A stretch of 64,000 bases of DNA, from the sequence record MF402939; one strand, given 5' to 3'. Positions 1 through 64,000 of the stretch are shown in pieces. How positions within the stretch are numbered: position 1 is the first letter of the stretch; every line of letters starts with the position of its first letter. A program made the translations under genes and the position numbers. Source of the stretch: Escherichia phage OSYSP. The notes beneath the pieces were generated by a model. That model worked only from the letters and a program-made list of their open reading frames with translations, was not told the origin of the DNA and did not search any database.

Positions 1-1
1 T

Positions 2-865
2 ATTGATCCACCAATTGTAGTCAGTAATATTCAAACAGTGAATAAACACGCGAATAATCTTTCTAAAGTATTCGGTACTGTTATAGTTGATGAAGTTCAC
101 CATTGTGTGGCTACAACTTTCACTAACTTCCTAGAAATATCATGTGCTCGCTATAAAATTGGACTATCCGGTACACTAAAACGAAAAGATGGTTTACAAG
201 TTATGTTCAAAGATTTCTTTGGATATAAGATATTTAGCCCGCCGGTTAATAATACTGTTGCACCTACAATCCATAGGTACTCCGTGCCTGTTGAGCTATC
301 AGGAAACCAAAACGTGCCGTGGGCATTACGTGCTAACGATGTGTATAATCATCCTGAATATCGAGAGACTATTATAAACCTAGCACATTTATATGTGAAT
401 ATGGGACATAAAGTACTCATTGTAAGTGATAGAACAGAGTTAATCCAAACAGTACTAGAAGCACTATCTCAGAGAGGAGTCACAACCTATGAGATTATTG
501 GCGCAACTCACTTAGATGACCGATTAAAAATTCAGGAAGATATAGCAAAAGGTGGGCCTTGTGTGCTTGCAGCAGCTCAAAGTATCTTCTCTGAGGGTAT
601 TTCCCTTAATGAGCTATCTTGTTTAATAATGGGAAGCCTTATTAATAATGAATCTCTCATTGAACAGCTTGCAGGCCGTGTTCAACGTATTGTCGATGGT
701 AAACTCGACCCTATTGTTGTAGATCTAATTATGAAAGGTGGCACTGGACTAAGACAGGCTTCTGGACGTATGGCAGTATATCGTAACAACGGGTGGAAAA
801 CTATTACTATGACTCCGGAGAAAGCAGTTCAATTAGCTAAAATTGCATTTGGCAACAGCTCATAA
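2..865 (+). CDS. SF2 DExH-box DNA helicase, C-terminal portion (5' end outside window)
   Basis: Frame is open from base 2 with no upstream stop; motif II VIVDEVHH, motif III SGT and motif VI QLAGRVQR; sits upstream of SbcCD-like genes as in the T5 replication module. Confidence 0.8.
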   Translation: MDPPIVVSNIQTVNKHANNLSKVFGTVIVDEVHHCVATTFTNFLEISCARYKIGLSGTLKRKDGLQVMFKDFFGYKIFSPPVNNTVAPTIHRYSVPVELSGNQNVPWALRANDVYNHPEYRETIINLAHLYVNMGHKVLIVSDRTELIQTVLEALSQRGVTTYEIIGATHLDDRLKIQEDIAKGGPCVLAAAQSIFSEGISLNELSCLIMGSLINNESLIEQLAGRVQRIVDGKLDPIVVDLIMKGGTGLRQASGRMAVYRNNGWKTITMTPEKAVQLAKIAFGNSS

Positions 866-877
866 ATGATGTATAAT
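849..877 (+). promoter_or_regulatory. Sigma70-type early promoter (TTGGCA, 17 bp spacer, TATAAT) with CATAAATTTGAGAGAG start region
   Basis: -35/-10 hexamers read directly; downstream sequence closely resembles the start region of the T5 PN25 promoter as remembered. Confidence 0.6.
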
Positions 878-950
878 ATATACATAAATTTGAGAGAGAG
901 AAAGTTTCGGATTGATAAGAAAGTCCGAAGCAGAAAAATAAAAATTTTAG

Positions 951-980
951 TTGCTAAATTCTCTCGAAATCTAGTATAAT
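951..980 (+). promoter_or_regulatory. Second copy of early promoter (TTGCTA, 18 bp spacer, TATAAT) with A-rich upstream element
   Basis: Near-duplicate of the 849-877 promoter about 100 bp downstream; GTATAATATATACATAAATT shared by both. Confidence 0.6.
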
Positions 981-1087
981 ATATACATAAATTCGAGGAG
1001 AAAACAAAAATTAAATTCTTCGATTATGAAAAGCTATACTTACTAGCTAGAGGAAATTCCGACCTAATTATTAAGCTATTCAAAAGA

Positions 1088-1372
1088 ATGCTTACGGAGC
1101 CTGATGCTCACCAATTATTGGTCGGTTCCTCATTCATTTTGAATGAATCAACAATAGTTGATAATCCAAATAAATTGTCTAATAGACAACTGGCAGAATA
1201 TCTAGGAATTTTAAGTCTACGAAATTATGCCGAATACAAGTTTACAAACGATCCTAGTTTGGACATACAATATGTTCCAGTATGGATACCACGTTTAGTA
1301 ATCGACACTAACCCACTAATCGCAATTAACAAATCGAAATTAATCTTTAAAGAGGAAATAAAATATGGCTAA
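1088..1372 (+). CDS. Hypothetical small protein (94 aa)
   Basis: ORF between the tandem promoters and the next gene; no clear Shine-Dalgarno; no recognisable motif. Confidence 0.3.
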   Translation: MLTEPDAHQLLVGSSFILNESTIVDNPNKLSNRQLAEYLGILSLRNYAEYKFTNDPSLDIQYVPVWIPRLVIDTNPLIAINKSKLIFKEEIKYG

Positions 1373-2138
1373 GTCTTGGGGCGAAACTACTGGCGGTTCT
1401 AACGATAAAATCGAATTCCTGAAGTTCAACAACGGTATCACTCGTGTTCGTATCGTTTCTGGTGTTCTTCCACGTTATGTCTATTGGCTGACTAATAAAG
1501 AGGGTAGCGTAGCTCCTTTCGAATGTCTCCGTTTTAACCGTGACAAAGAGAGTTTTGTTCGTGGTAAAGCTGATCCGGTTCATGAGATGGGCTTCTTTGA
1601 GAAAGAGCTGGATAAAGATGGTAATCGCGTTCCGCTGAAACCGAAGAAAAACTATATCGCTTTTGTTATCGACCGTTCTGATAACAAACTGAAAGTAATG
1701 GAAGTCAAAGCTACTATTCTGAAAGGCATCCAGTCTATCATGAAGCAGTTGAATCTGGCAACTCCGTTTGATATTGATATTTCTATCGAGAAAAAAGGTA
1801 AAGGTTTCGATACTGAGTATGATGTACAGCAGATTGCTGCTATGCAGTTCCAGATTAAGCTGCAAGATCCTAACAGTGCAGAATCTAAGCAATATGCTGC
1901 GGATGTAGATCTGATTGGTGAAGCTATGTGTGACGAAGATGGCGACATCATTAAGTTCGAAAAAGTTCCTTCTCTGGAACAAACTTATCCGGTTCCTACC
2001 TATGAAGAGCAGAAAGAAGCAATTCAAGCCTTCATGGAAGGTCGTGAGAATAAAGATGATGATGCCAAGTCTGGTAACAGCACTGCTGGTTCCCAGAAAG
2101 GTATTGATCACGAAGCTGCAAGCGATCTGGATGACTAA
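1365..2138 (+). CDS. Replication-module protein of uncertain function with acidic C-terminal tail (possibly DNA-binding)
   Basis: Strong RBS AAAGAGGAAAT; driven by tandem strong promoters and followed by an intrinsic terminator; ends in DLDD; position corresponds to T5 D11 region. Confidence 0.6.
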   Translation: MAKSWGETTGGSNDKIEFLKFNNGITRVRIVSGVLPRYVYWLTNKEGSVAPFECLRFNRDKESFVRGKADPVHEMGFFEKELDKDGNRVPLKPKKNYIAFVIDRSDNKLKVMEVKATILKGIQSIMKQLNLATPFDIDISIEKKGKGFDTEYDVQQIAAMQFQIKLQDPNSAESKQYAADVDLIGEAMCDEDGDIIKFEKVPSLEQTYPVPTYEEQKEAIQAFMEGRENKDDDAKSGNSTAGSQKGIDHEAASDLDD

Positions 2139-2143
2139 TAAAT

Positions 2144-2169
2144 AGAGGGGCTTCGGCCCCTTTCTTTTT
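2144..2169 (+). terminator. Rho-independent terminator
   Basis: GC hairpin GAGGGGC-TTCG-GCCCCT followed by TTTCTTTTT. Confidence 0.7.
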
Positions 2170-2174
2170 AACCA

Positions 2175-3152
2175 ATGAGAATATTATTTAGTGCTGATCA
2201 TCATATCAAACTAGGACAGGATAAAGTTCCAAAGGAATGGCAGAAGCGTCGCTTCCTGATGCTAGGAGAACGGTTAAATGATATATTCCATAATCATAAC
2301 TGTGATCTTCATATTGCTGGTGGTGATATACTTGATGTTGCCGACCCGTCGTCAGAAGAAATAGAACTGCTTGAACAGTTCATGTCAAGACTTGACCATC
2401 CAGGCAAAATCTTTACTGGAAATCATGAAATGTTAACTAAAACCATTTCGTGTCTATATCATTATGCGGGGGTTATTAATAAAGTAACTAGTGGGAAGTG
2501 GGAAGTAATTACCAAACCATATCGTTCCCCTGAATTTGATATTGTTCCGTATGATGAAATCCATAAGTCTAAGTGGAAACCATCTGAATCAAAACTATGT
2601 TTCACGCATGTTCGTGGTGAAATCCCTCCACATGTAAAACCAGAAATTGATCTAACTAAGTACAACTGTTATGATACTGTAATTGCTGGCGATTTACATT
2701 CTTATACTAATAGCCAGACTATCGGATCTACTAGACTCCTCTACCCAGGGTCTCCATTAACTACATCGTTCCATAGAGAACGCACAAAAGGTACAAATGG
2801 TTGCTTTATCATTGATACCGACACATTAAAAGTAGAATGGATTGAACTAGGTGATTTACCACAACTGATCCGTAAAACAATCGGAGCAGGTGAAGAGATG
2901 GAACCTAGTGATTATGATCGTGTAGTCTACGAAGTTACTGGTGACGTTGTTCAATTAAAGTCTATCAAAGACTCTGATTTATTAGATAAGAAGATTAACC
3001 ATCGAGTTACTAAAGATGCTAAGTTAAATCTTGTTGATCTTGATATGTTGGGCGAACTTGAACTTTACTTCCGTGAAGTCGAGAAGCTATCTCAAGGCGA
3101 CATTGATAGAATCTTGGCTAGAGCTGCGAAATATGTCAAAGATTACAATTAA
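2175..3152 (+). CDS. SbcD/Mre11-like metallophosphoesterase nuclease
   Basis: Calcineurin-like motifs ADHH, GGDILD, GNHE, GDLHS; overlaps and precedes a Rad50-like ATPase. Confidence 0.85.
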   Translation: MRILFSADHHIKLGQDKVPKEWQKRRFLMLGERLNDIFHNHNCDLHIAGGDILDVADPSSEEIELLEQFMSRLDHPGKIFTGNHEMLTKTISCLYHYAGVINKVTSGKWEVITKPYRSPEFDIVPYDEIHKSKWKPSESKLCFTHVRGEIPPHVKPEIDLTKYNCYDTVIAGDLHSYTNSQTIGSTRLLYPGSPLTTSFHRERTKGTNGCFIIDTDTLKVEWIELGDLPQLIRKTIGAGEEMEPSDYDRVVYEVTGDVVQLKSIKDSDLLDKKINHRVTKDAKLNLVDLDMLGELELYFREVEKLSQGDIDRILARAAKYVKDYN

Positions 3153-4971
3153 GACACTAAAATTTAGTAACGTTATGTCTTACGGTAAGGACATCGTAAT
3201 TCATTTCGATAAGAATCCAGTTACTCAACTAATCGGTGGCAATGGGCTAGGGAAATCTACTATCGCCACGGTTATAGAAGAGCTGTTCTATAATAAGAAC
3301 TCACGTGGTATTAAGAAAGATGCTCTGTTCTCTTGGTCTTCTCCGAAAAAAGAGTATGATATGCACGCTTACTTCTCAAAAGATGAAGATGAGTATGAAT
3401 TGCATAAAGTAGTTAAATCAACTGCTAAGGTTACACTCATTAAGAATGGAGAAGATATTAGTGGGCATACGGCAACCCAAACATATAAGATGATTGAAGA
3501 AATTATGGGGGGTGACTTTCAAACATTCACCAAACTGATTTATCAATCAGTGGGTTCTAATCTAGACTTCCTAAAAGCAACAGATGCAACACGTAAGGCT
3601 TTTCTTGTTAACTTGTTCAATCAAGAGCAATACAAAGAAATGTCAGAAACTATTAAGGCTGACCGTAAAGAAATAGCAAATACCTTAAATAATTTGCAGG
3701 GCCAGATGGCTGTAATTACGAAAATCCTTAATGGAAAAAATAATCTAGGAACTTTGCAGGAACCTGTAGAGGTGCCGGAGTTTGATGAAGAGCCATTAGC
3801 ACAAGAACTTACTGAATCGAAAATTAAGGCGGCATTAGCCAAGTCTCAAGAGGCTAATATTACTAAGTTGCGTAATTTGGACAAAGCTGTACAAGTTGCC
3901 GAACAATCTTTCGAACCTTTCAAAAATTTGCCCGCGCCCACCGACCAAAGTGAAGAGATCTCGAGTGTTACGCGTGACCTAACGATTGTGACCTCACGTG
4001 CGAGCGAAGTTAAGAAACGTTATCAGAAGTTCAAGCAAGAGGCTTCAAATACTGAATGCCCTACTTGCGGTACTCATCTGGATACAACTGCTGCCCAAAA
4101 AGCAATGGATATGGCTAGAACAGAATATGATCCTCTGTTCAAAGAGAAGCAATCTCTTGAAGCTAAGCTAGAACAGTTGAAGAAAGAACAACTTGAGTAC
4201 GTTGCGTATACTAGAGCAAAGGATGCTTTGGATAAAGCGGTGGTAGCTAGAGACGAGTTCAAAAATTCAATGAGTGATGCTTCTTTTGAAGAACTCAATG
4301 TGCAAATCCTACAGGTGCAAATCCGACAATTAGAACAGGAAATCGCTGATGGCCGCTCTAAGGTTGCAATTGCCAAAGAGCATAATGCAAATGTCGAATT
4401 AGCCAACGCAAAATATAAAGCGAAACTAGAACAGATTGAGAAAGCTGAAGCAGAAATGTCTGAGATTACTTCCAAACTTGATGGAGTAGCCGAAGCTGTA
4501 GCTGATCTTGATATTCTAATTGCTGCTTTGAAAAATCTGGTGGGATATAAACTAGAGCATAGTGTGAAAGTATTCGAAGAATTAATTAATAAATACCTTT
4601 CTATTATGACTGGAGGTAAATTCGCACTTGGATTTGAACTTGATGAAACGAAGTTACAAGTAGTAATCTTCAATGATGGAAATCGTACCAGTATGGAGAA
4701 CTGCTCTACTGGTCAGCAAAGTAGAATTAATCTAGCAACCCTGTTAGCTATTCGTATGCTGTTAACATCTATTAGTAAAGTTAATATTAATCTTCTATTC
4801 CTTGATGAAGTAATTAGCTTTATTGATACGAAAGGACTTGATACTCTCGTTGAACTATTAAATGAGGAAGAAAGTCTAAATTCTATCATTGTTTCTCATG
4901 GGCATACGCATCCATTAGCTCATAAGATTACTGTCAAAAAAGATGCAGAAGGATTTTCCTACTTAGAATAA
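3133..4971 (+). CDS. SbcC/Rad50-like ATPase with coiled coil and zinc hook
   Basis: Start taken at MSKITIK (ATG 3133) rather than the track ATG at 3031; Walker A GGNGLGKST, CPTC hook motif in a long coiled-coil region, signature-like STGQQS, Walker B LLFLDEV. Confidence 0.85.
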   Translation: MSKITIKTLKFSNVMSYGKDIVIHFDKNPVTQLIGGNGLGKSTIATVIEELFYNKNSRGIKKDALFSWSSPKKEYDMHAYFSKDEDEYELHKVVKSTAKVTLIKNGEDISGHTATQTYKMIEEIMGGDFQTFTKLIYQSVGSNLDFLKATDATRKAFLVNLFNQEQYKEMSETIKADRKEIANTLNNLQGQMAVITKILNGKNNLGTLQEPVEVPEFDEEPLAQELTESKIKAALAKSQEANITKLRNLDKAVQVAEQSFEPFKNLPAPTDQSEEISSVTRDLTIVTSRASEVKKRYQKFKQEASNTECPTCGTHLDTTAAQKAMDMARTEYDPLFKEKQSLEAKLEQLKKEQLEYVAYTRAKDALDKAVVARDEFKNSMSDASFEELNVQILQVQIRQLEQEIADGRSKVAIAKEHNANVELANAKYKAKLEQIEKAEAEMSEITSKLDGVAEAVADLDILIAALKNLVGYKLEHSVKVFEELINKYLSIMTGGKFALGFELDETKLQVVIFNDGNRTSMENCSTGQQSRINLATLLAIRMLLTSISKVNINLLFLDEVISFIDTKGLDTLVELLNEEESLNSIIVSHGHTHPLAHKITVKKDAEGFSYLE

Positions 4972-4974
4972 AAC

Positions 4975-5457
4975 ATGGCTGTAGATAGTAGAGAGAAAGG
5001 TAAACGTGGTGAATATCAGGTAAGGGATATTCTACGTGAGCGTACAGGTCTTGAGTGGGAACGTGTTCCTGGCTCTGGTGCTTTTGGCCAGAGCCACGGA
5101 CTGAAGGGTGACATCTACCTTCCACCACAAAGCGGACACATTAGTAAATACTGCTTCGAAGTTAAGTGGTATAAAGATGATAATATATCAAGTAATTTAT
5201 TTAATGTTGGTGAATCCACTCTAGAGAAGTGGTGGCAGCAGTGCTCACGTGAAGGTGAGCAGATGAACTCCAAACCTGCATTAATATTCAAAAAAGACAG
5301 AGGACAGTGGTTAATAGCTTTGGATAGCTCAGACCCGATGGTTGACAACTTAATGAGTCGTACCCATATGGTGTTAAATAAGAAAGGCATGGAAATCGTA
5401 ATCGGTTTATTTGAGCCGTGGCTACATAATGCATCTGTTGAGGACTTAATTAAATAA
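4975..5457 (+). CDS. Putative PD-(D/E)XK nuclease (possible junction resolvase)
   Basis: GD...FEVK arrangement typical of PD-(D/E)XK cores; location between SbcC-like and flap endonuclease genes. Confidence 0.55.
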   Translation: MAVDSREKGKRGEYQVRDILRERTGLEWERVPGSGAFGQSHGLKGDIYLPPQSGHISKYCFEVKWYKDDNISSNLFNVGESTLEKWWQQCSREGEQMNSKPALIFKKDRGQWLIALDSSDPMVDNLMSRTHMVLNKKGMEIVIGLFEPWLHNASVEDLIK

Positions 5458-6332
5458 TGAGTAAATCCTGGGGAAAATTTATTGAAGAAGAGGAAGCTGA
5501 AATGGCTTCCCGTCGTAACCTAATGATTGTCGATGGAACTAACTTAGGCTTTCGCTTCAAACATAACAACAGTAAAAAACCATTTGCCTCAAGTTATGTT
5601 TCCACTATTCAATCTTTAGCAAAATCCTACTCCGCAAGAACTACGATTGTTCTAGGTGATAAGGGGAAATCTGTATTTCGTCTAGAACATCTACCAGAGT
5701 ATAAAGGTAATCGTGATGAAAAGTATGCACAACGTACAGAAGAAGAGAAAGCACTGGATGAACAGTTCTTTGAGTATTTGAAAGATGCTTTCGAGTTGTG
5801 TGAAACTACATTCCCAACTTTTACCATTCGTGGTGTAGAAGCAGATGATATGGCAGCTTATATTGTTAAACTCATCGGGCATCTTTATGATCACGTTTGG
5901 TTGATTTCTACCGATGGTGACTGGGATACGTTATTAACGGATAAAGTTTCTCGATTTTCTTTTACTACACGTCGTGAGTATCATCTTCGTGATATGTATG
6001 AACATCATAATGTTGATGATGTTGAGCAGTTTATCTCCCTGAAAGCAATTATGGGTGATCTAGGGGATAATATTCGCGGCGTTGAAGGTATTGGGGCAAA
6101 ACGCGGATATAATATTATTCGTGAGTTTGGTAACGTACTAGATATTATTGATCAGCTTCCACTGCCTGGAAAACAGAAATATATACAGAATCTGAATGCA
6201 TCGGAAGAACTGCTTTTCCGAAACTTGATTCTGGTTGATTTACCGACGTATTGTGTAGATGCTATTGCTGCCGCAGGGCAAGATGTATTAGATAAATTTA
6301 CAAAAGATATTTTGGAGATTGCAGGACAATGA
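5457..6332 (+). CDS. Flap endonuclease / 5'-3' exonuclease
   Basis: 291 aa as for T5 5'-exonuclease; N-terminal MIVDGTNLGFR; H3TH-like GDLGDNIRGVEGIGAKRG. Confidence 0.9.
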   Translation: MSKSWGKFIEEEEAEMASRRNLMIVDGTNLGFRFKHNNSKKPFASSYVSTIQSLAKSYSARTTIVLGDKGKSVFRLEHLPEYKGNRDEKYAQRTEEEKALDEQFFEYLKDAFELCETTFPTFTIRGVEADDMAAYIVKLIGHLYDHVWLISTDGDWDTLLTDKVSRFSFTTRREYHLRDMYEHHNVDDVEQFISLKAIMGDLGDNIRGVEGIGAKRGYNIIREFGNVLDIIDQLPLPGKQKYIQNLNASEELLFRNLILVDLPTYCVDAIAAAGQDVLDKFTKDILEIAGQ

Positions 6333-6775
6333 TTAAAATTAAATTAACTCACCCAGATTGTATGCCTAAGATTGGTTCCGAAGATGCCGCAGGTATGGAT
6401 CTGCGAGCATTCTTTGGTACTAACCCTGCCGCAGATTTACGTGCTATTGCACCAGGCAAATCCTTAATGATTGACACCGGTGTCGCGGTGTCAATTCCGC
6501 GAGGCTGGTTCGGTTTGGTGGTTCCTCGTAGCTCTTTAGGTAAGCGCCATTTGATGATTGCAAACACCGCAGGGGTGATCGACTCAGACTATCGTGGTAC
6601 TATTAAGATGAACCTCTATAATTACGGTTCTGAAATGCAAACTCTGGAGAATTTCGAGAGACTTTGTCAGCTAGTAGTGCTACCACACTATTCAACTCGT
6701 AATTTTGAAATAGTTGACGAACTAGAGGAGACTATTCGTGGAGAAGGTGGATTTGGAAGCTCAGGAAGCAAATAA
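6329..6775 (+). CDS. dut: dUTP diphosphatase
   Basis: dUTPase motifs AAGMDLRA, PRSSLGKRH, GVIDSDYRGTI and C-terminal RGEGGFGSSG. Confidence 0.9.
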   Translation: MIKIKLTHPDCMPKIGSEDAAGMDLRAFFGTNPAADLRAIAPGKSLMIDTGVAVSIPRGWFGLVVPRSSLGKRHLMIANTAGVIDSDYRGTIKMNLYNYGSEMQTLENFERLCQLVVLPHYSTRNFEIVDELEETIRGEGGFGSSGSK

Positions 6776-6995
6776 TTTTACTGATCCTAATATGGTAGGT
6801 ATTGATACTAATATGTCGGCTTATCAGATTAAAACTGAACCAGAAAAGTATGTACTGAAAACAGACAAAGAAGGTAATGTTACTTTCTGGGATCCTGAAG
6901 GTTTTGTGGAGCTTTGTACTAATAGTGACAACGAGCATTTAAAAATACTATTAACCATTTATAATCTTGGTATTATAGAAGGTTGTAGAAGCTAG
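6738..6995 (+). CDS. Hypothetical small protein (GTG start, overlaps dut 3' end)
   Basis: ORF with GAGGAG 8 nt upstream of GTG; no motif recognised. Confidence 0.3.
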   Translation: MEKVDLEAQEANNFTDPNMVGIDTNMSAYQIKTEPEKYVLKTDKEGNVTFWDPEGFVELCTNSDNEHLKILLTIYNLGIIEGCRS

Positions 6996-7001
6996 TTATA
7001 G

Positions 7002-7040
7002 AAAAACCCCAGCGGATTTTGTCCGCTGGGGTTTCTTTTT
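7002..7040. terminator. Bidirectional rho-independent terminator between convergent dut region and tail-fibre gene
   Basis: AAAAACCCCAGCGG-loop-CCGCTGGGGTTTCTTTTT, A-run and T-run on either side. Confidence 0.8.
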
Positions 7041-7052
7041 ACTATGTATACA

Positions 7053-9962
7053 TTATGAGTTATCTGGCTTAATGAGCTCACTCACAAGTTTTTTCAGTTC
7101 GGTTAATTCTTGCTCAAGTTTGTTAACTTTATCAGCTTGATAACGAAATGCACAAGCTAAATCCGCCATAATTACGTTATTATCAAGAGCTAATGTATCG
7201 TCCGCTTTATCAACAACAATTTGACGGTCTACATATTCTTCACCTTCTTCATTAACACCTATAACATCTGCAAAAATATCCCCGCCAGGAATTAATTTTA
7301 CATATTCCGGGTCTATTTTTAGTAGGTCTTGGGCTATTAAACCAAATCGCTGGATGTTGCTTCCATTGTATTTAAACATTGTAGGCAGCCACTGCATAAC
7401 GCGATCATAGCTTTCTTTTCCATCTGTATAAATTATATCATGCTTTAAATCTCTGTCAGAGTTGGCGGCCTTTTGAAAAATGAAATTTCCACTTGATGAC
7501 CATGTAGTTATATCGTTTGATGCTGGCTGAAACTGGAAGTTACAGAAAAAATTGCCATCACCACGAAGCCTTAACGAGCAAAAAGGCCAAGCATTATTTC
7601 CCTGTGGGATAAGACCCCAAGTTGCACGAATTGGATAACCACCAGTTGATTGTGTACCCCATGAAAGTCCAGGCGCCCATCCACCATCATTGTTAGGAAT
7701 AATCTCGCCCCAAACAAGAGCATTACCCCAATAGTTAGGATCATCCCAGCCCATTTGTTGGGTTTTGCCAGTGTATTGGGCGGAATGAGTTCTGCCGTCA
7801 GGGTAAAACTTGTGCATATAGGCCTGTATCCCTGCTTGATACAATTCTATTCCAAAAGATTCAATGTGTGTGTCGCCTCTTCTGATTAAACCAGCGATAG
7901 CGTAATCGTCATACCAATTGTAACGACTTACACCAGTCCATGTGTTTATGGGTGGATTCATGGTTGAAAATAGTTGTGACGCATTGCGTTCATTCCCGTC
8001 TGCATAAATACCAGCCCCCGGAGCTAATGAGATTGATTTTGCTCCTGAAAAAGTACCATTTTCATTAAATTGATAATAGTGAAACAAGTTATTATGAAAC
8101 ACACCTATTGTATGTTTTCCTACGCCTACTTGAGTTTCGAAATAAGACTGAGAAGAACCAATATCCTCGCCTTGTGTGTTCTTTAATTTTGAATGGTATA
8201 TACCTGCGTTTGCAGTATTTGCATTTTCCGTTTCATTTTCAACATTAAGGCTTAGAAATTTTGGTGCATGTTTTTCGCCAAGTCCTATATTGTTTCTAAT
8301 ACCATTCGCATCCTTAGCACCCGTACCACCAAATTGAATACCTAGTGGTAGCCATTGATTGGTTGTAGCATCATAAACGCCCCAATGATCCCCACCATCT
8401 GGAATGGTTAGATACTTGTTTTTATTTGGGGAATATAAAACTGTTTCACCAGAAGTCTGAAACAGCCTATCAACTCCTAAATTATATCTAGCACCTTCAA
8501 GTGTATCCGCTCCAGTACCACCAGCAATAATTGATAATGGAAGAGATTCCCATGAGATACCATCACCATTTATGTTTTTCTGGAGTACAATAAGCCCATC
8601 ATCTCGCATAACAAATCTATATAATCTATTATGCGAGTATAAAAAAGTATGAACCCCATCCTGCACAAGTGAGTCTATAAGGAGCGTCTGACGAGAAGCA
8701 TTAATATCCGACAGATCTGAAAGATTATTTTCTTTTAGTAACGATTTACCAATAATACCTTCAGCTTTTCCAGCAGCCACTTCTGCACGTCCAGCGTCGG
8801 TAGATGCGCTTTGTGCGCTACTAGCAGCATTACTAGCTTGTTGCCCGGCCTCAACAGCACTGTTACCCGCTTGTGTAGCGGAAATAGCAGCGGCGTCTTT
8901 TAGCACGGTAGTTTCGGACACAGCGGCATCCTTAATTGCTTGCGTCTCGCTTACTGCACTATCCTTAATAGTCTGTGTGTCAGACTTTAATTTTTCAACA
9001 TCTGCTTTTAAAGCTGTTGTTTCACCTACAGCGGCATCCTTAATTGCTTGCGTCTCGCTTACTGCACTATCCTTAATAGTCTGTGTGTCAGACTTTAATT
9101 TTTCAACATCTGCTTTTAAAGCTGTTGTTTCACCTACAGCGCTATCTTTAATTAGTTGAGTATCTGATTTTAGTTGCTCAACATCTGATTTTAAGCCTTG
9201 AATAGTGGTTACTGACTGACTAGCTGAGGTTGCAGAACTAGCTGCGTTAGTCTCACTATCTTTGGCTTTAGTCTCACTAGTTTTAGCATTTGTTTCACTA
9301 GTTTTAGCATTTGTTTCAGAGGTTTTTGCAGCAGACGCTGATGTAGCAGCTTGTGTAGAGAATGTTTCCGCCTCATTCCTAAAACCACTGGAATCCGCAG
9401 CGGAAGCGGCAGCATTAGTCTCACTGATTTTTGCTTTATCTTCACTAATTTTTGCAACAGCAGCAGATGCAGCAGCATTAGTCTCACTGATTTTTGCTTT
9501 ATCTTCACTAGCCTTTGCATTAATTTCGCTAGTTTTAGCTTTATCTTCACTAGCCTTTGCATTAATTTCGCTAGTTTTAGCTTTATCTTCACTAGTCTTT
9601 GCATTAGTTTCGGATATTTTAGCTGCTGCAGCGGATTCTGCAGACTTATTGGCTGACGTTGCGGACTGAGTAGCAGAAGTAGCTGATTGGGTAGCCGATG
9701 CTTCAGAAGCTTCCGCGGAAATCGCAGCTTCCTGTTCAGAATTCTTAGCATTAAGCTCTGAAGTCTTAGCAGCTATTTCAGAATCTTTTGCAGCCGCAGC
9801 AGATTTAGCAGTGGCCTCTATAGAAGATACTAACTCATTAGCAGTAATAGAGCTAATAGAATTTCCAAGAGTTACTGTGTATCTAGGAAATTTACTAGCA
9901 GTAGCTTTAGTATCATCAATATTTAATATTTGTTGTACAATAATCTTAGTAGTTATTGCCAT
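7053..9962 (-). CDS. L-shaped tail fibre protein (pb1-like) with C-terminal intramolecular chaperone domain
   Basis: 969 aa; Ala/Ser/Thr/Lys-rich repeat region encoded by tandem DNA repeats; C-terminal segment resembles autocleaving chaperone domains of fibre proteins; first gene of late module as in T5. Confidence 0.75.
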   Translation of the reverse strand: MAITTKIIVQQILNIDDTKATASKFPRYTVTLGNSISSITANELVSSIEATAKSAAAAKDSEIAAKTSELNAKNSEQEAAISAEASEASATQSATSATQSATSANKSAESAAAAKISETNAKTSEDKAKTSEINAKASEDKAKTSEINAKASEDKAKISETNAAASAAVAKISEDKAKISETNAAASAADSSGFRNEAETFSTQAATSASAAKTSETNAKTSETNAKTSETKAKDSETNAASSATSASQSVTTIQGLKSDVEQLKSDTQLIKDSAVGETTALKADVEKLKSDTQTIKDSAVSETQAIKDAAVGETTALKADVEKLKSDTQTIKDSAVSETQAIKDAAVSETTVLKDAAAISATQAGNSAVEAGQQASNAASSAQSASTDAGRAEVAAGKAEGIIGKSLLKENNLSDLSDINASRQTLLIDSLVQDGVHTFLYSHNRLYRFVMRDDGLIVLQKNINGDGISWESLPLSIIAGGTGADTLEGARYNLGVDRLFQTSGETVLYSPNKNKYLTIPDGGDHWGVYDATTNQWLPLGIQFGGTGAKDANGIRNNIGLGEKHAPKFLSLNVENETENANTANAGIYHSKLKNTQGEDIGSSQSYFETQVGVGKHTIGVFHNNLFHYYQFNENGTFSGAKSISLAPGAGIYADGNERNASQLFSTMNPPINTWTGVSRYNWYDDYAIAGLIRRGDTHIESFGIELYQAGIQAYMHKFYPDGRTHSAQYTGKTQQMGWDDPNYWGNALVWGEIIPNNDGGWAPGLSWGTQSTGGYPIRATWGLIPQGNNAWPFCSLRLRGDGNFFCNFQFQPASNDITTWSSSGNFIFQKAANSDRDLKHDIIYTDGKESYDRVMQWLPTMFKYNGSNIQRFGLIAQDLLKIDPEYVKLIPGGDIFADVIGVNEEGEEYVDRQIVVDKADDTLALDNNVIMADLACAFRYQADKVNKLEQELTELKKLVSELIKPDNS

Positions 9963-10384
9963 TATCTAGTTACCCCATCACTGATAAATACTTTACCCTC
10001 CATTATACGAAAAGAACTAATAGCTGATCCTATGACGTCTCGTGTCATAATTATATCATAGTATCCTGCAAAACGTTGGCGAGGGTTATACTTATCTCTC
10101 TCTTTGGTAGCTTTTTCGCCAATATTATCTACTGCCTCTACAGGTAAACTTATAGCTATAGCACCTTGAGCAGCATCAGTAATTTTAGTAGTAAAAGATG
10201 CCAAAGTTTCCGCATTCTCATCAAGCCCGGCCTTTATAGTACCCCTTAGGGAATACCCTGTTAAGTTAACAGGGGTATTTGTAGGTGGATAAGTACTATC
10301 ATCAACATCTAAGAATTGCATCATTAGACCATAAGGTACTTTCTCATCTATCACTAAGTCTATAACTCTATTTTCAGTACTCAT
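9962..10384 (-). CDS. Tail collar-like protein (T5 p132-like)
   Basis: 140 aa, same length and position as T5 p132. Confidence 0.55.
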
Positions 10385-10390
10385 TATTTA

Positions 10391-12463
10391 TTACCTTATA
10401 TGGATATACCCACTATTTAGGTCTATCTTCATCTTGTAGTATGCCTCAGGATTTCCTGATAACGCAGCGTTCCTATCATAAATGATGTTAACACCGATCT
10501 GAGATAAGAAAGCATTTCCTGCTACAATTTTATCTGCCGTCACCGTCCCGTTAACAATCATGTTTCCGTGGAGAACCATTGCAGGGTTAACCCAACCAGA
10601 CCCGTTCCATTGCCTTGTAAATGCTGATTGTGGGGCATTACTGTTAAATTCAGTTAATACATCATATTTAACTGGAGGAGAACCGAAGTTACTTTGAAAG
10701 AAGGAATTAGCTTGTCCATCATCCCAACCACCTAAACCTGCTATACCTACAGAGTACATCCCAGGACCACGTTGTCCATCATGCCCTATAGTACCTTCAG
10801 TACCACTCCACTGAACCACATCTGACCAGCTAGTACCCTCTAATAACCTATTAGTAACTGGATCAAGTGTACCCGTAGTCGCATAGATATTTTGTGTCAT
10901 ATCTGTACGGTTAGGTGGAGTTTTTGACCAACCAGGAGGTGGATAATCTTGTTCTAGTGGTTTAGCAGGTAGAGATGTTGCTAACTTATAAACAAATACT
11001 GTCTGTTTACCTTGTAAACCAGTTTCAATATCTACGTCACCATTTGGTGTCCCAATTACTACACCACTAGAGATACGCAAGGTAGTACCATCATAACGTA
11101 TCCATTGTGTAGCGTTACCAATGTCTAATTTAGCTTTGGCAGAGGTATTATCCATACCCATCCAAATACCGGAGTTATTATCCCCCCAAGATTTACCTTG
11201 AGTGTAAATTGCTGGGTTATCCTTACCAGATAAGTTAGTCATAATAAAGTTCGCAGCATTAATATCTCTAGTAATTACTTTACCATCAACGTTAACAACA
11301 CGGTTTATAGGGTCGAAAGAAATAGGTGCTTTTCCTTCTTCATCCAGTAGACCAATGTTAATAGCACCAGTAGCTGCGTCGATTAAGAATGTCTGTCTCC
11401 AGATTTCTCCATCTTTCATGCTACCCTTAATAAAGGCATAATTAACGTCAATACCTGTCTCATTGACAAAGCTATTGTCTAGAGGAGTATCTTCATTCAA
11501 TATAAATGTTACAGGAGCTGATTCTGTTATATCTTGCTTATTTGGTCCCCAGGCAATTGATGATACCTTAAAAGTATGCTCAACTTTCCATGGGAATGAT
11601 ATAATCGTTGCAGCTCTAGCAGCCCCAACGTTTATCTTTTGAGCTTTATCCCAGCCAGTCTTAGCGTATTCTTCAGAGTTTATATAAGTAACCAGAAATT
11701 CACGGACATTAGCACCCGCACCACGTTCCCAGTCCCACTCTATTCTGACATCATATCGTTCCTTACCATCTGCAATTCGTGCAGCTTTAAAGGCAATGTT
11801 AGTAGGTGCAGTAGGTGGTACAAAATTATAAGCTACAGTGAAAACGCTAGGATATTCATAATAACCAGATGAGTCAACTGTAACACCATCTGGCATCGTA
11901 ACTTGACCAGATATTCTGATCTTATAGTCGCCAACGGGAACACCACCAAATTTGATAGTAGGTCCCAGCGCGCCTATATAGTATTTAACCCATTCACTAT
12001 CTTCTGATGCAGTACTTTTTAATTCAATAGTGCAGTAACTAGCTTCACCAGTAGTCTCTACAACAACTATTGGAGCACCAACACCAACGTCAACGGGTTC
12101 TGATTCAGATCTTGCTGCAGTAATTATTGGCTTTTCCTTTGTTCTAAAGTTAGTTTCATTAGAGAGGTTTATACCAATTTTTGCATTTAAAAGTTCTGAG
12201 TCGATAATTGAATCATAGAAAGCCCCCTGAACCTGGTAGGTGGTTGAGGGGGTTAAATTATTAATCATTACGAAGAAAGTATCTATACCGGTATAATCAC
12301 GTCTATCTATACTTTCTCCTATTTTTAACCAAAAAGATCTACCAATAACATCATAATCAGTATAAATGGAGTGCTGGACATAAGCCAAAGTATATCCAGT
12401 CATTATACTATTTAAGACCATTTTGGCTGGTGCATTATTTGAAATCATTAAATGGATGCCCAC
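10391..12463 (-). CDS. Baseplate/tail tip protein (T5 pb4-like)
   Basis: 690 aa; position and size match T5 pb4; overlaps upstream gene by 16 nt. Confidence 0.65.
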   Translation of the reverse strand: MGIHLMISNNAPAKMVLNSIMTGYTLAYVQHSIYTDYDVIGRSFWLKIGESIDRRDYTGIDTFFVMINNLTPSTTYQVQGAFYDSIIDSELLNAKIGINLSNETNFRTKEKPIITAARSESEPVDVGVGAPIVVVETTGEASYCTIELKSTASEDSEWVKYYIGALGPTIKFGGVPVGDYKIRISGQVTMPDGVTVDSSGYYEYPSVFTVAYNFVPPTAPTNIAFKAARIADGKERYDVRIEWDWERGAGANVREFLVTYINSEEYAKTGWDKAQKINVGAARAATIISFPWKVEHTFKVSSIAWGPNKQDITESAPVTFILNEDTPLDNSFVNETGIDVNYAFIKGSMKDGEIWRQTFLIDAATGAINIGLLDEEGKAPISFDPINRVVNVDGKVITRDINAANFIMTNLSGKDNPAIYTQGKSWGDNNSGIWMGMDNTSAKAKLDIGNATQWIRYDGTTLRISSGVVIGTPNGDVDIETGLQGKQTVFVYKLATSLPAKPLEQDYPPPGWSKTPPNRTDMTQNIYATTGTLDPVTNRLLEGTSWSDVVQWSGTEGTIGHDGQRGPGMYSVGIAGLGGWDDGQANSFFQSNFGSPPVKYDVLTEFNSNAPQSAFTRQWNGSGWVNPAMVLHGNMIVNGTVTADKIVAGNAFLSQIGVNIIYDRNAALSGNPEAYYKMKIDLNSGYIHIR

Positions 12464-15297
12464 TCCACAGACTGTTCTCCATCATCCCCTTCTGCCCTAA
12501 TACGAAAATACAATTTTCTATTTATACCTAGAGCACCGCTGTTCTGGAGAGCAAAGTCTGCCTTATTATATGTTAATAAATAGTCATAAGTATACTGATT
12601 TTCAATACGTACACTTCTTAACATCCTATTTTGTGAATCGTGTATTTCAAGGGTATAAAATATACTCTCTATTATATCTTCTTCAGGTATTCTATCCCAG
12701 GCTAGTTTCACATCTGGGCCAACAAACTCAGTTACATCTCCAGAAGCAGTATTAGTTACCCTAAAATTAGATACTACACTAAGGTTTTTAGCAGAGTTAA
12801 GTTCTATAGACAGAGTCACCGGGGAACTTCTTCTACCATTAATATCTACTGCCCTTATCTCAAATATAGCCAGACCTGCTGGTTCCCCAATTATTTCTTG
12901 GACCATACGTTCGTTAGGATTGGTCTCTAACTGTTGTATTATGTAAGGTTCGGCATGGCCTGAGTGCACAATAGAGTAGTAAACTACATTATTGGTTAGA
13001 CTCGGAAGCCAGGATAACTCACCATTTTTACCTATAGAGCCTACTAAACCGCCAGGAGTAGGAGTATATTTAAAGTCTCTAGGAGGAAGGACATTGTTAC
13101 TAATATCAGGAATATCATTACCGCTATTATCAACCTGCTCAGAGTTGATGAATACATCCTCTCCATACTCCTGTAAGGTAACATTTATCTTACCCTCTCT
13201 AGAGTTTTCAACCTCATCAACTAGGAAATACTTTTTGTTCCACCCGTAACGGTCATACGTGAATGCAATAGCATCATTGGGTTCAATCCCTATGAACTGG
13301 TATGGTAATGAGAAAGAAAGTGTTCTTGAGTATCTGGATTTCTTAAGTTCTCTATCCGCAAAACTTCTTGCAGTATAGTAGTTAGTAATATTAGCAAAAG
13401 ATAGTTGTAATTTTTTATCTAGGTTCTTGTCCTGTTCCTTATACTTGGAATTATAGAATGTAATAGAATTAGTTTTCCAGCTAAGGGCGGGATCTACGAT
13501 AGATGCTTGAACTGAGTTGAATTTATTTCTACCAGTAGTATCTGATAGCTCCAAATCACCGTAAGTATCTAGAAAATTAATCTCTAAGGGAGTATTAGAG
13601 TATTTTTCTACAGTAACCCTATACTGACCAGATAAATTGTTAATAGCCCCACCATAGGACTCTAACAAACCTTGCACATTTTTAAATACTGATTCAGATG
13701 TATCCAAAATAGTATTCATTTGTACTATTTGTCTATTTTCTGCTAGTGGATCAGTCCACCCAACGTATCTCCAATATGGCTGCCAAGATACCTGATAGGA
13801 TTCATCTATAATATCTAAAATAGCTGCCTCCTGTATTAATTGCTGAAGAGGGAACTGATCAATGGTAATATTAGCGCCATATCTATCAGAGGTTAAGTAA
13901 TCAAGTGTTTGCCAAATACCATTTAAACTAGTACTATTAGCAGTTACTCTACCATCAGAATGATAGACTTTTACTTTTTTACCTTGAATTTCAGCACTAA
14001 CTTCTGGAATCTCAGTCCTATTTTCATTAATAGTGAAGCGCACCACTGCGTATGCAGTATCTAGTAGCTTATATCTAGCATCCCAGTACTCCGGCCCATT
14101 GCCATTCATATTCTGAAGGTAGAATCCACGTTCTTTAGCTATATCTACTAGTACTTCAGAGGCTGTTTGATCAGATTTTCCGTGATAAGTCCAAATCCTT
14201 ATGTCACCATTTCCATCATTATACTTATACTCTTGACCATGGACGGATGGACTACTAGAAGAGGTTCCAGATGCTATCCTCTGCATTGTATCTCCTGCTA
14301 TTTTTTTAGTACCAAAGCAGGTTCTAGCGGAGCTATCATTAGCATCTACGCAGATCATAGGATTATCACCGAAGGAGAAATCAAGAAAACCATCAATCTC
14401 CCCCTCAGCAAAGGCGTATACGACATAAACTATGTTGGGATTGTGTAGTTCTGTATCAGCAAAAATAGGTATTCCAGGAATTTTTTGAACCCCATAAACC
14501 ACCGGTATGTATTTAGCAGCAAGGTTAAAATCTATATCCACTTCCTTAGTGACAGTTTCATAGTATTTTTTAAGGCTGTAGCTTCTAGATAAACCAAATA
14601 ATTTTTTCTTTGATTTTAGCTTGTATCTTTCTTCTTGAACCTGATATTTTGCTAGGATAGAGATACTTTTATTAGAGTGGAAGAAGCCGTAGTCTTCTTG
14701 ATACTCTGGTCTTTTAGCACCATTAGATGGTACTAACTGTCCAGCTACAACTTCAAGCCCCCTATGGGAAGCGTCATCAGTATATCTACCATTAACTCTA
14801 TCAAAGTCATAGAATTGGTTAGAACAATTCCAGGTAATTGTAGAGGTTCCTACTCCAGAGGTACTAATGTTATCTTTAATACCCCCTCCAGTAATCCTCC
14901 CCCTAAAATATAGTAAAGGACCATTTGTATCTGGGTCTACTGGCAGAATAGAACCATCTTCAGTAATAATTGCTTGATGAATTGATACGGTTCTATCTAA
15001 GAAGGATACACCATTTTGTACTAGTTTTAGTACTTCATCCTGAGCTGTACCAGTAATAGTAAAAGATAGACTACCAATAGATAAATCTCTATTTTGTTTA
15101 TGTGAGCTAATAGACTTAACTTTACCCGCCTGGTATAAGATGCCATTATATAGTACATCCCTAAAATAATCAGTTAAATAAATAAAAGCAGTACTAGTAC
15201 CAGTAGAGCCAGGTAACTCTAGAGAAATTAGACTAGCAGTTTTTATTCTGCTATTATTTTTTAAGTAGTTTCTAGCACTATCTAGTATTTTTTTCAT
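12448..15297 (-). CDS. Baseplate hub protein (T5 pb3-like)
   Basis: 949 aa, matching T5 pb3 length and position. Confidence 0.7.
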   Translation of the reverse strand: MKKILDSARNYLKNNSRIKTASLISLELPGSTGTSTAFIYLTDYFRDVLYNGILYQAGKVKSISSHKQNRDLSIGSLSFTITGTAQDEVLKLVQNGVSFLDRTVSIHQAIITEDGSILPVDPDTNGPLLYFRGRITGGGIKDNISTSGVGTSTITWNCSNQFYDFDRVNGRYTDDASHRGLEVVAGQLVPSNGAKRPEYQEDYGFFHSNKSISILAKYQVQEERYKLKSKKKLFGLSRSYSLKKYYETVTKEVDIDFNLAAKYIPVVYGVQKIPGIPIFADTELHNPNIVYVVYAFAEGEIDGFLDFSFGDNPMICVDANDSSARTCFGTKKIAGDTMQRIASGTSSSSPSVHGQEYKYNDGNGDIRIWTYHGKSDQTASEVLVDIAKERGFYLQNMNGNGPEYWDARYKLLDTAYAVVRFTINENRTEIPEVSAEIQGKKVKVYHSDGRVTANSTSLNGIWQTLDYLTSDRYGANITIDQFPLQQLIQEAAILDIIDESYQVSWQPYWRYVGWTDPLAENRQIVQMNTILDTSESVFKNVQGLLESYGGAINNLSGQYRVTVEKYSNTPLEINFLDTYGDLELSDTTGRNKFNSVQASIVDPALSWKTNSITFYNSKYKEQDKNLDKKLQLSFANITNYYTARSFADRELKKSRYSRTLSFSLPYQFIGIEPNDAIAFTYDRYGWNKKYFLVDEVENSREGKINVTLQEYGEDVFINSEQVDNSGNDIPDISNNVLPPRDFKYTPTPGGLVGSIGKNGELSWLPSLTNNVVYYSIVHSGHAEPYIIQQLETNPNERMVQEIIGEPAGLAIFEIRAVDINGRRSSPVTLSIELNSAKNLSVVSNFRVTNTASGDVTEFVGPDVKLAWDRIPEEDIIESIFYTLEIHDSQNRMLRSVRIENQYTYDYLLTYNKADFALQNSGALGINRKLYFRIRAEGDDGEQSVEWASI

Positions 15298-15908
15298 AAA
15301 CTTTCCCGTAAATTTAATGAGATGCCGGAATATGTTCCGTTATTATTTAATGTAGATCCGAAAGCATCACCATTCATGAGTTTTGTTCTAAACAGTATCC
15401 CATTAAATACTGGTTTTTCAGCTCCAGTAGTCGTTACAAATAAATCAGGGTATACGTTAATAGACCATGAATTACCAGATCTATTAAATGATGTTATTTT
15501 ATAAACTTTTGGGTGATTGGATAATTTAAATAAATCACCTGGTTTAGGGATGCCGGTAAGAACACCTTTTGTATCCATAGTAATATTGGAACCTTTTTGT
15601 CCTGCTGGTATATTTACTAAGTTAGTATTGCCCCTAACCCTAAAAGCCTCATACTGAGGTAATATAACATCAATGTAGCCTCCTGTCCTCTTATACTCTA
15701 GAATAAAGGAATCTAGAACACTATATTCATCAGGAAACAATTCTGGGTAAGAAATATTTATACCCCAGTACTGAGCAGATACCTTAACTTCGTTAACTTT
15801 ACCATTAGGTAACTCATCACGAATTACTGGGTCATTATCAATCAGGTTAACACTTTCGAATCCTAATCCTGAAAGTTCTGGATTCGTGTATGGGTCTGGT
15901 AATCTCAT
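15294..15908 (-). CDS. Distal tail protein (T5 pb9-like)
   Basis: 204 aa, matching T5 pb9 length and position. Confidence 0.7.
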   Translation of the reverse strand: MRLPDPYTNPELSGLGFESVNLIDNDPVIRDELPNGKVNEVKVSAQYWGINISYPELFPDEYSVLDSFILEYKRTGGYIDVILPQYEAFRVRGNTNLVNIPAGQKGSNITMDTKGVLTGIPKPGDLFKLSNHPKVYKITSFNRSGNSWSINVYPDLFVTTTGAEKPVFNGILFRTKLMNGDAFGSTLNNNGTYSGISLNLRESL

Positions 15909-16017
15909 AGTTAATTTCTCCTCTTAGATACAATTATTATAATAGTATTAGAAAATTTTATCAAGAAATTTTTATTTTTCCATATAGAAAAGGAGGACTC
16001 AAAGTCCTCCTCCAGTT

Positions 16018-19000
16018 TTAAGAATTTCCTAGTGTTTTTAGGCTAGCACCATTCTCATTCAGAGCTAGTTCTACTGCATCCCTCAGAGCACCGCTATTAC
16101 TAGAGGCGAACTCTCTAAAACTAGCAGCATCCATAGCACTAATATTCAGGATGATAGGTCTTCCTGAGATTGAATTAGAGGAATTTTTTAACTCATCATT
16201 AGGTGTAGCTTTCATAGGAATCATAGGTGTAATTACTTCTGTACCATGTTCTCCCATCTGGTAGCTAACCCCTGGGTACATATTACCACCTTCGGCACGA
16301 GGCACAAATGAATTAGCATTACCAATACCTTGATCACCACGTATATAGGATAGTTCCCCAGCGTTAGCAGACATAGATACATCAATGTTCTTCTGACGCT
16401 CTCCAAGAGTTAAATAACTAGTAGTATCCGCTCCAGAATCTGCAATACTTGACATACTAGAGGCAGAGGATGCCTGCGCTAATGCCAGAGCACCTGCTAA
16501 TCCTGCCGCTACCATCAGAGGGATAGAGAACGGGTATGGTACAGCTGTTGCTGCCTGCATAACTGCTACTGCAGTTTGGATGATAATCTGCTTCTTAGCT
16601 GCATCTTGTTGAATCTTCAGCTTTTCAGCTTCTAGCTTCTTCAATTTAGCTTTAGATGCTTCTGATTTACCATCACGTTTCTGCTCCGCTGCGATAGCTG
16701 CATCAATAGCACTAACCTGCTGACTAGTACTGTATTGAATCATAGAAGCCACAGTTTGCATACCAGAAGCAATCAAGGAAGTAGTATCTAGAGATCCCTG
16801 AGAGAACTGAATCATAGCATTAGTTAAGTTACCCATACTTTGTGCTACTGCAGTTGCTTCAGAATTTAGCTCAGATAGCTTAGAGATTGCTTGGTCATAA
16901 GAAGCCATTCTATTTTGCATATCAGCAAAATCTTTATCTTCTCCAGATAATCCCGTTGTAGGAGTGTACACAGCACCTACAGAGGATCCTACCTGTTGTT
17001 GCATTTGAGCATTACGTTGCGCCGTTAAAGCAGACATTTGAGCCCTTGTCTTAGCTATTTCAGCATTCCAGCGCATTTGCTCGTTAGCATTACCTTTGGT
17101 AAGTTCTTTCATCTGAGTATAAAAATCTAACTGCATTTCCATTTTTTGCATTTCCCCTGCCAGAGGGAACATGGAAGTTAGAGTATTTTCAAAGGCTTCT
17201 TGCCTTTTACTGGTCATTTCAGCTTGCTGATCCTGACGGAATTTCCATATTTCACGTTCAATTTGAGCTTGAGAACGTCTAGACTGTTCAGCCTCTTTCT
17301 GTTTATCAGCCTGTTTTGTATACCATTCGTACTTCTCTTTTTCAATGGTCAATTCAAGATTTAACTGTGCTAGACGATACTGAGTATCTGTCATAGTACG
17401 GTTATTTAAGAGAGCTATCTCACGATCTACACCAAGAATTTTATCTGTGTAATCCTTGACCTTCTTCTGAGCTTCCATACCCTGATTAGTAAGTTTAAGT
17501 TTCTCCAGCTGAATTTTTTCAATTTCTTTCTCAACAGCTTTATTTCCCTGGTTTGTTTGAAGAACACGGCGTAAAGCAGCTTCTTGCTCTTCTAACTGTT
17601 GGAGTTCTAAACGTCTACCAGCTTCCTGAGCCTTTTCCTTATCCTTAGTTTGATTATACACATCAGCTATTTTCTGTTGAACTGCTAACTGATTTTTAGT
17701 TTCATTACCAGTTAGTTTAACATACTCAGATAGAGCCTGAGATGCAGTTTTCATTTCAGACAGGGTGTTATAACCCAGGTTAAGGTTTTTAACATATTCA
17801 TCGGCACTCTTACCGGTACCTAAGGATAGAGATTCTATATTTTTTATAGCATCTGCCAAAGTAGCACTAGTTTTAGCAGCAGTATCTGTATTATGAGCAA
17901 CGTTCTGTATATCATTAGCTAAGTCACTAGCCGTTTTCTTAGTCTGATTGTACGCTTTCTGCTGCTCAGTTAGTCCTTTTAATACAGTAGAGTTAAAATC
18001 GTATACAGCATCAGGATCAGTAGTATCTCTCTGTAGATTAATTTGCTTCTGAAACTCTGGACTAGCCTTTGCAGCAGCGGCACCAGCAGCTTGATACGCT
18101 GATTTCCAAGCATTGAGATTCTCTGTAGAATCCTCTACTTCCTTACCAAGTCTAGTTACTTGTAGACCCATAGCTGCAGTTTCTGCTACAAATTGCTTAT
18201 TGGCCTCCGAAGCACCTGCTGCTGCAAGACCAACAGGAATACCTTCACCAACTTGACGTATAGCTAATTTTGTATAGAAATCTGCTTGTTCCATTCGTTT
18301 ATCAAACTCAGATTTTAGCTTATTACGCTTATCAAGAGATTCCTTATACATATCTAGAGCTTTATTATAGCCTTCTTCAGAAGCAGCTAAACTTAAAGCA
18401 ACAGCACCAACGTTGGTAGGGTCTATCTGTCTATTAGTTTTTTCTTGGGCCCTAGCTGCTTCAGCAGATATAGAAGCCTGAGATGTATAAAATACTGTGT
18501 TGATAGCATCAATTACTGGCCCTAAATACTTAGCAGCAGCTTGTTGTATTTTTCTTAGTGCAGCATCTGCATTAGCAGCAAATTGCTCCCACGGAGTTGC
18601 ACGTAGTACTTCATCTAGGTAGCCAAAACGCTTAGTAGATTCAGCAATTACCGCGTTAGCGTATGCTTGTTGCTTCTGGAAAGTGGTAAGACTATTAACA
18701 TTATATGTTATACCTGTGTTTGCAGCATTTAACTGTTTAACATAATCAGCGTATGCATCATTAAGACGGATGGTGACACCCAGCTCATCCAGAAGTTCGA
18801 TTTCTTGTTTAGATACGCCCTTAATTACACGGTTAAGTGCATCAGTCATATCAACGCCAAGAACAGCAGCCGCACGACGAGCTACTAAACCAAATTTATT
18901 AAGTTGTTCGGCATCAAATCCATAAGCAGATGCTGAAGATGCCTGTCTCATTGCTTCCTCAAAAGAAATAGCATATCCAGCAGCTTCTTGTAGTGATCTA

Positions 19001-19701
19001 GCAAGGGTCTGAACAGGAGTACCTGTCTGAGTACCTACTATAACACCAAATTTTTCTAGACGATTTAGCTGATCACCTAGTTTAAGTTGTTCAAATGCTG
19101 ATTGCAAAACGAAGATGTTGGAAGCAAGAGCTGCGTACATAATAGGTAGACTACCACCGATCTTAGCCATTGCCGCAAAATCACGAGTTGCACCACGTGC
19201 TGAACCAGAAGTATTACCAATAGCTCTAGAAGCTCTACCAGCGGCACCAGCAGTATCATTAAAACCCCTAGCTGTGCCACCTAATGCTCTATTAGTATCA
19301 TATAATCTATCCTGGACTTTTTCTGTTGCAGCTGCAACATCATTACCCATTGTTTTAACAGATCTAGAAACTCCATCGAATCCAATTTCTAGTTTATCTG
19401 TTACTTCAATAAGCTGGATAGCTAGGTAATCTAGTTTATCACCAATATCATTAATAGATTTGGTGATACCAGCCATACCCCTACTAGCTTGCATTTTAGT
19501 AAGACTTTTTGCTGCTCTGTCTGCTGCCCTCTCAATGGAATAAAGAGTTTTGGGCATTTTACCTAACTGCTCATTTGTTAGTTCGGAAGCAGCAGCAGCA
19601 TTTTCCAACGCATCAGATACGTTTTCAATAGACTTTGCAGTACGAGTTGCCCCCTTCTGTTTAACGTCTATTAGTAATTCTCGTATTAGCTTATCAGTCA
19701 T
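16018..19701 (-). CDS. Tail tape measure protein (T5 pb2-like)
   Basis: 1227 aa, long coiled-coil and Ala/Gln-rich regions, largest gene in the tail block. Confidence 0.85.
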   Translation of the reverse strand: MTDKLIRELLIDVKQKGATRTAKSIENVSDALENAAAASELTNEQLGKMPKTLYSIERAADRAAKSLTKMQASRGMAGITKSINDIGDKLDYLAIQLIEVTDKLEIGFDGVSRSVKTMGNDVAAATEKVQDRLYDTNRALGGTARGFNDTAGAAGRASRAIGNTSGSARGATRDFAAMAKIGGSLPIMYAALASNIFVLQSAFEQLKLGDQLNRLEKFGVIVGTQTGTPVQTLARSLQEAAGYAISFEEAMRQASSASAYGFDAEQLNKFGLVARRAAAVLGVDMTDALNRVIKGVSKQEIELLDELGVTIRLNDAYADYVKQLNAANTGITYNVNSLTTFQKQQAYANAVIAESTKRFGYLDEVLRATPWEQFAANADAALRKIQQAAAKYLGPVIDAINTVFYTSQASISAEAARAQEKTNRQIDPTNVGAVALSLAASEEGYNKALDMYKESLDKRNKLKSEFDKRMEQADFYTKLAIRQVGEGIPVGLAAAGASEANKQFVAETAAMGLQVTRLGKEVEDSTENLNAWKSAYQAAGAAAAKASPEFQKQINLQRDTTDPDAVYDFNSTVLKGLTEQQKAYNQTKKTASDLANDIQNVAHNTDTAAKTSATLADAIKNIESLSLGTGKSADEYVKNLNLGYNTLSEMKTASQALSEYVKLTGNETKNQLAVQQKIADVYNQTKDKEKAQEAGRRLELQQLEEQEAALRRVLQTNQGNKAVEKEIEKIQLEKLKLTNQGMEAQKKVKDYTDKILGVDREIALLNNRTMTDTQYRLAQLNLELTIEKEKYEWYTKQADKQKEAEQSRRSQAQIEREIWKFRQDQQAEMTSKRQEAFENTLTSMFPLAGEMQKMEMQLDFYTQMKELTKGNANEQMRWNAEIAKTRAQMSALTAQRNAQMQQQVGSSVGAVYTPTTGLSGEDKDFADMQNRMASYDQAISKLSELNSEATAVAQSMGNLTNAMIQFSQGSLDTTSLIASGMQTVASMIQYSTSQQVSAIDAAIAAEQKRDGKSEASKAKLKKLEAEKLKIQQDAAKKQIIIQTAVAVMQAATAVPYPFSIPLMVAAGLAGALALAQASSASSMSSIADSGADTTSYLTLGERQKNIDVSMSANAGELSYIRGDQGIGNANSFVPRAEGGNMYPGVSYQMGEHGTEVITPMIPMKATPNDELKNSSNSISGRPIILNISAMDAASFREFASSNSGALRDAVELALNENGASLKTLGNS

Positions 19702-19711
19702 GTTTTATTTT

Positions 19712-19749
19712 TCCCAATAAAAAAGGCTCTGGGCAAATCACCCAGAGCC
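19712..19749 (-). terminator. Rho-independent terminator immediately upstream of tape-measure start
   Basis: Hairpin GGCTCTGGG-loop-CCCAGAGCC followed on the - strand by TTTTTTATTGGG. Confidence 0.6.
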
Positions 19750-19784
19750 AAGCCTCATCGTGGAACGCCCATTGGAGGAAACTT

Positions 19785-20153
19785 TTACCGTGCACGAGAT
19801 CTAGCATGTGGCTTAACGTTAGGAATCCTTCCGTTTTGCGGTTTATGCTTCTCAGCACGCTTACGTGCAGCATCTACAGCTTTAGCATCAAATATATTGA
19901 TAATGTGTAGAACAAATTCTTTTTCTATAGGATCAGTAATCCCATAAATATCAAATAAAACACCTAATGCAGCCTTATCCTTACCTATAAAAATAGGAAA
20001 GTCACCCGGTATGAAACAGTCAATCAGACTGTTATAAATATTCATACTAATAGATACAATAGGTGGAAAATCTTCGAGTTCAACAGGCATAGCCTTTGGA
20101 TCAGGTTCTATACCCATTGACTCGCAAAGTATTAAATATTGTTGTTTAGTCAT
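19785..20153 (-). CDS. Putative tail assembly chaperone
   Basis: 122 aa ORF between tail tube-associated genes and tape measure. Confidence 0.5.
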   Translation of the reverse strand: MTKQQYLILCESMGIEPDPKAMPVELEDFPPIVSISMNIYNSLIDCFIPGDFPIFIGKDKAALGVLFDIYGITDPIEKEFVLHIINIFDAKAVDAARKRAEKHKPQNGRIPNVKPHARSRAR

Positions 20154-20214
20154 TTTAGATGCTGAGCTTTTAATACATTTGTCTGCAAAATCAGCAACAG
20201 CATCTAGGAGTTCT

Positions 20215-20619
20215 TTACGCTTTTGGGCTACGAAAAGTGTCTAAGTGGAACACTGTCTGGTTGATCCAAGAATCAAACGCAGCAGAGTTCTGCATGAGCA
20301 TTACAGCGTTATCGCGGCTAAAAGGAACTTCAGTAGCAGGATCAGCATCTGTTTCAATCAGCATCAGTTTTTCAACGTCACCAACAGTTAAGCCAGTCCA
20401 GCCTTTAATAGCTGCGTCAACAAAGGCTTCAATGAACTTATCGTCATCCTGTACCTGAATCAAAGTACCGTTAACCCATTCATCGCGTTTAGCAGAGGAA
20501 ATAACACGTTTAGAAGTAGCACGAGACATGTAGTTAAGTTCTAATTTAAAGTTCGGCATACCTGGGTAGGAAAGAGTAATAGTACGAGTATCAAGAGTAA
20601 TATCTTTTAAATTAATCAT
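20215..20619 (-). CDS. Putative tail assembly protein
   Basis: 134 aa; start overlaps stop of upstream gene. Confidence 0.5.
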   Translation of the reverse strand: MINLKDITLDTRTITLSYPGMPNFKLELNYMSRATSKRVISSAKRDEWVNGTLIQVQDDDKFIEAFVDAAIKGWTGLTVGDVEKLMLIETDADPATEVPFSRDNAVMLMQNSAAFDSWINQTVFHLDTFRSPKA

Positions 20620-21515
20620 TTTTTAATTTCTCCAAAGAAATCTATTCTCACTGGGTCTGAAGAAGCAGTAGGTATAATATCCCACTCAACTCTATACACA
20701 TCTGAGAACTCTAGGCGTTTTGTAATACGTGCTGAAGGAAAATCTATAGAAATATTATTATTTCTTATCGTTAAAGGTACATCTATCTCCGGTTCTATAT
20801 TATAAACCATATCTCCTGCAAAACGTTTTAAGTAGTACAGAGAAATGGTTGCCGAAGCATTCATTTCAGTTACATAGGCTCTTTTATTATTATAAATTTT
20901 ATTTATATCAAAAACACTCTTATCCTCTCTCCAGGAGCACTGCTGCTGGAAAGATAAAGAGGCAGAAATAAGACCGGGTAAGATGCTGCCATTAGTAGAA
21001 GCTATTACTGGGCTGTAAGACATTACTTCACCCTGTATAATAGAAGCTGCTTCTCTATACGTAGATACTTCTGAGAATTTCCCAGACTCAATACCAACAT
21101 TAAGAATTGGTATGTTCTTATCTAAAGAAAAATCTACCGTAGATACATAACAGTTTTCAAAATATACACAGTTATTATCTTTGTTTACTATATAGATATT
21201 GAACATAATAGGTTCAATATTACTACTATATAGTGGGAGTAAGAAAGTATTACCTTTTCTATCAAAACCTAACCATTCAAAGAAGTTAGCTTCAGTAAGA
21301 GTATTACTAAAATTTACTGCTAGAGAGATAGAAGAGGGGGTTTGAGCATTTATAATAGAGTCTGCATAGTTAGTTCTACGATGAACAGTCCTACGAAGAG
21401 TCTTGAATTCCTCGTAGGAAGTCTGTATATCATAGTTTGATAGGGCATCAAAATGAAATGCCCTACCATCATACTCAACTATAACTTTTGACTCTCTCAT
21501 TAGAGAGTAGTACAT
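20616..21515 (-). CDS. Tail protein (T5 p140-like)
   Basis: 299 aa immediately downstream of tail tube gene. Confidence 0.55.
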   Translation of the reverse strand: MYYSLMRESKVIVEYDGRAFHFDALSNYDIQTSYEEFKTLRRTVHRRTNYADSIINAQTPSSISLAVNFSNTLTEANFFEWLGFDRKGNTFLLPLYSSNIEPIMFNIYIVNKDNNCVYFENCYVSTVDFSLDKNIPILNVGIESGKFSEVSTYREAASIIQGEVMSYSPVIASTNGSILPGLISASLSFQQQCSWREDKSVFDINKIYNNKRAYVTEMNASATISLYYLKRFAGDMVYNIEPEIDVPLTIRNNNISIDFPSARITKRLEFSDVYRVEWDIIPTASSDPVRIDFFGEIKK

Positions 21516-21519
21516 TTAA

Positions 21520-22917
21520 TTAGCCACCTGCTGTTACAGTAATCTGTTTAGTACCTTTAACTCCAGAACCATCTTTAGCAGTAGCTTCTACAGTTACTTC
21601 ACCAGTTTTAGTGGTGTCCGCAGTTAATAGGCCAGATTCTGGATCAATTGTAGCTGCATCACCGGCAGTGATAGCCCAAGTAACTTCCTTATTCTTTGCG
21701 GAAGAAGGAGTAACTTCAACACTCATTTGAAGAGTAGCCGAGTTATTTACTGTAGTAGCATCACCAGCAGATTTAACAGTAATTGCGGTTACAGCATTAG
21801 TAGCACCATCACCATTAACAATCAAGTTATTAATAGTTGTTTTGGTATATTTACTAGAGAAGCCTAAGTAACCTTCGTCACCAGCATCCAGATCAGATGG
21901 AATAGCTTTAAACTCTACTGAAGTACCAAGTACATCATCAGTTTCAATAGTAGGAATATTAACGTGTGCTTGTTTAGCTACCAGAATAGCCGCAGGACGT
22001 TCTTCATCGTATTCACCACCAAGTACTAGAGCAATTTCGAAGCGGTTAACTACCTTCAGAGTTTTGATAAGATCTTTATACAGCTCCATAGAACCAAGAG
22101 ACTTATCATTCAGATAAGCAGTTAATGAACCAGTTAATTCAAAAGCACCAGTAAATGAACCAATTGGAATATTAACACGAGACATAATATTCGGGGTTAG
22201 GTACGTGATGTTGTTATTAATAGTGAAAGTACCACCAGTAATAGGAATATCATAAGACTTATTGGTATCCATGTCTTTGATCTTCAAGATCGTTAGTTTG
22301 TTCTTAATATAAGAACCCTGGATAGTCATATAAGTTTCATCATCAATACCTAACTCATCTGGGTCAAATGGTTGCGCATCCAGAGGAATGAGCTGATTAC
22401 CATTACCAGACCAAGTTACACGGCCAATATCTTCGATATCAACGTTAACTTCTGCCTGATTAATCTGACAGGAATCGATATAACTCCATGCTTTATCAGT
22501 CAGAATATAAATATGTAACATTGCTAACTCATGGTAGGAGTTATCTTTGAAGTTAACCATGAAGTTAGCTTCGTTATTGTGTGCCCCTGTATTACCTTCT
22601 AAGTTAATAGCTTTACCACTAGAAAGTGCATGCCATAACATATAGTCAGGAACGATTTGCTTCTGATCATCTTTATTGATATAGGGCAGGATGTAAGTAG
22701 AGAAACTCCACTCAGCCGCGTTTAAAGAGTCATTAAAACGTTTAGAACCACGAGTTGGACGCGGACCAGCTTCATTAACAGTAATATCTGTTGAGTTACT
22801 GTCCTGACCCCAAGAAATATCATCCTGAACTAGAATCTCTTGCGTGTTGGTCTTATTATGACCAGTCTTAACCGTAGACACGAAGATTCGAGTATTACGT
22901 AATAGTTGTAAAGACAT
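21520..22917 (-). CDS. Major tail tube protein (T5 pb6-like) with C-terminal Ig-like domain
   Basis: 465 aa (T5 pb6 about 464); C-terminal Thr/Ala/Gly-rich beta-type segment typical of Ig-like decorations. Confidence 0.8.
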   Translation of the reverse strand: MSLQLLRNTRIFVSTVKTGHNKTNTQEILVQDDISWGQDSNSTDITVNEAGPRPTRGSKRFNDSLNAAEWSFSTYILPYINKDDQKQIVPDYMLWHALSSGKAINLEGNTGAHNNEANFMVNFKDNSYHELAMLHIYILTDKAWSYIDSCQINQAEVNVDIEDIGRVTWSGNGNQLIPLDAQPFDPDELGIDDETYMTIQGSYIKNKLTILKIKDMDTNKSYDIPITGGTFTINNNITYLTPNIMSRVNIPIGSFTGAFELTGSLTAYLNDKSLGSMELYKDLIKTLKVVNRFEIALVLGGEYDEERPAAILVAKQAHVNIPTIETDDVLGTSVEFKAIPSDLDAGDEGYLGFSSKYTKTTINNLIVNGDGATNAVTAITVKSAGDATTVNNSATLQMSVEVTPSSAKNKEVTWAITAGDAATIDPESGLLTADTTKTGEVTVEATAKDGSGVKGTKQITVTAGG

Positions 22918-22943
22918 TTAATTATTTTCTCCTAATCTGTAAC

Positions 22944-23429
22944 TTATCTGCGAAGTGACCTACGTGGAGGCTGATACCTCACTGTTACATTTATTTCTGC
23001 TAAACCATATGGGGCCAGTAGACCCTCATCTGTACTAACTGATGTAATGCTCATATCAGTCGCCTCACATGGGAAGGTCGATCCATTAGGTTTACTAACA
23101 GTATATTCTAAATTTCCACCTGTGTCAATAACGGTTTTTATATCCGCTACGAGTTTTTCAAGTTGCTCTTGAATGTCTGTTTTCTCTTTATCATACACCA
23201 GGATAGGAAGTTCTAAAAACATCCATTGTTGACCTGAGGGAAGATACTGCCCAGTTTCAGTTCCGATATGAACTGCAACATAAGGAAACTCTCGTATCTC
23301 CTCAAACTTATAAGTTTGACGTGAGACGTTTCCATACAAGTTATTAAAATATTCATCTGGTTGAGAGCCATCCATTTGTTTGGCTATTCGGTCAACCAGA
23401 GCTTGTGCTATACTTGTTCTGTGATCCAT
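22944..23429 (-). CDS. Tail completion protein (T5 p142-like)
   Basis: 161 aa; position between connector genes and tail tube. Confidence 0.55.
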   Translation of the reverse strand: MDHRTSIAQALVDRIAKQMDGSQPDEYFNNLYGNVSRQTYKFEEIREFPYVAVHIGTETGQYLPSGQQWMFLELPILVYDKEKTDIQEQLEKLVADIKTVIDTGGNLEYTVSKPNGSTFPCEATDMSITSVSTDEGLLAPYGLAEINVTVRYQPPRRSLRR

Positions 23430-23432
23430 TTA

Positions 23433-24200
23433 TTAGGTTCCTTGATTAACCTTAATTTTGTACCTGGAGTGAATTAAGTCTCTTGCAGCTTTAGCTATCG
23501 CCTCTCCAATTAGTCTTTGGGGGTTTCTAGCACCTGGGTAGGGTCGTAATGACAATCTTCGATATGTAGATACTGCAGGATTAAATACTGAATATGGACG
23601 TACCATATAATTATATGTAACATTTAATTCAGGAGAACCTTTGCTAGTTCCAGCATCTCTAAGCATAACATCTTTAACTTTTAGAGAATTTGCAAAACGA
23701 CCTGTTCTAAATTTAAGTGGAGCTCCTGCTTTTTTCATATCCTTTATTAAGTATTCTTTAGCAACCAACTCCAGAATAACCTTCATATTACTATTTGATA
23801 CAAAACGACCAGAGGCACCTGTTACTGCACCAGAATATCCATCTTCTACGTCTCTAGGATCCCCAAAGTTTACTTGAACTCTACCAGTAGAACGTTTTTT
23901 ACCTACAGAGGATTTTTTACCAGCGGTTGCTTGAATAAGACTTTCTAAAGCACCTAAGTCTCCTGTTAGATCTAAGCTAGAAGAAACTGCTTTTAGAATA
24001 GAAGCGGTCCTAACATTAAGGAGATCTTGGGATACAGGTTTTGAGAACTTAAAAGATACCTGAGCAACAGTACCATCCCTAGTAGGATCTTTTAGTCCTG
24101 TTTCAACAGAGTATACAACAGTATTCTTATTGTTCTCGGAACGCCCAACATTATCTAGCTGCTCCTTAATAATTTGTGTAGCTAAATCAGAAAGAGACAT
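23433..24200 (-). CDS. Head-tail connector protein
   Basis: 255 aa; synteny. Confidence 0.5.
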   Translation of the reverse strand: MSLSDLATQIIKEQLDNVGRSENNKNTVVYSVETGLKDPTRDGTVAQVSFKFSKPVSQDLLNVRTASILKAVSSSLDLTGDLGALESLIQATAGKKSSVGKKRSTGRVQVNFGDPRDVEDGYSGAVTGASGRFVSNSNMKVILELVAKEYLIKDMKKAGAPLKFRTGRFANSLKVKDVMLRDAGTSKGSPELNVTYNYMVRPYSVFNPAVSTYRRLSLRPYPGARNPQRLIGEAIAKAARDLIHSRYKIKVNQGT

Positions 24201-24712
24201 TATACTCTCCTGTAAACTTCAATAATAGTACGAATATGCTCTGGAATACCAGATTTAGTATTATTAAATGTAACCGTTTCCCCACCAATTGTTTTAGCTT
24301 GACGGTAATCCTGTTTATGCCAATGATCTACTAGCATACATGCTGCAAGTTTGAGATCCTCAGGAATTGGGTTAAATCCACCTTGTGTGTACTCTACATC
24401 CATATAACCTTCTGGAGGACTAAATTTAAGAAGTATAACCCCATCAGAGTACAGCCTATATTGCTCAGGGTCTATCTCCTTATCATTAATAGTCATTTTG
24501 GTCACTGAAGTAGCCGAGGGAGAGCTTAAAAAGTATTTTTTACGAGTAGGTTTTGTATTGATTAACTGGTCTACCGCATCAGCATCATCCATACCTAAAA
24601 GGCTAGTAATCAGCGCATTGGCAGCAGTAATCATCATTTCTACTCCAGACTCTAGTTCAGGTCGTTTTAACCCGCCGTATAATCTATAGTCTTCAGCTGT
24701 GATTATTTGCAT
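24200..24712 (-). CDS. Head completion / adaptor protein
   Basis: 170 aa directly downstream of major capsid gene. Confidence 0.5.
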   Translation of the reverse strand: MQIITAEDYRLYGGLKRPELESGVEMMITAANALITSLLGMDDADAVDQLINTKPTRKKYFLSSPSATSVTKMTINDKEIDPEQYRLYSDGVILLKFSPPEGYMDVEYTQGGFNPIPEDLKLAACMLVDHWHKQDYRQAKTIGGETVTFNNTKSGIPEHIRTIIEVYRRV

Positions 24713-24770
24713 TTATTTTTCCCAATAAAAAAGAGAGCCGAAGCTCTCCTTATCGGCTGAAAAGCCTGTA

Positions 24771-26147
24771 TTAAGATGCAGCGTAAGCACCAGATACAAC
24801 GCCATTTGCAAAGTAACGTTGCAGGTTAACACGCTGAGTAACGTAGTATGCGTCACGCTGTTTACCAGCTTGGCGCTCACGTTCAACAGTAACAGCACGC
24901 TGGCGTGGCATTACGAAGTTATCTTTATAAACAATAACTGCGAACTCTGCGGAAGTAGCTTTAGCTGGGAAGTATTCTGAAACTACAACCGGCAGACCAT
25001 AAATACGACCAACCTGACCCTGCAGTTTAACAGCATCATTACCAACTTGGGCAACATCCTGCCATTCTTCATCTTCCAGCAGATCGTAGTAAGCATCCAT
25101 AGATACAATCAGTACCAGTTTGGACAGTTTCAGACCATGGCGGCCCAGTTTACGACGCAGTTTAGAGATAGTTTTAGCAGTTACCAGTACGGAACCATCA
25201 GCTTTAGCTTCAGTAATAACTTTAGCACTATCTTCACTAGCAAGAGTCAGCAGACCTTTCGGCTTACCGGAACCATCACCAGTCATGAAGGCTTCTTCAA
25301 TAGAAACAGCGTGTGCTTCAATCAGACGCTTACGAAGCAGTGGCAGCAGGGAGAAGATTGCATCTTCTTCAGTTTCATCAGTAATGAAGGATTTAGCAGC
25401 CAGTTTGTAAGTACTGAAGTGGATCTCTTTAAGAGCTCCTTTAACTTCCTCACCAGTAGTTGTATCGGTACCATAAGTAGAAGCAGCAACCCAAGTAGCT
25501 TTACCAGCATCCGGTTCAACCAGCATAGTAAGAATCTTACTGGACATCGGCAGTTCTTCGAACAGTGCGCCAACTACCAGCTCTTTCTGCAGGTCACGGA
25601 TAATACGCTGAGAGAAAATAGTTTCATAGCTTTCACTAGAAACTTCTACAGAAGAAGACTGATTCACTGCTTTCAGGTGTCTCTGACCATGCTCGGTCTC
25701 GAATACGCCTTTTTCCATTACATAAGATAACAGAACCAGTTTTTCAACTTCATCTTCAAAGTTTTCCTGAGTACCGTACAGTGCTTTAGCAACACTATCA
25801 CCAACGAAGGAACGACCTTCACGAGCTGTTAGCAGAGATTTGATTTCGTCTTGAAGACCGACAATAGTTTCCTGTTGTTTTTCTACAGTTTGTGCAAACA
25901 GTTCTGCGCTCTTCTTAGATTTCTCATCCAGAGACTTAACCAGATCCAGAGCCTCTTCCAGACGCTTACGGTCTTCACCAACAGCTTTAGAAACCAGGTC
26001 ATTCATACGAGCCAGTTCTTTTTCTTCCTGCTCTTTACGCATACGTTCAGCTTCCTGAGCTTTCTGAGCAGCGGTCAGACCTTCCAGAGATTTAGCCAGA
26101 TCACCCAGACCAAGTTCTTCTTTCAGCTTATTAATATCAATAGTCAT
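24771..26147 (-). CDS. Major capsid protein precursor (T5 pb8-like) with N-terminal scaffolding delta domain
   Basis: 458 aa as in T5 pb8; N-terminal 150 aa is a charged coiled coil; followed by HK97-fold-like body. Confidence 0.85.
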   Translation of the reverse strand: MTIDINKLKEELGLGDLAKSLEGLTAAQKAQEAERMRKEQEEKELARMNDLVSKAVGEDRKRLEEALDLVKSLDEKSKKSAELFAQTVEKQQETIVGLQDEIKSLLTAREGRSFVGDSVAKALYGTQENFEDEVEKLVLLSYVMEKGVFETEHGQRHLKAVNQSSSVEVSSESYETIFSQRIIRDLQKELVVGALFEELPMSSKILTMLVEPDAGKATWVAASTYGTDTTTGEEVKGALKEIHFSTYKLAAKSFITDETEEDAIFSLLPLLRKRLIEAHAVSIEEAFMTGDGSGKPKGLLTLASEDSAKVITEAKADGSVLVTAKTISKLRRKLGRHGLKLSKLVLIVSMDAYYDLLEDEEWQDVAQVGNDAVKLQGQVGRIYGLPVVVSEYFPAKATSAEFAVIVYKDNFVMPRQRAVTVERERQAGKQRDAYYVTQRVNLQRYFANGVVSGAYAAS

Positions 26148-26164
26148 TTTTAAATAATTCTCCG

Positions 26165-26797
26165 TTATTCTTTAACGTAGCCTAAAGCTATCGCAAGTTT
26201 TTCTAGTTCAGAAAGATTACGTTCTTGAGCTGGGACAGCTTTAGAACTTATTGCAGTAAAAGATTTACGCCATTCAGTATAATCATGACCATTCATGCTC
26301 TTAGCGAGATTGAATGTTGAGTCCTGATTACAAGGTACAGAAACTACCGAAACTTCGTATAGTTCTAAATCTTTAATAATAAATATATCAGTAGCTTCAT
26401 CCCACTCTGCATCTAGGCAGCGGAATCCGATACTAAAAGTTTTCAGTACACCGTTTTTAATTAGTGAAAAGATAGCCGGGTCAGAACTTTCATAGATCTC
26501 GCATTCGATTTCGAGACCCATTTCAGTAGGGTTAAGATCAATACACTTACCGATTGGACGACGATGATCGTGTCCGAAAAGAATAATCGGGTTTTTCATA
26601 TAGTTAGTAAGTGCATTAGATGTTTTCCACGCAGAAGCAGGAATTACATCACCAGCGCGATCTTTACTAATTGTATTAGCGAATCCACGGATTTTTACAA
26701 CGCCCTCTTTGGATTCGCTATCAATAGATTTAATATAAGCATCTAAATGAACGGGTGCTGATTTTAACTTGTTATAGTCAATAGCAGCTTGTGTCAT
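26165..26797 (-). CDS. Prohead protease (T5 pb11-like)
   Basis: 210 aa, located between decoration protein and capsid genes. Confidence 0.75.
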   Translation of the reverse strand: MTQAAIDYNKLKSAPVHLDAYIKSIDSESKEGVVKIRGFANTISKDRAGDVIPASAWKTSNALTNYMKNPIILFGHDHRRPIGKCIDLNPTEMGLEIECEIYESSDPAIFSLIKNGVLKTFSIGFRCLDAEWDEATDIFIIKDLELYEVSVVSVPCNQDSTFNLAKSMNGHDYTEWRKSFTAISSKAVPAQERNLSELEKLAIALGYVKE

Positions 26798-26800
26798 TTA

Positions 26801-27295
26801 TTAGCCTCCAGGAACAGTAGGATTAACTGTCACAGCACATGCAGTAGAATCCTTACTTACTTGCTTACTATCTGTTACAGTTACTTTATAAGAACCGGCA
26901 TCCCCAGCTGCTGCTGTAGGCTTAGTATAGGTAGCTCCTGAAGCATCCGGAATAGGAGAACCATCTTTAGTCCATGCATAAGTATATGGACCAGTACCAC
27001 CAGTTGCAGTAACAGAAAGTGTTAATGCTGCTCCCTCTTCAACTGACATGCTAGCAGTTAAATCTTTAGAAAGAGTTAACGGTGGGGCCGGTGGAGTAGG
27101 AGGAACTGCTTTACCATAAGCCTCTACAAATTTCTTCCATACTTTACGGTTAGTATGCGCAGATGAAAGCCCTAGTTCTCTACGCAGAAAAGCATAGCTA
27201 GGAACATATTTATGCGCAGCAACCGTAGCAAAGAAGATATGAGATTCTGGCAGTTTTTCACCAAAAATGGTCTTTAGACCATTATAATCAATCAT
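26801..27295 (-). CDS. Capsid decoration protein (T5 pb10-like) with Ig-like domain
   Basis: 164 aa; Pro-rich linker PPTPPAPP followed by Thr-rich beta domain. Confidence 0.7.
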   Translation of the reverse strand: MIDYNGLKTIFGEKLPESHIFFATVAAHKYVPSYAFLRRELGLSSAHTNRKVWKKFVEAYGKAVPPTPPAPPLTLSKDLTASMSVEEGAALTLSVTATGGTGPYTYAWTKDGSPIPDASGATYTKPTAAAGDAGSYKVTVTDSKQVSKDSTACAVTVNPTVPGG

Positions 27296-28509
27296 TCTTT
27301 ATCTCCCTCGGTGGAACCTTGAGGTCTACCACCTTCTTGACCAGATACACCTGTTGCAGAACCAGCAACGTTAGCAGGAATACGAATCCTATCCATCTGC
27401 TCATCATCTAAAGGTTCCAGGTTCAGCTCTAAACGAGCTTCGTTACCAGTCATAATACCATTATTAACCAATGAGGTTAAATGTTTAGCCTCAGCTTCTT
27501 TATCTGGTGTTAATGCAGCTACCTCCTTAGTATTAGGGGTAATCTTATAACCAAAAAAGAAAGTAAGAGAACTAGTCAGTTTGTTCAGCATAGGAATGAT
27601 AGTCATATAATAGAACAATTCGATGTTTGGTCGAATATTCGCATTATTACCACCATCAAGCAGTACTTGCGGAACTCCAAAGGCTAGACAAATAGATTTA
27701 TTAAATCCTTCGATGTCTTCCTTAAAGTCTAGATCTTTAAAAGAGGATATTTGGGAGTACGGTTTAGCTTTCATACCACCATCTAGAATCAGGACAGAAG
27801 ACTGACCAGTACTAGGATTATAATCGAGTTGTAATTCTTCTTGTTTACGCTCACGCAATTTCTTGTTCAGGATTTCATCCGTCTCAAGAATAAGACCAAT
27901 CACGGTTCCATTATCTAGGAATTTCTCTTTAAAGTTAAGCATCTTGGAACGCTTCTCAAGAGAATCAATAACAGTAGCAACACGAGATTGTCCAGAAATT
28001 TGAGAATTTGTGCCGCACACGTAACTGTTATCCTTTATAAAGATAATCTCATCTACGCGATAGTCTATCTGATTATTAAATATAAATTTTTTGATAAACT
28101 TATTGGCATCTGCCTCGACCTGCATAAGAGCAGCCGGGACATGGTAAAGCGATGTGCCATCCCAATAGATGTATGCACAACCTTCAAAAAGTAGGTCAGT
28201 GACTACAAGTCTACGGAATGTGCTTATATCCATGAATGGATTAGGTCGTACATTTAAGAGAGTGTCTAGAGTCTTTGTTTTGACGCCATTAGCGTACGTA
28301 ACAATATTATATTTATCTCCGACAGTATAAGAACACTCCGCCGCACTATCTATAACCATATTGGCAGTTCGATTGAGAATCTCAATCTTGCTATAGGCTT
28401 GTCCAGTGGTAAAAGGCTTACGGTTAGTGCGATGACTAACTGGTTCCATGTCTCTTATAATACGTTGACCCGGATTTAACTTTTCAGTAATCCAGCTTTT
28501 TAAACCCAT
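27292..28509 (-). CDS. Portal protein (T5 pb7-like)
   Basis: 405 aa; position between terminase and protease. Confidence 0.8.
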   Translation of the reverse strand: MGLKSWITEKLNPGQRIIRDMEPVSHRTNRKPFTTGQAYSKIEILNRTANMVIDSAAECSYTVGDKYNIVTYANGVKTKTLDTLLNVRPNPFMDISTFRRLVVTDLLFEGCAYIYWDGTSLYHVPAALMQVEADANKFIKKFIFNNQIDYRVDEIIFIKDNSYVCGTNSQISGQSRVATVIDSLEKRSKMLNFKEKFLDNGTVIGLILETDEILNKKLRERKQEELQLDYNPSTGQSSVLILDGGMKAKPYSQISSFKDLDFKEDIEGFNKSICLAFGVPQVLLDGGNNANIRPNIELFYYMTIIPMLNKLTSSLTFFFGYKITPNTKEVAALTPDKEAEAKHLTSLVNNGIMTGNEARLELNLEPLDDEQMDRIRIPANVAGSATGVSGQEGGRPQGSTEGDKE

Positions 28510-29033
28510 TATAAGAACCTTGCGAATCCTGATTTTATTTCAGTCTTGACTTGTGTCTTTTCTTGAGGATTCTGTAATTTGTCTTTCTGCTTTTGAACCC
28601 ATGCTTTCTGTTTATTAGCAGAAAATAATGGAGGTTCTTTCGTGTAAACCTTATGTAATAGTTGGTGATGGTGTACACAAAGGGTAACAGTGTCTTCTAC
28701 TAGCTCATGCCTATATCGATCATAGAATGCCGTCCTATTTGAAAGGACTGTTTCTTCGTCAGTGAAATCCAATTGGAGTTCTTTAGCAAATTTTTTAACT
28801 AGTAGAGACACCGTATGGTAATGATGAAGCTCTAATTCTTCAGCACAACCGCAGATAGCACATTGAGAGTCTTTTTTATATTGACTTTTTATTCCGTCTC
28901 TCATAAGGGATATAGCATCGCGTTTATATTTTATATTGCTTGCCATAGTGTTCTCCTCAACTGTATGAATATAGTATACATAATCGTATCGAATTTGTAA
29001 AGGGGATTTTAAAATACAGGAATGGGATACCAA
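28509..29033 (-). CDS. HNH-type endonuclease (true start probably MASNIKY near 28946)
   Basis: CAICGC...ELHHYH...LCVHHHQLLH His/Cys motifs typical of HNH; lies between portal and large terminase. Confidence 0.55.
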   Translation of the reverse strand: MVSHSCILKSPLQIRYDYVYYIHTVEENTMASNIKYKRDAISLMRDGIKSQYKKDSQCAICGCAEELELHHYHTVSLLVKKFAKELQLDFTDEETVLSNRTAFYDRYRHELVEDTVTLCVHHHQLLHKVYTKEPPLFSANKQKAWVQKQKDKLQNPQEKTQVKTEIKSGFARFL

Positions 29034-29060
29034 CTGAGTAGTATCCCATCCTATACTTAT

Positions 29061-30377
29061 TTATTTACCACGGGAAATAGAGTAAATTCCATAGCGGAGC
29101 GCATCACAAAGGTGAGAGTTAGCATCATGACGTGGTTTTTCACGTGATAATTTCTCTTCACCTTCTTGGAAGTCCCACTTATAGTTCTGCAATGCATGAA
29201 TTAGGGAGGAACATGAGGCATCTACAATAATCTTGCCCTGCTGAAATAACGCTTGCAAACATGCTAGGCCATCTAGAACAGATTTTTTAGCTGGAGCTGA
29301 TGCAATTTCATGCTCATAAGCTAAGTCCTGGCGGAACTGAGCAGCGGCAGAGTCAACAAAAATACGATCAACTTTATAACGATCTATACAGTGCTGAATA
29401 TAAGCAGCATGCTGAGCTGTAGTTTTCTCCACCTGCTGGTACTCTTCTAATACATAGTAAGTATCCGTATCGTAATGATATTTAATAGTAAGAACTGCTG
29501 TAGGATCACGATAACCAACGTCAATACCAAGCAACGTTTCGAATGCTTCATCATCTTTAAAGAAGTGGCGCATACCTTTGAGGTCTTTAACATGATCGAT
29601 AGCATTAAAAGTATCAAAGATCTGGCCTTCAAATACAGAGAAGTCAGCCTCGTATTCCTGGCGGAAGTAGTTTTTACTAACTGTACGACGTGCTTCCTCA
29701 ATGTCATTCAAATCAGCACGTGGGTTATCACGATATGTACCATGAATAGATACCCAGTTAGGCAACGTATCATCAAATCCGTAGGCGTAAAACTCTTTAA
29801 ACCAGTTACCCCCACGAGGGGTGGAAATAAATAGAGCCTTAGAATTAGGTTTATCTAGAGTAGGACGCAGCTGAACCCTGAAGGCATCACCACCCACATC
29901 GGAAATTGCCGCCTCGTCAAAGATGATAAAATCATATGAACGTCCAACTGCGGAGTCAGCCTGAGCCGCGGAAGCTAGTTTAAATAGGGAACCATTTGCC
30001 AGTTCAATCTCTTTATCTTTAGCGTTTTCACGTTCGGTTTGTAGGCCGTACTTCTTAATAAGACCACGAATCTGAGACCACCCGATATTGGCCAGTGAGT
30101 AGTTAGGGGCAACTACTAGTACCTTCACATTAGGTTCCAGCAATTTTAGGAACCCAAGAGTATATGCGATGAAGGATTTACCTACACGGCGTGATACACA
30201 CGCCGTTACAAAACGATGTCTAGGGTCCTCTAGAGCATTAATAATCGCTATTTGAGGGCCATTAGGTGTAATACCCTCTTGTGCTAGTATTCCCGAAACA
30301 GGTAGACGGAAGAAACGTTTGTCTATTCCGAAATCAATAACATCTACTGTGTTAACGTAGGGTCTTGATACTTCCAT
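29061..30377 (-). CDS. Terminase large subunit
   Basis: 438 aa; Walker A-like RRVGKSF, Walker B-like DFIIFDEAA, C-terminal nuclease-like region. Confidence 0.85.
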   Translation of the reverse strand: MEVSRPYVNTVDVIDFGIDKRFFRLPVSGILAQEGITPNGPQIAIINALEDPRHRFVTACVSRRVGKSFIAYTLGFLKLLEPNVKVLVVAPNYSLANIGWSQIRGLIKKYGLQTERENAKDKEIELANGSLFKLASAAQADSAVGRSYDFIIFDEAAISDVGGDAFRVQLRPTLDKPNSKALFISTPRGGNWFKEFYAYGFDDTLPNWVSIHGTYRDNPRADLNDIEEARRTVSKNYFRQEYEADFSVFEGQIFDTFNAIDHVKDLKGMRHFFKDDEAFETLLGIDVGYRDPTAVLTIKYHYDTDTYYVLEEYQQVEKTTAQHAAYIQHCIDRYKVDRIFVDSAAAQFRQDLAYEHEIASAPAKKSVLDGLACLQALFQQGKIIVDASCSSLIHALQNYKWDFQEGEEKLSREKPRHDANSHLCDALRYGIYSISRGK

Positions 30378-30859
30378 TACTTCTTACCTCCAGTAGCTAG
30401 GGAAGTAATTAAGTCCATGTAGTTTTGATCCCCAGCTCCAGCAATAATATTATTCTGGATGTTGGTCTGATTGGCTGGAGTACGGGCTGCTGCCTTCACT
30501 TTCTCCAGTTCTACCATCATTTTCATTTCTTCCATCTTCATCTTGTGTGCCTTCCAGAGAATGTTCATAATATCCTGGTCAGAACCCATGCCGGTTTCTT
30601 CTAGTTCCTCCAGCTTACGCTTGATAACTTCATCCAGAACACCAAATAAACGATCCCTATTACGGAAACCACTCTCCATAAAAATATCATTTAAGTAGTT
30701 CTTAACTTCACTACGATTCATAATATCTCGGAAAGCAATTTCTGACATTCCAAGACTACGTGCGGCAGAAGGCACATCGCTGCCACACTGTAAATAAGCT
30801 TCAATCACATCCATCCCCTCAGGGGACATAAGATCTGGTACTAATACATCATTTGCCAT
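30377..30859 (-). CDS. Terminase small subunit (putative)
   Basis: 160 aa directly upstream of TerL; N-terminal HTH-like [15 protein letters not shown]; Met/Glu-rich coiled coil. Confidence 0.6.
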
Positions 30860-30869
30860 ATTTCCTCCT

Positions 30870-32657
30870 TTAGGTAAGGCGTTGAACTGTTACTCTTAAT
30901 CTCGGTAGGAAAATAGCTGCAGCCTCATCAGCGTGAATAATTACGCCCAATTCAGCATTACCATTTCCTAGATTTTTAATAGTATAAATATATCCGTTTC
31001 TTCTAAATGTTAACTCATCAGGTCTACTTGCCCAAGTTTGAGTATAGCTGTATGCAGTAGTGGAGTGATAAGGGACTAAGTATCCAGGAGGTAAGGTTAA
31101 TATTTGATGGAATATTCCATCACCTTCCGTGTAACTATGCTGTCTTCTTCCTTGTACTTGCCAAGCAACACCACCATATGTGCGTATAGCTCCTCCTGCG
31201 GTATTAATATTCCCCATGATAACTTCAGTAGTTAATATTACTGTTGCGTTAGCGTTAGGCAATCCTAATCCTATGGTGGCCAAAGCTCTATAGTAGTTAC
31301 CTGCTCCAGGATATGTTGGAGTTATATCATCGCCAACGTAAGTGCTAGCAACATTATTAGGAAATAGTCTTAAGGGTACAGTACTAGGACTCCACACAGC
31401 TCCATGCTCATTACCTATAGTGTTATTACTTGAGTTTACGTACCATTGCTTACCCGCTCCGAATTTGTAAATACTAATTTGAGACTTAGCCCCTCCATAA
31501 TCTACGGGAGACCATAAAGATCCATTACTAGATCCTACAATTTCACAGCGCGCAGTAGTATCCCCGAAGGCTCCAGTGTACGCTGCGTTATTTCCAATGT
31601 ACTCCATATCTGGCCTATAGCCTAAGTTACCAAAAGCATTTTGGTTGATAAACTTATATCCAGTATTTGGTAAACTAACCCCTTTTATAGTAAAATTAGA
31701 TGGAGTTATAAGTATATCTGACCCAGTAAATGGATTACCGGATACGCCCATATTACCATTAGAGTACCTTAGATTAAGTACATACCAAATAACTTTGGTA
31801 GGTGTAATATTATAACCATCCTGCACATATACTTTCTTAGCGGCCTGTGCTGCTAGATTAGATGTTGAACCTTTACATATATAAACCTTATCAGGGTAAG
31901 TAGGAGATTGGTACAATAAGTTAACATTATCGGGTACTGTGCCTTTTTTACCTACGTAACTTCGTATATTAGAGTTACAAACGTAAAAACAATTATGCCC
32001 TCTATGGGCGGCCCCTATAGGAGCTTGCCAGTTAGGATGCCAGTAGTCAGCATTACCACCGTCTATAGGTACTGTAGACGCTCCCGCTGGAAATCCTGCT
32101 AAAGTCCATGCCCTACCTATAGCCTCACCAGCATATGCTCCTCCCGGCCTATATAAATTAAACCCGGAGGCTTGAGATATAGTACCTCCTGTACCTTGCC
32201 TAGCAATTGATTCTTCATGGCCTAAACCAGAGTTATAAATATAGGTGCCATGTGCTAAACTATTACCTGATGCAAAAGCTGACGTAAGACCTACTTCTGC
32301 ACCTGCCCTACCAATAGGCGGATCTTCAAAAAATGTAGTAAATTGACCAACTTGAGATTGAGTACCATTAAGAAAAGCCCTATGAGTACCATTAATCTCA
32401 ATAGCAGTTAGTATAACTCTACCTGGGTCATTGGATTTAATATTTATTATGTCAGAAGGCATCTGACATACAAAAAACCCATTTCCGGCATTACCTAGCC
32501 CAGCCTCGTAAGTACCATCAACTAGGACAAATGGCATATCACTATGAAAAATACTATTGGCATTTGGACTATAGTGACGATTAATGTCACCCCCAGATTC
32601 AGTATTTAAAGATAGTACGGTCTTACCATCGCTATACTTTCCAGCGAAAAAACCCAT
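30870..32657 (-). CDS. Receptor-binding tail protein (T5 pb5-like)
   Basis: 595 aa; Gly/Asn/Tyr-rich; divergent from and adjacent to a lipoprotein gene exactly as the T5 oad-llp pair. Confidence 0.7.
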
Positions 32658-32682
32658 ATAATCTCCTATTATAAAAATGTAT

Positions 32683-32711
32683 TTGCTTTTATCCCTCTAT
32701 TTTGCTATAAT
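32683..32711 (+). promoter_or_regulatory. Strong early promoter for llp (TTGCTT, 17 bp spacer, TATAAT, then AGACTCATAAATTAGA)
   Basis: Hexamers and start region read directly; strong resemblance to T5 PN25 architecture as remembered. Confidence 0.65.
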
Positions 32712-32742
32712 AGACTCATAAATTAGAAATGGAGAGATAAAT

Positions 32743-33009
32743 ATGAAAAAGTTTGTGATTGCACTAGTTGCCGCAGTTATGTTGTCTGGTTGTGCACCTG
32801 CCCCCAAACCATTTTGTACGGGATTTGTAAAATCTTTTGGCGGTGCGGGAGAGGAGCATTACGGCCTCAAGGTTCAAAAAGTTCGTATTAAGGGAGATCG
32901 CTTTCCAGTAGTACAGCTCCGTACTAAGTTTGGGTGGTGGGATCTCAGTCAGTTTGACCTTAAATACGGTGATTGTAAATTTAAACTAGAGCAATCTAAC
33001 TACCTGTAA
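32743..33009 (+). CDS. llp: Lytic-conversion lipoprotein Llp-like (receptor-blocking, superinfection exclusion)
   Basis: Signal peptide plus lipobox LSGC; 88 aa; divergent neighbour of the receptor-binding protein gene. Confidence 0.75.
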   Translation: MKKFVIALVAAVMLSGCAPAPKPFCTGFVKSFGGAGEEHYGLKVQKVRIKGDRFPVVQLRTKFGWWDLSQFDLKYGDCKFKLEQSNYL

Positions 33010-33122
33010 TTAGTATAAAGCAAAAAGACATCCAAGTAAACTAAATTTTTTATTTCTTGGACGGTATACTGGCAGAAACCACTATATAAGAAAAGTAGAA
33101 GTCCTTCTAGGAAGTCGCAAGC

Positions 33123-33314
33123 ATGGTTGGTTATGCACAAACTATAAAATATTTTAAATACCACACTTATAGGAGCATGAAAGATATGTCAAACAAAAGA
33201 AAGAGTAGGCGCGGAGAAGTGTACGATAGTTGGATTAATAGTTTTGGATTCGGAACTATCCTATTCTTTATTTTCGTAGGTTTTTGGTTAGCAGCTATGG
33301 CGGGGTGGATTTAA
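33123..33314 (+). CDS. Small membrane protein (63 aa)
   Basis: C-terminal hydrophobic helix ILFFIFVGFWLAAMAGWI; AGGAAG RBS; first gene of a four-gene overlapping operon. Confidence 0.5.
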   Translation: MVGYAQTIKYFKYHTYRSMKDMSNKRKSRRGEVYDSWINSFGFGTILFFIFVGFWLAAMAGWI

Positions 33315-33421
33315 TGGAATGGGTAATTATTGCGTTGCTAGGGATTGTGATTATTGGGCAATGTATTTTAGATAATCACTTAGCTAGAATTGAAACTTTA
33401 CTAACGGAGAAACGTAAATGA
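33314..33421 (+). CDS. Small membrane protein (35 aa)
   Basis: ATG overlaps previous stop (TAATG); hydrophobic N-terminus WVIIALLGIVIIG; not in the ORF track because under 60 aa. Confidence 0.4.
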   Translation: MEWVIIALLGIVIIGQCILDNHLARIETLLTEKRK

Positions 33422-33612
33422 TGGAAGTAGTAGCTACACTAATAGTAATACTAGTCTGGGCAACTTTCATTGTTTCTTATAACGCGTATGTTCGCCTAAA
33501 AACTCTAGAGGCCCAGGTAAAGCAGCAACAATTTGCACTAGAAAAATTAGTAGAGCTTCAACGCTGTGATAGTACCCGTATTCTGCAAATTGAGAGGGAA
33601 TTAGATGTTTAG
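33418..33612 (+). CDS. Small membrane protein (64 aa)
   Basis: ATG overlaps previous stop (ATGA); N-terminal TM helix followed by coiled-coil segment. Confidence 0.5.
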   Translation: MMEVVATLIVILVWATFIVSYNAYVRLKTLEAQVKQQQFALEKLVELQRCDSTRILQIERELDV

Positions 33613-33850
33613 TATTATAATTGCTTTTATTATCGGGATACTCACGGGAGTTTTCGGAATGACTGCGGCAATCAACAAGCATCGTAAATATATTGCGGAA
33701 GTATCGCGGGAGATTGCGGAAAGGGAGCGGAAGTTTGATGAGAAACGTGCGGAGTTCGAACGAGAGTGGTCGGACGGTTCTCGGGCGTCGCGGAAGAGAT
33801 TCCGTGAGTTCAGACCAGAATACAGGTTTGATGACCCTTCTATGCGCTAA
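33605..33850 (+). CDS. Small membrane protein with charged C-terminal tail (81 aa)
   Basis: GAGAGGG RBS; N-terminal TM helix IIIAFIIGILTGVFGM; Arg/Glu-rich C-terminus. Confidence 0.5.
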   Translation: MFSIIIAFIIGILTGVFGMTAAINKHRKYIAEVSREIAERERKFDEKRAEFEREWSDGSRASRKRFREFRPEYRFDDPSMR

Positions 33851-34002
33851 TTTGACTTTTGCCAATTTCTTTGGATTACGTACGCGTGGGTGTGTCCAGT
33901 GGCCCCCCAGATGAGAATGAGTCTCATTACCGCCTGGTACTTAGCAGGCTAATAGTCCCGGCATGTTATCATTACACACCGGGACTATTTCAACTTTAAT
34001 TA

Positions 34003-34737
34003 CTACGCAACTTTTAATTTCTCAATATATTGTTGCGGGCTGCAACTATATTCTGCGCGTTCTTCTTCGGTCATACCTTCCCAACATAATTGCAGGCGGT
34101 CGGCTAGGAACTGATAATCATTATCATCCTCAAGAGATTCATCGATAAAGGTTTCACCTATCAATGTAACCCCAATCGATAGAATATCGTTAACGGCTTG
34201 TGCGTCCAGCGTTTTAAATCCGTATGATGCCGCCGCTGATAGCACGCCTTTATGATCATCAATCATCGTGAAATCAGCGTTCGGATATAATTGTTTAAAT
34301 AACTCAAAGTAATGGCTTTTATAAATAGCGTCTTTGCTGTGGTATATTTCGCTAACTTTATCAGCCTCAAAATATTTGTGTAGTGTATCGCGGGAAAATA
34401 CACGGATATTACTATCCCCACGCCCTCGCAATCCTTGTTTACGCAAATAATAATAATCCGACTTGCTCATCAGTCGAGCGGTGCAAATAATGTTTAATGT
34501 ATTTGCGTCATTCATGCACTGGCGCATATATGTAACAAGGGGCAATAAAGTATCTTGCATTATTAAATCATGTTTGCAGGCTTCATTTTTATACTTATTT
34601 AAATCTAAATTGCCCTCGCTATCAAAGCAAGGCGCTACACGATGGAAAGAATTAATGATAGTGCCGTCCAGATCCCAAATCATGACGCGGGAAATATGCG
34701 GGAAATTACGGGTAATATTCATTTTAACTTGATTCAT
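34003..34737 (-). CDS. dmp: HAD-family 5'-deoxynucleotidase (T5 Dmp-like)
   Basis: HAD motif I IWDLDGTI near N-terminus; start chosen at MNQVK (GGAGAA RBS 9 nt upstream) giving 244 aa; the track ORF extends to 34779. Confidence 0.65.
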   Translation of the reverse strand: MNQVKMNITRNFPHISRVMIWDLDGTIINSFHRVAPCFDSEGNLDLNKYKNEACKHDLIMQDTLLPLVTYMRQCMNDANTLNIICTARLMSKSDYYYLRKQGLRGRGDSNIRVFSRDTLHKYFEADKVSEIYHSKDAIYKSHYFELFKQLYPNADFTMIDDHKGVLSAAASYGFKTLDAQAVNDILSIGVTLIGETFIDESLEDDNDYQFLADRLQLCWEGMTEEERAEYSCSPQQYIEKLKVA

Positions 34738-34817
34738 TTTGTTACGTTCTCCATTAAAGGGATTTAGTTTATCCAGCATTGCCCGCTATTTATCAGCGGG
34801 CAATAATAAATCAACTA

Positions 34818-35210
34818 TTAAAGACCATAAGCCAACGCATCAGCGATAAAACTAATATCTTCACCTGATACGCTGGAACGAATCCCCGCACAAGTATATA
34901 CTTTTGCGCTGATCAATTGATCATCGAGGCAAGCGGGGCAAGGCGCGACAACTGCAAAGGCTAGGCCGGATTTTACGGCGTCGATGATAATCGTTTCTTG
35001 TTTCACAGTATCAACATAAACACCTTTTGCTTTAATATGGCTGGTTAGTTTACCTTGCATATATGCAAAGGTAGTAACCTGCAAAGCGTCATTAAAATCT
35101 AATAGGTCATCAATAACGTGCCCCGCCTCGACGTGGTAACGTTCACCATTAGAATAAACCAGAACAATTGAGGACTGAGCGCGATCGAATGGAATATTTT
35201 GCTTTTTCAT
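34818..35210 (-). CDS. Hypothetical pre-early protein (130 aa)
   Basis: GGAG RBS; CPAC motif; no family recognised. Confidence 0.5.
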   Translation of the reverse strand: MKKQNIPFDRAQSSIVLVYSNGERYHVEAGHVIDDLLDFNDALQVTTFAYMQGKLTSHIKAKGVYVDTVKQETIIIDAVKSGLAFAVVAPCPACLDDQLISAKVYTCAGIRSSVSGEDISFIADALAYGL

Positions 35211-35248
35211 ATTTATAAAACTCCAATTAGTTTAATAATGGATTTAAT

Positions 35249-35506
35249 TTATTTGATAATAATCTGCATCTGGTACGGCGTTAATTCACCGTTTACGGGT
35301 AAATTATTATCGCTCAGCCACTCATAAAAAGCGTCATCGTCATCAAAAGGAACAATATCGTTATCACGGGAATCGACGGAAATAATACCATCCGTATTAG
35401 TTTTGGCGGCTAGGATAGGCCCGAAGCTGTAAACTTTATCAGATTCCATTTCATCCGGTGAAATGAATACTTTTTCGTCTAATGTTTTGGGAAGAGTAAC
35501 TTTCAT
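35249..35506 (-). CDS. Small acidic protein (85 aa), candidate DNA mimic
   Basis: AGGAG RBS; about 19 Asp/Glu versus 8 Lys/Arg including a DDDD run. Confidence 0.5.
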   Translation of the reverse strand: MKVTLPKTLDEKVFISPDEMESDKVYSFGPILAAKTNTDGIISVDSRDNDIVPFDDDDAFYEWLSDNNLPVNGELTPYQMQIIIK

Positions 35507-35561
35507 TTAATTTAGCTCCTATAATAGCGGCTATATTTCAAGCCGCTAGGGTATTAATTAT

Positions 35562-37226
35562 TTACGCGAAAAATTTACCGTTTTTAAAGTCGATCAAAGT
35601 GCGCTGACCGTTTGCATAGGTAATAACATGCGTTTGCGTCCAGCTTGACGCGCCAACGTTGTAACCCATGTCCAGACTACCAGCTACGCCAGCGGTATAT
35701 ACCCCGCCGTAAATGCTTGCCGTATGAGTATGCCCCGTGTTTAATTTGCCCAATTTCTTAAACTGTTTAGGATTGCCACGGCTGCCGTTAATGCCATTGT
35801 GACCGTGTACGCCGCACTCGATGCCTGCAATTTTAAATGATTGGTCAGTTGTTAGGAAAATGGCGTTAAATTCACAACCTGCAACCTTACGCAGCGCATA
35901 ATCAAGCACGTTGAAAGTATCGTCATGATCACCGATTGCCGCGTAAATTGCAGCATTTAGGCGGTGATATAGTTCCGCGTTTGCGGGATCGTCTTTAATG
36001 TTAGCATTACGATCATCAAGCCAACGGGATAGCGCTAAATCGTGGTTTGATTCCACGATGATTGTTTGAGAAAAATCGCGCTCCATTGACTCCAGCACGC
36101 GCCCCGTATCGATGAGATCATCCAGAACCTTATCACGTCCGGCGGCGTATTGTTTTGCTAGGAATACACCCGAAGCGCGGTTGTGATGGTTGCGGGATGT
36201 AAAATCATGCACGTCATGAATAAACTGATATTTAGGCTTGAGAATATCAAGCAAGCTATTTTCGCCAGCCCATGACGCAACGGCGCAATCGTCATCTAAT
36301 TTTTCGGCGTGAATATCGCCATATTGCAAGCCTAAAACATGCCCCGATGTTTCATAACATCCGGCGGGAGTGGCGCAAATATTCAAATCGTAAAACACGC
36401 CGCTTTCGTCCATCGTTTCAAGCTGGCGAACAAAAAATTCTCCGTCTTCGTCAAACTCAACAACAAGCGCACCGAAATTATGCAGCGCCTCGGCCTTTTG
36501 TCCTGCTTTCTGCTGGATGTAATTTTTTAGGGTTGCCGTTCCAGTTGAATACATACGACGCACTACTTCACCTTTTAAAGCTGGCACGCTTTCGGCGGTA
36601 ATTTTAGCGTGACCAATTGCCAGACCTTCCAGATTAAGCGCCGTTGCAGTTTCAGCGAATCCAGAAAGCGGATAATCTGCGGTTGGCAAAACGTTAATTT
36701 CAGCCATGAAAGCAAAACGGCGGTTATTTAAAAACACGTTTTTATTGCAGATATATTTGTCAAATGCGGAATCATATTTTATTCCTTCTGCACCCTCGCC
36801 ATTTTGAAAACCGTTTTTGTTATAAATAAACTTGCTAACCAGCAAATCAGCGCCGATATATTTAGCAAATTGCTCCAGTGAGGCTAAAAAGTTTTTATGC
36901 GGGAAAGTATTATTCTGAATCGACGTAATAATAAAGCGTTTACCCTGCTTTACTTCCCATTGCTCAACCGTGCTAGAAACAATCCCCGCCGCTTCTGGAC
37001 GCTCATCGTTTTTAATGGCTTTTGCTACTTTCGCCGCTTTCGGTTTAGCTGGTTTATTTGCTTCCAACCAGTCGCAGATAGCGGTCGAGTGTTTTGTTGT
37101 ATCGTAGACCGCTTTTGATATATCGTCGCAGACCTCCAGTTTAGTAGCGCGCAGACGTTTACCATAGAAATTAAAGTCAGCGGCCATTTTCAGGATAACG
37201 GTTTGTTTTTCTGCGGAAATAATCAT
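35562..37226 (-). CDS. A1: A1-like pre-early protein with metallophosphoesterase motifs
   Basis: 554 aa (T5 A1 about 556); calcineurin-like motifs GDIH, HDVHD, ESNHD, GHTH; sits beside an A2-like gene. Confidence 0.75.
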   Translation of the reverse strand: MIISAEKQTVILKMAADFNFYGKRLRATKLEVCDDISKAVYDTTKHSTAICDWLEANKPAKPKAAKVAKAIKNDERPEAAGIVSSTVEQWEVKQGKRFIITSIQNNTFPHKNFLASLEQFAKYIGADLLVSKFIYNKNGFQNGEGAEGIKYDSAFDKYICNKNVFLNNRRFAFMAEINVLPTADYPLSGFAETATALNLEGLAIGHAKITAESVPALKGEVVRRMYSTGTATLKNYIQQKAGQKAEALHNFGALVVEFDEDGEFFVRQLETMDESGVFYDLNICATPAGCYETSGHVLGLQYGDIHAEKLDDDCAVASWAGENSLLDILKPKYQFIHDVHDFTSRNHHNRASGVFLAKQYAAGRDKVLDDLIDTGRVLESMERDFSQTIIVESNHDLALSRWLDDRNANIKDDPANAELYHRLNAAIYAAIGDHDDTFNVLDYALRKVAGCEFNAIFLTTDQSFKIAGIECGVHGHNGINGSRGNPKQFKKLGKLNTGHTHTASIYGGVYTAGVAGSLDMGYNVGASSWTQTHVITYANGQRTLIDFKNGKFFA

Positions 37227-37322
37227 ATTAATAAAACTCCATTAAAGGGATTAAAAACGTTTGTTATTGGCAAATATTGCCAAATATAACGCCTTGAATA
37301 ATAGGCGTTATAATTTGCAACA

Positions 37323-37520
37323 TTAATTTAAAGGCATAAGGCTAGAACTAACACCACAAGCAACGGCGGCAATAAAACAAATCAGACCTAAACGCTTTGC
37401 CAATTTAGACTTACGTTTAAAATAATATGAGTCTAAATCATTTTGAAAATAAGCGAATAATAACGAGGCCGCCATAATAAATAAGCCTAGAATGAGGGAT
37501 TCAGTAGGGTAAAAGATCAT
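37323..37520 (-). CDS. Small membrane protein (65 aa)
   Basis: GGAG RBS; two hydrophobic helices. Confidence 0.45.
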   Translation of the reverse strand: MIFYPTESLILGLFIMAASLLFAYFQNDLDSYYFKRKSKLAKRLGLICFIAAVACGVSSSLMPLN

Positions 37521-37576
37521 TTTAAAACTCCAGTCAAAGGGAAATTATAGTGGGGAATATTCCCCACTAATTAAAT

Positions 37577-37984
37577 TTATTCGCCTGCGGCTTGTTTTAC
37601 TTCATCGGCAACGCCTAACAGTTGCGCCACGGCGTCCAGTGTTTCAAGTTTTGCACTTTCCAGACTTGCCAGATCATCGGCGTCTTTGATAATGCCGGAA
37701 TCAATAGCATGTTTAGCGATAACGCGTACATAGTGAGCTTTGCGGATTGAGCTACCGCCGCCAACTTTGCGCGGCTTATCGCTTTTCTGATACGCTTTCG
37801 CGCTGGTCAATTTTGACCGAACGGATACGGGAGAAGCCGCGCCCACTGCTTTTGCAATCTCTTTTAAACCGTAGCTATTTGCGAAATCTAAACCGTTTTC
37901 ATTGATTAACTGCTGATACATGGAAACGGCTTTTTGGGTGTTTTCTTCATTCCAAGCAAATTTTGCGGTTTTAACGTTAGTCAT
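37577..37984 (-). CDS. A2: A2-like pre-early DNA-binding protein
   Basis: 135 aa; GGAG RBS; basic central region; immediately upstream of the A1-like gene. Confidence 0.6.
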   Translation of the reverse strand: MTNVKTAKFAWNEENTQKAVSMYQQLINENGLDFANSYGLKEIAKAVGAASPVSVRSKLTSAKAYQKSDKPRKVGGGSSIRKAHYVRVIAKHAIDSGIIKDADDLASLESAKLETLDAVAQLLGVADEVKQAAGE

Positions 37985-38082
37985 GGTAAAAACTCCTATT
38001 AGTTTAATTTAAGGGATAAGATTAACATAGTGTTAATCATTATATTCCCCATATTTCAGAGGAATATAAAGTTAACACTAAA

Positions 38083-38334
38083 TTATAACACAGCTTCCCA
38101 TTTTTCGTTACGCTGTACAACCTTTACAACGTCGCCGGATTTAACGCGAACGCTAAAAACGGTTTTGCCGTTGTTACTACGTTCATTTTCAGCGTATACC
38201 GCGTCGATTGTATCAAACGGCATAAGCGCCGCACCTTTAATACGTTCGGCTTTTCCGGTTAGTTCATCCGTTTTAGTAACGAAAGGAATAAAAACGGATT
38301 GACCAATTTTAGGCGCGGTAATAACGTTTTTCAT
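38083..38334 (-). CDS. Hypothetical pre-early protein (83 aa)
   Basis: AGGAG RBS 10 nt upstream; first gene downstream of the divergent control region. Confidence 0.5.
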   Translation of the reverse strand: MKNVITAPKIGQSVFIPFVTKTDELTGKAERIKGAALMPFDTIDAVYAENERSNNGKTVFSVRVKSGDVVKVVQRNEKWEAVL

Positions 38335-38370
38335 AATATAAACTCCTAGTTATTTGGGGATTGTTCCGCA

Positions 38371-38395
38371 TTACCTGCTAGAAAGTAGCAGGTAA
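38371..38395. repeat. Perfect 10-bp-stem inverted repeat TTACCTGCTA-GAAAG-TAGCAGGTAA
   Basis: Read directly; lies 37 bp upstream of the 38083..38334 gene start; no flanking T-run. Confidence 0.6.
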
Positions 38396-39223
38396 TAAGC
38401 AACAATCCGCTCACCGCTATAATCAATTTAAAGAACTCCATGCAGGCCGCTATATCCCAGTTAGGGGGCGGGACACATTATGGTAAGTGCCGACCGTCAG
38501 ATTTTATCAAGTTATCGCTCTTATCGAACTGAGTACATCTTAAAGCCTATCGGCTAGGTTGTCAAACAATTTTTTGCAGTTTTTTATAATTCTCTTTCAA
38601 GTCAATCATAATATTTCGCCAGATCATTTCTAAACCTTGCTGGCGGCCTTTCTTGTACTGCGTGAATCGGTATTTTACCGATCTTTGCGCTACTGTCAAC
38701 AAATTTTTTGTTTTGCTGTCCAGTGCCTTGCTAGGTTTACCAGTGATCAATAAAGTTTGTTTCATATCTGCGATTCCTTATAATGTATAAGTTTACCGCC
38801 GATAGACTTTAAGATGTACCCAATTTTTAAAGAGCGCGGCGGTAAACTTCCCGCCGTGTAGTTCGTCATTGCCGCCCTACGAGATAAATAATAAGGGATT
38901 CACAAAAATGGCGCAACCTTATTTTTGTAAAGAAACGTAAAGACAAATGCCACCGGACACCGTGCGGCGACCTGGGCGCGACGCACTAAAATTAAAAGAA
39001 ACGGGCGCGCGAATACCACAAAACATAGCAGATAGGCAAGTAATTTTTTCATTTATATTTGCTTTGCCCTACTTGACAAAATCTAAAAAACTCGTGGTAG
39101 CGATAAACGAGGGTAGGCAATGCAATGGCATGGCTAAAAACTTCATCGCGTTCTAGGGCGTTTTAGGCGCATTCTAGCCTTGTTGATAACTTATCCCCAG
39201 AAGCAAAAATGAAATTTTCCTAG

Positions 39224-39633
39224 TTATCCACTTGACTTTTATTTTCCAGTGGATAACTACTTATTTTATAAAATAAATTAATTGACTTTTATTTGTTAGT
39301 ATGCGTCGGAAAGATAGCAGACTAATAATTGCTAGGATGATAATCATGCTGGTGGATTGTAACGGCTTAAATTATTAGCAGACTATTAATCACGGAAAAT
39401 CTCATTAGCCAACTAACTATTTCATGATATATAATATACTTATAAATTAAGGAGAAATAATAATTATAAGAAATAATAGCTACAGTAAATATTAACTATA
39501 AGAAACTATCGGCCTAAGTGAGAACCACTATCATTTAAGTTATCCACAACGTTATCCACAGCACAAAATGATTTGACATAATAGGCGGTGATATAAGGAC
39601 TTTTACACAGACTTATCCACAGCTTATCCTACT
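39224..39633. promoter_or_regulatory. Divergent control region with DnaA boxes: inverted pair TTATCCACT/AGTGGATAA (39224-39256), palindrome TTATTTTATAAAATAA, perfect TTATCCACA boxes at 39540, 39552 and 39613
   Basis: Exact matches to the E. coli DnaA box consensus TTATCCACA read directly; duplicated TTGACTTTTATTT on both sides of the palindrome. Confidence 0.6.
39405..39435 (+). promoter_or_regulatory. Candidate promoter for the rightward pre-early operon
   Basis: TATAAT at 39430-39435 followed by ACTTATAAATTAAGGAGA, resembling the other early promoters; -35 is weak. Confidence 0.35.
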
Positions 39634-39914
39634 GTATAAATATACAAGGTAAAAAGGTAGTGTTAACAACTGCAATCAATTTTAAGCGGCCTAAAACGCT
39701 TTCTAACGAGCTAAATGCGGTGGGGTAATATTAAAGTAAAGTCTTCACCCGTCGCCCTGGTGGCTTCACTGTGTTTTGCTCTTTATTGCACCGCTGCGCG
39801 GTTAGCATAAAACTAGGCGCTAGGCAAGGAAAATAAAAAGGTAAAATAATATTTGCCCCTAGAAAGAAAATACCTTTATCATTCACTCACCGATTAACGA
39901 GGGAGGCCGAACAA

Positions 39915-40907
39915 ATGAGGCTTTATAAACCAGATAACGCAACCGTCTTAAAAGGTGCATTGCGCAACCTGCTGGATGGTAGCAGAACAACCAGCATTAA
40001 ACATTTTGTTTTCAATATTGAAACACTTCATCGTAATTTTCTTGATGATTACGATGCTTATAATATGAATAGTTTTCTACCGTTATATAATCAAGGGGCA
40101 ACGCTTGTTTTATATAATCAGGAATCTCACTTGCTTACTAGTCGAGGGCCAGATACTGATTTTATTATAGTGAAAGGCAGTACAGTAAAAGCCTATGATG
40201 CGGGGGCGGGCTTAGAAGTTTTCACGATAGAAAATTATGAGCCTTATGATAAGGATCTTTATGACGTAGAAAATTTTCTCGATTCATTTTGGCGTTATTT
40301 ATCAATTGGGTGGAATCGATCAGATTATCACGGGTATCGTTTTGCGGCTATAATGGCTTTTGATGATAACGGTAATTTTTTGCTACCGTCGGAATTATAC
40401 CCGTATGTATATAATGATTTAATAGAGGAGGCTGGTTTTACTTTCTGGAAAGATGAAGATCAGCCTATTGACAACACGGAAAAACATGCTGTAAATTCTA
40501 ACACTCAAAGCGTTAACACTCAAACTACTGAAAATAAAGGGAAAAATACTATGACCAAGATCGCTAACATCGTTGCCGCTAATAAATCCGCTGTTGTAAA
40601 CGCTGCAAAACTGGAAGCGGGTAAAATTGCACTGACTCAAATCACGAAAGTAGCGGCTAAAAAACCGCCGTTTATTATCAAGGGTTATATTGATACGCCG
40701 ATTGGTCGGGTAGTGATTGCCAACCTGCTGAGTGTAGCGGTTGACCAGTACGCCCCGAGTAACCAGAAAGCGAAAGCGGTAGCAGGAGCGGCTATGGAAG
40801 CGGCAATGCTAGAAATGGTGCAAAGTTTTAACATCGCTGAAATGATCGATGAAATGGTAAAAGGTATCGATATTTCTACTTTCACCGTTAACAACGAAAG
40901 CGAGTAA
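39915..40907 (+). CDS. Hypothetical pre-early protein (330 aa), two-domain
   Basis: Strong RBS GAGGGAGG; N-terminal domain, Asn/Thr/Gln-rich linker, Ala/Lys-rich C-terminal domain; no family recognised. Confidence 0.6.
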   Translation: MRLYKPDNATVLKGALRNLLDGSRTTSIKHFVFNIETLHRNFLDDYDAYNMNSFLPLYNQGATLVLYNQESHLLTSRGPDTDFIIVKGSTVKAYDAGAGLEVFTIENYEPYDKDLYDVENFLDSFWRYLSIGWNRSDYHGYRFAAIMAFDDNGNFLLPSELYPYVYNDLIEEAGFTFWKDEDQPIDNTEKHAVNSNTQSVNTQTTENKGKNTMTKIANIVAANKSAVVNAAKLEAGKIALTQITKVAAKKPPFIIKGYIDTPIGRVVIANLLSVAVDQYAPSNQKAKAVAGAAMEAAMLEMVQSFNIAEMIDEMVKGIDISTFTVNNESE

Positions 40908-40971
40908 TAATATTAAGCGGGGATTGTTACCCCGCTTTAATGTTCCCTTGTTAATTAATAGGAGGCTAATT

Positions 40972-41466
40972 ATGTCAGAAGAAAAATATGGCTTCTCACT
41001 GGGAGAAGTGAGCACGGCTAAACACGATATGATCATTTTGGTCGATTGTCATACTGGCTATTGCGGAGAAGGCTGGACGGAGGAACATTTTGTTCCAGCT
41101 GGCTGTAATCTGGACGCTTTCGCTCAGGAAATGGCTGTTGATAATGCTTCTCGTTTCGGTAGCGATGGCTATGAAGACGAGGAAACTGGCGAATGGTATG
41201 AAAATGAAAACGTATACGCTAGTCTTTATCATTATCAATTAAGTAAATCCGGCGCATATGTAAACGGCGGCGATCCTATTAATTCCATCATGAGATTAAT
41301 TATTAAACATGGTGGCGTCGAGATAATTGATAACAAAGCGGTAATATACGCAAACCGATTAAAACAGCTTGTTTATATTCCTGATAATACCCGATGGGAT
41401 GAATATGCTGTTTTGCATGACGAATTGAAACGATGTTTCAATATTGAATCCTTACAAGTAGTCTAA
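40972..41466 (+). CDS. Hypothetical pre-early protein (164 aa)
   Basis: Start at MSEEKYG with RBS AGGAGG (the track ORF begins at 40924); acidic, Cys-containing. Confidence 0.55.
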   Translation: MSEEKYGFSLGEVSTAKHDMIILVDCHTGYCGEGWTEEHFVPAGCNLDAFAQEMAVDNASRFGSDGYEDEETGEWYENENVYASLYHYQLSKSGAYVNGGDPINSIMRLIIKHGGVEIIDNKAVIYANRLKQLVYIPDNTRWDEYAVLHDELKRCFNIESLQVV

Positions 41467-41571
41467 TGTAAAGTTTTGTAAAGGTCGCCTTTTATGGTGG
41501 CCTTTTTTGTTATAATGCTTTTACACCAAAACGGTGGATTGAAAATTTTCCCAAAAATTTGGAGGCTTAAA

Positions 41572-41802
41572 ATGGTTGCATACTCTTCTGCTAGTCATCT
41601 GTTTACCGCGCAAGGCTGGGTATCTAATCGCGTCATCATTCATGAAATGGTGCAGGAGTTCGGCATTGCTAAAACTTACACTACCATTCAGGAACTATAC
41701 AACGCCGATAAAATCGATCAGCAAACGGCTGGCTTTTTGCTGGATACCCTGAAGGCGGAACATTGCACCAAAAAACAAGCCGCTAAAATTGTTTTAATGT
41801 AA
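41572..41802 (+). CDS. Hypothetical pre-early protein (76 aa)
   Basis: Start at MVAYSSA with GGAGG RBS (the track ORF begins at 41494). Confidence 0.5.
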   Translation: MVAYSSASHLFTAQGWVSNRVIIHEMVQEFGIAKTYTTIQELYNADKIDQQTAGFLLDTLKAEHCTKKQAAKIVLM

Positions 41803-41848
41803 TTAATAACGGGGCGTTATTTTCGCCCCGCTAACTAGGAGAATGAAA

Positions 41849-41998
41849 ATGGTTATTTTTCGAGCTATTCTGGCAGGTATCTTGGGCGCTATTTTATCGT
41901 TGTTTGCAATAGCTTTCGGTGTTCACGCCGTTATTGTCGGCGCGGGTATCGCCGTTTTTTCTTATCTGCTGGGCTGCATGATTAGTAAAGGAGAATAA
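41849..41998 (+). CDS. Small membrane protein (49 aa)
   Basis: AGGAG RBS; two hydrophobic stretches; below the ORF-track length cutoff. Confidence 0.45.
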   Translation: MVIFRAILAGILGAILSLFAIAFGVHAVIVGAGIAVFSYLLGCMISKGE

Positions 41999-42000
41999 AA

Positions 42001-42213
42001 ATGATCCGCAACGTTTCTCTTGCTCGTTCGAAAGGCTTTAAGCTGGTGGACGTTAACACGTTCGAGCGTGAAGATTGTAAAATCGAATATGTAGCGCGGA
42101 ATAAAAACGCCTTTCGTGTTACCGAGAAAAAATTCGATAAGCGCGGCAACGTGGTCGCTGAAACGGTTAAACATTTTGCCACCTTTTACGCTGCGTTTCG
42201 TGGGGTACTATGA
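42001..42213 (+). CDS. Hypothetical pre-early protein (70 aa)
   Basis: AGGAG RBS; basic; ATG 3 nt after the previous stop. Confidence 0.5.
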   Translation: MIRNVSLARSKGFKLVDVNTFEREDCKIEYVARNKNAFRVTEKKFDKRGNVVAETVKHFATFYAAFRGVL

Positions 42214-42335
42214 AAAGCGTTATCATTATTAGCCTTGCAATGGTTGGCGGTTTTACCGCCACCTTATTTAAAAATGATCCCCTTTTACTGGGGATTTTTA
42301 TGCTTTTATCTGGCTATCTGATTGGGAGGTTATAA
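42210..42335 (+). CDS. Small membrane protein (41 aa)
   Basis: ATG overlaps previous stop (ATGA); hydrophobic throughout. Confidence 0.4.
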   Translation: MKSVIIISLAMVGGFTATLFKNDPLLLGIFMLLSGYLIGRL

Positions 42336-42336
42336 A

Positions 42337-42681
42337 ATGGTAATTTATGAAGGCAATCGTTTTGTTGCTAATTGCCGTCCTGCATTGCTAGCAAATTACT
42401 TAAATCAGCTTTCACCAGCTTATAAGGGCGTTATTAATATTTATGAGGGCAAAGTGCATTATAAGGTTAATGCGGTCGTTGCCCGTGAACTAGCGTTTCA
42501 ATTTTTGACCTTTGCATCTTGTGACGTTCAGGTTATGGGTGAGGCGTTAATTGCAGAAAATGAAGATGATTTTATTAACATTTTTCGCAAGATATGCACC
42601 GAGCGCCTGATCATGAAAGGCGCTTATATTCAATCCACTGCGGATAGTATTGAAACAGCGTTTCGAAAGGTGGCGCAATGA
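42337..42681 (+). CDS. Hypothetical pre-early protein (114 aa)
   Basis: Start at MVIYEGN with GGGAGG RBS (the track ORF begins at 42322). Confidence 0.5.
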   Translation: MVIYEGNRFVANCRPALLANYLNQLSPAYKGVINIYEGKVHYKVNAVVARELAFQFLTFASCDVQVMGEALIAENEDDFINIFRKICTERLIMKGAYIQSTADSIETAFRKVAQ

Positions 42682-42836
42682 AAAAGTTTTTAATAGCTGG
42701 CATGTTTCCGTTGTTGCCTTATGTAATTTGCTGGGCTTTATATGCTCATGGTGCTAGTGTTCCCGGTGTGGCTTCATTTGGTGTATCGGCGGGCTTTCTA
42801 GCTGGACTATTGGCAAGCGTATATTTACGCAAATAA
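42678..42836 (+). CDS. Small membrane protein (52 aa)
   Basis: ATG overlaps previous stop (ATGA); two hydrophobic helices. Confidence 0.4.
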   Translation: MKKFLIAGMFPLLPYVICWALYAHGASVPGVASFGVSAGFLAGLLASVYLRK

Positions 42837-42855
42837 TTAATAACGGAGCGTTATT

Positions 42856-43050
42856 ATGAGCAATAAAATTGTTGTAACCAAAATCAGTACAATGGTTGAT
42901 GTTTTTTACGTGCCCGATACGCCGGAGAATCGGCGAGCGGTCGAGCGTGGCGAGTATGATAAAGTGATTTATGATCACGATGGTTACTATCAACATTTGG
43001 TGGATTCCTACGGGGAGGAGGAAAAAATCACGCATCGACTACCAGACTAA
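42856..43050 (+). CDS. Hypothetical pre-early protein (64 aa)
   Basis: Last gene of the rightward operon; preceded by palindrome AATAACGGAGCGTTATT; acidic. Confidence 0.5.
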   Translation: MSNKIVVTKISTMVDVFYVPDTPENRRAVERGEYDKVIYDHDGYYQHLVDSYGEEEKITHRLPD

Positions 43051-43090
43051 TAATCACGGGGCGCAACTACCAGGGAGTGCCCCCAATTCT

Positions 43091-43113
43091 CAAATGAGAA
43101 TCATTCTCATTTG
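43091..43113. repeat. Perfect 23-bp palindrome CAAATGAGAATCATTCTCATTTG
   Basis: Read directly; same core as the 43447-43608 repeat family. Confidence 0.7.
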
Positions 43114-43128
43114 ACTGCGCCCGCGATG

Positions 43129-43187
43129 GTTAGCCTGCTAATGATTAGGGTGTTACGTGTCGCCTTGTGTGATCGTTAGCAGGCTAA
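43129..43187. repeat. 13-bp inverted repeat GTTAGCCTGCTAA / TTAGCAGGCTAAC with 33-bp spacer
   Basis: Read directly; could form a large hairpin. Confidence 0.6.
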
Positions 43188-43334
43188 CTAATTTTTAAGC
43201 CTCCTCCAATTTTGCCCTTGTTTTAGTACCCCCACCAAAATTAAACGCGTTAGAATGCGATCTAGGACGTTTTAGCGGTATACTAGAATTATTCACTACA
43301 TAGGAATACTGTATATTTATACAGTAGGATATCC

Positions 43335-43416
43335 TGTGGATAAGTCTGTTAATAACGCCTCAAAATGGCTAGGATTCTGTCAAATCAAATCGTGCTGTTA
43401 ATAAGTCTGTGGATAA
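43335..43416. promoter_or_regulatory. Two consensus DnaA boxes (TGTGGATAA) in repeated context CTGTTAATAAGTCTG
   Basis: Exact reverse-complement matches to TTATCCACA at 43335-43343 and 43408-43416. Confidence 0.55.
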
Positions 43417-43446
43417 CTTAAATAACAGTGTTTCTCACTTCCATTC

Positions 43447-43608
43447 TTAAATGAGAATCATTATCATTCGCAGTCCACTGTCTAACCGATAATCATTTCC
43501 TTTCTTAAATGAGAATCATTTCACTTTTTGAATAGTTCTCATTTCCTTTCTTAAATGAGAATAATTATCATTCGCATTCCACTTCTTAAATGATAATGAT
43601 TCTCATTC
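43447..43608. repeat. Five copies of 24-bp motif CTTAAATGAGAATCATTATCATTCG (one inverted), Fur-box-like
   Basis: Copies at 43447, 43504, 43550 and inverted at 43584, plus palindrome at 43091; core matches 15 of 19 positions of the E. coli Fur box GATAATGATAATCATTATC. Confidence 0.6.
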
Positions 43609-43637
43609 AAAGTCGCAGGGCAATTGCCCTGCGCTTT

Positions 43638-44239
43638 TGTGCAAATCCGACATTGCTCCACGGGTGTTACGTGCGGGCATGTATGTGCGAATCCGACAAT
43701 TTTTGGTAGTGTGCGAATCCGACCCTAAAAACTTTTGTGATGTGCGAATCCAACAATGAATTTTCCCAAAAACTCCAGCAATCACGAACTGCGTTCGAAT
43801 CCTGTGGGATATGTGCAAATCCGACACGGTTTTTCTAGGATTAAGATGTGCAAATCCGACAAGATTTTTGTGACTTCGATGAGAGGGTGTGTGATTGTAT
43901 AGGTTTGAGGAGAAGATGAGAGAGCGAGAAAAGTTTGGGAGGCTAGAAGGATGCGGGCGCAGGATTGGTGCGGAGCACCTGATTTGCGGGGATTTTGGGG
44001 AAGAGTTGAGATAATTTGGGAAGATTTGAGATAGGTGCAGAAAAAGTAAAATTTTATTAGCAAAATGGGGCAAAATAGCTTGACAAGTGAAAATTTCTGT
44101 GGCTCTAAAAACTCAGGCAATCATGGGCCTTCGGCCCGAAATAATGCTGCCATTTTCAAGAGATTATATGTTCCTAAAAACTTAGGCGTTTGTGCAAATC
44201 CGACCATAAATTTCTAGGAACACAATGTACAAATCCGAC
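43638..44239. repeat. Nine direct copies of 15-bp motif TGTGCRAATCCGACA
   Basis: Copies starting near 43638, 43684, 43711, 43741, 43812, 43847, 44190, 44225 and a degenerate one at 43785; motif has partial dyad symmetry. Confidence 0.65.
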
Positions 44240-44280
44240 AGTAATTTCTGGAAATGTGTTTTCAAAAAATGTCTCCTAGA

Positions 44281-44340
44281 AATAACCGCCCTCCCTATAA
44301 CCGCCCTGTATTAACCGCCCTGTATTAACCGCCTATTGCT
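44281..44340. repeat. Four tandem copies of about 14 bp AACCGCCCTNTATT
   Basis: ATAACCGCCCTCCCTATAACCGCCCTGTATTAACCGCCCTGTATTAACCGCCTATT read directly. Confidence 0.6.
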
Positions 44341-44761
44341 AGAGTTTCTAGGAATATGAAAACCGCCTGAGTTGACTAGAGAAACAGATTTAAAGTTTAA
44401 TGTAAACTCTAGAGTTAGTGCTCAACTATTCCTAGAAACTTAGGAGTCTAGAAGAAAGTGTTGTGCCATCCTAGCAGATGAGCGGCAACAGGTGTATCAT
44501 CTTGAACACAAATATTGCCTTTAAATATTTTTAGTTATTTAAAAGTAAATATACCCCCATTTCATGAGAGCTTACTCGTGGGGCGCGTGAGTATTACGGA
44601 AGACTTAGTAATTAGATCTATACTCGTGCTGTCGCAACGTATAGACGTAATACTAAGTGTAATAATCATCGCCCCTAGAGTTCAAAACAAGAGTTGTTTT
44701 TAATCTATGAGATTATTATAACATGTGCCGCAATGAGTTGTCAAGAAGATTTTGTTAATGT

Positions 44762-45118
44762 TTATACATCTCCTTCGAAATTGGTATTGGGATCGTAAAT
44801 CTTTTTGGCTCCTGTATTTAATAGGAATCGTTCTGCAAGTTGTGGGTGAATATCAAAGAACTCTGTACATCCTTCGAATCCCTTTAAATTACAGCGGTAT
44901 TTCTTAAAGTAGATATGAGCAGCGGCTTCTAGATCTCTAGGGTTATGGGTTTCATAGATTCCATACACATATAAATCGTCAAAACCTCGATAGACTATCT
45001 TATCTAAGTTTAGAGTTTGAATCCTATTATGTGGATTCATGCTAATACCGATCTTTGTTCTCTTAGGGATCTTTGTCAGATCCCTGTTCGCAAGAATATA
45101 TACTTTATATAGTGACAT
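44762..45118 (-). CDS. Possible GIY-YIG-like (T5orf172-type) domain protein
   Basis: 118 aa; N-terminal YKVYIL...KIGIS pattern reminiscent of GIY-YIG-like folds; weak assignment. Confidence 0.4.
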   Translation of the reverse strand: MSLYKVYILANRDLTKIPKRTKIGISMNPHNRIQTLNLDKIVYRGFDDLYVYGIYETHNPRDLEAAAHIYFKKYRCNLKGFEGCTEFFDIHPQLAERFLLNTGAKKIYDPNTNFEGDV

Positions 45119-45836
45119 TCTTTCTAGCCTTTAGATAGATTCCTTTAGATGCTAAATAAATATATGTAGCAAGGAATGAAGATGTAGATCCTGTTTCTTC
45201 AAGAGTAATAGATCCCTTTGCATAACGCTTGGTTCTAGGAGCCTGGTTAAGCACAAGCGCAGTGAGACTACCTAATCCTAGAGCATCCATTAGACGTTTG
45301 AAGGAGTCCTTTTCATCATGGATAGCGTATAGGATATAATCTTCCGCTGTAGTAAGTTCTATGTCACGATGATGTGCCACTGCAATCCGTGCTACTACAG
45401 CTCCAATCGTTCTATAAATATCTTCAAACGTGATACTAGTTTCAAATGCTAACGCTGGAAGATGATCGAACTTACATTTCTTAGGCGGAATGTATAATTG
45501 TTCTGGATATGCTTCTAATGCTTCTCTAGCGGATGTTTCTCTATAAGCCGGGAGAGGTTCATCAATGATAACATGGATATAGTTTCCCATGTGACCTTTA
45601 GCAGTGGGGTCTAAAGACTTGAGGAGTTTATTCATATCAACGTAAGAATAAGCAAGGTCGGCTTTTGCTGCTTTGTTATCATACTTAATCTTACCACCCT
45701 CCCATCTAGCTGGGAACATTTCGCAAACAAACATTACTGCATGTTTCTCTTCAGTGGTTAAATCAGAGAAACAGCGATGATCAGCCCCCTTAGCGAGGGC
45801 TAGAATATTCTTAAACTTTACAGCCAAATCTTTCAT
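45105..45836 (-). CDS. Hypothetical early protein (243 aa)
   Basis: Co-directional, overlapping early gene array; no motif recognised. Confidence 0.5.
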   Translation of the reverse strand: MKDLAVKFKNILALAKGADHRCFSDLTTEEKHAVMFVCEMFPARWEGGKIKYDNKAAKADLAYSYVDMNKLLKSLDPTAKGHMGNYIHVIIDEPLPAYRETSAREALEAYPEQLYIPPKKCKFDHLPALAFETSITFEDIYRTIGAVVARIAVAHHRDIELTTAEDYILYAIHDEKDSFKRLMDALGLGSLTALVLNQAPRTKRYAKGSITLEETGSTSSFLATYIYLASKGIYLKARKNVTI

Positions 45837-46456
45837 TAATTACCTCTCTTATCTTCATTAATGACAGCTCCCAACGCTTCCATAATTGCATCTTCTAAAC
45901 TTCCATGTTTACTAGGATTATTAAAATGAATAGTACAAACAGAACCCCTAGAAACTCCAGCATCCGCAGGTGCTACGCTTCGCATATCAGATTCAAAAGC
46001 TTCTTGGGTATGTTGCAACTGTACAGAAGGGCCGTAATCTTCACCAAACTTATATGACTTCGTACTACTTACCACACCCCCACAAGGAACATTGTGCATA
46101 TCCGACATTAATCTTTTATCGGAGTTATTCAGCATTGAGATTGTCCCTGACTGCCATGGATCTCTAATAGTCACTGGAGTACTAGGGCGGTTCACCTCAG
46201 TCTTCACAAGTTTGTACCCTGCATCGATTAGTGCATTAATCAGGTTATCCGCCGGGATGCGAGCCGTACCAAAAATCTTACGAGCGTTGTTGAGCCTACC
46301 TTCAAAATCTTTACATGCTTTAATATTAGTGTGTGCAAAGGTTAGCTTCATAGATTTGAACTGTACAGTGGCAGTTAAATCTTTAAAGCTATAATCCCAC
46401 GTATTCAGTTCATGATCTGGTACTACTTGAATAGATTGTTGTGCATATAAAGTCAT
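45836..46456 (-). CDS. Hypothetical early protein (206 aa)
   Basis: Co-directional early gene array; no motif recognised. Confidence 0.5.
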   Translation of the reverse strand: MTLYAQQSIQVVPDHELNTWDYSFKDLTATVQFKSMKLTFAHTNIKACKDFEGRLNNARKIFGTARIPADNLINALIDAGYKLVKTEVNRPSTPVTIRDPWQSGTISMLNNSDKRLMSDMHNVPCGGVVSSTKSYKFGEDYGPSVQLQHTQEAFESDMRSVAPADAGVSRGSVCTIHFNNPSKHGSLEDAIMEALGAVINEDKRGN

Positions 46457-46641
46457 TATTTATTCCCCAGTTTGTCTAACAGCTTATGAGCTGCTAGATT
46501 ATATTGTTTAAGTTCACGATTAAGAATTTGGTTCTCACACTTTAACTCTAAATTCTTATTATTAAGAATATTGCAGATTAGTAGAAGTGCTAGTATAACT
46601 AGCAGAGAACCTACGAGCATTAAAAGAAAAAGAGTTTCCAT
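46456..46641 (-). CDS. Small membrane protein (61 aa)
   Basis: N-terminal TM helix then coiled coil. Confidence 0.45.
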   Translation of the reverse strand: METLFLLMLVGSLLVILALLLICNILNNKNLELKCENQILNRELKQYNLAAHKLLDKLGNK

Positions 46642-46874
46642 TATTTAACTCCCATGTAACGTTTGAGATATATGATGAAGTCTTCTGCTGTATGCTCTAC
46701 GCTACCTTGAGCTACAAATAGCTTGAGGGCTTCACGTTGTAGTTTAAGAGCAGCCAACTCACCACGTAATTTTATTAGATCTTCTGCTAGTTCTCTAGCT
46801 CTACGCATAATAGCAAAAGATACAAGTACTACGATGAATAACATAACTACTAAAATAATTGCTATGATTTCCAT
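46641..46874 (-). CDS. Small membrane protein (77 aa)
   Basis: N-terminal TM helix IIAIILVVMLFIVVLVSFAI then coiled coil. Confidence 0.45.
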   Translation of the reverse strand: MEIIAIILVVMLFIVVLVSFAIMRRARELAEDLIKLRGELAALKLQREALKLFVAQGSVEHTAEDFIIYLKRYMGVK

Positions 46875-47152
46875 ATTAACATCCAGCTTTTATCACACAT
46901 TTGGGCATGATCTATCAGTTCATTCATTGATGTATTGTTATCATAAATGCACTCTAGTATATACCTTCTGTCAAATTCGTCAACCAAATATTCTACATTA
47001 TTTATTACTACTTTATACAGATCTGGGACTAGAGAGCATGTATTTGGTATGGGGCGACTGCTTAAGTCTATTTCATTATAGCCCCATGTTGTTTTAAATA
47101 GTTTGTTACTAAGTGCTGCTAATGGATTTGACCATATAATATAGCTACTCAC
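46862..47152 (-). CDS. Hypothetical early protein (96 aa)
   Basis: Overlapping gene array. Confidence 0.45.
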   Translation of the reverse strand: MSSYIIWSNPLAALSNKLFKTTWGYNEIDLSSRPIPNTCSLVPDLYKVVINNVEYLVDEFDRRYILECIYDNNTSMNELIDHAQMCDKSWMLIWKS

Positions 47153-47591
47153 TATTTATCTCCATTCTTAACTTTGAAAACTTATTATACCAAACTATAT
47201 GATTATCGTCAATTACAAATTTATGATAACATGCTGGTACGGTATAAGTTCCATAATCCGTGACACGCTGCACAACCTTGTGTACACACAGTCGACAACC
47301 ATGCCCTTCTAAATGAGATCTAGCAGTCTGCCAGTAATAACCATCATGATCTGGACAATAAATCTCGACTTGTTGCTGCATTGTTTTATAATTTACACGC
47401 TCATACCCAAAGAAAGCTCCATGAGCTGCAACGGCTTTCTTGATAAATATAAGGTTTAGTGCTTCTTGTTGAAAGTCGGGGTGTAGCTGCTTAATCTTAG
47501 TTCTATTAATAGACCCATCCGATTTTACGAATCTATTTATAGGGAAGTTGTTAGCTTCCTCGATTAATAATTCATTTACTTTTTCTCTCAT
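47145..47591 (-). CDS. Cys/His-rich hypothetical protein, possible zinc-binding nuclease
   Basis: Start moved to MREKVNE (1 nt after upstream stop); CPDHDGYY...HLEGHGCRLCVH. Confidence 0.45.
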   Translation of the reverse strand: MREKVNELLIEEANNFPINRFVKSDGSINRTKIKQLHPDFQQEALNLIFIKKAVAAHGAFFGYERVNYKTMQQQVEIYCPDHDGYYWQTARSHLEGHGCRLCVHKVVQRVTDYGTYTVPACYHKFVIDDNHIVWYNKFSKLRMEINSE

Positions 47592-47592
47592 A

Positions 47593-47796
47593 CTAAATAG
47601 TCTCACAGCTAAGGTGGAAACATTCGTAAGCATCTCCAGTAAACTCTTTATCTTGTAGTATACACTTAGCCTGGTCTTCCGGTACTCCAACATCTAATAA
47701 TTGTTGTTTACTTGGCTTTTCAGCGAATACTTTTACAAAATACTCACCATCCTGATTATACTCATTTATATCTCTAGTAAGGACATACACTTGCAT
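47593..47796 (-). CDS. Hypothetical early protein (67 aa)
   Basis: ORF followed by downstream gene start 1 nt after its stop. Confidence 0.45.
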   Translation of the reverse strand: MQVYVLTRDINEYNQDGEYFVKVFAEKPSKQQLLDVGVPEDQAKCILQDKEFTGDAYECFHLSCETI

Positions 47797-47812
47797 TTGA
47801 AGTTCCTTGAAA

Positions 47813-47844
47813 ACACAAAAGGCCAGAACAATTAAGTCCTGGCC
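47813..47844 (-). terminator. Rho-independent terminator
   Basis: Hairpin GGCCAG-loop-CTGGCC followed on the - strand by TTTTGTGTTTT. Confidence 0.6.
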
Positions 47845-47852
47845 TCCTAAAA

Positions 47853-48224
47853 TTAATGAAGTTGTTTACCACTTCTTAACATAGTGGCCGTTTCCATAAG
47901 ACCTAGCGTAGCATCACGCTTATTGATCTGTTTACCAAGTTCATCAGTACGTTTACTGATGTAAGCATTAATAGCCATATTCATAGCTGTAGCGAGATCT
48001 TCTTTGGTTATCTCTTCATCGTCTAAAGCTAATTTAGCCAAAGAATCAAATGTGCTAGAGAGTCCTATAAGATCTGAGGTTTCTCCCGCCAAAATAGGAT
48101 TAATATTATCTACTGTTACTTCTAGCATGGAGTTGACAATATCTTCACCGTCTATTAGACCAGTTTCAATATTACTCTCCCACTCCTTCATCTGCTCCAA
48201 TAATGGATTTTTCTTTTCTGTCAT
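47853..48224 (-). CDS. Hypothetical early protein (about 123 aa)
   Basis: Start placed at MTEKKNP with AGGAAA RBS; the track ORF extends to 48290. Confidence 0.45.
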   Translation of the reverse strand: MTEKKNPLLEQMKEWESNIETGLIDGEDIVNSMLEVTVDNINPILAGETSDLIGLSSTFDSLAKLALDDEEITKEDLATAMNMAINAYISKRTDELGKQINKRDATLGLMETATMLRSGKQLH

Positions 48225-48633
48225 GGTAGAGGTTTCCTGTGTCAGTCGGTAAGAAGGATGATTGCGTTTTAGGTGGATGTTGCTTAGCAATCCAGTTAAG
48301 AATCAGCACGCGACTAGGAACAATATCGGTGTTATACCAAAAATCGTGAACCCATTGACGAGCATCTTCAAACTTACCAAATTTATATGCTTTCTTAAAC
48401 AATTCAAATCCAAAACAATCTGGTGTAAAGTCTACTTCGCGATATTGAATTACTTTAGAACCAGTTAGGTCTTGGATCGCTGCATTAATTTCTGTATGCG
48501 AGAATTTTGTTTCATGAAACTTATTAAAGAATCGGTAGTTGAAGCGTCCGTTCGTTTCGACAAACAACTGGATGAAGAGATCGTTAAATTGGTTATCAAA
48601 CCAGTAATTCTGTAGTTGTTGTAGTGCTGTCAT
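48172..48633 (-). CDS. Hypothetical early protein (153 aa)
   Basis: ORF in early array; 3' end overlaps next gene. Confidence 0.45.
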   Translation of the reverse strand: MTALQQLQNYWFDNQFNDLFIQLFVETNGRFNYRFFNKFHETKFSHTEINAAIQDLTGSKVIQYREVDFTPDCFGFELFKKAYKFGKFEDARQWVHDFWYNTDIVPSRVLILNWIAKQHPPKTQSSFLPTDTGNLYHDRKEKSIIGADEGVGE

Positions 48634-48830
48634 TTACGAACTCCGTTAATTTCCACGATGATGCCTTCGTACATAAAAGGAAGTAGTTCAGAAGTGTAGA
48701 AGATATTTTCCGTTATTCCTAGATGTCGAAAAAGTATATTAAATAATGCTGTTAGAAATACAATCTGAGGCAGTAATACAAAATACTCAGTTATAATCTT
48801 TGGTGCCTGATAAACAAGACGTTTTACCAT
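48630..48830 (-). CDS. Small membrane protein (66 aa)
   Basis: Hydrophobic helix; ATGA overlap with downstream gene. Confidence 0.4.
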   Translation of the reverse strand: MVKRLVYQAPKIITEYFVLLPQIVFLTALFNILFRHLGITENIFYTSELLPFMYEGIIVEINGVRK

Positions 48831-48929
48831 TGTTTTTAAGTCTCCTTATTACTTTGGCCTGCTCCACAATAATGAAAACTGCGAGCACTAATAGTGCTAT
48901 TAGTCCCGCAGTAATTGGTACTAAATCAA

Positions 48930-49256
48930 TCATGGTAGACGCCATACGTAATTAGCTGTCTGTAGGATCTTAGGTGTGTCATTATGATACATTACTACAG
49001 ACTTTGGTGAGTAGCTATCAGCTAGTTCTTTACGAATCATTTCACACTCTTCACCAGTATCAATATTTTTAACTATCACTTTCATATTAAGTGGTGTTAA
49101 TACAGAAAGTGGTTTCCAGGAATCCTCAATTTCAATCCCTACCTTTTTCTCGATTAACATGAGAACTTCTAATGTATCATCCGGAATACTTATATTATTA
49201 TTCACAAACTGTAATATCTCATGTAAGGTATTTAATTCATTAAAATTAAGCTTCAT
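48930..49256 (-). CDS. Hypothetical early protein (108 aa)
   Basis: ORF in early array. Confidence 0.45.
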   Translation of the reverse strand: MKLNFNELNTLHEILQFVNNNISIPDDTLEVLMLIEKKVGIEIEDSWKPLSVLTPLNMKVIVKNIDTGEECEMIRKELADSYSPKSVVMYHNDTPKILQTANYVWRLP

Positions 49257-49491
49257 CTTTAAGAATGTCCTCTACCATTTCACAAGACTGTTGCAATTCA
49301 TCAGCAATACGTTTAATATCGGTTTTTGTTACTTTACCAACTAACATCACCAGTAGCATAGAAAAGATAATAAGTGGAACTGGAATAACAAATAAAGCTA
49401 CCTTAACAACATTCTTTGGTGCCCATGTGTGGTACTTGGTAACCAGTACACCAACCACAATCAAATAAAACGCTAGAATAAACATCATCAT
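49246..49491 (-). CDS. Small membrane protein (81 aa)
   Basis: Two TM helices. Confidence 0.45.
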   Translation of the reverse strand: MMMFILAFYLIVVGVLVTKYHTWAPKNVVKVALFVIPVPLIIFSMLLVMLVGKVTKTDIKRIADELQQSCEMVEDILKDEA

Positions 49492-49769
49492 TTTTTAATC
49501 TCCGTAATTATCTGAGCACGCATCACTTTATTAGGTAATTTTGTATTCCCAGCTATTGCTTCAATATTGTTTAGTTTTTCTTTTAGAATATCTGAGCGTC
49601 TCTGTGCTAGTTCAATATCTTGTTCTTGTTCTATTAAGCGGCAGTGAAGTCCACTATTAGTAGTAAGCATACTCTCTATATTTTTTCGCATGCTTACAAT
49701 ACCAATAACCCCACCAATCGCTACTAGTGTCATAAGCACTAGCAATCCAATGAGAATTTCAGTTAACAT
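49488..49769 (-). CDS. Small membrane protein (93 aa)
   Basis: N-terminal TM helix LIGLLVLMTLVAIGGVIGIV then coiled coil. Confidence 0.45.
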   Translation of the reverse strand: MLTEILIGLLVLMTLVAIGGVIGIVSMRKNIESMLTTNSGLHCRLIEQEQDIELAQRRSDILKEKLNNIEAIAGNTKLPNKVMRAQIITEIKK

Positions 49770-49932
49770 TAAATGCCCCTACATTTTTCGTTATTTGGCG
49801 TTACTTTGCAAATCTCTACGTTTAGCTCATGAAGAGACTTGTCTACTTCAGTTAAGCGTATGTTAAGAGAAACCATATTATATATTAGTATTCCTATAAG
49901 GAATGACAGTATTGAAATTGATACTCTTTCCA

Positions 49933-50202
49933 TTATTTCTTACCTTTCAGTTGCTTAACTTCACGCTCAAAAGATGCTGCACGACGTTCGGCAGTCGCTT
50001 GATGCTCTTTAGCAAAACGTGCTTCCTGTTTTGCAAGGTTGAATGTCATAGCATTCTTATTCAGAGAATCATACATCTTTTTCATTGCCGGAATAGACAT
50101 CTTCATGAGCTGACCCTCAAAACCCTGCATGTCGAGGAGAATTGCCAGAACGTTAGCCATTTCGTTTTTAGTCATGTTTTCCATTAGAATTTCCTCTCTC
50201 AT
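49933..50202 (-). CDS. Hypothetical early protein (89 aa)
   Basis: ORF in early array; helical. Confidence 0.45.
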   Translation of the reverse strand: MREEILMENMTKNEMANVLAILLDMQGFEGQLMKMSIPAMKKMYDSLNKNAMTFNLAKQEARFAKEHQATAERRAASFEREVKQLKGKK

Positions 50203-50262
50203 TAATTTATGAACTTATTATACGGAATTTTAAGGCTTAAAGCAACTGAATTTTTTAATTAC

Positions 50263-50694
50263 TTACCAATCGTTAACAACGCCGGAGAACTCAGAAGCAA
50301 AAACTTTTTCAAATTTCTCTGCAATTTCAGGATGATCTTTGCAGATCAGCTCAATACAGGCTTCTGGAGCCATTCCTTCATCTTCAGGATCACCATAGTA
50401 TTTATCCCAAAGATCATCAGGAATGATATGCTCCGCCAAATCTTGGAAAGATATTAACTGATAACGTTCTGCTTCCTCGGGGATAAGGATTTCACAAAGA
50501 TCTTTATCTATATCGCTACGATAATCCGCAATTAATAAGGCATTGCAAGCATGACATTCCCAGACCATCAAACGTTCAGAGATAGGATTAGACTTATCCT
50601 GAACGTAAGACTGGAACAAGGTTCGGAAAGTTGCCTTAACTTGTTCAAACTTATCTGCTGCTGCGAAAACTAGAGCTTTATCAACTTTGTTCAT
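50263..50694 (-). CDS. Hypothetical early protein (143 aa), acidic
   Basis: ORF in early array. Confidence 0.45.
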   Translation of the reverse strand: MNKVDKALVFAAADKFEQVKATFRTLFQSYVQDKSNPISERLMVWECHACNALLIADYRSDIDKDLCEILIPEEAERYQLISFQDLAEHIIPDDLWDKYYGDPEDEGMAPEACIELICKDHPEIAEKFEKVFASEFSGVVNDW

Positions 50695-50861
50695 TTTGAT
50701 TCCTTCTCATCAATTTATAAAGTAATTATACAGAAACTTAAGCATTTTAGCAAATAAAACTTTCAATTAAAATGCCTAATCCTGTGCCAATAGCAATACA
50801 AATGATTATAAGTATTGCTATCGCCTGTATGATTCGTTTAATAATAACCTCAGCTATATAC

Positions 50862-51455
50862 TTAGACATTTATATCGCCACGCAATACAGCAGCTACGTC
50901 TTCTCCTATTTGTAATACCTCGCCGGTAGTACAATTAACCACTCTATCGTAACTAGTAAACTTACCAGACACAATATCCTCTAGTGGAATTGGAGTTCTA
51001 CTCATTTCAAATGAGACATTAATATAACGTGGATCACGTAAAGAAGTAGTATGTACATGTCCGTGAATATTTAGTTTGCCACGAAGTTCATTAGGGTGCA
51101 AAGGGCAGTGAGATAGCCAAAACTTTTTGCCACCTCCAGTCTGTTTGCCTAGAGCTTGAATATCGTCATAAACTTCCGCTAAGTCCCTAATACTCAGTCC
51201 TTGACGCTCCGCATCATGATTACCCATAATGAGTTGATTAGGGACATTGTGGATAACCGACTTTAATTTGGCCAGACCTTCACGACCTACTGCAATATCT
51301 CCTAGCAAAATAAGTTTTGTTCGTTTACCAATATGCTTGGATAAAGTATTTAGAATATACTCATCGTGCTCTTTCATGTTCTTAAACCACGGACGGAAAC
51401 GTAGTGCTCCAGGGTGGTCTAAGTGCAAGTCTGACCAGAATTTAACCTTCATCAC
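50862..51455 (-). CDS. Calcineurin-like metallophosphoesterase
   Basis: Motifs SDLHLD, GDIAVGREG, GNHD, GHVH. Confidence 0.65.
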   Translation of the reverse strand: MMKVKFWSDLHLDHPGALRFRPWFKNMKEHDEYILNTLSKHIGKRTKLILLGDIAVGREGLAKLKSVIHNVPNQLIMGNHDAERQGLSIRDLAEVYDDIQALGKQTGGGKKFWLSHCPLHPNELRGKLNIHGHVHTTSLRDPRYINVSFEMSRTPIPLEDIVSGKFTSYDRVVNCTTGEVLQIGEDVAAVLRGDINV

Positions 51456-51739
51456 TTACTCCTTTTTTGTATTAAATTATCAATCCAGGTAGTTAATACT
51501 CTAGTTTTAAACTCCTCGGGAGTCTCTCCTTCCTTAAGGTCTACCTCATTAAGGTAGGTAGTAAGCCTTGTTTCTATCTCTATTTCAGCAGGAGAATTAA
51601 AACAAAAATTGACTGCTATTCCAGAATATATTACTCCGGTATCTCCTTTGACGAAAGCATTAACTAATGCTCTCCAACGAAGGGCATCAATACGCATTGC
51701 TCGTAATTCTTCTTGTACTTCTTTCATTCTATCATTCAT
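51452..51739 (-). CDS. Hypothetical early protein (95 aa)
   Basis: ATGA overlap with the downstream gene. Confidence 0.45.
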   Translation of the reverse strand: MNDRMKEVQEELRAMRIDALRWRALVNAFVKGDTGVIYSGIAVNFCFNSPAEIEIETRLTTYLNEVDLKEGETPEEFKTRVLTTWIDNLIQKRSK

Positions 51740-52614
51740 TAAAGAATCCTCTGTACACCACAGCTATCTTCTCGAAGCGTGGTAAATGTTGTGATTTTCC
51801 CAGTTTCATCATTAACTTGCGCAACCGTCAACTGCCCGTTGAAAACACCGCCAGTATCAAGATAAACACGGTTCTGGTATAAAATCGGGTAAGGAACCCC
51901 AGTGTGTCCGTGGAACACAAAGTCTATCCCTTTAACTTCGGGCACTTCTACCATGTATTTTTCTTTAAATCCTGCATAACGCTGGAAATACGGATGTTCC
52001 TCACCGTTTTTGGACAAGTATAAACCTATTTCTTGGATTACATCTCGATCCCATAAGTATGGCTCAACATGGTATCCAGGATGGTCATGTGGGTCTTCCT
52101 TAGCTGCTTCTACTTGTGCAATAAGGCTATCCCATACTGGGGTTTCTACTTCGTTACCGCAGTCTTTGTATGTAAAAGGTACACCACCATGAACAACACC
52201 AAACTTCTTACCACGATGTCTAACAGTTAGGAATACTGGCATTTTTTCAGCCATATCTTCGGCAATATTTTTAATGGTGTCTGCATCTAGTTCATTCATG
52301 GCCCACATACCACCATTATACATCCAATTAGCCCAATCTCCAACAATCATAAATTGATCATGATTACCACGGACACTGATAAAACGTGGATTATATAGGA
52401 ATTTGGCTAAAACTTGTAAATTTTGTGTGCCTCGGTCAATTAAGTCACCAACACATACTACACAATCTTTTTTGCTATTATATCCAGCTAATTTCAGCGC
52501 ATCTTCTAGCAAATCGTTGCATCCATGAATATCCCCAACGAAAAACAAGTTGGCCTCATCCGGCACTACTATTGTTTTATGCACATTAAATTCTTTTTTC
52601 ATAATTATTCCCAA
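51739..52614 (-). CDS. Ser/Thr protein phosphatase-like metallophosphoesterase
   Basis: Motifs GDIHGC, GDLIDRG, GNHD, HGG, GH arranged as in PPP-family phosphatases. Confidence 0.7.
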   Translation of the reverse strand: MGIIMKKEFNVHKTIVVPDEANLFFVGDIHGCNDLLEDALKLAGYNSKKDCVVCVGDLIDRGTQNLQVLAKFLYNPRFISVRGNHDQFMIVGDWANWMYNGGMWAMNELDADTIKNIAEDMAEKMPVFLTVRHRGKKFGVVHGGVPFTYKDCGNEVETPVWDSLIAQVEAAKEDPHDHPGYHVEPYLWDRDVIQEIGLYLSKNGEEHPYFQRYAGFKEKYMVEVPEVKGIDFVFHGHTGVPYPILYQNRVYLDTGGVFNGQLTVAQVNDETGKITTFTTLREDSCGVQRIL

Positions 52615-52850
52615 ATAACAGTTAAAATAGTTGTGCCATACTCATTAGATAATTGGAGAGTATAACCCTCTTTATTGAGGGCTTTTATAGCTTCATAACT
52701 AATTTCGTCACGATTAAGCTGTACAAAAGAACCTCCAATCTCTACAGAAGATACTATCCTCCGCTTAACCCATCTATACGTTTTCTTTCGGCTCTTAAGG
52801 GACGCGGCTCTATTTATCCTAGCTAAACGTTTTGCTTGCTCTGCTAACAT
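52605..52850 (-). CDS. Hypothetical early protein (81 aa)
   Basis: ORF in early array. Confidence 0.4.
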   Translation of the reverse strand: MLAEQAKRLARINRAASLKSRKKTYRWVKRRIVSSVEIGGSFVQLNRDEISYEAIKALNKEGYTLQLSNEYGTTILTVIWE

Positions 52851-52908
52851 TTAATCCTCCTATCAATCTATACAAATATTATACCAAAATTTTTAGCAAA
52901 AAGCAAGT

Positions 52909-52946
52909 AAAATAAAAGCCTGATCAGCTAAGATCAGGCTTTGTTT
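52909..52946. terminator. Bidirectional rho-independent terminator
   Basis: AGCCTGATC-loop-GATCAGGCT with A-run upstream and T-run downstream. Confidence 0.6.
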
Positions 52947-52947
52947 A

Positions 52948-53238
52948 TTAGTCTTCTGGATTATCATCCAGGAAATTTTTAATAGCTTCGTGCATAGTTT
53001 CTTTACGAAGCTGACGTCCAATCAAAATATGGTTAGCTTCTACTCGACCATTAGGTAAGCGATCTGCCAGAACTACTACAGGAACTTGGCGCACACCAAA
53101 TTTCTGCATTAATTCTGTATTATCAGTCTCTTTGTGGACTTCCAAATTATAGTCATTGACTACTTTATCAAATACTGGCTCAAACATTTTGCAAGGATTG
53201 CAAGTGGAACCTTTCAATAGATATACTAACTTACTCAT
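52948..53238 (-). CDS. Thioredoxin/glutaredoxin-fold protein
   Basis: 96 aa with CNPC (CxxC) motif near N-terminus and cis-Pro-like VPVV downstream. Confidence 0.6.
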   Translation of the reverse strand: MSKLVYLLKGSTCNPCKMFEPVFDKVVNDYNLEVHKETDNTELMQKFGVRQVPVVVLADRLPNGRVEANHILIGRQLRKETMHEAIKNFLDDNPED

Positions 53239-53662
53239 AGTTATTAATGGCCTCTAAGAAGTTTTTCATAGTTTTTACGGTTGCGGTGCTCAGATCAAGA
53301 TTTACACCCAAACACTCGGTTAATGCTTCCTGATAAGGAGCCTTTAATCTGCCTTCTGGGACTTCTACCTTCTTATATTCTTTATTTTTGACCTTTTTAA
53401 TCATAGTCTCTAGTACAAGAAGCGGTAATTTAACACCTTCAATATCAGTACCCAAAAGTTCAGTTAAAATTTTATTAAGATCAAGACGAGTTAACTTTTT
53501 GCCCTTAGACATAGATGCACCTACCTTTGTATCAATAGATTTTTCCGCTTTCTTTTCGAGCTTTTTGTACTCAGGAGAGTCATGATCACGGAGTGCAATG
53601 TTTAGCTCGTAATGTGGTATACGAAAATGTTCCGCCATTTGAGTATAGAAACGATCAGACAT
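53231..53662 (-). CDS. Hypothetical early protein (143 aa)
   Basis: ORF in early array. Confidence 0.45.
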   Translation of the reverse strand: MSDRFYTQMAEHFRIPHYELNIALRDHDSPEYKKLEKKAEKSIDTKVGASMSKGKKLTRLDLNKILTELLGTDIEGVKLPLLVLETMIKKVKNKEYKKVEVPEGRLKAPYQEALTECLGVNLDLSTATVKTMKNFLEAINNYE

Positions 53663-53737
53663 AATATATACCTCTCTTAACTAATTTATGTATATATTAT
53701 ATAATAACTAGGGCTAAAAGTCAACTACTTTTTTATC

Positions 53738-54154
53738 TTAATCTACTGCATGGATAAATCTTTTCCTAACTAGATACATAGTTATTGGGTAAATTGAGTA
53801 CATAAGTATCGGGGAGAAAAGGGTGAAATATGCTGTAACTCCCCCAGCTAACATCAAAGGTATTAATGCTAGAGTAAGGGCCATAAGAATCATGCCGAAT
53901 GAAACAGCCAAAGCTATGGATATAGGATTCTCTAGTTCCATCCATAACCAACAATATTTCGTATCTCTATGGCAATTGCATTTACAAACGCCGAATGAAC
54001 CCATAATTATATACTCTAGTCCGTGAATAACCTTTATTAATAAGCTATTTCGGGTAGTTAATGCAAGGATAGTAAAGACTATCATTAAAACGAATACTAC
54101 TAGACTTATTTTCCAGATACCTAGCAGCATCATAGTGAATAGTTCTGCAAACAT
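53738..54154 (-). CDS. Integral membrane protein (138 aa)
   Basis: Four hydrophobic helices. Confidence 0.5.
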   Translation of the reverse strand: MFAELFTMMLLGIWKISLVVFVLMIVFTILALTTRNSLLIKVIHGLEYIIMGSFGVCKCNCHRDTKYCWLWMELENPISIALAVSFGMILMALTLALIPLMLAGGVTAYFTLFSPILMYSIYPITMYLVRKRFIHAVD

Positions 54155-54195
54155 GGCTTTCTCCTATCTTCAAAAATTATTAAAGCCCCCTTTGC

Positions 54196-54220
54196 CTAAA
54201 AAGGCGGGAATATTCCCGCC
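54196..54220 (-). terminator. Rho-independent terminator after endolysin gene
   Basis: GGCGGGAAT-ATTCCCGCC hairpin followed on the - strand by TTTTTT. Confidence 0.6.
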
Positions 54221-54231
54221 TCAGTTATTAA

Positions 54232-54645
54232 TTAAACTAGTTCGACATGACCGCCATCATAGGTACCACGTTTTATTTCATCGTGATAATCTCCCGAAGC
54301 ATTCCAATCAGCACCAAAGCGAAGTTTAATGCCTAGTTCTTTACCCGCTTGTTCAAAAGCCTTTTTAACTGCCCAAAATGCTTCTAAATCATTCCAATCA
54401 ATTTTGCCATTAATGTATGGAGCAAAATCAAGGGCATCCCCAGTAATATGCTTGCTTTTACTAGGATCTTTTAAAAATGAAGTACCATTAGCAATATTCT
54501 GGGCACTTTGTGCTACTGTACGAATACCCTGTACGATCGTGAAATCATAAGGAGATAGTTCTAAAGCCCTACGAGCTACTTTTTGTAGTTCGGGCTTAAC
54601 GGTAGCTAATTGTTTTTCACTATTTTTACCAAATTTAAAACTCAT
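54232..54645 (-). CDS. Endolysin, L-alanyl-D-glutamate peptidase type
   Basis: 137 aa as for T5 endolysin; zinc-peptidase-like H...D...H residues (HITGDALDF, HVE); directly downstream of holin. Confidence 0.75.
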   Translation of the reverse strand: MSFKFGKNSEKQLATVKPELQKVARRALELSPYDFTIVQGIRTVAQSAQNIANGTSFLKDPSKSKHITGDALDFAPYINGKIDWNDLEAFWAVKKAFEQAGKELGIKLRFGADWNASGDYHDEIKRGTYDGGHVELV

Positions 54646-55325
54646 ATTGATCTACCTAAAGATCTCTGTTGTGGAGAACAGAGCTTTGCTAAATATTCCT
54701 TGAACTGTTCAGAATCAGCTGTATCTACCGGATTATCTTTCCAAGCAATACCAATGTACCCAGCATAGATATTTTTTAGATTGAAGTATGGACAAGTGTA
54801 TATGTAATTAAAAGTAACGTTTTTAAACGCAGGTATATTTAACCCCATATATTTATTTACTCTTACACTTAAATCCGATGCGTAGTTAAAGCCCTCTAAA
54901 TGACGTCTGTATAATTCAGACGTTTTATTTACCGCTTTATCGGCCAAGTCAGCCCTATCTAATTGCGCATTACTTTCCCATGCAATAATATTGGAATAAT
55001 CATTGATAGCATCTGGTTTATACTTGACTACAAAAACAGCATCTGCACCCGTCTGAGAGAAGAGAACCATGCTCTTTTCCCCCGCCACATTAGGGAAGTT
55101 ATCTATCCTCTGGGTTTGTAAATCCTGTAAAACTGCAGACGTGGAAAAGGTTTTTAAGAATGACATCACTTCACTAGTATTACTAACAAATAAGAAAATA
55201 ATGACAGCAACTAAGATAGTTAGCAGACGTTTAAGAAGCGATGCTGGGTCTTTCGCTTCTTGGAGCAGTACTGTTAATAATTGTAAGAACTTTTCCAATT
55301 TGTAACCTCCTCTAACCAGTACCAT
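54642..55325 (-). CDS. Holin (putative)
   Basis: 227 aa with one strong TM helix LLTILVAVIIFLFV; ATGA overlap with the endolysin gene. Confidence 0.6.
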   Translation of the reverse strand: MVLVRGGYKLEKFLQLLTVLLQEAKDPASLLKRLLTILVAVIIFLFVSNTSEVMSFLKTFSTSAVLQDLQTQRIDNFPNVAGEKSMVLFSQTGADAVFVVKYKPDAINDYSNIIAWESNAQLDRADLADKAVNKTSELYRRHLEGFNYASDLSVRVNKYMGLNIPAFKNVTFNYIYTCPYFNLKNIYAGYIGIAWKDNPVDTADSEQFKEYLAKLCSPQQRSLGRSI

Positions 55326-55555
55326 TATACTAATTTTGGAGGAAAATTACAATGTGTTTTTAAAGATCACTTCTGGAGCATAAAATTTTGTCGTTGTCAA
55401 GAAGAATTTTAGATAAAAGAAAAGCCAGGGTCGTTAAACCCTGGCTTAAAATTACTTACTCTTCGTTGTGCTCCTCGGATTGAGGTAACTGGGCTTTATT
55501 ATATTGCTCAGATCGATATTTTGCCAAGATTTCAATACGCTTATGGATTTCTTTG

Positions 55556-56056
55556 CTATCTAGATAGATATTTTTTGTTGTCTTTTACCATTTCGTCGAT
55601 TTCGTCTATAGAGAAGAACGGATAGTAGACATCTAGCATCATATCTTCTACGAACTTGTTGTAAGATTCATAGGCTTTCTTGATTTCTTGACCCTTCTCA
55701 CAGAATCCGCCAGAGAACGTGTGTCCCATTAGCGTAGCATGTGGATGTACTACCCATCCATGACAGGATAGGAAAATTGTGCAGTAAGCAGAAGCACTAG
55801 GACCGAGCAGGTGTCCAATAACCGTTCCACGACAGTTAGCGATTAAGTTAGATAGTTGTGCAGCAGTATCAACGTAACCACCAGGCCCATTAATCATCAG
55901 ATTAATTTCATCATCTTCACCAGCCTGCATCAGTATCATGGATAGGTCACGATACTCATCCGGTGAGCCTAATTCTTCATCAAAGAAAAAGGTATATTCG
56001 TTAGATTGGCGAACAGTGTGAAACAGGTTAGTCTTTTCTTCTTTCTTATTAGTCAT
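55556..56056 (-). CDS. ClpP-like serine protease (S14 family-like)
   Basis: INGPGG (cf. ClpP INSPGG), GPSASAY (catalytic Ser context), VVHPH (His context). Confidence 0.6.
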   Translation of the reverse strand: MTNKKEEKTNLFHTVRQSNEYTFFFDEELGSPDEYRDLSMILMQAGEDDEINLMINGPGGYVDTAAQLSNLIANCRGTVIGHLLGPSASAYCTIFLSCHGWVVHPHATLMGHTFSGGFCEKGQEIKKAYESYNKFVEDMMLDVYYPFFSIDEIDEMVKDNKKYLSR

Positions 56057-56068
56057 AGTGATCCTTAA

Positions 56069-56821
56069 TTATCCAACTAGTGGTTCTAGCTCTAAGTCAC
56101 AGAAGTGGTACACATCGGTACGAAGTGCATCAAGTCCGTTGAAGGTATTCTCAAATTTATGAGAAATGTATTTTTCAGGAATACCGCTTTCAGACGGATG
56201 ATCTGTCTCGATGCGATACTTATTAGTAATACCAGATTCAACCTTAATAAGCATGGAATCCATATCTAGAGTATTGGTTTCCATGATTAGCTCTCCCTCA
56301 TTGGGGAAACGCACATCGGTAACGATTGCGACGTCTGGGTCGTCTTTATCGATGGATTGCTCCAGAATTATGAGCCAAATGCGTTCATGCACCAGCTGCC
56401 TTCCTAACTCAGTACCTACAAGCTGTAGCATTTTTCTTGGGGAGATAAACACGCTATACAGCGCATCATCAGCTTGCCCAATTAACTGCTGAGGATCAAG
56501 GTATTTTCCTTCAAAAATCGGCCAAACGTACGAGAAGTCCTCAAACTTATCGATACCATACTTAAACCATACGTCTCTAGCTCGCTCCAATTGAGATTGT
56601 GTGACCGTAAACCATTGGTCAATCTCTTTTCCCCTGCGCTCTCCCAGAAACTCTGGAGTTACCCCGAGGATTACGGATGCAAGTTCGTAAACGGGTTTAG
56701 CAAAACTGTAACGACGGGATAAACACGTTGGGAACGTGTCATTACACCAGTCAATCATTAATTCTGCAACGGTATCTTTTCCCGCACCAGCCTCACCATG
56801 TAAACCGACTAATACTGACAT
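56069..56821 (-). CDS. Deoxynucleoside monophosphate kinase
   Basis: 250 aa; P-loop GLHGEAGAGKDT at N-terminus; same size as T5 dNMP kinase. Confidence 0.7.
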   Translation of the reverse strand: MSVLVGLHGEAGAGKDTVAELMIDWCNDTFPTCLSRRYSFAKPVYELASVILGVTPEFLGERRGKEIDQWFTVTQSQLERARDVWFKYGIDKFEDFSYVWPIFEGKYLDPQQLIGQADDALYSVFISPRKMLQLVGTELGRQLVHERIWLIILEQSIDKDDPDVAIVTDVRFPNEGELIMETNTLDMDSMLIKVESGITNKYRIETDHPSESGIPEKYISHKFENTFNGLDALRTDVYHFCDLELEPLVG

Positions 56822-57174
56822 TAATCTTTCCTATTTGTAATGGGTGGATAGTAAACTAAGCAACGTTTTTCTTGTAAATCTTGACGATAGAAGCAAACCA
56901 TACCAGTCAGTCGTGAAATGTAAGAGTAAACTGCTTCCTCGCATTTTGCTTTTGCATTCCAATCTTTGTAAGGTACAACAACTACTACGCCATCTTCGCC
57001 ATTTGTAGCTAATTTCTTTTCGAATTTGAAATCAAAGCTACACGGCTGAAGTCCTTTAGGCCAGTCAACATGGGCTTGCTTTAACTCATGTGAAGGCTCT
57101 GGTTTTATTTCTTCTGCACAGCCTGTGATTGTGATTGCGGCTGCGAGCAGTACTCCAAGTTTCCAGTTAAACAT
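56821..57174 (-). CDS. Outer-membrane lipoprotein, candidate o-spanin
   Basis: Signal peptide with lipobox ITGC; 117 aa; 5' end overlaps a TM/coiled-coil protein gene. Confidence 0.5.
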   Translation of the reverse strand: MFNWKLGVLLAAAITITGCAEEIKPEPSHELKQAHVDWPKGLQPCSFDFKFEKKLATNGEDGVVVVVPYKDWNAKAKCEEAVYSYISRLTGMVCFYRQDLQEKRCLVYYPPITNRKD

Positions 57175-57548
57175 GCTAATCTTTCCTCGAACTCCTTACT
57201 CTGCTTTTTAGCAATTAATGTAACCAATCCAGGCTTTGCAGCTATAATGTCTTGACGACTAAGTGCTTTATCAAGCTGACTAATTTTCTTGTCTAGATCT
57301 GCTTGGGAAACATTATTCATTGTGAAATACTGATTCATACGAGTTTCACGAAGTTCACTCTCAGCTTTCACATTATTAAGGGAAGTCTCTAGGGACGTAA
57401 TCTTTTTAGTAGCTACTGCAAGATCACCTGCTAGAGTCTCAACCTTATTTACTAAGTGATAAGCACCGAATCCGATACCTATCGCAAGACCAGCTCCCAG
57501 GATATACATCTTATTATCCCAAACTAAGTCTACAAACCATTTCCACAT
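57105..57548 (-). CDS. TM plus coiled-coil protein, candidate i-spanin
   Basis: N-terminal TM helix YILGAGLAIGIGFGAY then long coiled coil. Confidence 0.5.
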   Translation of the reverse strand: MWKWFVDLVWDNKMYILGAGLAIGIGFGAYHLVNKVETLAGDLAVATKKITSLETSLNNVKAESELRETRMNQYFTMNNVSQADLDKKISQLDKALSRQDIIAAKPGLVTLIAKKQSKEFEERLACLTGNLEYCSQPQSQSQAVQKK

Positions 57549-58045
57549 CAGCCTGTACTCGCAAACTCACCGTGGAGTTCTTTGAGTTTGGTATCTCGCC
57601 ATTCTATGGCCTCTTCCAAACTCTTAAGTGTTTTCGAAACTTGCTTACCATGTTTAGTGATTCTTACTTGGTAAGTCCCATTTGTTTTTCTATGAATATT
57701 TTTAACGCCTAAATGGTTATCGCTTCTTACTTTTTGATTACAAGCGTTATCAGATCTTGTAGCAGGTCTTAGATTCTCAAACCTATCATTAGTTGAGTCT
57801 TTATCCTTATGATCAACTATTTCTGGCCATTCTCCAGTATGCCATGCATAGATTAATCTATGTGTACCTATAGCTAGAGAACCATTATATAGCTCAACTA
57901 CTCTATGTCCTGTACTTTGTCTAGATCCTGCTACTGTTCCGGCGAATATCTTATTAAAGTGTTCGTCCCCTTCCCTGGGTTTCCAGATAAGATTACCATC
58001 ATCTCGGTAATCGAACATTCTTCTTAGCTCTTCCTTACTGATCAT
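57548..58045 (-). CDS. HNH homing endonuclease with AP2-like DNA-binding domain
   Basis: HRLIYAWHTGEWPEIVDHKD...NLRPATRSDN (HNH core) followed by NGTYQVRITKHGKQV (AP2-like). Confidence 0.65.
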   Translation of the reverse strand: MISKEELRRMFDYRDDGNLIWKPREGDEHFNKIFAGTVAGSRQSTGHRVVELYNGSLAIGTHRLIYAWHTGEWPEIVDHKDKDSTNDRFENLRPATRSDNACNQKVRSDNHLGVKNIHRKTNGTYQVRITKHGKQVSKTLKSLEEAIEWRDTKLKELHGEFASTG

Positions 58046-58740
58046 CTTTTCATATTCCTAAAAGAAGTAACAGTATCAAATCCATGTGCGGCTAAGCGAT
58101 CCTTATCGGAAGTGGTAATAGTATCTGGTTCACCAGTTCCTAATACGCCCCAGATATATTGCTCGATCATCTGGTGTAAACGGTATAAGTTACTTTCAAT
58201 TTCCTGCCACGGAATACCTGACTGATGGAAACGAATGTTAGTCTGAATCACGAAGTTACGAACATCATCGTTATCGTTCTTTTTAATACCTTTCACATAT
58301 GCAATCGGTACACGCAGTTCGGATAAGATACGTTCTGCTTTAGGTTTTGCTTCAGCGAGCAAATCACGCATTGTTTCACGAACATCTCCGCGACTCTTAT
58401 CCATTAAGTAAGAGCGAGCATGCAATCCCATCTCTTCCATTTTATCGAACATAGTGTCGAGGTTGAACGTTTTGAAGCTAAATGCTGGATGCCAGCAGTA
58501 CAGCTCGTGTAACCAGTAAACTTCACCTGCAACAAATAGTGGGTTTACAAAATATTCGAAATCACCACGGAAAGATAGCGAACCATCACGAAATACCTGA
58601 CGACTATGCACGATGTTCTTTTCTGCATCATCAGTTACTTTAACCAGTAGCTCTTCAGTTTTACGCTCCCAAACACGATCTGCATCAAATAAACTGTTCT
58701 GCAAATCATATACATCGGCGAATTTAGAAATGATCCTCAT
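58042..58740 (-). CDS. Hypothetical early protein (232 aa)
   Basis: ORF in early array. Confidence 0.5.
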   Translation of the reverse strand: MRIISKFADVYDLQNSLFDADRVWERKTEELLVKVTDDAEKNIVHSRQVFRDGSLSFRGDFEYFVNPLFVAGEVYWLHELYCWHPAFSFKTFNLDTMFDKMEEMGLHARSYLMDKSRGDVRETMRDLLAEAKPKAERILSELRVPIAYVKGIKKNDNDDVRNFVIQTNIRFHQSGIPWQEIESNLYRLHQMIEQYIWGVLGTGEPDTITTSDKDRLAAHGFDTVTSFRNMKR

Positions 58741-58894
58741 ATTTAATCCTCTTGCCTCAATCTATAAACATATTATACAAAAGTTTGGGCATCTAAGCAA
58801 CTAAAATTTTATTATAAAAATAGCCCAGTCGCAAAAGTGCAGGCTGGGCTTTGTCATTATTTGCTTTTGCTAGTAAGCTGACTTAGTGTCAATC

Positions 58895-59275
58895 TTATGT
58901 AATATTAGTTTCTCTAGCTTTGCGTAGTACCCCTGCATTTCTCCACAATTTGATGTCAGCAACTGTTTCTTTATACGGAGCAATGGTAGAACCAATTGGG
59001 CCAGCAACTAATAGTCCAAAGAACCCTACAATACGCATGTAGAACAAGCATTCTTTGGCTGTCATATTATTTACTGCTTTTTTCTGCTTTTCATCTTTAA
59101 ACTTCTGTTCTTGATCATCAATACGTAGATATTTAACAAACCATTCAGCAGAATGTTCGTCCAAATGTCTAATAATAGCTATCGCATATCCAGCACCGAT
59201 TAAAAACCAAGTTGCAACAAGAATTAGTAATATAGTCATATTATCTCCAGTTAGGGCTAGCAGCCACCTCACCAC
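58895..59275 (-). CDS. Membrane protein (126 aa)
   Basis: Two TM helices. Confidence 0.5.
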   Translation of the reverse strand: MVRWLLALTGDNMTILLILVATWFLIGAGYAIAIIRHLDEHSAEWFVKYLRIDDQEQKFKDEKQKKAVNNMTAKECLFYMRIVGFFGLLVAGPIGSTIAPYKETVADIKLWRNAGVLRKARETNIT

Positions 59276-59349
59276 TTACCGCACTAAGGGGCACGACTCC
59301 CTTATCCGTAACAGTTGCAGGTGACGCAACTCGGTCCTACGCGAGTTCT

Positions 59350-59634
59350 TTAAGTATTCTGCATTTCAGCTTTAAATTTTTTCATATTACGAGTTTTTCT
59401 ATAAAAGAAAAACACAGATGTTGGGCCTAGAAGAATATCCACAATAAATATCACAGATCTAGCACATCTGAGTAATGTTTTATCATCAAGAGGTGGCAGA
59501 TCTAACGGTCGAGTTTTATGTATAACGTATAATATTACATCTTTATTCTTAGAAATATAAAGATCATCAACCAAGCTGTAAATAGCAACCACAGATCCAA
59601 TGACAAACCAAAGAGCAAATGGAGAGATAATCAT
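59350..59634 (-). CDS. Small membrane protein (94 aa)
   Basis: N-terminal TM helix. Confidence 0.45.
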   Translation of the reverse strand: MIISPFALWFVIGSVVAIYSLVDDLYISKNKDVILYVIHKTRPLDLPPLDDKTLLRCARSVIFIVDILLGPTSVFFFYRKTRNMKKFKAEMQNT

Positions 59635-59927
59635 TTCAGATCCTTTTCATTAATTAGAATATTAGTAAACAGTGGAGTAACTCCTAGACTCATAGTAGGT
59701 CCAAACGTATTCATGGCTACCCATAGCTGCATAGTGATCATCCCATCTTTAATCTCTGGATCTTTATATTCTTCGATACGTTTCTTGGCAAAAGCAACTA
59801 TATCTGGATTATTTTTATTTTCCTGAATATAGTCATGCCAAAACTGAGTATTCTCACTACGTAGGAATGTTAAAACATCCTTAGTTGCTGGAATCTGCAC
59901 TGTGCTGTTGATGTTTAGTCTTTTCAC
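59631..59927 (-). CDS. Hypothetical early protein (98 aa)
   Basis: ATGA overlap with the downstream gene. Confidence 0.45.
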   Translation of the reverse strand: MKRLNINSTVQIPATKDVLTFLRSENTQFWHDYIQENKNNPDIVAFAKKRIEEYKDPEIKDGMITMQLWVAMNTFGPTMSLGVTPLFTNILINEKDLK

Positions 59928-60300
59928 GTTCTTCTCTCCGACGTTTGCGTTCTTTTATCATATGAGCTGCTACAACTTCATGGTAGTAGTCATTAATGTT
60001 ATCTTCTGGCAAGAAATGCTTAATAGTCTCTAGCTGACAAATAACTCGATGAAGATGGTTATTTGGTAGACACAATTTTATACCTGCAACAAATCCAGAG
60101 AAGCCTGGAACACTGAACATGGGTTGGGCTTCTACTCTACCTTCAGAGTTGATATTAAGCTCAATTGAGATACCCATTTTCACGCTATAAAGCTGGCAAT
60201 ATTCTCCGTTACCAGACCTTGACCAAACAGTGAAGTCCTCATCAATTTGATCTTGAATTTCTGTAATAGCAAATTTAATTCTAGGATCTAAATTATTCAT
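59881..60300 (-). CDS. Hypothetical early protein (about 139 aa)
   Basis: Start placed at MNNLDPR to remove overlap; basic C-terminus. Confidence 0.45.
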   Translation of the reverse strand: MNNLDPRIKFAITEIQDQIDEDFTVWSRSGNGEYCQLYSVKMGISIELNINSEGRVEAQPMFSVPGFSGFVAGIKLCLPNNHLHRVICQLETIKHFLPEDNINDYYHEVVAAHMIKERKRRREEREKTKHQQHSADSSN

Positions 60301-60592
60301 CTTCACCTTCAAAGTCGCAATCATAACGACAAGTAAAAGAATCAGAACTATTAGTACGTTGAGTGGTTATTTCACCGCGTTTGCTAATAGTAACGGCTGG
60401 AGTAGAGAAGTTTTTATTAGTATATATTTCTACTTTACCATTACGTTCCTTAACATCACGCACTTTACCATATTCAGTAATGATGCCGTTCTGTTGTACC
60501 CTAACATTCCCATTTTTCATAGAAACTTTGGTAGATGCCAGAGAACCGAAACTAACTGCGGAGATCATCAGTGCAATAATAAACTTATTCAT
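60293..60592 (-). CDS. Secreted small protein with C-terminal Cys pair and acidic tail
   Basis: Start at MNKFIIALMISAVSFGSLA (signal peptide); ends CRYDCDFEGEDE. Confidence 0.45.
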   Translation of the reverse strand: MNKFIIALMISAVSFGSLASTKVSMKNGNVRVQQNGIITEYGKVRDVKERNGKVEIYTNKNFSTPAVTISKRGEITTQRTNSSDSFTCRYDCDFEGEDE

Positions 60593-60866
60593 CTTCGTCC
60601 TCCCCACTACAATCACGACATACATCATAATCGTTGAGAGAACGTTCGTGAGCTTCACACCACCAAGAACAAGAATCGCAGAGGAACATTTCGGTTTTCT
60701 CCAGTGCTTGACCTAAAAGATCATCAGATTCCTCAGCAGTAATCTTCAATCCGCACACATCTGCCACACGTTCTTTAATTAAACGACCTGCTTCGTGGTA
60801 AGACATACAGGTTCCCGTAACATCATGTTCAAGAACATGAACAGCACAGTCTAGACGAGTTTTCAT
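60585..60866 (-). CDS. Cys-rich small protein with acidic tail
   Basis: CDSCSWWC ... CRDCSGEDEDE. Confidence 0.45.
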   Translation of the reverse strand: MKTRLDCAVHVLEHDVTGTCMSYHEAGRLIKERVADVCGLKITAEESDDLLGQALEKTEMFLCDSCSWWCEAHERSLNDYDVCRDCSGEDEDE

Positions 60867-60942
60867 TTCAAACCTCTCTCATCAATTTATAGATATATTA
60901 TAGCAAGAAAAGAGAGGTTTAGCAAATGAATTATTTCAGAAT

Positions 60943-61290
60943 TTAGTCATAGCACCACCATAATCCACGCTTACGCATGTCATGATCGCGATTATAGTCG
61001 TAATTTTCTGGATCTTTCATCACGCGGTGGAGTTCTTGACGATTCCCTTGACGAACCATTTTATTAGAATGCCACTTAACATTCTTACTAATAGAATTCC
61101 AGTTATAACCATCCTTTTTCTCATTACGAATGGTTGCTTCCTTCATTTCTTTTTTGATGTCGTCCCAAGATTTGGCATAAATAACACGAATCCAGTAGCC
61201 ATTTTCTTTGATGAAAGAATATTCTTGAGAGAATTGTTCTTTAGACTTCCACCACTGATCACCAGATTGTTTACGATAAGTACGGCTCAT
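60943..61290 (-). CDS. Hypothetical early protein (115 aa)
   Basis: Trp/Lys-rich ORF. Confidence 0.45.
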   Translation of the reverse strand: MSRTYRKQSGDQWWKSKEQFSQEYSFIKENGYWIRVIYAKSWDDIKKEMKEATIRNEKKDGYNWNSISKNVKWHSNKMVRQGNRQELHRVMKDPENYDYNRDHDMRKRGLWWCYD

Positions 61291-61367
61291 ATTACCTCCA
61301 TTAAGTCTTTTGAATTAACCTAATGTGGGTGAATTTTATTATACATAAATTATTTACCTGTATATAG

Positions 61368-61404
61368 AAAAACCCCAGACTACTTATTCAATAGCTGGGG
61401 TTTG
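61368..61404. terminator. Bidirectional rho-independent terminator
   Basis: AAAAACCCCAG-loop-CTGGGGTTTGTT. Confidence 0.6.
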
Positions 61405-61411
61405 TTATTAA

Positions 61412-61726
61412 TCACAGATCGGGGCGTTCATCTTCGAAACAGCCTGAGCTAATTCCTTCTCCGAATCCTACAAAGCCATCAAATTCATCATTTGAAATAT
61501 CCGTAATCATTGCTTCCATTTTCCTAATTTCCGAGGTTTTCATACCTGCTTTACTATTCTTAAAGTGTTTGCGAGGGTTCCCACACATCCAACAAGAACA
61601 GATGCAAGGAGTAGTAGTGATAATACCTAACCGTTTAGGGCTTTCTTCATGTGGGAAGACTGTCCAATACTTCTTGCGGTTGTTCTTCACACGTTGCCGA
61701 TGGTGACGTCTTAATGCTCGATCCAC
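61412..61726 (-). CDS. Cys-rich hypothetical protein (104 aa)
   Basis: PCICSCWMCGNPRKH motif; basic N-terminus. Confidence 0.45.
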   Translation of the reverse strand: MDRALRRHHRQRVKNNRKKYWTVFPHEESPKRLGIITTTPCICSCWMCGNPRKHFKNSKAGMKTSEIRKMEAMITDISNDEFDGFVGFGEGISSGCFEDERPDL

Positions 61727-61807
61727 ACATTTCTCCTAAAACTTGAGAGATAAATGGAGTTTGCTCGACTACCTTACGTAGTTCGTAGAAACCGTACCCA
61801 AACCCCA

Positions 61808-62176
61808 TTACATCGCCTGAGTAAATGTACGACTAATAACATCGTTCTGCTGTTCACGCGTCAGTGCGTTAAAACGTACAGCATACCCTGAAACACGGAT
61901 AGTTAATTGAGGGTATTTTTCAGGATGTTTCTGTGCATCCAAAAGCTGATCACGACTTAACACATTGACATTTAGGTGTTGACCCCCTTCAATTTGAGGG
62001 GCGACTTCCATCTTGACTTCACGGAAGGATTCGGGGTCAAAATGGGGTGTGATACCTTCTAGATCCTCAACCAGAACTTTCTGTTTAAGTTCGCCATTTT
62101 TAGAGTACAGTTGAATAATCTGATTATCATGAACAAGATTAATTACGCCAGACTTAAGATTTTGATATGCTTTCAT
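61808..62176 (-). CDS. Autonomous glycyl radical cofactor (GrcA/YfiD-like)
   Basis: C-terminal [11 protein letters not shown]...[24 protein letters not shown] closely matches the glycyl-radical motif region of E. coli GrcA (RVSGYAVRF). Confidence 0.8.
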
Positions 62177-62225
62177 TAGCTCTCCCCGATGTTAGAAATT
62201 GGCTCAGCTCTTTATTCTTTATAGT

Positions 62226-62420
62226 TTATAGTTTACCACGATATACAGAAACTGTCTTACCAGTTTGGTTCATAACGTATGCTACTTCATCTTCTTTTAA
62301 GAAGATTGCTTGATCTATTCCAGAAATAGCTATGCTTTTATTTCTGGGATTAAACCCTACGCTTTTACCAACATGAATCTGCTCACCACCATCAGTGGAT
62401 ATTATTTTAACGGTTAACAT
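62226..62420 (-). CDS. Hypothetical small protein (64 aa)
   Basis: ORF in early array. Confidence 0.4.
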   Translation of the reverse strand: MLTVKIISTDGGEQIHVGKSVGFNPRNKSIAISGIDQAIFLKEDEVAYVMNQTGKTVSVYRGKL

Positions 62421-62457
62421 AATTGCTCCTATATTTAGCTATCTCTAGCTCTTTTAA

Positions 62458-62534
62458 TGGTAGTTAGTAGTGGATTTGAACCACTGTAGTCGCTCCGTAT
62501 GAAGGAGGTGCATAACCACTCTGCCAACTAACTA
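62458..62534 (-). tRNA. tRNA, anticodon CAU (Met or Ile2)
   Basis: 7-bp acceptor stem TAGTTAG/CTAACTA, T-loop GGTTCAAATCC, anticodon loop TTCATAC, encoded CCA. Confidence 0.75.
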
Positions 62535-62629
62535 TTATGTTTTACTAAGCTAAGTAAGTATTCTTTATACTCTTTAGACCAATTAGCTTTTTTAAACTTT
62601 CCTGGACGCATAGTCTTAATTCCTAGATT

Positions 62630-62707
62630 TGGTACTCCGGGAGGGATTTAAACCCCCGATCTCTCGGTTATCAGCCGAGTGCTTTAGATCGCTAAGCTAC
62701 CGAAGCA
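62630..62707 (-). tRNA. tRNA-Ile (anticodon GAU)
   Basis: Anticodon stem-loop CTCGG-CTGATAA-CCGAG, T-loop GGGTTTAAATCCC, 3' CCA. Confidence 0.7.
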
Positions 62708-62914
62708 TTAACATTTTACAGCAGAACGTTTGCCATTTCTAGGTGCACCTGGAAGTCGTGCACGTTCTGCCATTCTTCGCTTAATCTTTGAAATATTTTC
62801 TAGTGTTTGTTCTTCAGGCTTAATACCTGAAACACTACACCACTGATTACCATCCCATGCGGTAATGATCATAACACCATTACTCATGATCTTTTCTGTG
62901 AAAGTAATCCTCAT
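62708..62914 (-). CDS. Hypothetical small protein between tRNA genes
   Basis: Start moved to MRITFTE to abut the upstream stop; the track ORF extends to 62935. Confidence 0.35.
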   Translation of the reverse strand: MRITFTEKIMSNGVMIITAWDGNQWCSVSGIKPEEQTLENISKIKRRMAERARLPGAPRNGKRSAVKC

Positions 62915-63207
62915 TATAGCAACTCGTCTAAGCAAGAGGTATATTTAAGTTTACCATCTTTATCTACTTTAATTTCAACTTCCGCTCGTGGTACTTGACG
63001 AACTACACCATGAATCATCTTATAGTTAATAGACTTAGACGGTTCATAATCTTTTGGGAAGACTTGCTTAACCGTTACTACCTTGTACCCATCACGCGGT
63101 GTTAACACAACAACTTGATCACCTTCTTTGATTTTCCAAGAGTTAGGAAATTCATAGGTATAGCGTTGACCACCCGTTTGGAATATAACAGAAAGATAAC
63201 GTTTCAT
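62914..63207 (-). CDS. Hypothetical small protein between tRNA genes (97 aa)
   Basis: ORF in tRNA cluster. Confidence 0.4.
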   Translation of the reverse strand: MKRYLSVIFQTGGQRYTYEFPNSWKIKEGDQVVVLTPRDGYKVVTVKQVFPKDYEPSKSINYKMIHGVVRQVPRAEVEIKVDKDGKLKYTSCLDELL

Positions 63208-63280
63208 TTGGTTTCCCTCTCATTAATTTATATAAATATTATAGCAATAAATAAGAGAGAAAGCAAATGAATTTTTAAAT

Positions 63281-63355
63281 TTGGTGCTCCCACCAGGAAT
63301 CGAACCCGGTTCAGATGCTTACAAGGCAACTGCATCGCCAGCAATGCTTTAGGAG
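63281..63355 (-). tRNA. tRNA, probably Thr (anticodon UGU, tentative)
   Basis: Acceptor stem GCTCCTA/TGGGAGC, T-arm CCGGG-TTCGATT-CCTGG, anticodon loop CTTGTAA, 3' CCA. Confidence 0.65.
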
Positions 63356-63523
63356 CGATAATCCCGTTATTTCAACGGGATTTCTTTTTCAAATACAGGG
63401 GATTTATCTGACATTACTGTCATTGCCAACTGCTGAAGAAACTCGAAAGTAAAGGCAACACGTTCTTCACCAATCTCTACTTCTACACGTTTCTTTTGTT
63501 TATCAATCTTTACTTTTAGGTTG

Positions 63524-63775
63524 TCAGCCATTAGAGGGTACAGTACTGGTAGTTGGCAATACTACAGATGGAGCAACAGTGTTTAAATGCTTTCTCCAGT
63601 CTAGGTTAAATTGTTTTCGAAACTCTTCATAAGGTTCTTCTGGATAAAAGCTAAAACCTCCTTTCTCATCATTCAAGATAACAGAGCCGTCAGTTTGTTC
63701 ATATGCTCGATATGTTTCTCCAATAATGATAACTCGCTTATCAGTACTTTTATTACGAAACTCAAAAACGTGCAT
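63524..63775 (-). CDS. Hypothetical small protein between tRNA genes (83 aa)
   Basis: ORF in tRNA cluster. Confidence 0.4.
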   Translation of the reverse strand: MHVFEFRNKSTDKRVIIIGETYRAYEQTDGSVILNDEKGGFSFYPEEPYEEFRKQFNLDWRKHLNTVAPSVVLPTTSTVPSNG

Positions 63776-63791
63776 AGTGTTTCCTTAAAGT

Positions 63792-63867
63792 TGGAGCGGC
63801 TAGAGGGAATCGAACCCTACTCAGCGAGGCTTGGAAGGCCTGCGACACAACCCGTGTGCTTAACCGC
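63792..63867 (-). tRNA. tRNA, probably Gly (anticodon UCC, tentative)
   Basis: Acceptor stem GCGGTTA/TAGCCGC, T-loop GGTTCGATTCC, anticodon loop CTTCCAA. Confidence 0.6.
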
Positions 63868-63874
63868 GATTATT

Positions 63875-63950
63875 TGGCTGGAGAAGGAGGAATCGAACCT
63901 ACCATTAACGGAGTCAAAGGCCGTTGTGCTAACCATTACACTACTCTCCA
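63875..63950 (-). tRNA. tRNA, probably Gln (anticodon UUG, tentative)
   Basis: Acceptor stem TGGAGAG/TTCTCCA, T-loop GGTTCGATTCC, anticodon loop CTTTGAC, 3' CCA. Confidence 0.6.
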
Positions 63951-63956
63951 AGTATT

Positions 63957-64000
63957 TGGCTGGGATGCCACGGATCGAACGTGGGACCTTCGGAGTCAGA
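63957..64000 (-). tRNA. tRNA, 3' portion only (truncated by window end)
   Basis: TGG (CCA complement) followed by acceptor and T-arm complement CGGATCGAACGTGGGACC. Confidence 0.5.

Follow-up and report, generated by a model that had tools for sequence, protein, structure and literature searches.

Predicted near-consensus Fur operators in the injection-stop region of T5-like phage OSYSP: a possible architectural role for host Fur at the DNA transfer boundary

What purpose do the palindromic repeats serve that follow the pre-early genes of Escherichia phage OSYSP? The window analyzed here, 64,000 nucleotides of record MF402939, is T5-like phage DNA. The initial annotation had described a 24-bp motif occurring four times directly and once inverted, had likened it to the Escherichia coli Fur box and had considered iron-responsive control, Fur titration or binding of a phage protein. 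The motif, CTTAAATGAGAATCATTATCATTCG, is real and has a length of 25 nt, not 24. One copy is exact (43446-43470), one carries a single mismatch (43550-43574), one carries four (43585-43609) and a fourth (43504-43528) carries six and retains only the first 17 nt; further copies with up to five mismatches were found nowhere else in the window. The count of four direct copies and one inverted copy is correct on a loose reading, in which the copy at 43585-43611 counts both ways. It doubles as the inverted copy, with 95% complementary arms at 43447-43468 and 43589-43610, and 43531-43544 is a degenerate inverted half-copy.

The array has a counterpart in T5 that the initial annotation did not recognize. 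The repeats of T5 Repeat Region 3 are said to have been described since 1987, by Heusterspreute in that year, by Wang in 2005 and by Davison in 2015 and 2020. In T5 (AY587007, 9468-9637) this candidate injection-stop signal comprises direct repeat C (DRC) copies 1-4 and palindromes E, F, G, H and I. A total of 446 phage records match the OSYSP region, the top one at 93% identity, and every match lies about 8.5-10.4 kb into the terminal repeat. The array is homologous to T5 9468-9637 and likewise lies between IRC' and palindrome J with its nick motif and direct repeat D (DRD). In both phages the terminator is followed by palindrome D, then by IRD'-spacer-IRC' with its DnaA boxes, the DRC block, palindrome J carrying the 7.9% nick motif and finally DRD. 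By homology and synteny the two are thus one element found in different T5-like phages, with 43421-43613 homologous to the block annotated in T5 as direct repeat C copies 1-4 / palindromes E-I, within the injection-stop (iss) region of the terminal repeat. The literature on the T5 repeats gives no function, calling it 'impossible to guess', and mentions DnaA.

To score the repeats we used a Fur position weight matrix (PWM) trained on 15 E. coli K-12 Fur regions with footprint or gel-shift evidence, each contributing its best site. For the 12 sites checked, the centers fall on the coordinates that Chen et al. 2007 give for the strongest sites, once known genome-version offsets are allowed for. 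Scoring the region in this way, as the initial annotation had proposed, yielded 28.2, 28.2, 27.7 and 26.8 bits for the sites at 43450, 43589, 43554 and 43093, compared with 12.4-27.7 bits (median 22) for the 15 training operators. The Fur-box likeness is therefore stronger than had been claimed, with scores in the top range of footprinted E. coli operators, and the reported match to 15 of 19 positions of the classical box GATAATGATAATCATTATC was confirmed. In the single-dimer 9-1-9 register (AATGATAATnATTATCATT, two 7-1-7 cores) 17 of 18 positions agree at 43450, 43554 and 43589, and 16 of 18 at 43093. Apart from the central position, all 18 bases of the sites at 43450 and 43554 are those of the gpmA operator AATGAGAATTATTATCATT, which was gel-shifted and ranks first in Chen 2007 with 27.4 bits (PMC2189734). 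Leaving out gpmA, ryhB or all five training sites of the GAGAAT half-site type gave 22.3-27.8 bits for the sites of the window, which in most cases equals or exceeds the highest score among the training sites kept.

Each strong site is paired with a weaker one that overlaps it at a distance of 6 bp (43450/43456, 43554/43560, 43589/43595), a spacing reported for Fur clusters, in which secondary sites overlap at 6 or 3 bp (Chen 2007, PMC2189734). Unit 1 (43450-43474) consists of AATGAGAATCATTATCATT at 43450-43468 and a secondary site at 43456-43474, scoring 28.2 and 11.8 bits. Unit 2 (43554-43578) consists of AATGAGAATAATTATCATT and AATAATTATCATTCGCATT (27.7 and 19.1 bits); this pair has the classical three-hexamer Fur-box architecture and matches the classical 19-mer at 15 of 19 positions on the minus strand. 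Unit 3 (43589-43613) has the opposite polarity, with AATGATAATGATTCTCATT and a weak secondary site (28.2 and 5.3 bits), and forms an inverted repeat with unit 1. At 43485-43543 the units are degenerate or reduced to half-sites, namely ACCGATAATCATTTCCTTT (11.3 bits), AATGAGAATCATTTCACTT (14.2 bits) and, inverted, the half GAATAGTTCTCATTT (9.8 bits), and a weak Fur-like site, AATAACAGTGTTTCTCACT, marks the end of IRC' (43421-43439, 11.1 bits).

Such a cluster is not expected by chance. Ten positions of at least 5 bits fall within 200 nt, against a window mean of 0.53, and a per-position probability of 3e-9 for at least 26.8 bits predicts 2e-4 sites in 64 kb where four are observed. Among 200 dinucleotide shuffles of the window the maximum was 24.9 bits, with a mean of 0.05 sites of at least 20 bits, and 2000 shuffles of the 600-nt region reached 19.4 bits at most. 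Taken together, shuffles and expectation exclude chance as the source of a Fur-type array. The array combines the 9-1-9 consensus match, scores within the PWM range and overlapping 6-bp clusters that mark Fur operators; judged by its sequence, each strong unit is a genuine near-consensus Fur operator, composed of a one-dimer 9-1-9 site and a weaker overlapping site 6 bp away. We consider it very probable that Fur would bind the naked array DNA in vitro. Known E. coli Fur clusters (gpmA, ryhB, fhuF, iucA/aerobactin; PMC2189734) share the 19-bp 9-1-9 site, the 6-bp overlaps and the clustering over 100-200 bp. Unlike these, the OSYSP array is not located at a promoter and lies on virulent phage DNA between converging transcription units, with three or four sites within about 500 bp that equal or exceed the best of the 15 sampled host operators.

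The surroundings of the array point away from gene regulation. It is situated between pre-early ORFs on the plus strand, which end at 43050, and early ORFs on the minus strand, which begin at about 44762, so that transcription converges on it. Just past the last pre-early ORF (42856-43050) lies the palindrome that the initial annotation had also noted. It is perfect and slightly longer than claimed, a 12-1-12 arrangement TCAAATGAGAAT-C-ATTCTCATTTGA at 43090-43114 with 100% complementarity, and contains the 26.8-bit Fur-type 9-1-9 site (43093-43111). This palindrome is an addition of OSYSP relative to T5; in most T5-like loci, though not in T5, a 26-28-bit site occupies the counterpart position, -545 to -825 relative to the first DRD. 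It is followed on the plus strand by a long hairpin with 17-nt, 94% complementary arms and a T-run (43129-43188, fold z = -6.35), which looks like the terminator of the rightward pre-early operon. The T5 annotation places a putative rho-independent terminator in the matching area. Beyond unit 3, a GC-rich, terminator-like hairpin of eight pairs, CGCAGGGCAATTGCCCTGCG, occupies 43614-43634 on the plus strand and corresponds to palindrome J of T5. Within it, CCCTGCGC at 43627-43634 is the motif that the T5 annotation names 'major single-stranded nick 1, 7.9%', and the junction CCTGCGC-N3-TGTGCRAATCCGAC is kept as far as a Proteus phage. Eight plus-strand copies of DRD, TGTGCRAATCCGAC, then extend over 43638-44239 within the same non-coding region at the injection stop and terminal-repeat end. 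A reading of the DRD repeats as Fur half-sites was ruled out, as all score at most 0.6 bits.

The array thus lies between two terminator-like hairpins and does not overlap the -35/-10 elements of a repressed promoter. A sigma-70 scan of 42800-44600 detected five promoter-like sites, none strong, where 4.3 were expected. With promoter-like sites at chance level and transcription converging, the suggested iron-responsive promoter control finds no support, and we rejected a Fur-regulated promoter as the main function.

Between the hairpins, two further host proteins have candidate sites. The counterpart of T5 palindrome D, TACTGTATATTTATACAGTA at 43307-43326, is a CTGT-N8-ACAG palindrome that matches the LexA consensus TACTGTATATATATACAGTA at 19 of 20 positions (0 expected in 100 shuffles). 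This LexA box is conserved in T5-like loci and recognizable in Erwinia, Klebsiella, Proteus and Vibrio relatives. It is overlapped by a weak minus-strand promoter-like match (43315-43288, 9 of 12), in a region whose promoter-like count is that of chance. On the minus strand, 43335-43416 holds two pairs of DnaA or DnaA-like boxes, TTATCCACA at 43335 and 43408 and TTATTAACA at 43347 and 43396; this is the IRD'-spacer-IRC' of Davison, described for T5 relatives (10.1101/866236). The stretch with the Fur sites directly adjoins the four DnaA-type boxes and the near-consensus LexA box, and lies about 20 bp before the 7.9% nick motif. The segment 43310-43440 has an inverted partner at 39516-39646 (Repeat Region 2, IRC-spacer-IRD), 82-86% complementary, which contains a decayed LexA box, a 17.7-bit Fur-like site (39517) as partner of the site at 43421-43439, and four DnaA boxes, so that such boxes occur in both partners (43335-43416 and 39540-39621).

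All 24 distinct T5-like iss regions examined keep the Fur array, with three to six sites of at least 18 bits each, and in all of them unit 1 stands at a constant offset of 143 from the LexA box. Since these phages are 85-93% identical overall, conservation among close relatives is weak evidence on its own. Their iss regions nevertheless hold 55 distinct 19-mers, including the perfect consensus (29.6 bits) in some phages, which indicates that the sequence drifted while the Fur score was held. Of the five columns that vary in the positionally homologous first site, three are low-information positions of the PWM (the center and the G/T-A/C pair). Despite diverged flanks, Erwinia phage KEY has about ten sites of 15-23 bits and Klebsiella phage Roth37 three of 20-21 bits. 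Their units are all in direct orientation, showing that the local dimer-type palindrome is conserved and long-range complementarity is not. Vibrio phage D254 keeps the LexA and DnaA boxes and a single 23.3-bit site at the position equivalent to 43093, with no Fur array, and Proteus phage 1 has degenerate Fur units only; the array is therefore not universal in the family. Shewanella phage 1/4, whose architecture is not T5-like, and Vibrio phage Achelous, whose permuted sequence did not yield the equivalent region, were left out of the comparison. In most T5-like phages unit 1 reads AATGCGAAT, with a C at a high-information position, and in T5 AATACGAAT. These variants score 22.6-24.7 bits (T5 22.6, against 28.2 in OSYSP), and the phage motif hence does not simply maximize the Fur score. 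In T5 the 7.9% shear point is calculated to lie at 9618, within the last Fur unit (9614-9638).

Why, then, would a phage keep Fur operators away from any promoter? The reason why transfer of T5 DNA stops after 8% of the genome has been in question for about 60 years, since the work of Lanni in the 1960s. In vitro, FhuA proteoliposomes permit full T5 ejection (Davison 2020; PMC13250531), implying that the stop needs a host factor besides the receptor. Recent papers call this host factor still unsolved and the mechanism poorly understood (PMC13250531; Davison 2020). Because there is no promoter at the array to regulate, we propose an architectural role. The host would already contain Fe2+-Fur dimers as the first 8% of the genome comes in; these may occupy the three strong units, the upstream palindrome and several weak sites, and would then coat about 190 bp where the first-step-transfer DNA ends. 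Host Fur would thereby be recruited to the boundary between first- and second-step transfer as an architectural protein rather than as an iron-responsive switch of expression. We assign this explanation as a whole, genuine Fur sites recruiting host Fur to the transfer boundary in an architectural role, a probability of about 0.5. Fur probably occupies the array during infection. That Fur also has a role in the injection pause is plausible, and we put it forward tentatively, with the odds somewhat against it.

A host DNA-binding protein with a purely architectural task on phage DNA has a precedent in IHF, which acts in this manner at site I1 in lambda cosB. By analogy, Fur would likewise serve in a non-coding phage element without regulating a promoter; the protein and the process differ, as the IHF site serves packaging. 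Two properties of Fur speak against a role in the stop. Fur is cytoplasmic, and it is hard to see how protein bound to DNA that has already entered could stop DNA that is still being pushed from the capsid. Fur is also dispensable, apo-Fur does not bind, and iron-starved cells have the most FhuA. Because of this dispensability and the inability of apo-Fur to bind, a stop that depended on Fur only would fail in iron-starved cells.

The DnaA-box model of Davison (10.1101/866236) likewise proposes that a host DNA-binding protein holds the incoming DNA through conserved sites in the iss, and the DnaA boxes are present in OSYSP as well. The protein differs: DnaA is largely membrane-associated and could act as an anchor, whereas Fur has no known membrane association. 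Fur and LexA may thus join DnaA as candidate host proteins and do not replace it. A bolder version, which we consider rather unlikely, treats the first-step-transfer boundary as a composite landing pad for Fur, LexA and DnaA, whose joint occupancy would be the host component of the stop or a physiological checkpoint gating second-step transfer. If true, a strictly virulent phage would be sensing how its host stands in iron, SOS response and replication, or using these abundant proteins to clamp its DNA, before it commits the remaining 92% of its genome.

Fur and LexA are mentioned neither in Davison 2020 nor in the BF23 2023 paper or two 2026 papers, and a literature search on T5 and T5-like phages with Fur box, ferric uptake regulator or LexA returned nothing relevant; an earlier mention (Heusterspreute 1987; Davison 2015, PMC4743489) is possible. 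Relative to the literature found, the proposed identity of these sites in the injection-stop region appears to be new. If they are top-affinity Fur operators beside a LexA box, anonymous repeats become a short list of named host proteins that are dispensable or can be manipulated. An architectural use of Fur, away from promoters and on virulent phage DNA, would be unusual, and should Fur bind without an effect on infection, T5-like DNA would still be a strong Fur sink.

Among the alternatives, the repeats may be iteron-like sites for a phage protein, for example pre-early A2 alone or with A1, which would release or process the DNA at the injection stop, the likeness to Fur sites being incidental or reflecting competition with Fur. 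We regard this as rather unlikely. According to Davison, second-step transfer depends on A1 and A2; the latter carries a DNA-binding annotation (phrog_1725). The units vary between phages in number and in spacing (29 or 35 nt), as in iterons. The conserved repeat unit exceeds the 19-nt Fur site, the T/C-rich flank CTTCCnTTyTTA also being kept, and many phages prefer TGCGAAT, a core that recurs in the neighboring DRD repeat TGTGCGAATCC. A core TGCRAATC shared by DRC and DRD could point to one binder; the cores do not co-vary, however, and OSYSP has GAGAAT in DRC against GCAAAT/GCGAAT in DRD. The match to Fur spans all 18 specified positions, includes the +6 overlaps and tolerates variation at low-information positions among others. 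A protein made only after entry cannot itself cause the stop, and sites so near consensus should bind Fur too in an iron-replete cell. A phage-encoded Fur homologue or mimic was rejected, as Pfam found no Fur-family domain in 10 proteins of the first-step-transfer terminal repeat. The AlphaFold model of A2 (pLDDT 85) is predicted to be all-alpha, and Foldseek gave no significant or informative match in the PDB (best E-value 0.42).

According to the classical iss idea it is the DNA structure that matters: nested inverted repeats and palindromes would form hairpins or cruciforms, or single-strand folds near the nick, that mechanically block the portal, the tail or a membrane channel. Secondary structure is among the mechanisms proposed in the literature (PMC13250531), and as single strands 43420-43645 (-38.7 kcal/mol, z = -8.5) and 43055-43200 (z = -6.35) fold better than any of their shuffles. 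Against this, the first and last units of T5 are poor complements, KEY and Roth37 have direct copies only and the conserved symmetry is the local 9-1-9 one. RNAalifold on eight T5-like arrays gave a covariation term of +0.71 with 2 of 50 pairs compensatory, from sequences too similar for a strong test. The full ejection through FhuA proteoliposomes (Davison 2020) further argues that the DNA itself is no intrinsic plug, and we consider a structural block improbable. A non-coding RNA was rejected as a separate candidate, as an Rfam scan of 42800-44800 gave only sub-threshold hits to mir-62 (24.5 bits, threshold 70) and PrrF (21.5 bits, threshold 90).

Another candidate place of action is the right-hand terminal repeat, in which the array lies about 0.5 kb short of the physical right end of the DNA; host proteins might serve there as accessory bending factors, like IHF at lambda cosB, while the terminase recognizes or processes concatemer junctions. 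The T5 repeat region does span the terminal-repeat boundary, with DRD copies 1-6 inside and 7-9 outside 10139, and strong Fur sites lie upstream of nohA and nohB, E. coli prophage homologues of the terminase small subunit (Chen 2007 Table 4, PMC2189734). The Fur units, however, are 500 bp from the boundary, which is flanked by DRD and DRA repeats instead. As it draws purely on position and analogy, we find a packaging role quite improbable.

Least probable of all is that the array confers iron responsiveness on the phage or titrates Fur off host or phage promoters, derepressing iron uptake to the benefit of the iron-dependent ribonucleotide reductase of the phage or of receptor expression. In the Fur titration assay (FURTA), multicopy Fur boxes sequester Fur, and several strong boxes on replicating phage DNA would do so too. 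The sites are strong enough for this, and two terminal-repeat copies per genome in hundreds of genomes per cell would amount to thousands of sites, comparable to the number of Fur molecules as estimated from general Fur abundance. T5 infection is, moreover, already tied to Fur via repression of fhuA (PMC7553319). Unlike in FURTA, however, titration would have no obvious target, because the host chromosome is destroyed early, in the pre-early phase (10.64898/2026.04.02.716235), and host promoters could not respond. Outside the terminal repeat, about 54 kb of the window contain no other Fur-type site of at least 15 bits and hence no evident Fur-controlled phage genes. Nor does the suggested link to iron-regulated receptors hold: when conservation was compared across receptors, as the initial annotation had advised, DT57C, which uses BtuB (Davison 2020), was found to keep 28.2-bit sites in the same array, and all T5-like phages examined carry it. 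Derepression of a receptor would in any case not help a phage that is already inside.

A minor observation concerns existing gene calls, as annotation pipelines place 'hypothetical proteins' over the non-coding injection-stop element.

The window derives from a T5-like phage (Demerecviridae, Markadamsvirinae), and its segment 43000-44300 matches 446 phage records, with a top identity of 93% (Salmonella phage PMBT29, Escherichia phage mar004NP2) and always at ~8.5-10.4 kb of the long terminal repeat. The pre-early genes dmp (34003-34779), A1 (35562-37226) and A2 (37577-37984), all on the minus strand, are followed by a rightward operon ending at 43050, and converging sets of ORFs flank the region. 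The T5 homologue of the flagged stretch is annotated as 'direct repeat C copy 1-4' and 'palindromes E, F, G, H, I' (GenBank AY587007, 9468-9637); in T5 this direct repeat C (DRC) block precedes palindrome J, 'major single-stranded nick 1, 7.9%' and nine copies of direct repeat D (DRD). As the DRC/palindrome block belongs to 'Repeat Region 3', the candidate T5 injection-stop signal region (iss) (Davison 2020, bioRxiv 10.1101/866236), the repeats themselves are an already-known feature of T5-like genomes. Their role is 'impossible to guess' according to Davison, a 2023 paper on BF23 describes them as in need of experimental studies, and a June 2026 PNAS paper (PMC13250531) calls the T5 stop mechanism still poorly understood. 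In the accessible part of the literature, we found neither the units described as consensus Fur operators nor palindrome D as an SOS box.

The initial annotation had described a repeated motif of 24 bp. Its copies are real, although the repeat measures 25 nt: the copy at 43446 is exact, and those at 43550, 43585 and 43504 carry one, four and six mismatches, respectively, the last retaining only the first 17 nt. An inverted-repeat scan found that the copy at 43585 doubles as the inverted copy, and 43531-43544 is an additional degenerate inverted half-copy. The upstream palindrome is perfect (12-1-12, 43090-43114), and the classical Fur box is indeed matched at 15 of 19 positions. This count treats GAGAAT/ATTCTC half-sites as mismatches, yet they are common in the real operators of gpmA, ryhB, fecI, fhuA and exbB.

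We scored the region with a symmetric 19-nt Fur weight matrix (9-1-9) built from the best site in each of 15 E. coli K-12 regions under Fur control, all of them footprinted or gel-shifted. Twelve selected site centres coincide with the strongest-site coordinates of Chen et al. 2007 (PMC2189734) once genome-version offsets of 0, +777 and +1976 to +1978 are applied. Training operators score 12.4-27.7 bits (median 22), and the proposed scoring recovered four sites of 26.8-28.2 bits in the window: 43450 and 43589 (28.2 bits each), 43554 (27.7 bits) and, in the upstream palindrome, 43093 (26.8 bits). The gpmA operator AATGAGAATTATTATCATT, top-ranked in the genome scan of Chen et al. 2007 and gel-shifted there, is identical to 43450 and 43554 at all 18 non-central positions. 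When gpmA, ryhB or all five GAGAAT-type operators were left out of training, the phage sites scored 22.3-27.8 bits, mostly no lower than the best of the training sites that remained. Secondary sites at 43456, 43560 and 43595 lie exactly 6 bp from their respective strong sites, the spacing of Fur clusters in Chen et al. 2007, and these pairs reproduce the classical three-hexamer Fur box. Weaker sites (43421, 43485, 43508, 43525) occupy the gaps; owing to both classes, 43421-43613 holds 10 positions of at least 5 bits, compared with 0.53 per 200 nt window-wide. Only 2e-4 sites of at least 26.8 bits are expected in 64 kb, and 200 dinucleotide shuffles of the window reached a maximum of 24.9 bits. 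A chance origin of the strong sites is excluded, and this would hold under a correction for a few hundred other transcription-factor motifs. Judged by its sequence, we rate the array as a putative Fur operator cluster away from any promoter, within the injection-stop region of the phage.

The array is the fourth element in a fixed series. It opens with terminator-like hairpins on either side of the Fur-type palindrome (43055-43190), followed by a LexA-type box, TACTGTATATTTATACAGTA (43307-43326), which agrees with the consensus at 19 of 20 positions (chance expectation, none), and by two pairs of DnaA or DnaA-like boxes (43335-43416). Downstream of the array (43421-43613) come a GC hairpin (43614-43634) that includes the T5 7.9% nick motif, CCCTGCGC (~20 nt from the array end), and eight irregularly spaced DRD copies, TGTGCRAATCCGAC (43638-44239), which score at most 0.6 bits and are not Fur-like. 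We know of no host-factor consensus that matches DRD; in T5 its copies straddle the terminal repeat end. The Erwinia, Klebsiella and Proteus relatives share this order of elements. The LexA-type box is the counterpart of T5 'palindrome D'; the T5-like loci examined keep it, and it can be recognized in the Erwinia, Klebsiella, Proteus and Vibrio relatives. Davison 2020 mentions neither LexA nor SOS. Moreover, 39516-39646 is an inverted partner of 43310-43440 (82-86% complementary) that has four DnaA boxes, scores 17.7 bits at a Fur-like site (39517) and retains a LexA box, TACTGTATAAATATACAAGG, in half-decayed form, so that all three host-factor site types are duplicated in inverted orientation 3.7 kb apart. 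The junction CCCTGCGC-TTT-TGTGCAAATCCGAC (43627-43651), joining the nick motif and the first DRD, is near-identical in the Erwinia, Klebsiella and Proteus relatives.

Conservation was followed in 32 T5-like loci from IMG/VR, anchored on DRD, a repeat unrelated to the Fur motif. Every locus with upstream flank carries 3-6 sites of at least 18 bits within ~310 nt upstream of the first DRD, and most have a 26-28-bit site 545-825 nt upstream of it, which T5 lacks. The 24 distinct iss sequences contain 55 different 19-mers of at least 14 bits, including in some phages the perfect Fur consensus (29.6 bits); the sequence thus drifts while the score is retained. The first unit, at a constant 143-nt offset from the LexA-like box, reads AATGCGAAT in most phages and AATACGAAT in T5. 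Three of its five variable columns are low-information matrix positions and two are high-information ones, and its T/C-rich left flank is also conserved, so the units do not simply follow the optimum for Fur. Relatives at a greater distance carry more weight as evidence, since the sequence around the motif has diverged in them: Erwinia phage KEY (A1 66% identical) has ~10 sites of 15-23 bits, Klebsiella phage Roth37 (72%) three of 20-21 bits, Proteus phage 1 (42%) degenerate units only, and Vibrio phage D254 (34%) no array but a single 23.3-bit site where the window has its upstream palindrome. DT57C, whose receptor is BtuB (Davison 2020), keeps 28.2-bit sites, so the motif persists with a different receptor and is not tied to iron-regulated ones as had been suggested.

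In sequence, these clustered and conserved units match Fur operators. They lie where first-step transfer gives way to second-step transfer, and in T5 the last Fur unit contains the calculated shear point (9618). Fe2+-Fur, present before infection, would bind the array once it enters the cell, and the more plausible role of the array is architectural, as one component of a nucleoprotein complex that host proteins, LexA and DnaA among them, would assemble at this boundary. The model extends Davison's DnaA-box idea for T5 by predicted Fur and LexA sites in the iss. It fits the complete ejection observed in vitro with FhuA proteoliposomes (Davison 2020), which implies that a host factor besides the receptor causes the stop. 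Its weak points are that a cytoplasmic protein would somehow have to halt DNA under push from the capsid, that Fur is dispensable and inactive under iron scarcity, and that the Vibrio relative lacks the array. A Fur/LexA reading turns the old open question of the T5 stop into simple experiments.

Alternatively, the units may be bound by a phage protein such as A2, a DNA-binding protein required for second-step transfer; a protein synthesized only after entry, however, cannot itself cause the stop. The fold of A2 appears uncharacterized: its AlphaFold model (22-sequence alignment, pLDDT 85) shows an all-alpha protein whose two helical halves are connected by a disordered linker at ~residues 62-76, and gave no informative match in the PDB (none with E below 0.4). 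DNA secondary structure may also be the operative feature, as the array has a folding z-score of -8.5, but we found no covariation support for the fold, and the long-range complementarity is not conserved across relatives, since KEY and Roth37 have direct copies only. An Rfam scan of the region gave no match. Fur titration or iron control, as initially proposed, is unlikely and an architectural role more plausible from the sequence context, because there is no promoter to control (sigma-70-type promoter-like sites are not enriched around the array), and the host chromosome is destroyed within minutes of infection (10.64898/2026.04.02.716235). The presence of the sites in the BtuB phage DT57C also speaks against iron control.

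By analogy, the array copy in the right-hand terminal repeat may act in packaging or end formation. The E. coli K-12 genes nohA and nohB, cryptic-prophage homologues of the terminase small subunit adjoining cos, are preceded by strong Fur sites, either predicted or gel-shifted (Chen 2007 Table 4, PMC2189734), a possible parallel to Fur boxes close to the ends of phage DNA. All Fur-type sites of at least 15 bits in the 64-kb window lie within or directly beside the terminal repeat. One (34110-34128, 20.1 bits) is in the 3' end of dmp, ~150 nt from the equivalent of the T5 left terminus, and is retained in several relatives; another (33910-33928, 15.3 bits) lies in the repeat or at its edge, as do two that overlap ORF start codons (41842-41860, 17.6 bits; 42209-42227, 17.2 bits). 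ORFs of 112-156 aa are possible across the repeat region (43603-44120, minus strand), and 'hypothetical proteins' have been annotated there in many database records; the repeat structure makes real genes there improbable. Deeper in the non-coding region, 44283-44325 and 44343-44440 hold three tandem units resembling TAACCGCCCTGTAT and a perfect inverted repeat of 14 nt, AGTTTCTAGGAATA / TATTCCTAGAAACT.

Follow-up and report, generated by a model that had tools for sequence, protein, structure and literature searches.

An array of same-orientation repeats on both sides of the terminal-repeat end in Escherichia phage OSYSP is the direct repeat D of phage T5

Short protein-binding repeats lie beside the end-forming cut in phages lambda (the R sites of cosB) and P1 (the pac hexamers); in P1 they occur on both sides of the cut, and their orientation matters. 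In F sopC, P1 parS and plasmid iterons, multiple direct sites of 15–20 bp for one protein are placed in non-coding DNA. The T5 genome record AY587007 is said to come from Wang et al. 2005. It annotates a 'direct repeat D' (DRD), with copies 1–9 at 9672–10409, copy 10 at 12073 (ORF019), and copies 11–12 at 79019–79048 (exo2/D13). A preprint (Davison 2020, 10.1101/866236) names "nine DRD repeats" without giving their role, gives ~9618 as the T5 position at which first-step DNA shears, some 50 bp to the left of copy 1, and reports T5 origins close to the middle of the genome and no expression of the replication genes from first-step DNA. A string search of the open literature returned no paper that prints the core of the motif, and no function has been assigned to DRD as of 2026. 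How T5 stops and restarts the injection of its DNA has been a standing question since the 1960s, and second-step transfer, in the words of a 2026 paper, "remains poorly understood."

The window, i.e., the whole stretch of 64,000 nucleotides analysed here and numbered from its first letter, comes from the record of Escherichia phage OSYSP (MF402939). By sequence comparison the phage is T5-like (Tequintavirus), as the preliminary description of the locus had assumed: window positions 43000–45000 were matched by 446 phage records, nearly all of them Salmonella or Escherichia T5-likes at 87–92% identity. Comparison with AY587007 aligned window position 1 to ~33,890 with T5 late DNA from ~74.7 kb on. 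The late DNA is followed by the terminal repeat (TR), collapsed to one copy at ~33893–44105, and then by early genes. Minus-strand genes included the small terminase (30377–30859) and the pre-early genes dmp (34003–34779), A1 (35562–37226), and A2 (37577–37984).

At the left TR end (~33893) the window reads TGTCCAGTGG, and the T5 counterpart is TGTCCACTGCC. The right TR end falls between 44105 and 44106, where it was placed by homology to T5 position 10139 and to the BF23 end, which the authors of that genome had set using PhageTerm. With the end marked by a caret, the window sequence is ctgtggctc^taaaaactcagg, the annotated left-TR end of T5 (10139) is ctgtggatc^TAAAAACTCAGG, and the annotated BF23 TR end is cttgtggatc^TAAAAACTCAGG; in two IMG/VR genomes the left and right TR copies part ways at the equivalent point. 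The right end lies in a conserved plus-strand element, TTGACA...CTGTGGCTC^T (44080–44106), and the TR-end consensus is TTGACA-N20-CTGTGG(A/C)TC^TAAAAAC, followed by a hairpin.

The repeat motif occurred in the window far more often than expected by chance. With up to three mismatches, TGTGCRAATCCGACA had 12 matches against 2.04 expected from shuffled sequences (none of 100 shuffles reached 12); with at most one mismatch it had 11, against a calculated expectation of ~0.01. Eight clear copies, all on the plus strand, were found at 43638–44240. Four were exact: copy 1 (TGTGCAAATCCGACA, 43638–43652), copy 2 (43684–43698), copy 5 (43812–43826), and copy 6 (43847–43861). The other four had one mismatch each: copy 3 (43710–43724), copy 4 (43741–43755), copy 7 (44191–44205), and copy 8 (44226–44240). 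Start-to-start steps along the eight copies were 46, 26, 31, 71, 35, 344, and 35 bp. Copy 6 is the last within the TR, the end of which lies 244 bp rightward, as in T5; copy 7 is the first beyond it and lies 86 bp past the end, a distance shared with T5 and BF23. Copies 7 and 8 form a 57-nt unit that repeats copies 5 and 6. The three remaining copies were also on the plus strand: one at 46093–46107 (one mismatch), inside a minus-strand early gene homologous to T5 ORF019, and a tandem pair at 4299–4328 (starts at 4299 and 4314), inside a D13/SbcC-like gene.

The preliminary description had reported nine copies, uniform in orientation and about 27–70 bp apart. The repeat and its orientation were borne out. 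The ninth copy was probably a degenerate plus-strand half-copy, CGTTCGAATCCTGTG, at 43792–43806, which agrees at 9 of 15 positions and was found only by an 11-mer scan with two mismatches allowed; the quoted spacing describes the short steps (26–71 bp) and misses the 344-bp gap between copies 6 and 7. The self-match of 11 of 15 positions given there was too high, since a recount gave 8 of 15 for the A variant of the motif and 10 of 15 for the G variant, mainly in the outer TGT...ACA. The array DNA is non-coding, in keeping with the earlier judgement: no T5 or BF23 gene is annotated there, and it is overlapped only by mechanical TTG-start ORFs. A known RNA family was also rejected for the array. 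The Rfam covariance-model scan of 42500–45500 gave no match overlapping it and a single sub-threshold chance match elsewhere.

The array is the direct repeat D of T5, already catalogued and not new; the preliminary description could not confirm a prior report of the motif, which is annotated in AY587007. Window copies were identical to the T5 repeats or differed by one mismatch, with the same consensus and flanks, and their order and near-identical spacing were shared with both T5 and BF23. Copies 1, 2, 3, and 4 correspond to the T5 copies of the same number, copy 1 having the position and flanks of T5 copy 1 at 9672. As in Repeat Region 3 of T5, the array lies right of nick 1 and the DRC palindromes, spans the left-TR end, and ends left of ORF018. 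The outlying copies also have counterparts: 46093 is T5 copy 10 (12073, ORF019), and 4299 and 4314 are T5 copies 11 and 12 (79019–79048, D13, exo2). The two phages differ in that the window has eight array copies and T5 nine, the counterpart of T5 copy 9 (~44345–44357) being a different sequence, and in two steps: copies 4 to 5 (71 bp in the window, 81 bp in T5) and copies 5 to 6 (35 and 25 bp).

Direct 15-bp repeats with DnaA boxes ~300 bp away resemble replication-origin iterons or a partition centromere, as the preliminary description had suggested. This reading is scarcely credible. The T5 origins lie near the genome centre and the replication genes are not expressed from first-step DNA (10.1101/866236). 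Annotation shows no rep or par gene over ~5 kb on the left side and 3 kb on the right, and no parA/parB-type operon near the array in T5, Kenya-K18, KEY, Roth37, or BF23. T5 is virulent and without a plasmid state, the copies are irregularly spaced, and an AT-rich unwinding element is missing next to them.

The surroundings of the array agree with the preliminary placement at the repeat-rich boundary of first-step-transfer DNA. From left to right, the region begins with the terminator region past the last pre-early gene, then a LexA-box-like palindrome, TACTGTATATTTATACAGTA (43307–43326), which is the 'palindrome D' of T5, matches 19 of 20 positions of the LexA SOS-box consensus, and is unique in the window. 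This palindrome recurs in Roth37, in KEY, and twice in Vibrio phage AG74; LexA goes unmentioned in the Davison preprint (10.1101/866236). Next to the right are two TGTGGATAA DnaA boxes, and between these and a terminator-like hairpin at 43614–43633 are four copies of the palindrome AATGAGAATCATTCTCATT. Altogether this palindrome, the DRC and palE–I repeats of T5, had five window copies against 0.06 expected: 33910–33928, 43093–43111, 43450–43468, 43554–43572, and 43589–43607. It resembles what we take to be the Fur-box consensus, GATAATGATAATCATTATC. The T5 receptor FhuA is iron-regulated. The hairpin at 43614–43633 (palindrome J) contains the plus-strand nick-1 consensus CCCTGCGC (43627–43634), which is identical to T5 major nick 1 (7.9%; 9661–9668) and also to nicks 2 and 3. 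DRD copy 1 starts 3 nt right of this consensus. A role of DRD as a general nicking determinant was rejected, since nicks 2 and 3 have no nearby DRD although copy 1 abuts nick 1.

To the right of copies 1–6 come a G-rich stretch with T5 'direct repeat A', TTGACA-N20, and then the TR end. A hairpin, GGGCCTTCGGCCC (44125–44137), lies 20 nt right of the TR end and left of copies 7–8. At its position KEY has ggccttcggcc; past the TR end of Roth37 and one IMG/VR genome the hairpin is a different one, cacggtg-aca-caccgtg; and in AG74 a 25-nt inverted repeat spans the TR boundary. The sequence at the TR right end, AAAAACTCAGGCAATCA (44103–44123), has a second copy 339 bp leftward (43765–43784), between DRD copies 4 and 5, and related CTAAAAACT words occur at 43724, 44172, and 44430. 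Directly right of copy 8 are five AACCGCC(CT) repeats (44284–44367), which were also seen at the equivalent place in T5, KEY, and Roth37, with one copy 36 nt from the T5 left end.

Farther right, a perfect sigma-70-type promoter (TTGACA-18-TATAAT with TG; 44744–44715, minus strand) points into the non-coding region. Downstream of it are a strongly structured stretch of 169 nt (−55.9 kcal/mol, z = −7.05) and a terminator-like hairpin at 44571–44553. The promoter and structured stretch (44540–44744, minus strand) may encode an unannotated small RNA, for which the Rfam scan of 42500–45500 gave no match. The inward promoter also occurs in Roth37, where a long hairpin, unlike in sequence, can be made out by eye.

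The array stands between convergent transcription units, with the hairpin at 43614–43633 on its left and the promoter at 44744–44715 on its right, an arrangement that would suit a transcription insulator or roadblock, in which a bound protein halts leftward early or rightward pre-early transcription at the TR junction and injection-stop region. Ordinary terminators are already present on both sides, however, nothing connects the motif with RNA polymerase or any known termination factor, and a roadblock leaves the bracketing of the TR end unexplained. Such a role is very improbable.

Among close T5-likes the entire 1-kb non-coding block was 90–100% conserved, above the level of the flanking genes. 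Because the whole block is conserved, motif and spacer are inseparable in these phages and distant relatives were needed. Eight lineages were compared: T5, the window phage, Klebsiella phage Roth37, Erwinia phage KEY, Vibrio phage AG74, and three IMG/VR genomes. The position of the TR end was compared in nine, namely the same eight and BF23. The DRD-bearing relatives ranged widely in A1 identity (Roth37 72%, KEY 66%, AG74 31%). The 12-bp core GTGCAAATCCGA was near-invariant in 69 copies from the eight lineages, at 1.3–2.0 bits per position, and the spacers between copies were unalignable between lineages (T5-like, Roth37, KEY, AG74, and IMG/VR). As read from these alignments, selection acts on the DRD motif and not on the spacers. 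Besides Roth37, KEY, AG74, and two IMG/VR genomes, the motif recurred with unrelated spacers in a 128-kb Vibrio-type contig, and within IMG/VR exact multi-copy arrays occurred only in T5-like contigs of 104–128 kb. The search of other T5-like genomes proposed in the preliminary description found the motif past the injection-stop repeats in phages from T5 to those of Klebsiella, Erwinia, and Vibrio.

Orientation was nearly uniform across the eight lineages, with 69 copies one way and two the opposite way. Combined with a self-complementarity of only 8–10 of 15 positions, this strand bias led to rejection of a symmetric dimer operator, which the preliminary description had suggested; the motif is better described as an asymmetric, direction-sensitive site. 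The order [LexA-like palindrome and DnaA boxes]-[palindromic repeats]-[nick consensus]-[DRD] was kept in the T5-like, Klebsiella, and Erwinia lineages, and AG74 had the same order except that the nick consensus was not seen. Copy number and spacing turned over on both sides of the TR right end. Even so, the end fell in the largest gap of the array in nine of nine lineages, with 3–6 copies inside the TR and 2–6 outside. In five genomes the TR end was placed without homology, by TR-copy divergence, self-alignment, or record annotation/PhageTerm.

The first few kb of second-step DNA carry outlying copies on the same strand. Copy 10 was kept in 20 T5-like loci, and KEY had three extra copies against 0.05 expected. 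The tandem pair at 4299–4328 encodes VQILQVQIRQ, part of the coiled coil of the SbcC-like D13 protein, and T5 copies 11–12 sit 370 bp right of the major nick 4 consensus. The pair was rejected as a conserved element, being missing from the KEY D13 homologue; it may reflect DNA-level selection or be a relic.

One relative differed. Proteus phage 1 (Novosibvirus) had no DRD array anywhere in its 102 kb, with just two or three degenerate look-alikes after the nick consensus. At 5170–5357 of its record strand there are about ten tandem units of 15–18 bp (reverse complement GGGAATAATAGAATGGTG). They adjoin the putative TR end on its outer side, where the T5-likes carry DRD copies 7–9, and may be a functional replacement for DRD.

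Uniform orientation and an unchanging core suggest that the DRD copies are most likely same-orientation, high-affinity sites for one sequence-specific DNA-binding protein, so that the earlier description of a protein-binding array is a sensible reading of the sequence. The closest sites, 15–17 bp from start to start in IMG/VR genomes and AG74, imply that the putative binder has a small footprint. A DNA-binding protein of the host, shared across gammaproteobacteria, could be the reader, with the region recruiting host proteins that, e.g., anchor or compact the incoming DNA. The core is unchanged in phages of E. coli, Klebsiella, Erwinia, and Vibrio while phage proteins drop to 31–45% identity, and the neighbouring elements look host-type: the DnaA boxes, the LexA box (19 of 20), and the palindromes resembling what is presumably the Fur box. 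We know of no E. coli consensus that fits the motif by eye, those considered being CRP, FNR, Fis, IHF, DnaA, NtrC, sigma-54, sigma-28, FadR, MatP, and the MarA family. The Proteus phage is without the array though Proteus is closely related to E. coli, and a search of 185,579 bacterial species for the paired motif gave 42 matches, with ~32 expected by chance and none of them enterobacterial. The few multi-copy bacterial loci were unrelated 27-bp tandem repeats, probably coding. A host reader is accordingly judged improbable, less so than a roadblock.

Among phage proteins the leading candidate is A2 (phrog_1725, 'DNA binding protein'), which is essential for second-step transfer and binds DNA, its DNA target being still unknown (10.64898/2026.04.02.716235). 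In the model of A2 (pLDDT 85) a helix-turn-helix at the N terminus is joined by a basic linker to a helical domain at the C terminus, and Foldseek returned weak generic matches to a transposase helix-turn-helix, Myb, and the TetR and LexA N-terminal domains. The core of the candidate recognition helix, VRSKL, was invariant in the window phage and T5-likes, KEY, and AG74. Proteus phage 1, without DRD, keeps an A2 at 41% identity with the helix core VRTKL; this near-identity counts against A2 as the binder. A2 proteins of DRD-bearing lineages were no more similar to each other than to the Proteus A2, and on these sequences A2 does not covary with the presence of DRD. A three-genome profile (present in T5-likes and AG74, absent in Proteus phage 1) gave no DNA-binding candidate; the only proteins that it yielded were one with a tail fiber annotation, a 91-aa protein of unknown function, a phosphoesterase, and an HNH nuclease.

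The account preferred here, which is put forward tentatively, is that the DRD array serves to restart DNA transfer, A2 being a candidate for the bound protein. Cluster one (copies 1–6) lies just beyond the injection-stop repeats (the DnaA boxes, the LexA-like palindrome, and the palindromic repeats), and cluster two (copies 7–8, with the outliers further on) starts 86 bp past the TR right end. When injection pauses, with ~9.6 kb inside the cell, DRD-bearing DNA would be the next stretch due to move. A protein made from the injected DNA, with A2 acting together with A1 as the leading candidate, would then bind the entering sites in turn. Each binding event would block back-sliding and pass the DNA to an A1–A2 membrane complex, and second-step transfer would resume. 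DRD is on the right-hand side of the shear point, so access for a cytoplasmic protein would require inward fluctuation of the paused DNA. A role in restart alone leaves two things unaccounted for: the location of the TR end in the largest gap of every lineage, and the tandem pair in D13, which is far across the genome.

The bracketing of the TR end is explained better by packaging. DRD clusters would position the terminase or an accessory specificity factor so that the concatemer is cut exactly at the TR right end. Ejection begins with the left end, so packaging should begin with the right end, and the inner cluster would take the role of lambda cosB. The TR right end in the largest gap of all nine lineages places the sites beside the cut, the end itself is a conserved sequence with a following hairpin (in AG74 the boundary is within the 25-nt inverted repeat), and a single orientation suits directional translocation.

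The evidence from the small terminase points the other way. Its helix-turn-helix recognition region (helix 3) is entirely different in the window phage and AG74 despite an identical motif, and the protein was rejected as the DRD reader, its DNA-reading helix being unconserved where the motif is conserved. The Proteus small terminase is also nearer that of T5 (52% identity) than the AG74 one is (45%), yet Proteus is without the array. The left TR end has no DRD and carries a different conserved element, AGATGAGAAYRAGTCTCATTACCGCC (33909–33934 in the window, ~7105–7130 in AG74), the start of which coincides with the TR boundary in AG74 and lies 16 nt within the TR in the window phage; it may be a left-end cutting or termination signal. 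Outlying copies in early genes would serve no purpose or, acting as pseudo-pac sites, do harm, and irregular spacing is ill-suited to wrapping of DNA around a ring-shaped small terminase. Packaging is a possible but somewhat doubtful role, and restart of transfer was ranked slightly above it on two grounds, namely that the helix of the small terminase does not follow the motif and that DRD is missing from the opposite end of the genome.

The two roles are compatible with each other. DRD could be the long-sought cis element of the two-step lifestyle of T5, family-wide from E. coli to Vibrio phages, through which one conserved factor, A2 or an unnamed protein, both restarts transfer and defines the TR end, although this combined reading is unlikely. 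If true, the DNA injected first and the DNA duplicated at packaging would be linked through DRD.

Overall, the comparison comes down to three observations: a 12-bp core that stays invariant as far as Vibrio phages, a single orientation, and two clusters that bracket the TR end. Core conservation, orientation, and TR-end bracketing are new here; they sharpen the experiments without settling the mechanism, and the comparative picture offers a concrete, cheap target for binding assays and T5 reverse genetics.

Like the repeats of lambda cosB and P1 pac, the DRD copies are short repeats flanking an end-forming cut, and they are two-sided as in P1 pac. They differ in distance, the clusters lying 86–467 bp from the cut compared with within ~100 bp, in that the putative reader helix of the small terminase does not track the motif, and in the absence of DRD from the other genome end. 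Compared with iterons and centromeres, DRD has no rep or par neighbour, lies off the mapped origin, is irregularly spaced, and belongs to a virulent phage. The DnaA-box clusters of oriC, which Davison used as an analogy for the injection-stop repeats, share with DRD the character of ordered, oriented short sites, and DnaA boxes are also present in this non-coding stretch. In reverse complement, DRD agrees with a relaxed DnaA box at only 7–8 of 9 positions, however, and the 12–15 bp over which DRD is conserved exceed the 9-mer.

Follow-up and report, generated by a model that had tools for sequence, protein, structure and literature searches.

Gene content and orientation of the locus

The locus was examined within a window of 64,000 nucleotides (the whole stretch of DNA that was analysed, from Escherichia phage OSYSP, record MF402939). 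The window belongs to a T5-like phage: it is 95.8% identical to T5_ev219 across 3 kb and syntenic with T5.018-T5.026. Three protein-coding ORFs, all on the minus strand, occupy positions 44762 to 46456, and the following features are found there and immediately upstream:

44762-45118, minus strand: 118-aa free-standing T5orf172/MUG113 nuclease-domain gene (Pfam, PHROG, GenBank relatives)
45105-45836, minus strand: 243-aa protein, PHROG 8993, polymorphic cassette gene (phrog_8993, E 8.9e-119)
45836-46456, minus strand: 206-aa protein, T5.019 orthologue, PHROG 5271, a conserved orphan of T5-like phages
46456-47152, minus strand: three small upstream ORFs in the same coupled chain (PHROGs, Pfam, T5 synteny)
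47145-47594, minus strand: T5.023 homologue, a stand-alone copy of the N-terminal module of 242-aa T5orf172 proteins
47184-47212, minus strand: sigma-70 promoter TTGACG, 17 nt, TG-TATAAT (11/12 consensus, extended -10)

An earlier sequence-only reading had described three overlapping genes of 118, 243 and 206 aa, and its coordinates proved exact, with overlaps of 14 nt between the 118-aa and 243-aa genes and 1 nt between the 243-aa and 206-aa genes. All three ORFs are real genes, since each has a homologue family under purifying selection, and all are already present in deposited T5-like genomes, two of them at 99-100% amino acid identity and the 206-aa protein at up to 94%. For a T5-like phage, they are unremarkable accessory early genes.

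The repeat field of the window is the T5 injection-stop-signal region. This context is supported by DnaA-box pairs at 39540-39621 and 43335-43416, which agree with what has been published on T5 repeat regions 2 and 3, the regions containing the injection stop signal (bioRxiv 10.1101/866236). The trio had been proposed to be the first genes transcribed after the repeat field, a view that their orientation contradicts: the minus-strand genes point toward the repeats and are transcribed last in their operon. The sole strong promoter match upstream of them, at 47212-47184, is identical in sequence to the annotated T5 promoter at 13212-13286 inside T5.023. Because the trio reads toward the repeats and this is its only strong promoter, it comprises the last three of six coupled ORFs; judged from its sequence, the promoter most likely drives, in the window's phage, a six-ORF early operon that ends in the trio. 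The three upstream ORFs are homologues of T5.022 (96 aa), T5.021 (77 aa, DUF7237) and T5.020 (61 aa), with profile matches to PHROGs 9887, 6021 and 5799 and to Pfam DUF7237, and the T5 annotation gives T5.020 and T5.021 as single-pass membrane proteins. In this leftward early operon the trio lies farthest from the promoter, and the operon runs into the non-coding injection-stop region. If the T5 entry order, with the left terminal repeat first, holds here, these would be the first protein genes of the second-step-transfer DNA to enter the cell physically.

The 118-aa protein as a predicted minimal T5orf172 nuclease

The 118-aa protein had been called GIY-YIG-like, and profile searches bore this out with HMM matches spanning residues 6-97, both to MUG113 (PF13455; E 5.4e-12, 46.5 bits against a gathering cut-off of 22.3) and to T5orf172 (PF10544; E 3.5e-8, 34.3 bits against a cut-off of 20). 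The nuclease domain fills these residues of the 118, and the remainder includes a 20-residue tail. Both families belong to the GIY-YIG clan of Pfam. The protein also matches phrog_18411, 'homing endonuclease' (E 2.8e-49), and GenBank relatives are labelled either 'putative homing endonuclease P-TflXVII' or 'GIY-YIG nuclease', with 'P-TflXVII' being the annotation of this same gene in DT57C and T5_ev219. T5orf172 has been described as a GIY-YIG subfamily, and a Zn-finger domain was found in 87% of the T5orf172 homing genes surveyed (PMC10448857). In the 118-aa protein, Pfam and PHROG profiles detected neither a DNA-binding domain nor any other second domain, whereas its 242-aa relatives have an additional N-terminal domain. 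No match to the canonical GIY-YIG family PF01541 was obtained with E values up to 1, a comparison with the I-TevI catalytic domain by hhalign returned a probability of 1%, which is no signal, and a PDB search yielded no GIY-YIG match. A PDB profile search with the nuclease family pointed to ribosomal protein uL23 (E 0.005), a hit that we judged spurious.

Y7 (in VYI), K22-I23-G24, R32, H68 and E86 (in TEFF) are invariant between the 118-aa and 242-aa forms, which are 40% identical. Y7, the second motif, R32 and E86 are candidate catalytic residues, assigned by motif reading rather than by structural alignment, and to judge from these motifs the protein may be catalytically competent. The motif spacing resembles that of I-TevI, in that an Arg lies 10 residues past the second motif and the Glu of 'TEFF' would correspond to E75 of I-TevI, as read from the sequences; unlike I-TevI and the Seg proteins, the 118-aa protein has no PF01541 match, no I-TevI profile similarity, no linker and no DNA-binding domain. 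Small stand-alone GIY-YIG proteins also occur in cells: E. coli YhbQ/UPF0213 consists of a nuclease domain of ~100 aa with no fused targeting domain, and proteins of this type are cellular and vertically inherited. The absence of a targeting domain is common to both, but the 118-aa gene is a mobile phage indel of the T5orf172 branch. By its profile matches, it is a minimal free-standing T5orf172 (GIY-YIG-clan) homing-endonuclease-like gene encoding a predicted nuclease. Its dN/dS is 0.02-0.19 at dS up to 0.71, and eight homologues keep a constant length of 118 aa with zero frameshifts.

Mobility of the nuclease gene

Alignment to a locus that has no nuclease gene (L007) delimits a present/absent block:

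44764-45116, unstranded: 353-bp block, a mobile insertion

Window position 45117 aligns with 7672 of the empty site and window position 44763 with 7677, giving 353 bp against 4 bp. The insertion is confirmed by a near-isogenic comparison of L006, without the gene, and L033/L034, with it, in which the insertion carried along the final ~17 nt of the 243-aa gene together with ~45 nt of the downstream promoter, leaving type-a-like flanks around the nuclease gene inside a type-c genome. Copies at least 80% identical to the gene occur in 47 of ~493 T5-like records carrying the locus (~10%) and in two of 26 IMG/VR loci, and nearly the same nuclease (96-97% amino acid identity) stands behind 243-aa alleles that are just 52% identical to each other. 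Identity profiles against the window were drawn for Sepoy, DT57C, GEC_vB_N5 and phC11. Over 45799-44600, the identity of Sepoy to the window is 92-100%, as against mostly 57-84% in the flanking genes (one 100-nt bin reaches 92%), and DT57C has a breakpoint within the 243-aa gene.

The precise indel, the different neighbouring alleles and the co-converted flanks together form the signature of a mobile homing-endonuclease gene. We consider it probable, from these sequence comparisons, that the 118-aa gene is a selfish homing-endonuclease gene, lodged exactly at the boundary of the 243-aa gene with a candidate small-RNA gene that is unannotated. The cleavage activity and the cut site are predicted. 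In a mixed infection, the 118-aa product would cut genomes that do not carry its gene, presumably near the point where the 243-aa gene meets the RNA promoter; repair off the carrier genome would then copy the nuclease gene together with a variable length of flank, and in this way the gene and the neighbouring allele would spread among Tequintavirus and Epseptimavirus genomes. This is the route taken by T4 I-TevI and the Seg genes, which cut the allele without the gene and whose repair co-converts neighbours. The T5orf172 homing genes of ICP1 and T5-like phages (Barth et al. 2023, PMC10448857) share the nuclease domain with the 118-aa gene and, like it, are free-standing in an intergenic slot, sporadic, and located at a genetic-exchange boundary with co-converted flanks. 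They differ from it in two respects: the 118-aa protein has no Zn-finger (CapR, DUF723, DUF4397) DNA-binding domain, and its gene is under strong purifying selection, whereas many ICP1 homing genes carry frameshifts and truncations (PMC10448857). The missing DNA-binding domain counts against homing and leaves target finding unexplained.

The strength of purifying selection and the apparent fixation of the gene, seen in each of the 30 records that share the window's type of 243-aa allele and at a constant spacing of 433 nt in the five of them that were checked, would equally fit a domesticated function. The protein could serve the phage as a stand-alone nuclease or as a regulator derived from one, and might degrade host, rival-phage or satellite DNA. 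Its lack of a DNA-binding domain and its constant length agree with this, as do a weak similarity to PDC-S57, a candidate defence family, and the co-option of T5orf172 proteins as CapR and Odn in the ICP1/PLE system (PMC10448857). We nevertheless regard domestication as unlikely, for about 90% of T5-like phages do without the gene, the indel is clean with co-converted flanks and occurs in a second allele background, the high-identity block centred on the gene crosses genus boundaries, and selection for continued homing can likewise keep dN/dS low.

Target recognition might also be supplied in trans. The T5.023 homologue lies on the same strand 2 kb away and is 61% identical (104 aa, E 2e-45) to the N-terminal half of the 242-aa T5orf172 proteins found at the same locus elsewhere (L005, L009 and L012), so that the two could form a split homing endonuclease in which the 118-aa protein provides the nuclease module and the T5.023 homologue the DNA recognition. 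The order of the modules in phrog_681, 'endonuclease', agrees with such a division: residues 81-139 of the T5.023 homologue correspond to positions 369-431, and the 118-aa protein to positions 442-540, so that the T5.023-type module directly precedes the T5orf172 domain. The interaction between the two proteins is hypothetical, however; Pfam finds no known Zn-finger DNA-binding family in the T5.023 homologue, and T5.023 also occurs where the 118-aa gene is missing from this locus, in T5 and in other phages, which indicates a role of its own. A split enzyme is accordingly an improbable arrangement. Its match to just the C-terminal nuclease half of the 242-aa relatives, and a chimeric 144-aa ORF of Kenya-K36 holding only the first 66 of its residues, might suggest that the ORF is what is left of a longer homing endonuclease, now decaying after the loss of its DNA-binding half. 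This reading was rejected as hardly tenable on account of the dN/dS, with strong purifying selection at dS up to 0.71, eight homologues free of frameshifts and length changes, and signs of a recent transfer into a second allele background.

The selfish homing gene thus remains our preferred reading, and the gene appears to behave as a selfish mobile element, not as a function of host takeover.

The two larger proteins

The 206-aa protein is a clear orthologue of T5.019 of T5, with which it shares position, strand and about 77% identity, and it matches phrog_5271 over residues 3-204 (E 3.9e-127). Its family comprises 268 clusters, all from T5-like phages, with identities of 78-94% among the 120 matches listed, and its dN/dS is 0.17-0.34. 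Several of its His and Cys positions do not vary within the family. An exhaustive profile search of 1.84 billion representatives recovered two real relatives only; three long proteins matched by the profile in many short stretches were judged spurious. The AF2 model has a pLDDT of 42, which makes a fold search meaningless, and neither the PDB sequence search nor the fold search returned a match.

The 243-aa gene presents a different picture. Its family is found in 289 phage records at identities of 30-99.6%, and in 25 of 26 loci homology to the window stops at the junction of the 206-aa and 243-aa genes (45829-45876), L003, which has the same allele as the window, being collinear throughout; the 206-aa gene lies immediately upstream of the polymorphic gene in 26 of 26 loci. 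Within the same genome pairs, dS is 0.1-0.25 for the 206-aa gene as against >1.5 for the 243-aa gene, whose dS is high to saturated (>=1.5) among the more distant types. Its dN/dS is 0.03-0.16 where dS is unsaturated, and 0.28 at dS 1.86. From these comparisons, the 243-aa gene reads as a set of old, very divergent alleles swapped between phages as a cassette.

In T5, the same position and strand are taken by T5.018, annotated in AY692264 as a '33.8 kDa early protein'. T5.018 belongs to PHROG 8583 rather than 8993, and BLASTP cannot align the two proteins convincingly (E 0.015), yet hhalign of the families gives a probability of 86% (E 5e-6, 108 columns). The confident AF2 model of the 243-aa protein (pLDDT 87.7) retrieves from BFVD, by Foldseek, matches that are all uncharacterised proteins, from named T5-like/Demerecviridae phages or unnamed entries, and among them are proteins of T5.018-like length (282-298 aa, E 3.5e-6 to 3.3e-3). 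The two types are mutually exclusive in the slot of each of the 26 IMG/VR loci, and jointly they cover about all T5-like records. On this remote profile and fold similarity, the 243-aa type is probably homologous to the T5.018 type.

The absence of recognisable motifs in both larger proteins, as initially reported, was confirmed: singly and as profiles, they matched nothing in Pfam, NCBIfam, PADLOC or PDB sequences, and the best PDB fold match of the 243-aa model (E 2.9) is noise. HMM and structure-based searches found no homology to structural or housekeeping proteins. The 243-aa family does contain conserved H-x3-D-E and K-x-C-x3-H motifs.

The assignment of the genes to the early class agrees with published expression in Bas33, where it depends on second-step transfer: the homologues reach a TPM of about 1,100-1,700 at 20 min, and genes 0166 and 0167 drop >10-fold when daunorubicin blocks this transfer (PMC13250531 Dataset S1). 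TPM is uneven along the Bas33 operon, from 154 to 1,737 (PMC13250531 Dataset S1), so internal promoters or differential RNA decay may contribute. In the literature searched, we found no main-text mention of T5.018, T5.019 or P-TflXVII. Knock-downs of T5.018 and T5.019 in T5 were scored 'Not Fit', meaning no measurable cost in the laboratory (PMC11879866 supplement), and T5 host DNA degradation has been attributed to the pre-early gene A1 (bioRxiv 10.64898/2026.04.02.716235). Both results weaken the earlier candidacy of these genes for host shut-off, for which the analysis found no support. An early role of the two proteins in host shut-off or nucleic-acid modification would fit the early expression of their homologues and their unassigned functions, and the invariant His and Cys of the 206-aa protein or the conserved motifs of the 243-aa protein could mark metal sites. 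Nevertheless, besides the cost-free knock-downs and the mapping of DNA degradation to A1, no enzyme family was detected by sequence or fold, and the alleles are just 30% identical, although conservation would be expected of a shut-off function; we hold such a role to be very improbable. By analogy with their homologues, the 206-aa and 243-aa proteins are non-structural early proteins that occur only in T5-like phages and can be spared under laboratory conditions. Most likely they are conditional factors for interaction with the host or with competitors, the three grounds for this being their dispensability, their taxonomic restriction and their allelic polymorphism.

A neighbouring promoter and candidate structured RNA

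Two further features adjoin the trio and lie outside it, forming a promoter-to-terminator unit:

44715-44744, minus strand: sigma-70 promoter TTGACA, 18 nt, TG-TATAAT (12/12 match)
44545-44712, minus strand: candidate structured non-coding RNA, ~170 nt, ending in a G-U-rich terminator hairpin

The promoter begins 18 nt past the stop codon of the nuclease gene and recurs in 33 of 35 loci, T5 itself and Klebsiella phage Roth37 among them; its -10 element and the next 50 nt are invariant across 11 loci. The candidate RNA has an MFE of -55.9 kcal/mol (z = -6 to -7), and seven unrelated RNA sequence types adopt the same three-part fold (z -3.6 to -7.0). Its outer helices are 86.8% paired, compared with 34-47% in slid controls, and include 7 pairs with double changes. 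Rfam and ARAGORN found nothing in the intergenic region, the RNA is unannotated in nearly all the rows listed of 264 matching phage records, and neither the T5 injection preprint (bioRxiv 10.1101/866236) nor the BF23 paper describes a promoter or RNA at this spot. The idea of an antisense target was dropped, as the RNA matches the rest of the 64-kb window over at most 12 nt, no more than chance would give.

Each of the seven protein allele types is paired with its own unrelated RNA hairpin sequence of the same shape. This pairing holds in all 30 records of the window's type and is maintained across the nuclease insertion. The 243-aa/T5.018-family protein and the ~170-nt RNA could conceivably be a co-evolving protein-RNA pair, a suggestion that we put forward as speculative and rather unlikely. 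If it were true, no complete transcription unit of the second-step-transfer DNA would enter the cell before that of the RNA, and the nuclease gene would be a parasite lodged in the joint of the module.

Implications

Overall, the explanation that best accounts for the locus, and that we think is likely the correct one, combines the end of an accessory early operon, a selfish homing nuclease, and two larger proteins that are dispensable and restricted to T5-like phages. As it stands, the finding is ordinary, and the small gene is already annotated as a putative homing endonuclease. Of the features described here, the candidate RNA, although outside the trio, offers the best prospect of new biology. 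The 118-aa gene would offer a clean case of a T5orf172 nuclease that has no DNA-binding domain, yet carries traces of homing and evolves under strong purifying selection, which suits it to the question of how minimal nucleases locate their targets. The slot beside the injection stop signal appears to be a cassette hotspot that holds old alleles of a protein with no PDB counterpart, a pattern that is often that of counter-defence or competition genes.

Orientation and genomic setting of the early gene block

The three overlapping ORFs of 118, 243 and 206 aa proposed by the sequence-only reading are present exactly as described, with overlaps of 14 nt (118/243) and 1 nt (243/206).

Features of the locus
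44545-44744, minus strand: candidate small RNA gene, promoter to terminator (sigma-70 promoter with extended -10, structured transcript, terminator)
44762-45118, minus strand: 118-aa ORF (ORF call, plausible ribosome-binding site)
45105-45836, minus strand: 243-aa ORF (ORF call, plausible ribosome-binding site)
45836-46456, minus strand: 206-aa ORF (ORF call, plausible ribosome-binding site)
47145-47594 (mechanical ORF start 47693), minus strand: T5.023 homologue, a stand-alone copy of the C/H-rich N-terminal module of 242-aa T5orf172 endonucleases
47212-47184, minus strand: promoter match, the sole strong one upstream of the trio, with the same sequence as a promoter annotated in T5 inside T5.023

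The window DNA matches 444 T5-like phage records; its identity to Escherichia phage T5_ev219 is 95.8% across 3 kb. Its gene order is that of T5.018 to T5.026 of phage T5. By synteny and equal length (462 nt), the ORF at 48172-48633 (minus strand) probably corresponds to T5.026, which encodes a protein that binds the host RNA polymerase (PMC7472727). To the left of the trio, the non-coding repeat field represents the end part of T5's terminal repeat, including the injection stop signal, which the T5 annotation places just ahead of the corresponding gene block. Consensus DnaA boxes, paired 3 nt apart in inverted orientation, were found at 39540-39621 (+) and 43335-43416 (-), with about 3.7 kb between the sites; since T5 repeat regions 2 and 3 have been described with such paired boxes (bioRxiv 10.1101/866236), the injection stop signal is placed near 43300-43450. 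The right boundary of the repeat, mapped from the annotated position in T5 (10219) and the PhageTerm-derived repeat in the T5-like phage Sepoy (10295), projects to about 44117-44150, which would put the RNA candidate and the trio in unique DNA, at least about 400 bp away from it.

The pre-early genes occupy the plus strand, the last ending at 43050, and the trio lies on the opposite strand, reading towards the repeats. Ahead of the promoter at 47212-47184 is a terminator-like hairpin (47849-47816), where T5 also has an annotated terminator, and after it six ORFs (96, 77, 61, 206, 243 and 118 aa) abut or overlap. We infer that this promoter drives the six coupled ORFs as an early operon, of which the trio is thus the distal end. 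The proposal that these are the first genes transcribed after the repeat field therefore misread the orientation. Internal promoters are possible, as expression of the homologous genes in phage Bas33 is uneven. Assuming the entry order of T5, no other protein gene of the second-step-transfer DNA enters the cell before the trio, whose 3' ends lead.

The 118-aa gene as a homing-endonuclease-like element

Residues 6-97 of the 118-aa protein match the Pfam families MUG113 (E 5.4e-12) and T5orf172 (E 3.5e-8), both above curated cut-offs, and PHROG 18411 'homing endonuclease' matches the protein with E 2.8e-49. Because T5orf172 is described as a GIY-YIG subfamily (PMC10448857), the earlier GIY-YIG guess was right at the superfamily level; the canonical GIY-YIG Pfam model gave no match, and profile comparison with I-TevI gave no signal. 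Whereas 87% of the T5orf172 homing genes in one survey include a Zn-finger domain (PMC10448857), the 118-aa protein is approximately the nuclease domain alone and has no DNA-binding domain.

There are 47 phage records with a close copy of the gene (80% identity or more) and about 493 with the locus, comprising 289 with the 243-aa-type gene and 204 with the T5.018-type gene. Genomes without the nuclease gene lose homology to the window at 45117 and regain it at 44763, the indel being 353 bp in the window versus 4 bp in L007, one of the compared T5-like loci. GEC_vB_N5 and phC11 have a nuclease gene that is 96-97% identical at the amino acid level behind 243-aa alleles about 52% identical to that of the window. 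In a near-isogenic pair (L006 without the nuclease gene, L033/L034 with it), the incoming unit brought the last ~17 nt of a window-type 243-aa gene together with ~45 nt of the promoter that lies downstream. Sepoy (Epseptimavirus) shows 92-100% identity to the window across 45799-44600 and mostly 57-84% in the flanking genes (one 100-nt bin at 92%), and in DT57C a breakpoint falls within the 243-aa gene. Insertion, a shared gene behind divergent alleles and co-converted flanks are, at the level of sequence comparison, the footprints expected from homing with co-conversion, and by this evidence the 118-aa gene is a mobile homing-endonuclease-like element. GenBank relatives already carry a homing-endonuclease annotation. 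Decay of the gene is ruled out by the constant length of eight homologues (always 118 aa) and their dN/dS of 0.02-0.19 at dS up to 0.71.

At this locus other phages encode 242-aa relatives with an additional N-terminal domain, absent from the 118-aa protein, which is 61% identical to the T5.023 homologue (E 2e-45). Among PHROG profiles, the T5.023 homologue matches the phrog_681 segment directly before the nuclease domain of long endonucleases. The T5.023 homologue could be the DNA-binding domain of a homing endonuclease that has been domesticated, or it could act as a partner of the 118-aa nuclease. Separately, Salmonella phage Kenya-K36 (L030, 2474-3629) has a chimeric 144-aa ORF with only the first 66 residues of the nuclease, followed by a 242-aa ORF, equal in length to the long-form T5orf172 genes at this locus; the arrangement looks like two homing genes recombined at one site.

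The two larger genes

The 206-aa protein is a clear T5.019 orthologue (PHROG 5271, E 3.9e-127). Its 268 homologous clusters are all from T5-like phages, with 78-94% identity among the 120 matches listed, and an exhaustive profile search of 1.84 billion representatives returned only two real relatives. Structure prediction gave no usable model (pLDDT 42); several His and Cys residues are invariant in the family, a hint of metal binding.

The 243-aa protein belongs to PHROG 8993, and tblastn located its gene in 289 phage records at identities from 99.6% down to about 30%, the same slot being filled by a T5.018-type gene in every other T5-like phage. The two types are probably homologous: hhalign aligns them with 86% probability (E 5e-6), and Foldseek links the 243-aa model to uncharacterised proteins of 282-298 aa, a T5.018-like length, in T5-like phages of other enterobacterial hosts. 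The AF2 model is confident (pLDDT 87.7), being alpha/beta in its N-terminal half and helical in its C-terminal half, and a PDB fold search with it gave no match.

Rapid positive selection as the source of the divergence is ruled out by dN/dS values of 0.03-0.16 where dS is unsaturated (L013, 0.28 at dS 1.86) and by dS itself, which is at least 1.5 between the more distant types, compared with 0.1-0.25 for the adjacent 206-aa gene in the same genome pairs. Of 26 loci, 25 lose homology to the window no more than ~45 nt from the 206/243 junction, the exception (L003) having the window's allele and being collinear throughout. The high dS and this sharp end of homology indicate that the 243-aa gene is a set of old alleles swapped as a cassette. 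In many T5-like phages (L004-L028, ~6600-7100), but not in the window, the slot between the T5.019 and 243-aa homologues also holds an additional, uncharacterised ORF of 113-162 aa, of which there are at least four mutually unrelated versions (e.g. PHROG 13456). The whole stretch between T5.019 and the terminal repeat is a hotspot of diversity.

Knock-down by CRISPRi-ART of T5.018, T5.019 or any of T5.020-T5.023 in phage T5 was classed 'Not Fit', the label for knock-downs that cost the phage nothing measurable in the laboratory host (PMC11879866 supplement). In Bas33, 20 min after infection, the T5.019 homologue reached TPM values of 1,732 and 1,737 and the adjacent 241-aa gene 1,200 and 1,121, and both dropped more than 10-fold when daunorubicin blocked second-step transfer (PMC13250531 Dataset S1). 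Host DNA degradation by T5 has been assigned to the pre-early gene A1 (bioRxiv 10.64898/2026.04.02.716235). Together, these data favour accessory early proteins over host shut-off, one of the candidate functions suggested earlier, from which the available evidence points away. Given that these genes are limited to T5-like phages and dispensable, and given the balanced allelic polymorphism, we propose, tentatively and at rather low confidence, that the two larger proteins are conditional interaction factors, in counter-defence or inter-phage competition.

A candidate small RNA beside the nuclease gene

On the same strand, 18 nt past the nuclease stop, lies a perfect promoter (TTGACA, 18 nt, TG-TATAAT). 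Two small hairpins at the 5' end, a long central one and a G-U-rich terminator make up the predicted transcript of ~170 nt, which folds with an MFE of -55.9 kcal/mol (z -6 to -7). Across 11 loci neither the promoter nor the first 50 nt varies. At least seven versions of the central hairpin, unrelated in sequence, fold into one shape (z -3.6 to -7.0). The sense strand is the more stable in every RNA type folded, the outer helices are 86.8% paired versus 34-47% in slid controls, and double changes occur at seven of their pairs. Of 35 T5-like loci, 33 have the unit conserved, among them those of T5 and Klebsiella phage Roth37. Rfam and ARAGORN scans of the region gave no match, and nearly all of the matches listed, out of 264 matching phage records, lack annotation at the site.

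Each allele type of the 243-aa/T5.018 gene has one RNA type, one-to-one, and the window's RNA and protein types occur in an identical set of 30 records. The two may simply be linked, lying 80-430 bp apart, or they may be paired functionally; a search for an antisense target within the 64-kb window found none. Of the features at this locus, the RNA candidate is the most promising lead.

Follow-up and report, generated by a model that had tools for sequence, protein, structure and literature searches.

The 64,000-nucleotide stretch of Escherichia phage OSYSP analyzed here (sequence record MF402939; hereafter, the window) contains a conserved early-gene segment of T5-like phages with genes for two unrelated enzymes of the binuclear metallophosphoesterase (MPE) superfamily. 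Our preferred reading, to which we assign a probability of about 60%, is that one is a broad phosphomonoesterase of the T5.035 type and the other a nucleotide phosphodiesterase of the COG4186 type, both encoded by early accessory genes that do not form a functional pair. For the larger enzyme, the likeliest activity is that of a broad-specificity, Mn2+-dependent phosphomonoesterase, the substrates of which would be phosphoproteins and possibly also phosphates of nucleotides or RNA ends. The smaller would most likely be a single-domain, metal-dependent phosphodiesterase acting on nucleotide substrates, for example 2',3'-cyclic nucleotides or 2',3'-cyclic phosphate ends, as published for its distant relative, D29 Gp66. 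Both genes would be transcribed early from one sigma-70 promoter, as accessory functions outside the core. What is demonstrated here is the family membership of both enzymes, the integrity of their active sites, the order of the genes, and the exchange of the cassette.

A conserved early locus of T5-like phages

The window derives from a Tequintavirus (T5-like phage) with approximately 95% identity to Salmonella phage phB7 and E. coli phage FFH1. The region of interest matches 442 phage records and is 95.6% identical to phB7. Two intact MPE genes, each identified by matches far beyond chance, lie on the minus strand within positions 50862-52614, and they belong to different subfamilies (phrog_246 and phrog_547), in keeping with the initial annotation of this interval as encoding two distinct MPEs. 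The gene order is that of T5 T5.033-T5.038, and both genes are found in the T5-like early region within a single transcription unit, which bears out the early position that had been proposed for them. The pair is already known: the T5 GenBank records AY543070 and AY692264 name both genes as such, as do those of hundreds of relatives, and both genes are real, intact, and ordinary. The two are not alone in having the MPE fold, as the window also includes an SbcD-like gene (2172-3149) of the same fold and a homolog of A1 (35565-37241), a predicted metallophosphatase in the literature. The three proteins of the locus gave no matches to PADLOC defense models.

All features of the unit are on the minus strand. 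Upstream, a terminator-like hairpin (52915..52942; an 11-bp stem, then a T run) ends the thioredoxin unit and corresponds to the annotated T5 terminator at 18607-18637. A probable sigma-70 early promoter for the unit, read from the sequence (52878..52906; TTGCTT, 17 nt, TGgTATAAT), lies within the window equivalent of the T5 promoter annotation 18550-18624; it was missed in a consensus scan because its -35 hexamer matches at just three of six positions. The first gene (52605..52850) encodes an 81-aa homolog of T5.036 (93% amino acid identity) and carries the PHROG label "major head protein," which does not plausibly fit such a small early protein. This ORF stops 2 nt ahead of the ATG of the larger MPE gene (51739..52602), which encodes a 287-aa, lambda-phosphatase-like (PPP-type) enzyme orthologous to T5.035. 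Between the two MPE genes is a 95-aa ORF (51452..51739; phrog_14979) that forms part of a swapped cassette, followed by the gene for the 196-aa small MPE (50862..51452), a divergent T5.034 allele of the AQ_1665/COG4186/phrog_547 family. The ATG of a 40-aa hydrophobic ORF (50747..50869; phrog_21849, equivalent to ORF32 in FFH1) overlaps the small-MPE stop codon, and the following unit starts at a homolog of the T5 promoter P-F30 (50725..50753; TTGCTA, 17 nt, TATAAT; 10/12 matches), the -10 hexamer of which coincides with the P-F30 annotation when coordinates are mapped.

The longest ORFs of the large and small MPE genes start with TTG and GTG, respectively, but ATG starts are likelier in both cases. 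The 291-aa ORF given in the initial annotation exists, but the likely start of the large gene is the ATG at 52602, which yields a protein of 287 aa, the same length as T5.035. The small gene probably starts at the ATG at 51452 (196 aa), with AGGAG located 6 nt upstream.

The larger enzyme is a lambda-type PPP enzyme

The 287-aa protein matches Pfam Metallophos (PF00149; 5.6e-16, 60 bits) and phrog_246, "NinI-like serine-threonine phosphatase" (9.5e-93). By sequence, it matches lambda phosphatase (1G5B) at 1.9e-32, and the profile of its family aligns with the full length of the lambda enzyme (8.3e-61; positions 4-240 on lambda residues 3-217), the next profile matches being ApaH-like proteins at approximately 1e-20. 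Lambda phosphatase is also the top PDB fold match (TM 0.80-0.82) of the AlphaFold model (pLDDT 92.9). The protein has the five motifs through which the binuclear MPE superfamily binds two metal ions (DxH/GD/GNH[DE]/H/GH), here GDIHG at residues 23-27, GDLIDRG at 52-58, GNHD at 79-82, H138, and GH at 232-233, and it also has W184-x-R186 (287-aa numbering). The two-metal site is complete (D24, H26, D53, N80, H138, H233), R57 and R186 are in place to bind phosphate, the acid pair H81/D56 is present, and the catalytic residues, including both arginines, are invariant in 41 homologs. The signatures GDxHG, GDxVDRG, and GNH[ED], the two arginines (with lambda R53 and R162 as the reference residues), and the full-length homology identify the protein as a member of the lambda phosphatase/bacterial PPP group. 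Among NCBIfam models, the PrpA type ranks first (100 bits), ahead of PrpB (80.5), ApaH (59.8), and Pnkp (38.2). The first two scores fall far below the equivalog cut-offs of 326 (NF008516) and 332 bits (NF007425), and the enzyme is a relative of E. coli PrpA/PrpB, not an equivalog. It belongs to the lambda phosphatase/PrpA/PrpB branch of PPP enzymes; the PPP-like character previously ascribed to it is upheld by the 1G5B sequence, NCBIfam, profile, and fold matches.

T5.035 (orf5c; T5p034, "NinI-like serine-threonine phosphatase") is 93.4% identical to the large enzyme over all 287 residues, and the two share their neighbors (T5.036 upstream, then thioredoxin T5.037) as well as the positions of promoter and terminator; we observed no difference of note. 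In common with the lambda Ser/Thr phosphatase (NinI) and E. coli PrpA/PrpB, the large enzyme has every metal ligand, the general-acid histidine, and the two arginines that bind phosphate. However, identity to lambda phosphatase is only about 30%, and the large enzyme is 66 residues longer, with additions on either side of the W-x-R motif (approximately 25 residues in the H138-R186 interval and 24 in the R186-H233 interval) and a C-terminal extension of approximately 19 residues. These three additions are confined to T5-like phages, and such clade-specific insertions could alter specificity. A PPP-type sequence does not by itself establish that the substrate is a protein, and lambda phosphatase itself also cleaves diesters, hydrolyzing bis-pNPP as well as 2',3'-cNMPs.

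The last of these activities would also fit an unlikely alternative, in which the 287-aa enzyme acts chiefly on nucleotides or RNA, hydrolyzing Ap4A or Np4N RNA caps in the manner of ApaH or healing 2',3'-cyclic or 3'-phosphate RNA ends in the manner of Pnkp. Ap4A hydrolases and the Pnkp RNA-end phosphatase are among the closest sequence relatives of the large enzyme, and ApaH-type enzymes and the phosphatase domain of C. thermocellum Pnkp come closest after lambda phosphatase in both sequence and structure; nevertheless, the corresponding models score far under their cut-offs (59.8 vs 176 bits for NF001204 and 35.5 vs 222.85 bits for TIGR00668, both ApaH; 38.2 vs 750 bits for TIGR04075), and only the phosphatase module matches the Pnkp model, which is defined by kinase, phosphatase, and ligase modules and a score of at least 750. 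Motif III is GNHD, as in the ApaH matches, whereas lambda phosphatase has GNHE; conversely, motif II has the PPP form GDLIDRG, whereas that of E. coli ApaH is GDLVARG. Two of the additions fall within the stretch that runs from the motif IV His to the motif V GH, the region in which the cap domain of ApaH is inserted, but the alignments with ApaH entries in the PDB are restricted to the N-terminal part (to profile position 184 in the best case and 16-84 in most) and stop short of the C-terminal half, where most of the added sequence sits. Finally, no RNA ligase partner was noticed nearby. A broad phosphomonoesterase is the reading that we retain for the large enzyme.

The smaller enzyme belongs to the AQ_1665/COG4186 family

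The 196-aa protein matches phrog_547, "phosphoesterase," at 7.1e-57 over residues 1-190, and scores 22.0 bits against Pfam Metallophos (PF00149), barely over the cut-off of 21.5. It, too, has the five motifs of the binuclear MPE superfamily (D8-x-H10, GD at 51-52, GNHD at 77-80, H115, and GHVH at 131-134), which are invariant in all 38 homologs. The motif set GDxH...GNHD...GH had been assigned to both enzymes; this is correct for the large one (GDIHG, GNHD, GH), but motif I of the small one is SDLH, with the rest of the set present. The family profile matches AQ_1665 (1XM7) at 4.9e-22, followed by Mre11/SbcD and a P. putida MPE at 0.002-0.035, and the structural model (pLDDT 94.1) superimposes on 1XM7 with TM 0.68-0.71 (Foldseek 8.8e-10). 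The BFVD neighbors are COG4186 phage phosphoesterases. The small enzyme is thus a member of the COG4186/AQ_1665/phrog_547 family and lies outside PPP. The suggestion that the two MPEs have different substrates seems reasonable from these groupings, as the small enzyme falls with AQ_1665/COG4186 and D29 Gp66, and lambda phosphatase ranks 49 among its structural matches.

The family comprises approximately 1,400 phage records across many hosts. T5.034, a "phosphoesterase" (COG4186), shares membership of phrog_547 and a location downstream of the phosphatase and upstream of P-F30, but is only 51% identical in amino acid sequence and has 173 aa rather than 196, the window protein having an extra C-terminal tail; moreover, T5.034 is not preceded by the additional 95-aa ORF. 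The closest solved structure, that of the Aquifex aeolicus structural-genomics protein AQ_1665, is from a cellular organism, has 26% identity to the small enzyme, and brings no functional information because AQ_1665 has no known activity. The one assayed family member is D29 Gp66 (identical to Lakes gp72), which is the true mycobacteriophage relative of the small enzyme. Gp66 has 199 aa and falls in the same PHROG (4.1e-52, compared with 7.1e-57), with all MPE motifs aligned, although it comes from an unrelated phage and host and has 28% identity (pairwise E 2e-11). The activity published for Gp66 is that of a 2',3'-cyclic nucleotide phosphodiesterase (Dutta et al. 2014, cited in PMC12287305). 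The substrates suggested for both MPEs are drawn by homology from distant relatives (30% and 28% identity).

A second mycobacteriophage MPE, A10ZJ24 Gp48 of the cluster-A type, is a DNA-degrading anti-defense protein (PMC12287305). A link to Gp48 was drawn initially because the small enzyme matches mycobacteriophage "phosphoesterases," but was rejected, as Gp48-type proteins belong to phrog_221 and have no similarity to it. The residues mutated in A10ZJ24 Gp48 (D10, D41, and A113) are the ones that Bxb1 gp47 carries at these three positions. Bxb1 gp47 matches phrog_221 at 4.5e-116, and BLASTP against the window proteins gave E = 9 and 1.9, which places the latter outside phrog_221.

We consider it quite unlikely that the small enzyme is a DNA nuclease directed against host or competitor DNA, similar to Mre11/SbcD, P. 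putida MPE, or Gp48, or that it destroys 3',5'-cyclic nucleotide immune signals. Its weak neighbors beyond AQ_1665 (Mre11, SbcD, MPE 6NVO, MJ0936, and GpdQ) are indeed nucleases and diesterases, but the nuclease similarity is marginal (E 0.002-0.035, TM at most 0.4), and a weak match to the NCBIfam model of the PdeM ligase-associated endonuclease (TIGR04123; 1.2e-5) reaches 24.8 bits where the cut-off is 150. In favor of this idea, cAMP is a reported substrate of D29 Gp66, which is also reported to be toxic (PMC12287305). Against it, Gp48 is in the separate phrog_221 family (E = 9 against the window protein), and A1 already covers host DNA degradation in T5. A phosphodiesterase acting on nucleotides remains our preferred assignment for the small enzyme.

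The two genes are neighbors by synteny

The window and T5 lose DNA homology over exactly 50873-51734, a segment that corresponds to the small-MPE cassette. The number of ORFs between the two MPE genes ranges from none in T5 to one in the window and in My1, five in locus L005, and seven in locus L004, and the small gene is missing from two of 14 T5-like IMG/VR loci (L019 and L020). Because of this variable spacing and the absence of the small gene from these two loci, we rejected an obligate gene pair; the enzymes are neighbors by synteny and not a functional pair. The site downstream of the phosphatase contains a 173-aa MPE, the 95-aa ORF together with the 196-aa MPE, or unrelated small ORFs. 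We considered whether the small enzyme has a conserved partner or regulator in the 95-aa ORF but rejected this, because the ORF is limited to close relatives: it is 93% identical in FFH1, absent from T5, and had no homolog in the more distant T5-like loci, and other small ORFs occupy its position in My1, L004, and L005. The idea that the 81-aa T5.036-like ORF is a constant partner of the phosphatase is only partly true: My1 (36% identity), L004, and L005 have homologs, whereas in L019 the phosphatase follows another ORF.

In a T5 CRISPRi-ART knock-down screen, T5.034 and T5.035 were both scored "Not Fit," that is, dispensable. This is weak evidence of dispensability because the screen recovered chiefly early-infection genes. 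T5-like phages are absent from the coverage of the transposon essentiality preprints.

Discussion

Published accounts of the phosphatase contradict each other, presenting it either as the late-transcription gene C2 or as a dispensable gene. Classical T5 gene C2 is needed for late transcription, and a C2 mutation is said to map to the ORF of a putative 32-kDa Ser/Thr phosphatase, with a probably indirect effect on RNA polymerase (PMC7472727). If this mapping is right, the phosphatase would be a regulator rather than an accessory protein and would control the early-to-late switch by taking phosphate off a component of transcription, either of the host or of the phage. The gene for the RNAP-binding early protein gpT5.026 (48172-48633), about 3 kb away, fits this idea, which we nevertheless regard as improbable: the mapping is given without data or reference, none of the three T5 GenBank records labels the phosphatase gene C2, a size of 90 kDa was described for the classical C2 product, and T5.035 knock-down caused no fitness defect, in conflict with a regulatory role.

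The initial annotation raised the possibility that phage phosphatases reverse host phospho-signaling, including kinase-based defenses, but this found no support, as our literature search returned no biochemical or genetic experiment on T5.034, T5.035, or close homologs, and nothing specific on phage phosphatases versus kinase-based defense or on MPE-type anti-CBASS or anti-Pycsar enzymes. We give little credence to one or both enzymes being protein phosphatases that erase Ser/Thr-kinase-based defense or stress phosphorylation in the host, for which the PPP-type active site of the large enzyme, the apparent dispensability of both early genes on the laboratory host, and the swapping of cassettes beside the phosphatase gene, common for host-interaction genes, could be cited, given that no T5-like phosphatase was linked to a defense system in the literature searched, the small enzyme is unlike PPP, and the phosphatase is a conserved backbone gene, usable as a T5-like phylogenetic marker, not a patchy accessory gene.

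As it stands, the presence of the two MPE genes at this locus matters little; the annotations date from the deposition of the T5 genome, and T5.035 already serves as a typing marker for T5-like phages. A long shot would be that the site just downstream of the phosphatase is an exchange site for accessory cassettes whose COG4186 enzymes are counter-defense phosphodiesterases and, separately, that the phosphatase is C2 and times late transcription. If so, the host immune products removed by the COG4186 enzymes would be 2',3'-cyclic phosphates or cyclic nucleotides. The locus bears on the question of whether nucleotide-directed phosphodiesterases for host takeover or counter-defense are routine cargo of large virulent phages.

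Results

A close-packed series of ORFs fills the minus strand between 50700 and 52950; upstream it is bounded by a hairpin (52915-52942) that terminates the preceding thioredoxin unit. A promoter-like site (TTGCTT, 17 nt, TGgTATAAT; 52906-52878) lies just after this terminator. It is followed, all on the minus strand, by an 81-aa T5.036 homolog with a very basic N-terminus directly upstream of the phosphatase gene (52605-52850), the large metallophosphoesterase (MPE) ORF (51739-52614 in its longest form), a 95-aa ORF (51452-51739), the small MPE ORF (50862-51455 in its longest form, 197 aa), and a 40-aa hydrophobic ORF (phrog_21849; 50747-50869), whose ATG overlaps the small MPE stop codon. 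After a second promoter-like site (TTGCTA, 17 nt, TATAAT; 50753-50725), the next transcription unit begins with the homolog of T5.033 (50263-50694, minus strand; Pfam DUF7020, 4.4e-45), a conserved early protein. Start and stop codons overlap or almost touch along the whole run (TAATG at 51739, ATGTCTAA at 50869), a layout typical of a single transcription unit, and the terminator and both promoter-like sites match the positions of a terminator and two promoters annotated in T5. From the DNA, the large and small enzyme genes are predicted to be co-transcribed early.

The 291-aa ORF of the initial annotation is present; however, on our reading of the sequence the better start is the ATG at 52602, which gives a 287-aa protein with the same MKKEF N-terminus as its homologs. 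For the small gene, the ATG at 51452 (196 aa) has an AGGAG 6 nt upstream. The 40-aa ORF is annotated in E. coli phage FFH1 and absent from the annotation of the T5 records, despite DNA conservation there. The name "major head protein" that the 81-aa ORF bears in public records derives from phrog_7354; for an early protein of this size it seems to be an error copied from record to record. In Pectobacterium phage My1, too, a weak homolog of this ORF (36% identity) lies ahead of the phosphatase gene.

Over 3.5 kb, the region shares 95.6% identity with Salmonella phage phB7 and about 94.7% with FFH1 (Demerecviridae, Tequintavirus), and the 442 phage records that match it are nearly all T5-like phages of Salmonella or Escherichia. 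At the amino acid level, identity is 99% to T5.033, 93.4% to T5.035 (the large enzyme), 92.6% to T5.036, and 99% to both the T5.037 thioredoxin and T5.038. Because these neighbors are nearly identical in protein sequence and keep the same order, the locus corresponds to the early region of T5; further upstream come genes for endolysin and holin, another feature shared with T5. Some 3 kb away from the phosphatase, the window encodes (48172-48633, minus strand) a protein 100% identical to gpT5.026, known from published work to bind E. coli RNA polymerase and to take part in the early-to-late switch.

Assignment of the larger enzyme to the PPP family, as first proposed, was right. It matches Pfam Metallophos (5.6e-16) and phrog_246, "NinI-like serine-threonine phosphatase" (9.5e-93), and lambda phosphatase (1G5B) is by far its best match among solved structures, both with the single sequence (1.9e-32) and, over the full length, with a 41-sequence profile (8.3e-61). 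Its AlphaFold model, built from an alignment, is confident (pLDDT 92.9) and also finds lambda phosphatase as the top PDB match (target-normalized TM 0.80-0.82). Eleven positions are invariant in the 41-homolog alignment: D24, H26, D53, D56, R57, N80, H81, H138, W184, R186, and H233. The aligned lambda residues are D20, H22, D49, D52, R53, N75, H76, H139, R162, and H186, a numbering confirmed in part on the sequence alignment. The large enzyme carries the complete lambda-phosphatase catalytic apparatus. It exceeds lambda phosphatase by 66 residues: about 25 are added between H138 and R186, about 24 (among them a conserved HPYFxRY stretch) between R186 and H233, and about 19 at the C-terminus. 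We saw these three additions in T5-like phages alone; proteins of the next relatives, encoded by jumbo phages and on Acinetobacter chromosomes, measure 215-255 aa.

A rival reading, ApaH- or Pnkp-like specificity of the large enzyme for nucleotides or RNA, has indirect support from the next sequence matches among solved structures, ApaH-type Ap4A hydrolases (about 1e-20) and the phosphatase domain of C. thermocellum Pnkp (about 3e-19), ahead of eukaryotic PP1, PP2A, and PP5 (about 1e-9). The NCBIfam order agrees, with PrpA-type (100 bits) above PrpB-type (80.5), ApaH (59.8), and Pnkp (38.2), all far under the equivalog cut-offs.

The small enzyme matches phrog_547, "phosphoesterase" (7.1e-57), and scores marginally over the Pfam Metallophos threshold. 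All 38 homologs keep residues D8, H10, H13, G51, D52, G77, N78, H79, H115, P117, H119, H130, G131, H132, and H134. Among solved structures its sole clear relative is Aquifex AQ_1665 (1XM7; profile E 4.9e-22), which also matches the confident model (pLDDT 94.1) by Foldseek (8.8e-10, TM 0.68-0.71). The remaining structural neighbors (LpxH, MJ0936, Mre11/SbcD, a P. putida MPE, and GpdQ) are remote (TM <0.5), and lambda phosphatase ranks 49th. T5 record AY692264 assigns T5.034 to COG4186, and predicted viral structures agree, the neighbors coming from many large virulent phages and being COG4186-type "phosphoesterases." By tblastn, 1,406 phage records contain a family member, among them phages of Staphylococcus, Listeria, Vibrio, and Acinetobacter as well as mycobacteriophages. 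Both enzymes of the locus are intact binuclear metallophosphoesterases, and they belong to different subfamilies.

The only assayed member of the small-enzyme family that we traced is Gp66 of mycobacteriophage D29, which is 100% identical to Lakes gp72, falls in phrog_547 (4.1e-52), and shares 28% identity with the small enzyme (pairwise E 2e-11). Dutta et al. published it as a 2',3'-cyclic nucleotide phosphodiesterase, and PMC12287305, which cites that work, gives its substrates as monoesters, diesters, or cAMP. Cyclic-signal degradation, or DNase activity, by the small enzyme is a rival reading with indirect support, from this relative and from the remote resemblance to Mre11/SbcD.

Another mycobacteriophage MPE, A10ZJ24 Gp48, is reported to degrade host DNA and defeat defenses (PMC12287305). 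We rejected it as a relative: its mutated residues (D10, D41, A113) match Bxb1 gp47, which belongs to phrog_221 and showed no similarity to either enzyme of the window, so the Gp48 result is not transferable.

Linkage of the two genes is loose. T5.034 and T5.035 abut in T5; one ORF separates the pair in the window and in My1, and five and seven do so in two divergent metagenomic relatives. The ORFs lying between the pair in My1 and in these two relatives show no homology to the 95-aa ORF of the window. Among 14 T5-like IMG/VR loci drawn via the phosphatase, 12 have the small enzyme downstream. In the other two, the stretch that separates the phosphatase gene from the T5.033 homolog (L019, 8864-9450; L020, 8842-9452) is taken by unrelated small ORFs, one of 118 aa in one contig and two of 77 and 122 aa in its counterpart, so this slot is variable. 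DNA homology to T5, 91-94% on either flank, is lost exactly over 50873-51734, which spans the 95-aa ORF and the small enzyme gene; T5 instead has a 173-aa MPE allele, 51% identical to the small enzyme, and lacks the 95-aa ORF. Here one cassette has been cleanly swapped for another in genomes that are nearly identical elsewhere. The spacing, the 14 loci, and the T5 comparison gave no sign that the two enzymes act together. Thus, the phosphatase, used as marker "orf5c" in typing T5-like phages, is a stable backbone gene and the small enzyme occupies an exchangeable slot.

Discussion

That two MPEs lie at this locus, as initially annotated, is borne out by motifs and by Pfam and PHROG matches for both. 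The finding restates what the public annotation of a well-known phage has long said: T5 records AY543070 and AY692264 already list both genes as putative phosphatase or phosphoesterase. "Two" also undercounts the MPE-fold proteins of this phage, since the window further encodes an SbcD-like nuclease-subunit MPE (2172-3149, plus strand; Pfam Metallophos 1.3e-6, phrog_100) and a homolog of pre-early gene A1 (35565-37241, minus strand; phrog_1745). No Pfam domain was detected in the latter; according to a 2026 preprint, A1 is a predicted metallophosphatase and carries out the degradation of host DNA.

Our literature search found no experiment on either protein individually. As a rival reading, the large enzyme could be the regulator C2, a classical gene linked to late transcription that one source maps, without data, to a putative 32-kDa Ser/Thr phosphatase ORF (PMC7472727). 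This indirect identification is hard to reconcile with a genome-wide dCas13d knock-down of T5 (CRISPRi-ART; PMC11879866, supplementary file 16), in which T5.035 was "Not Fit" (fitness -4.78), a label for genes whose need on the laboratory host could not be detected, although the sensitivity of the screen is uncertain because it recovered mostly early-infection genes. T5.034 was also "Not Fit" (-3.90), and the C2 label is absent from the phosphatase gene in all three T5 records. A role against kinase-based defenses, also raised initially, is speculation on which our evidence is neutral. Lambda phosphatase itself cleaves bis-pNPP and 2',3'-cNMPs, so a PPP-type sequence is insufficient to establish a protein substrate.

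We favor a large enzyme that would act as a Mn2+-dependent, broad-specificity phosphomonoesterase on phosphoproteins, and perhaps also on nucleotide or RNA-end phosphates. The small enzyme would be a phosphodiesterase whose substrates are nucleotides, for example 2',3'-cyclic phosphates, and both genes would be accessory.
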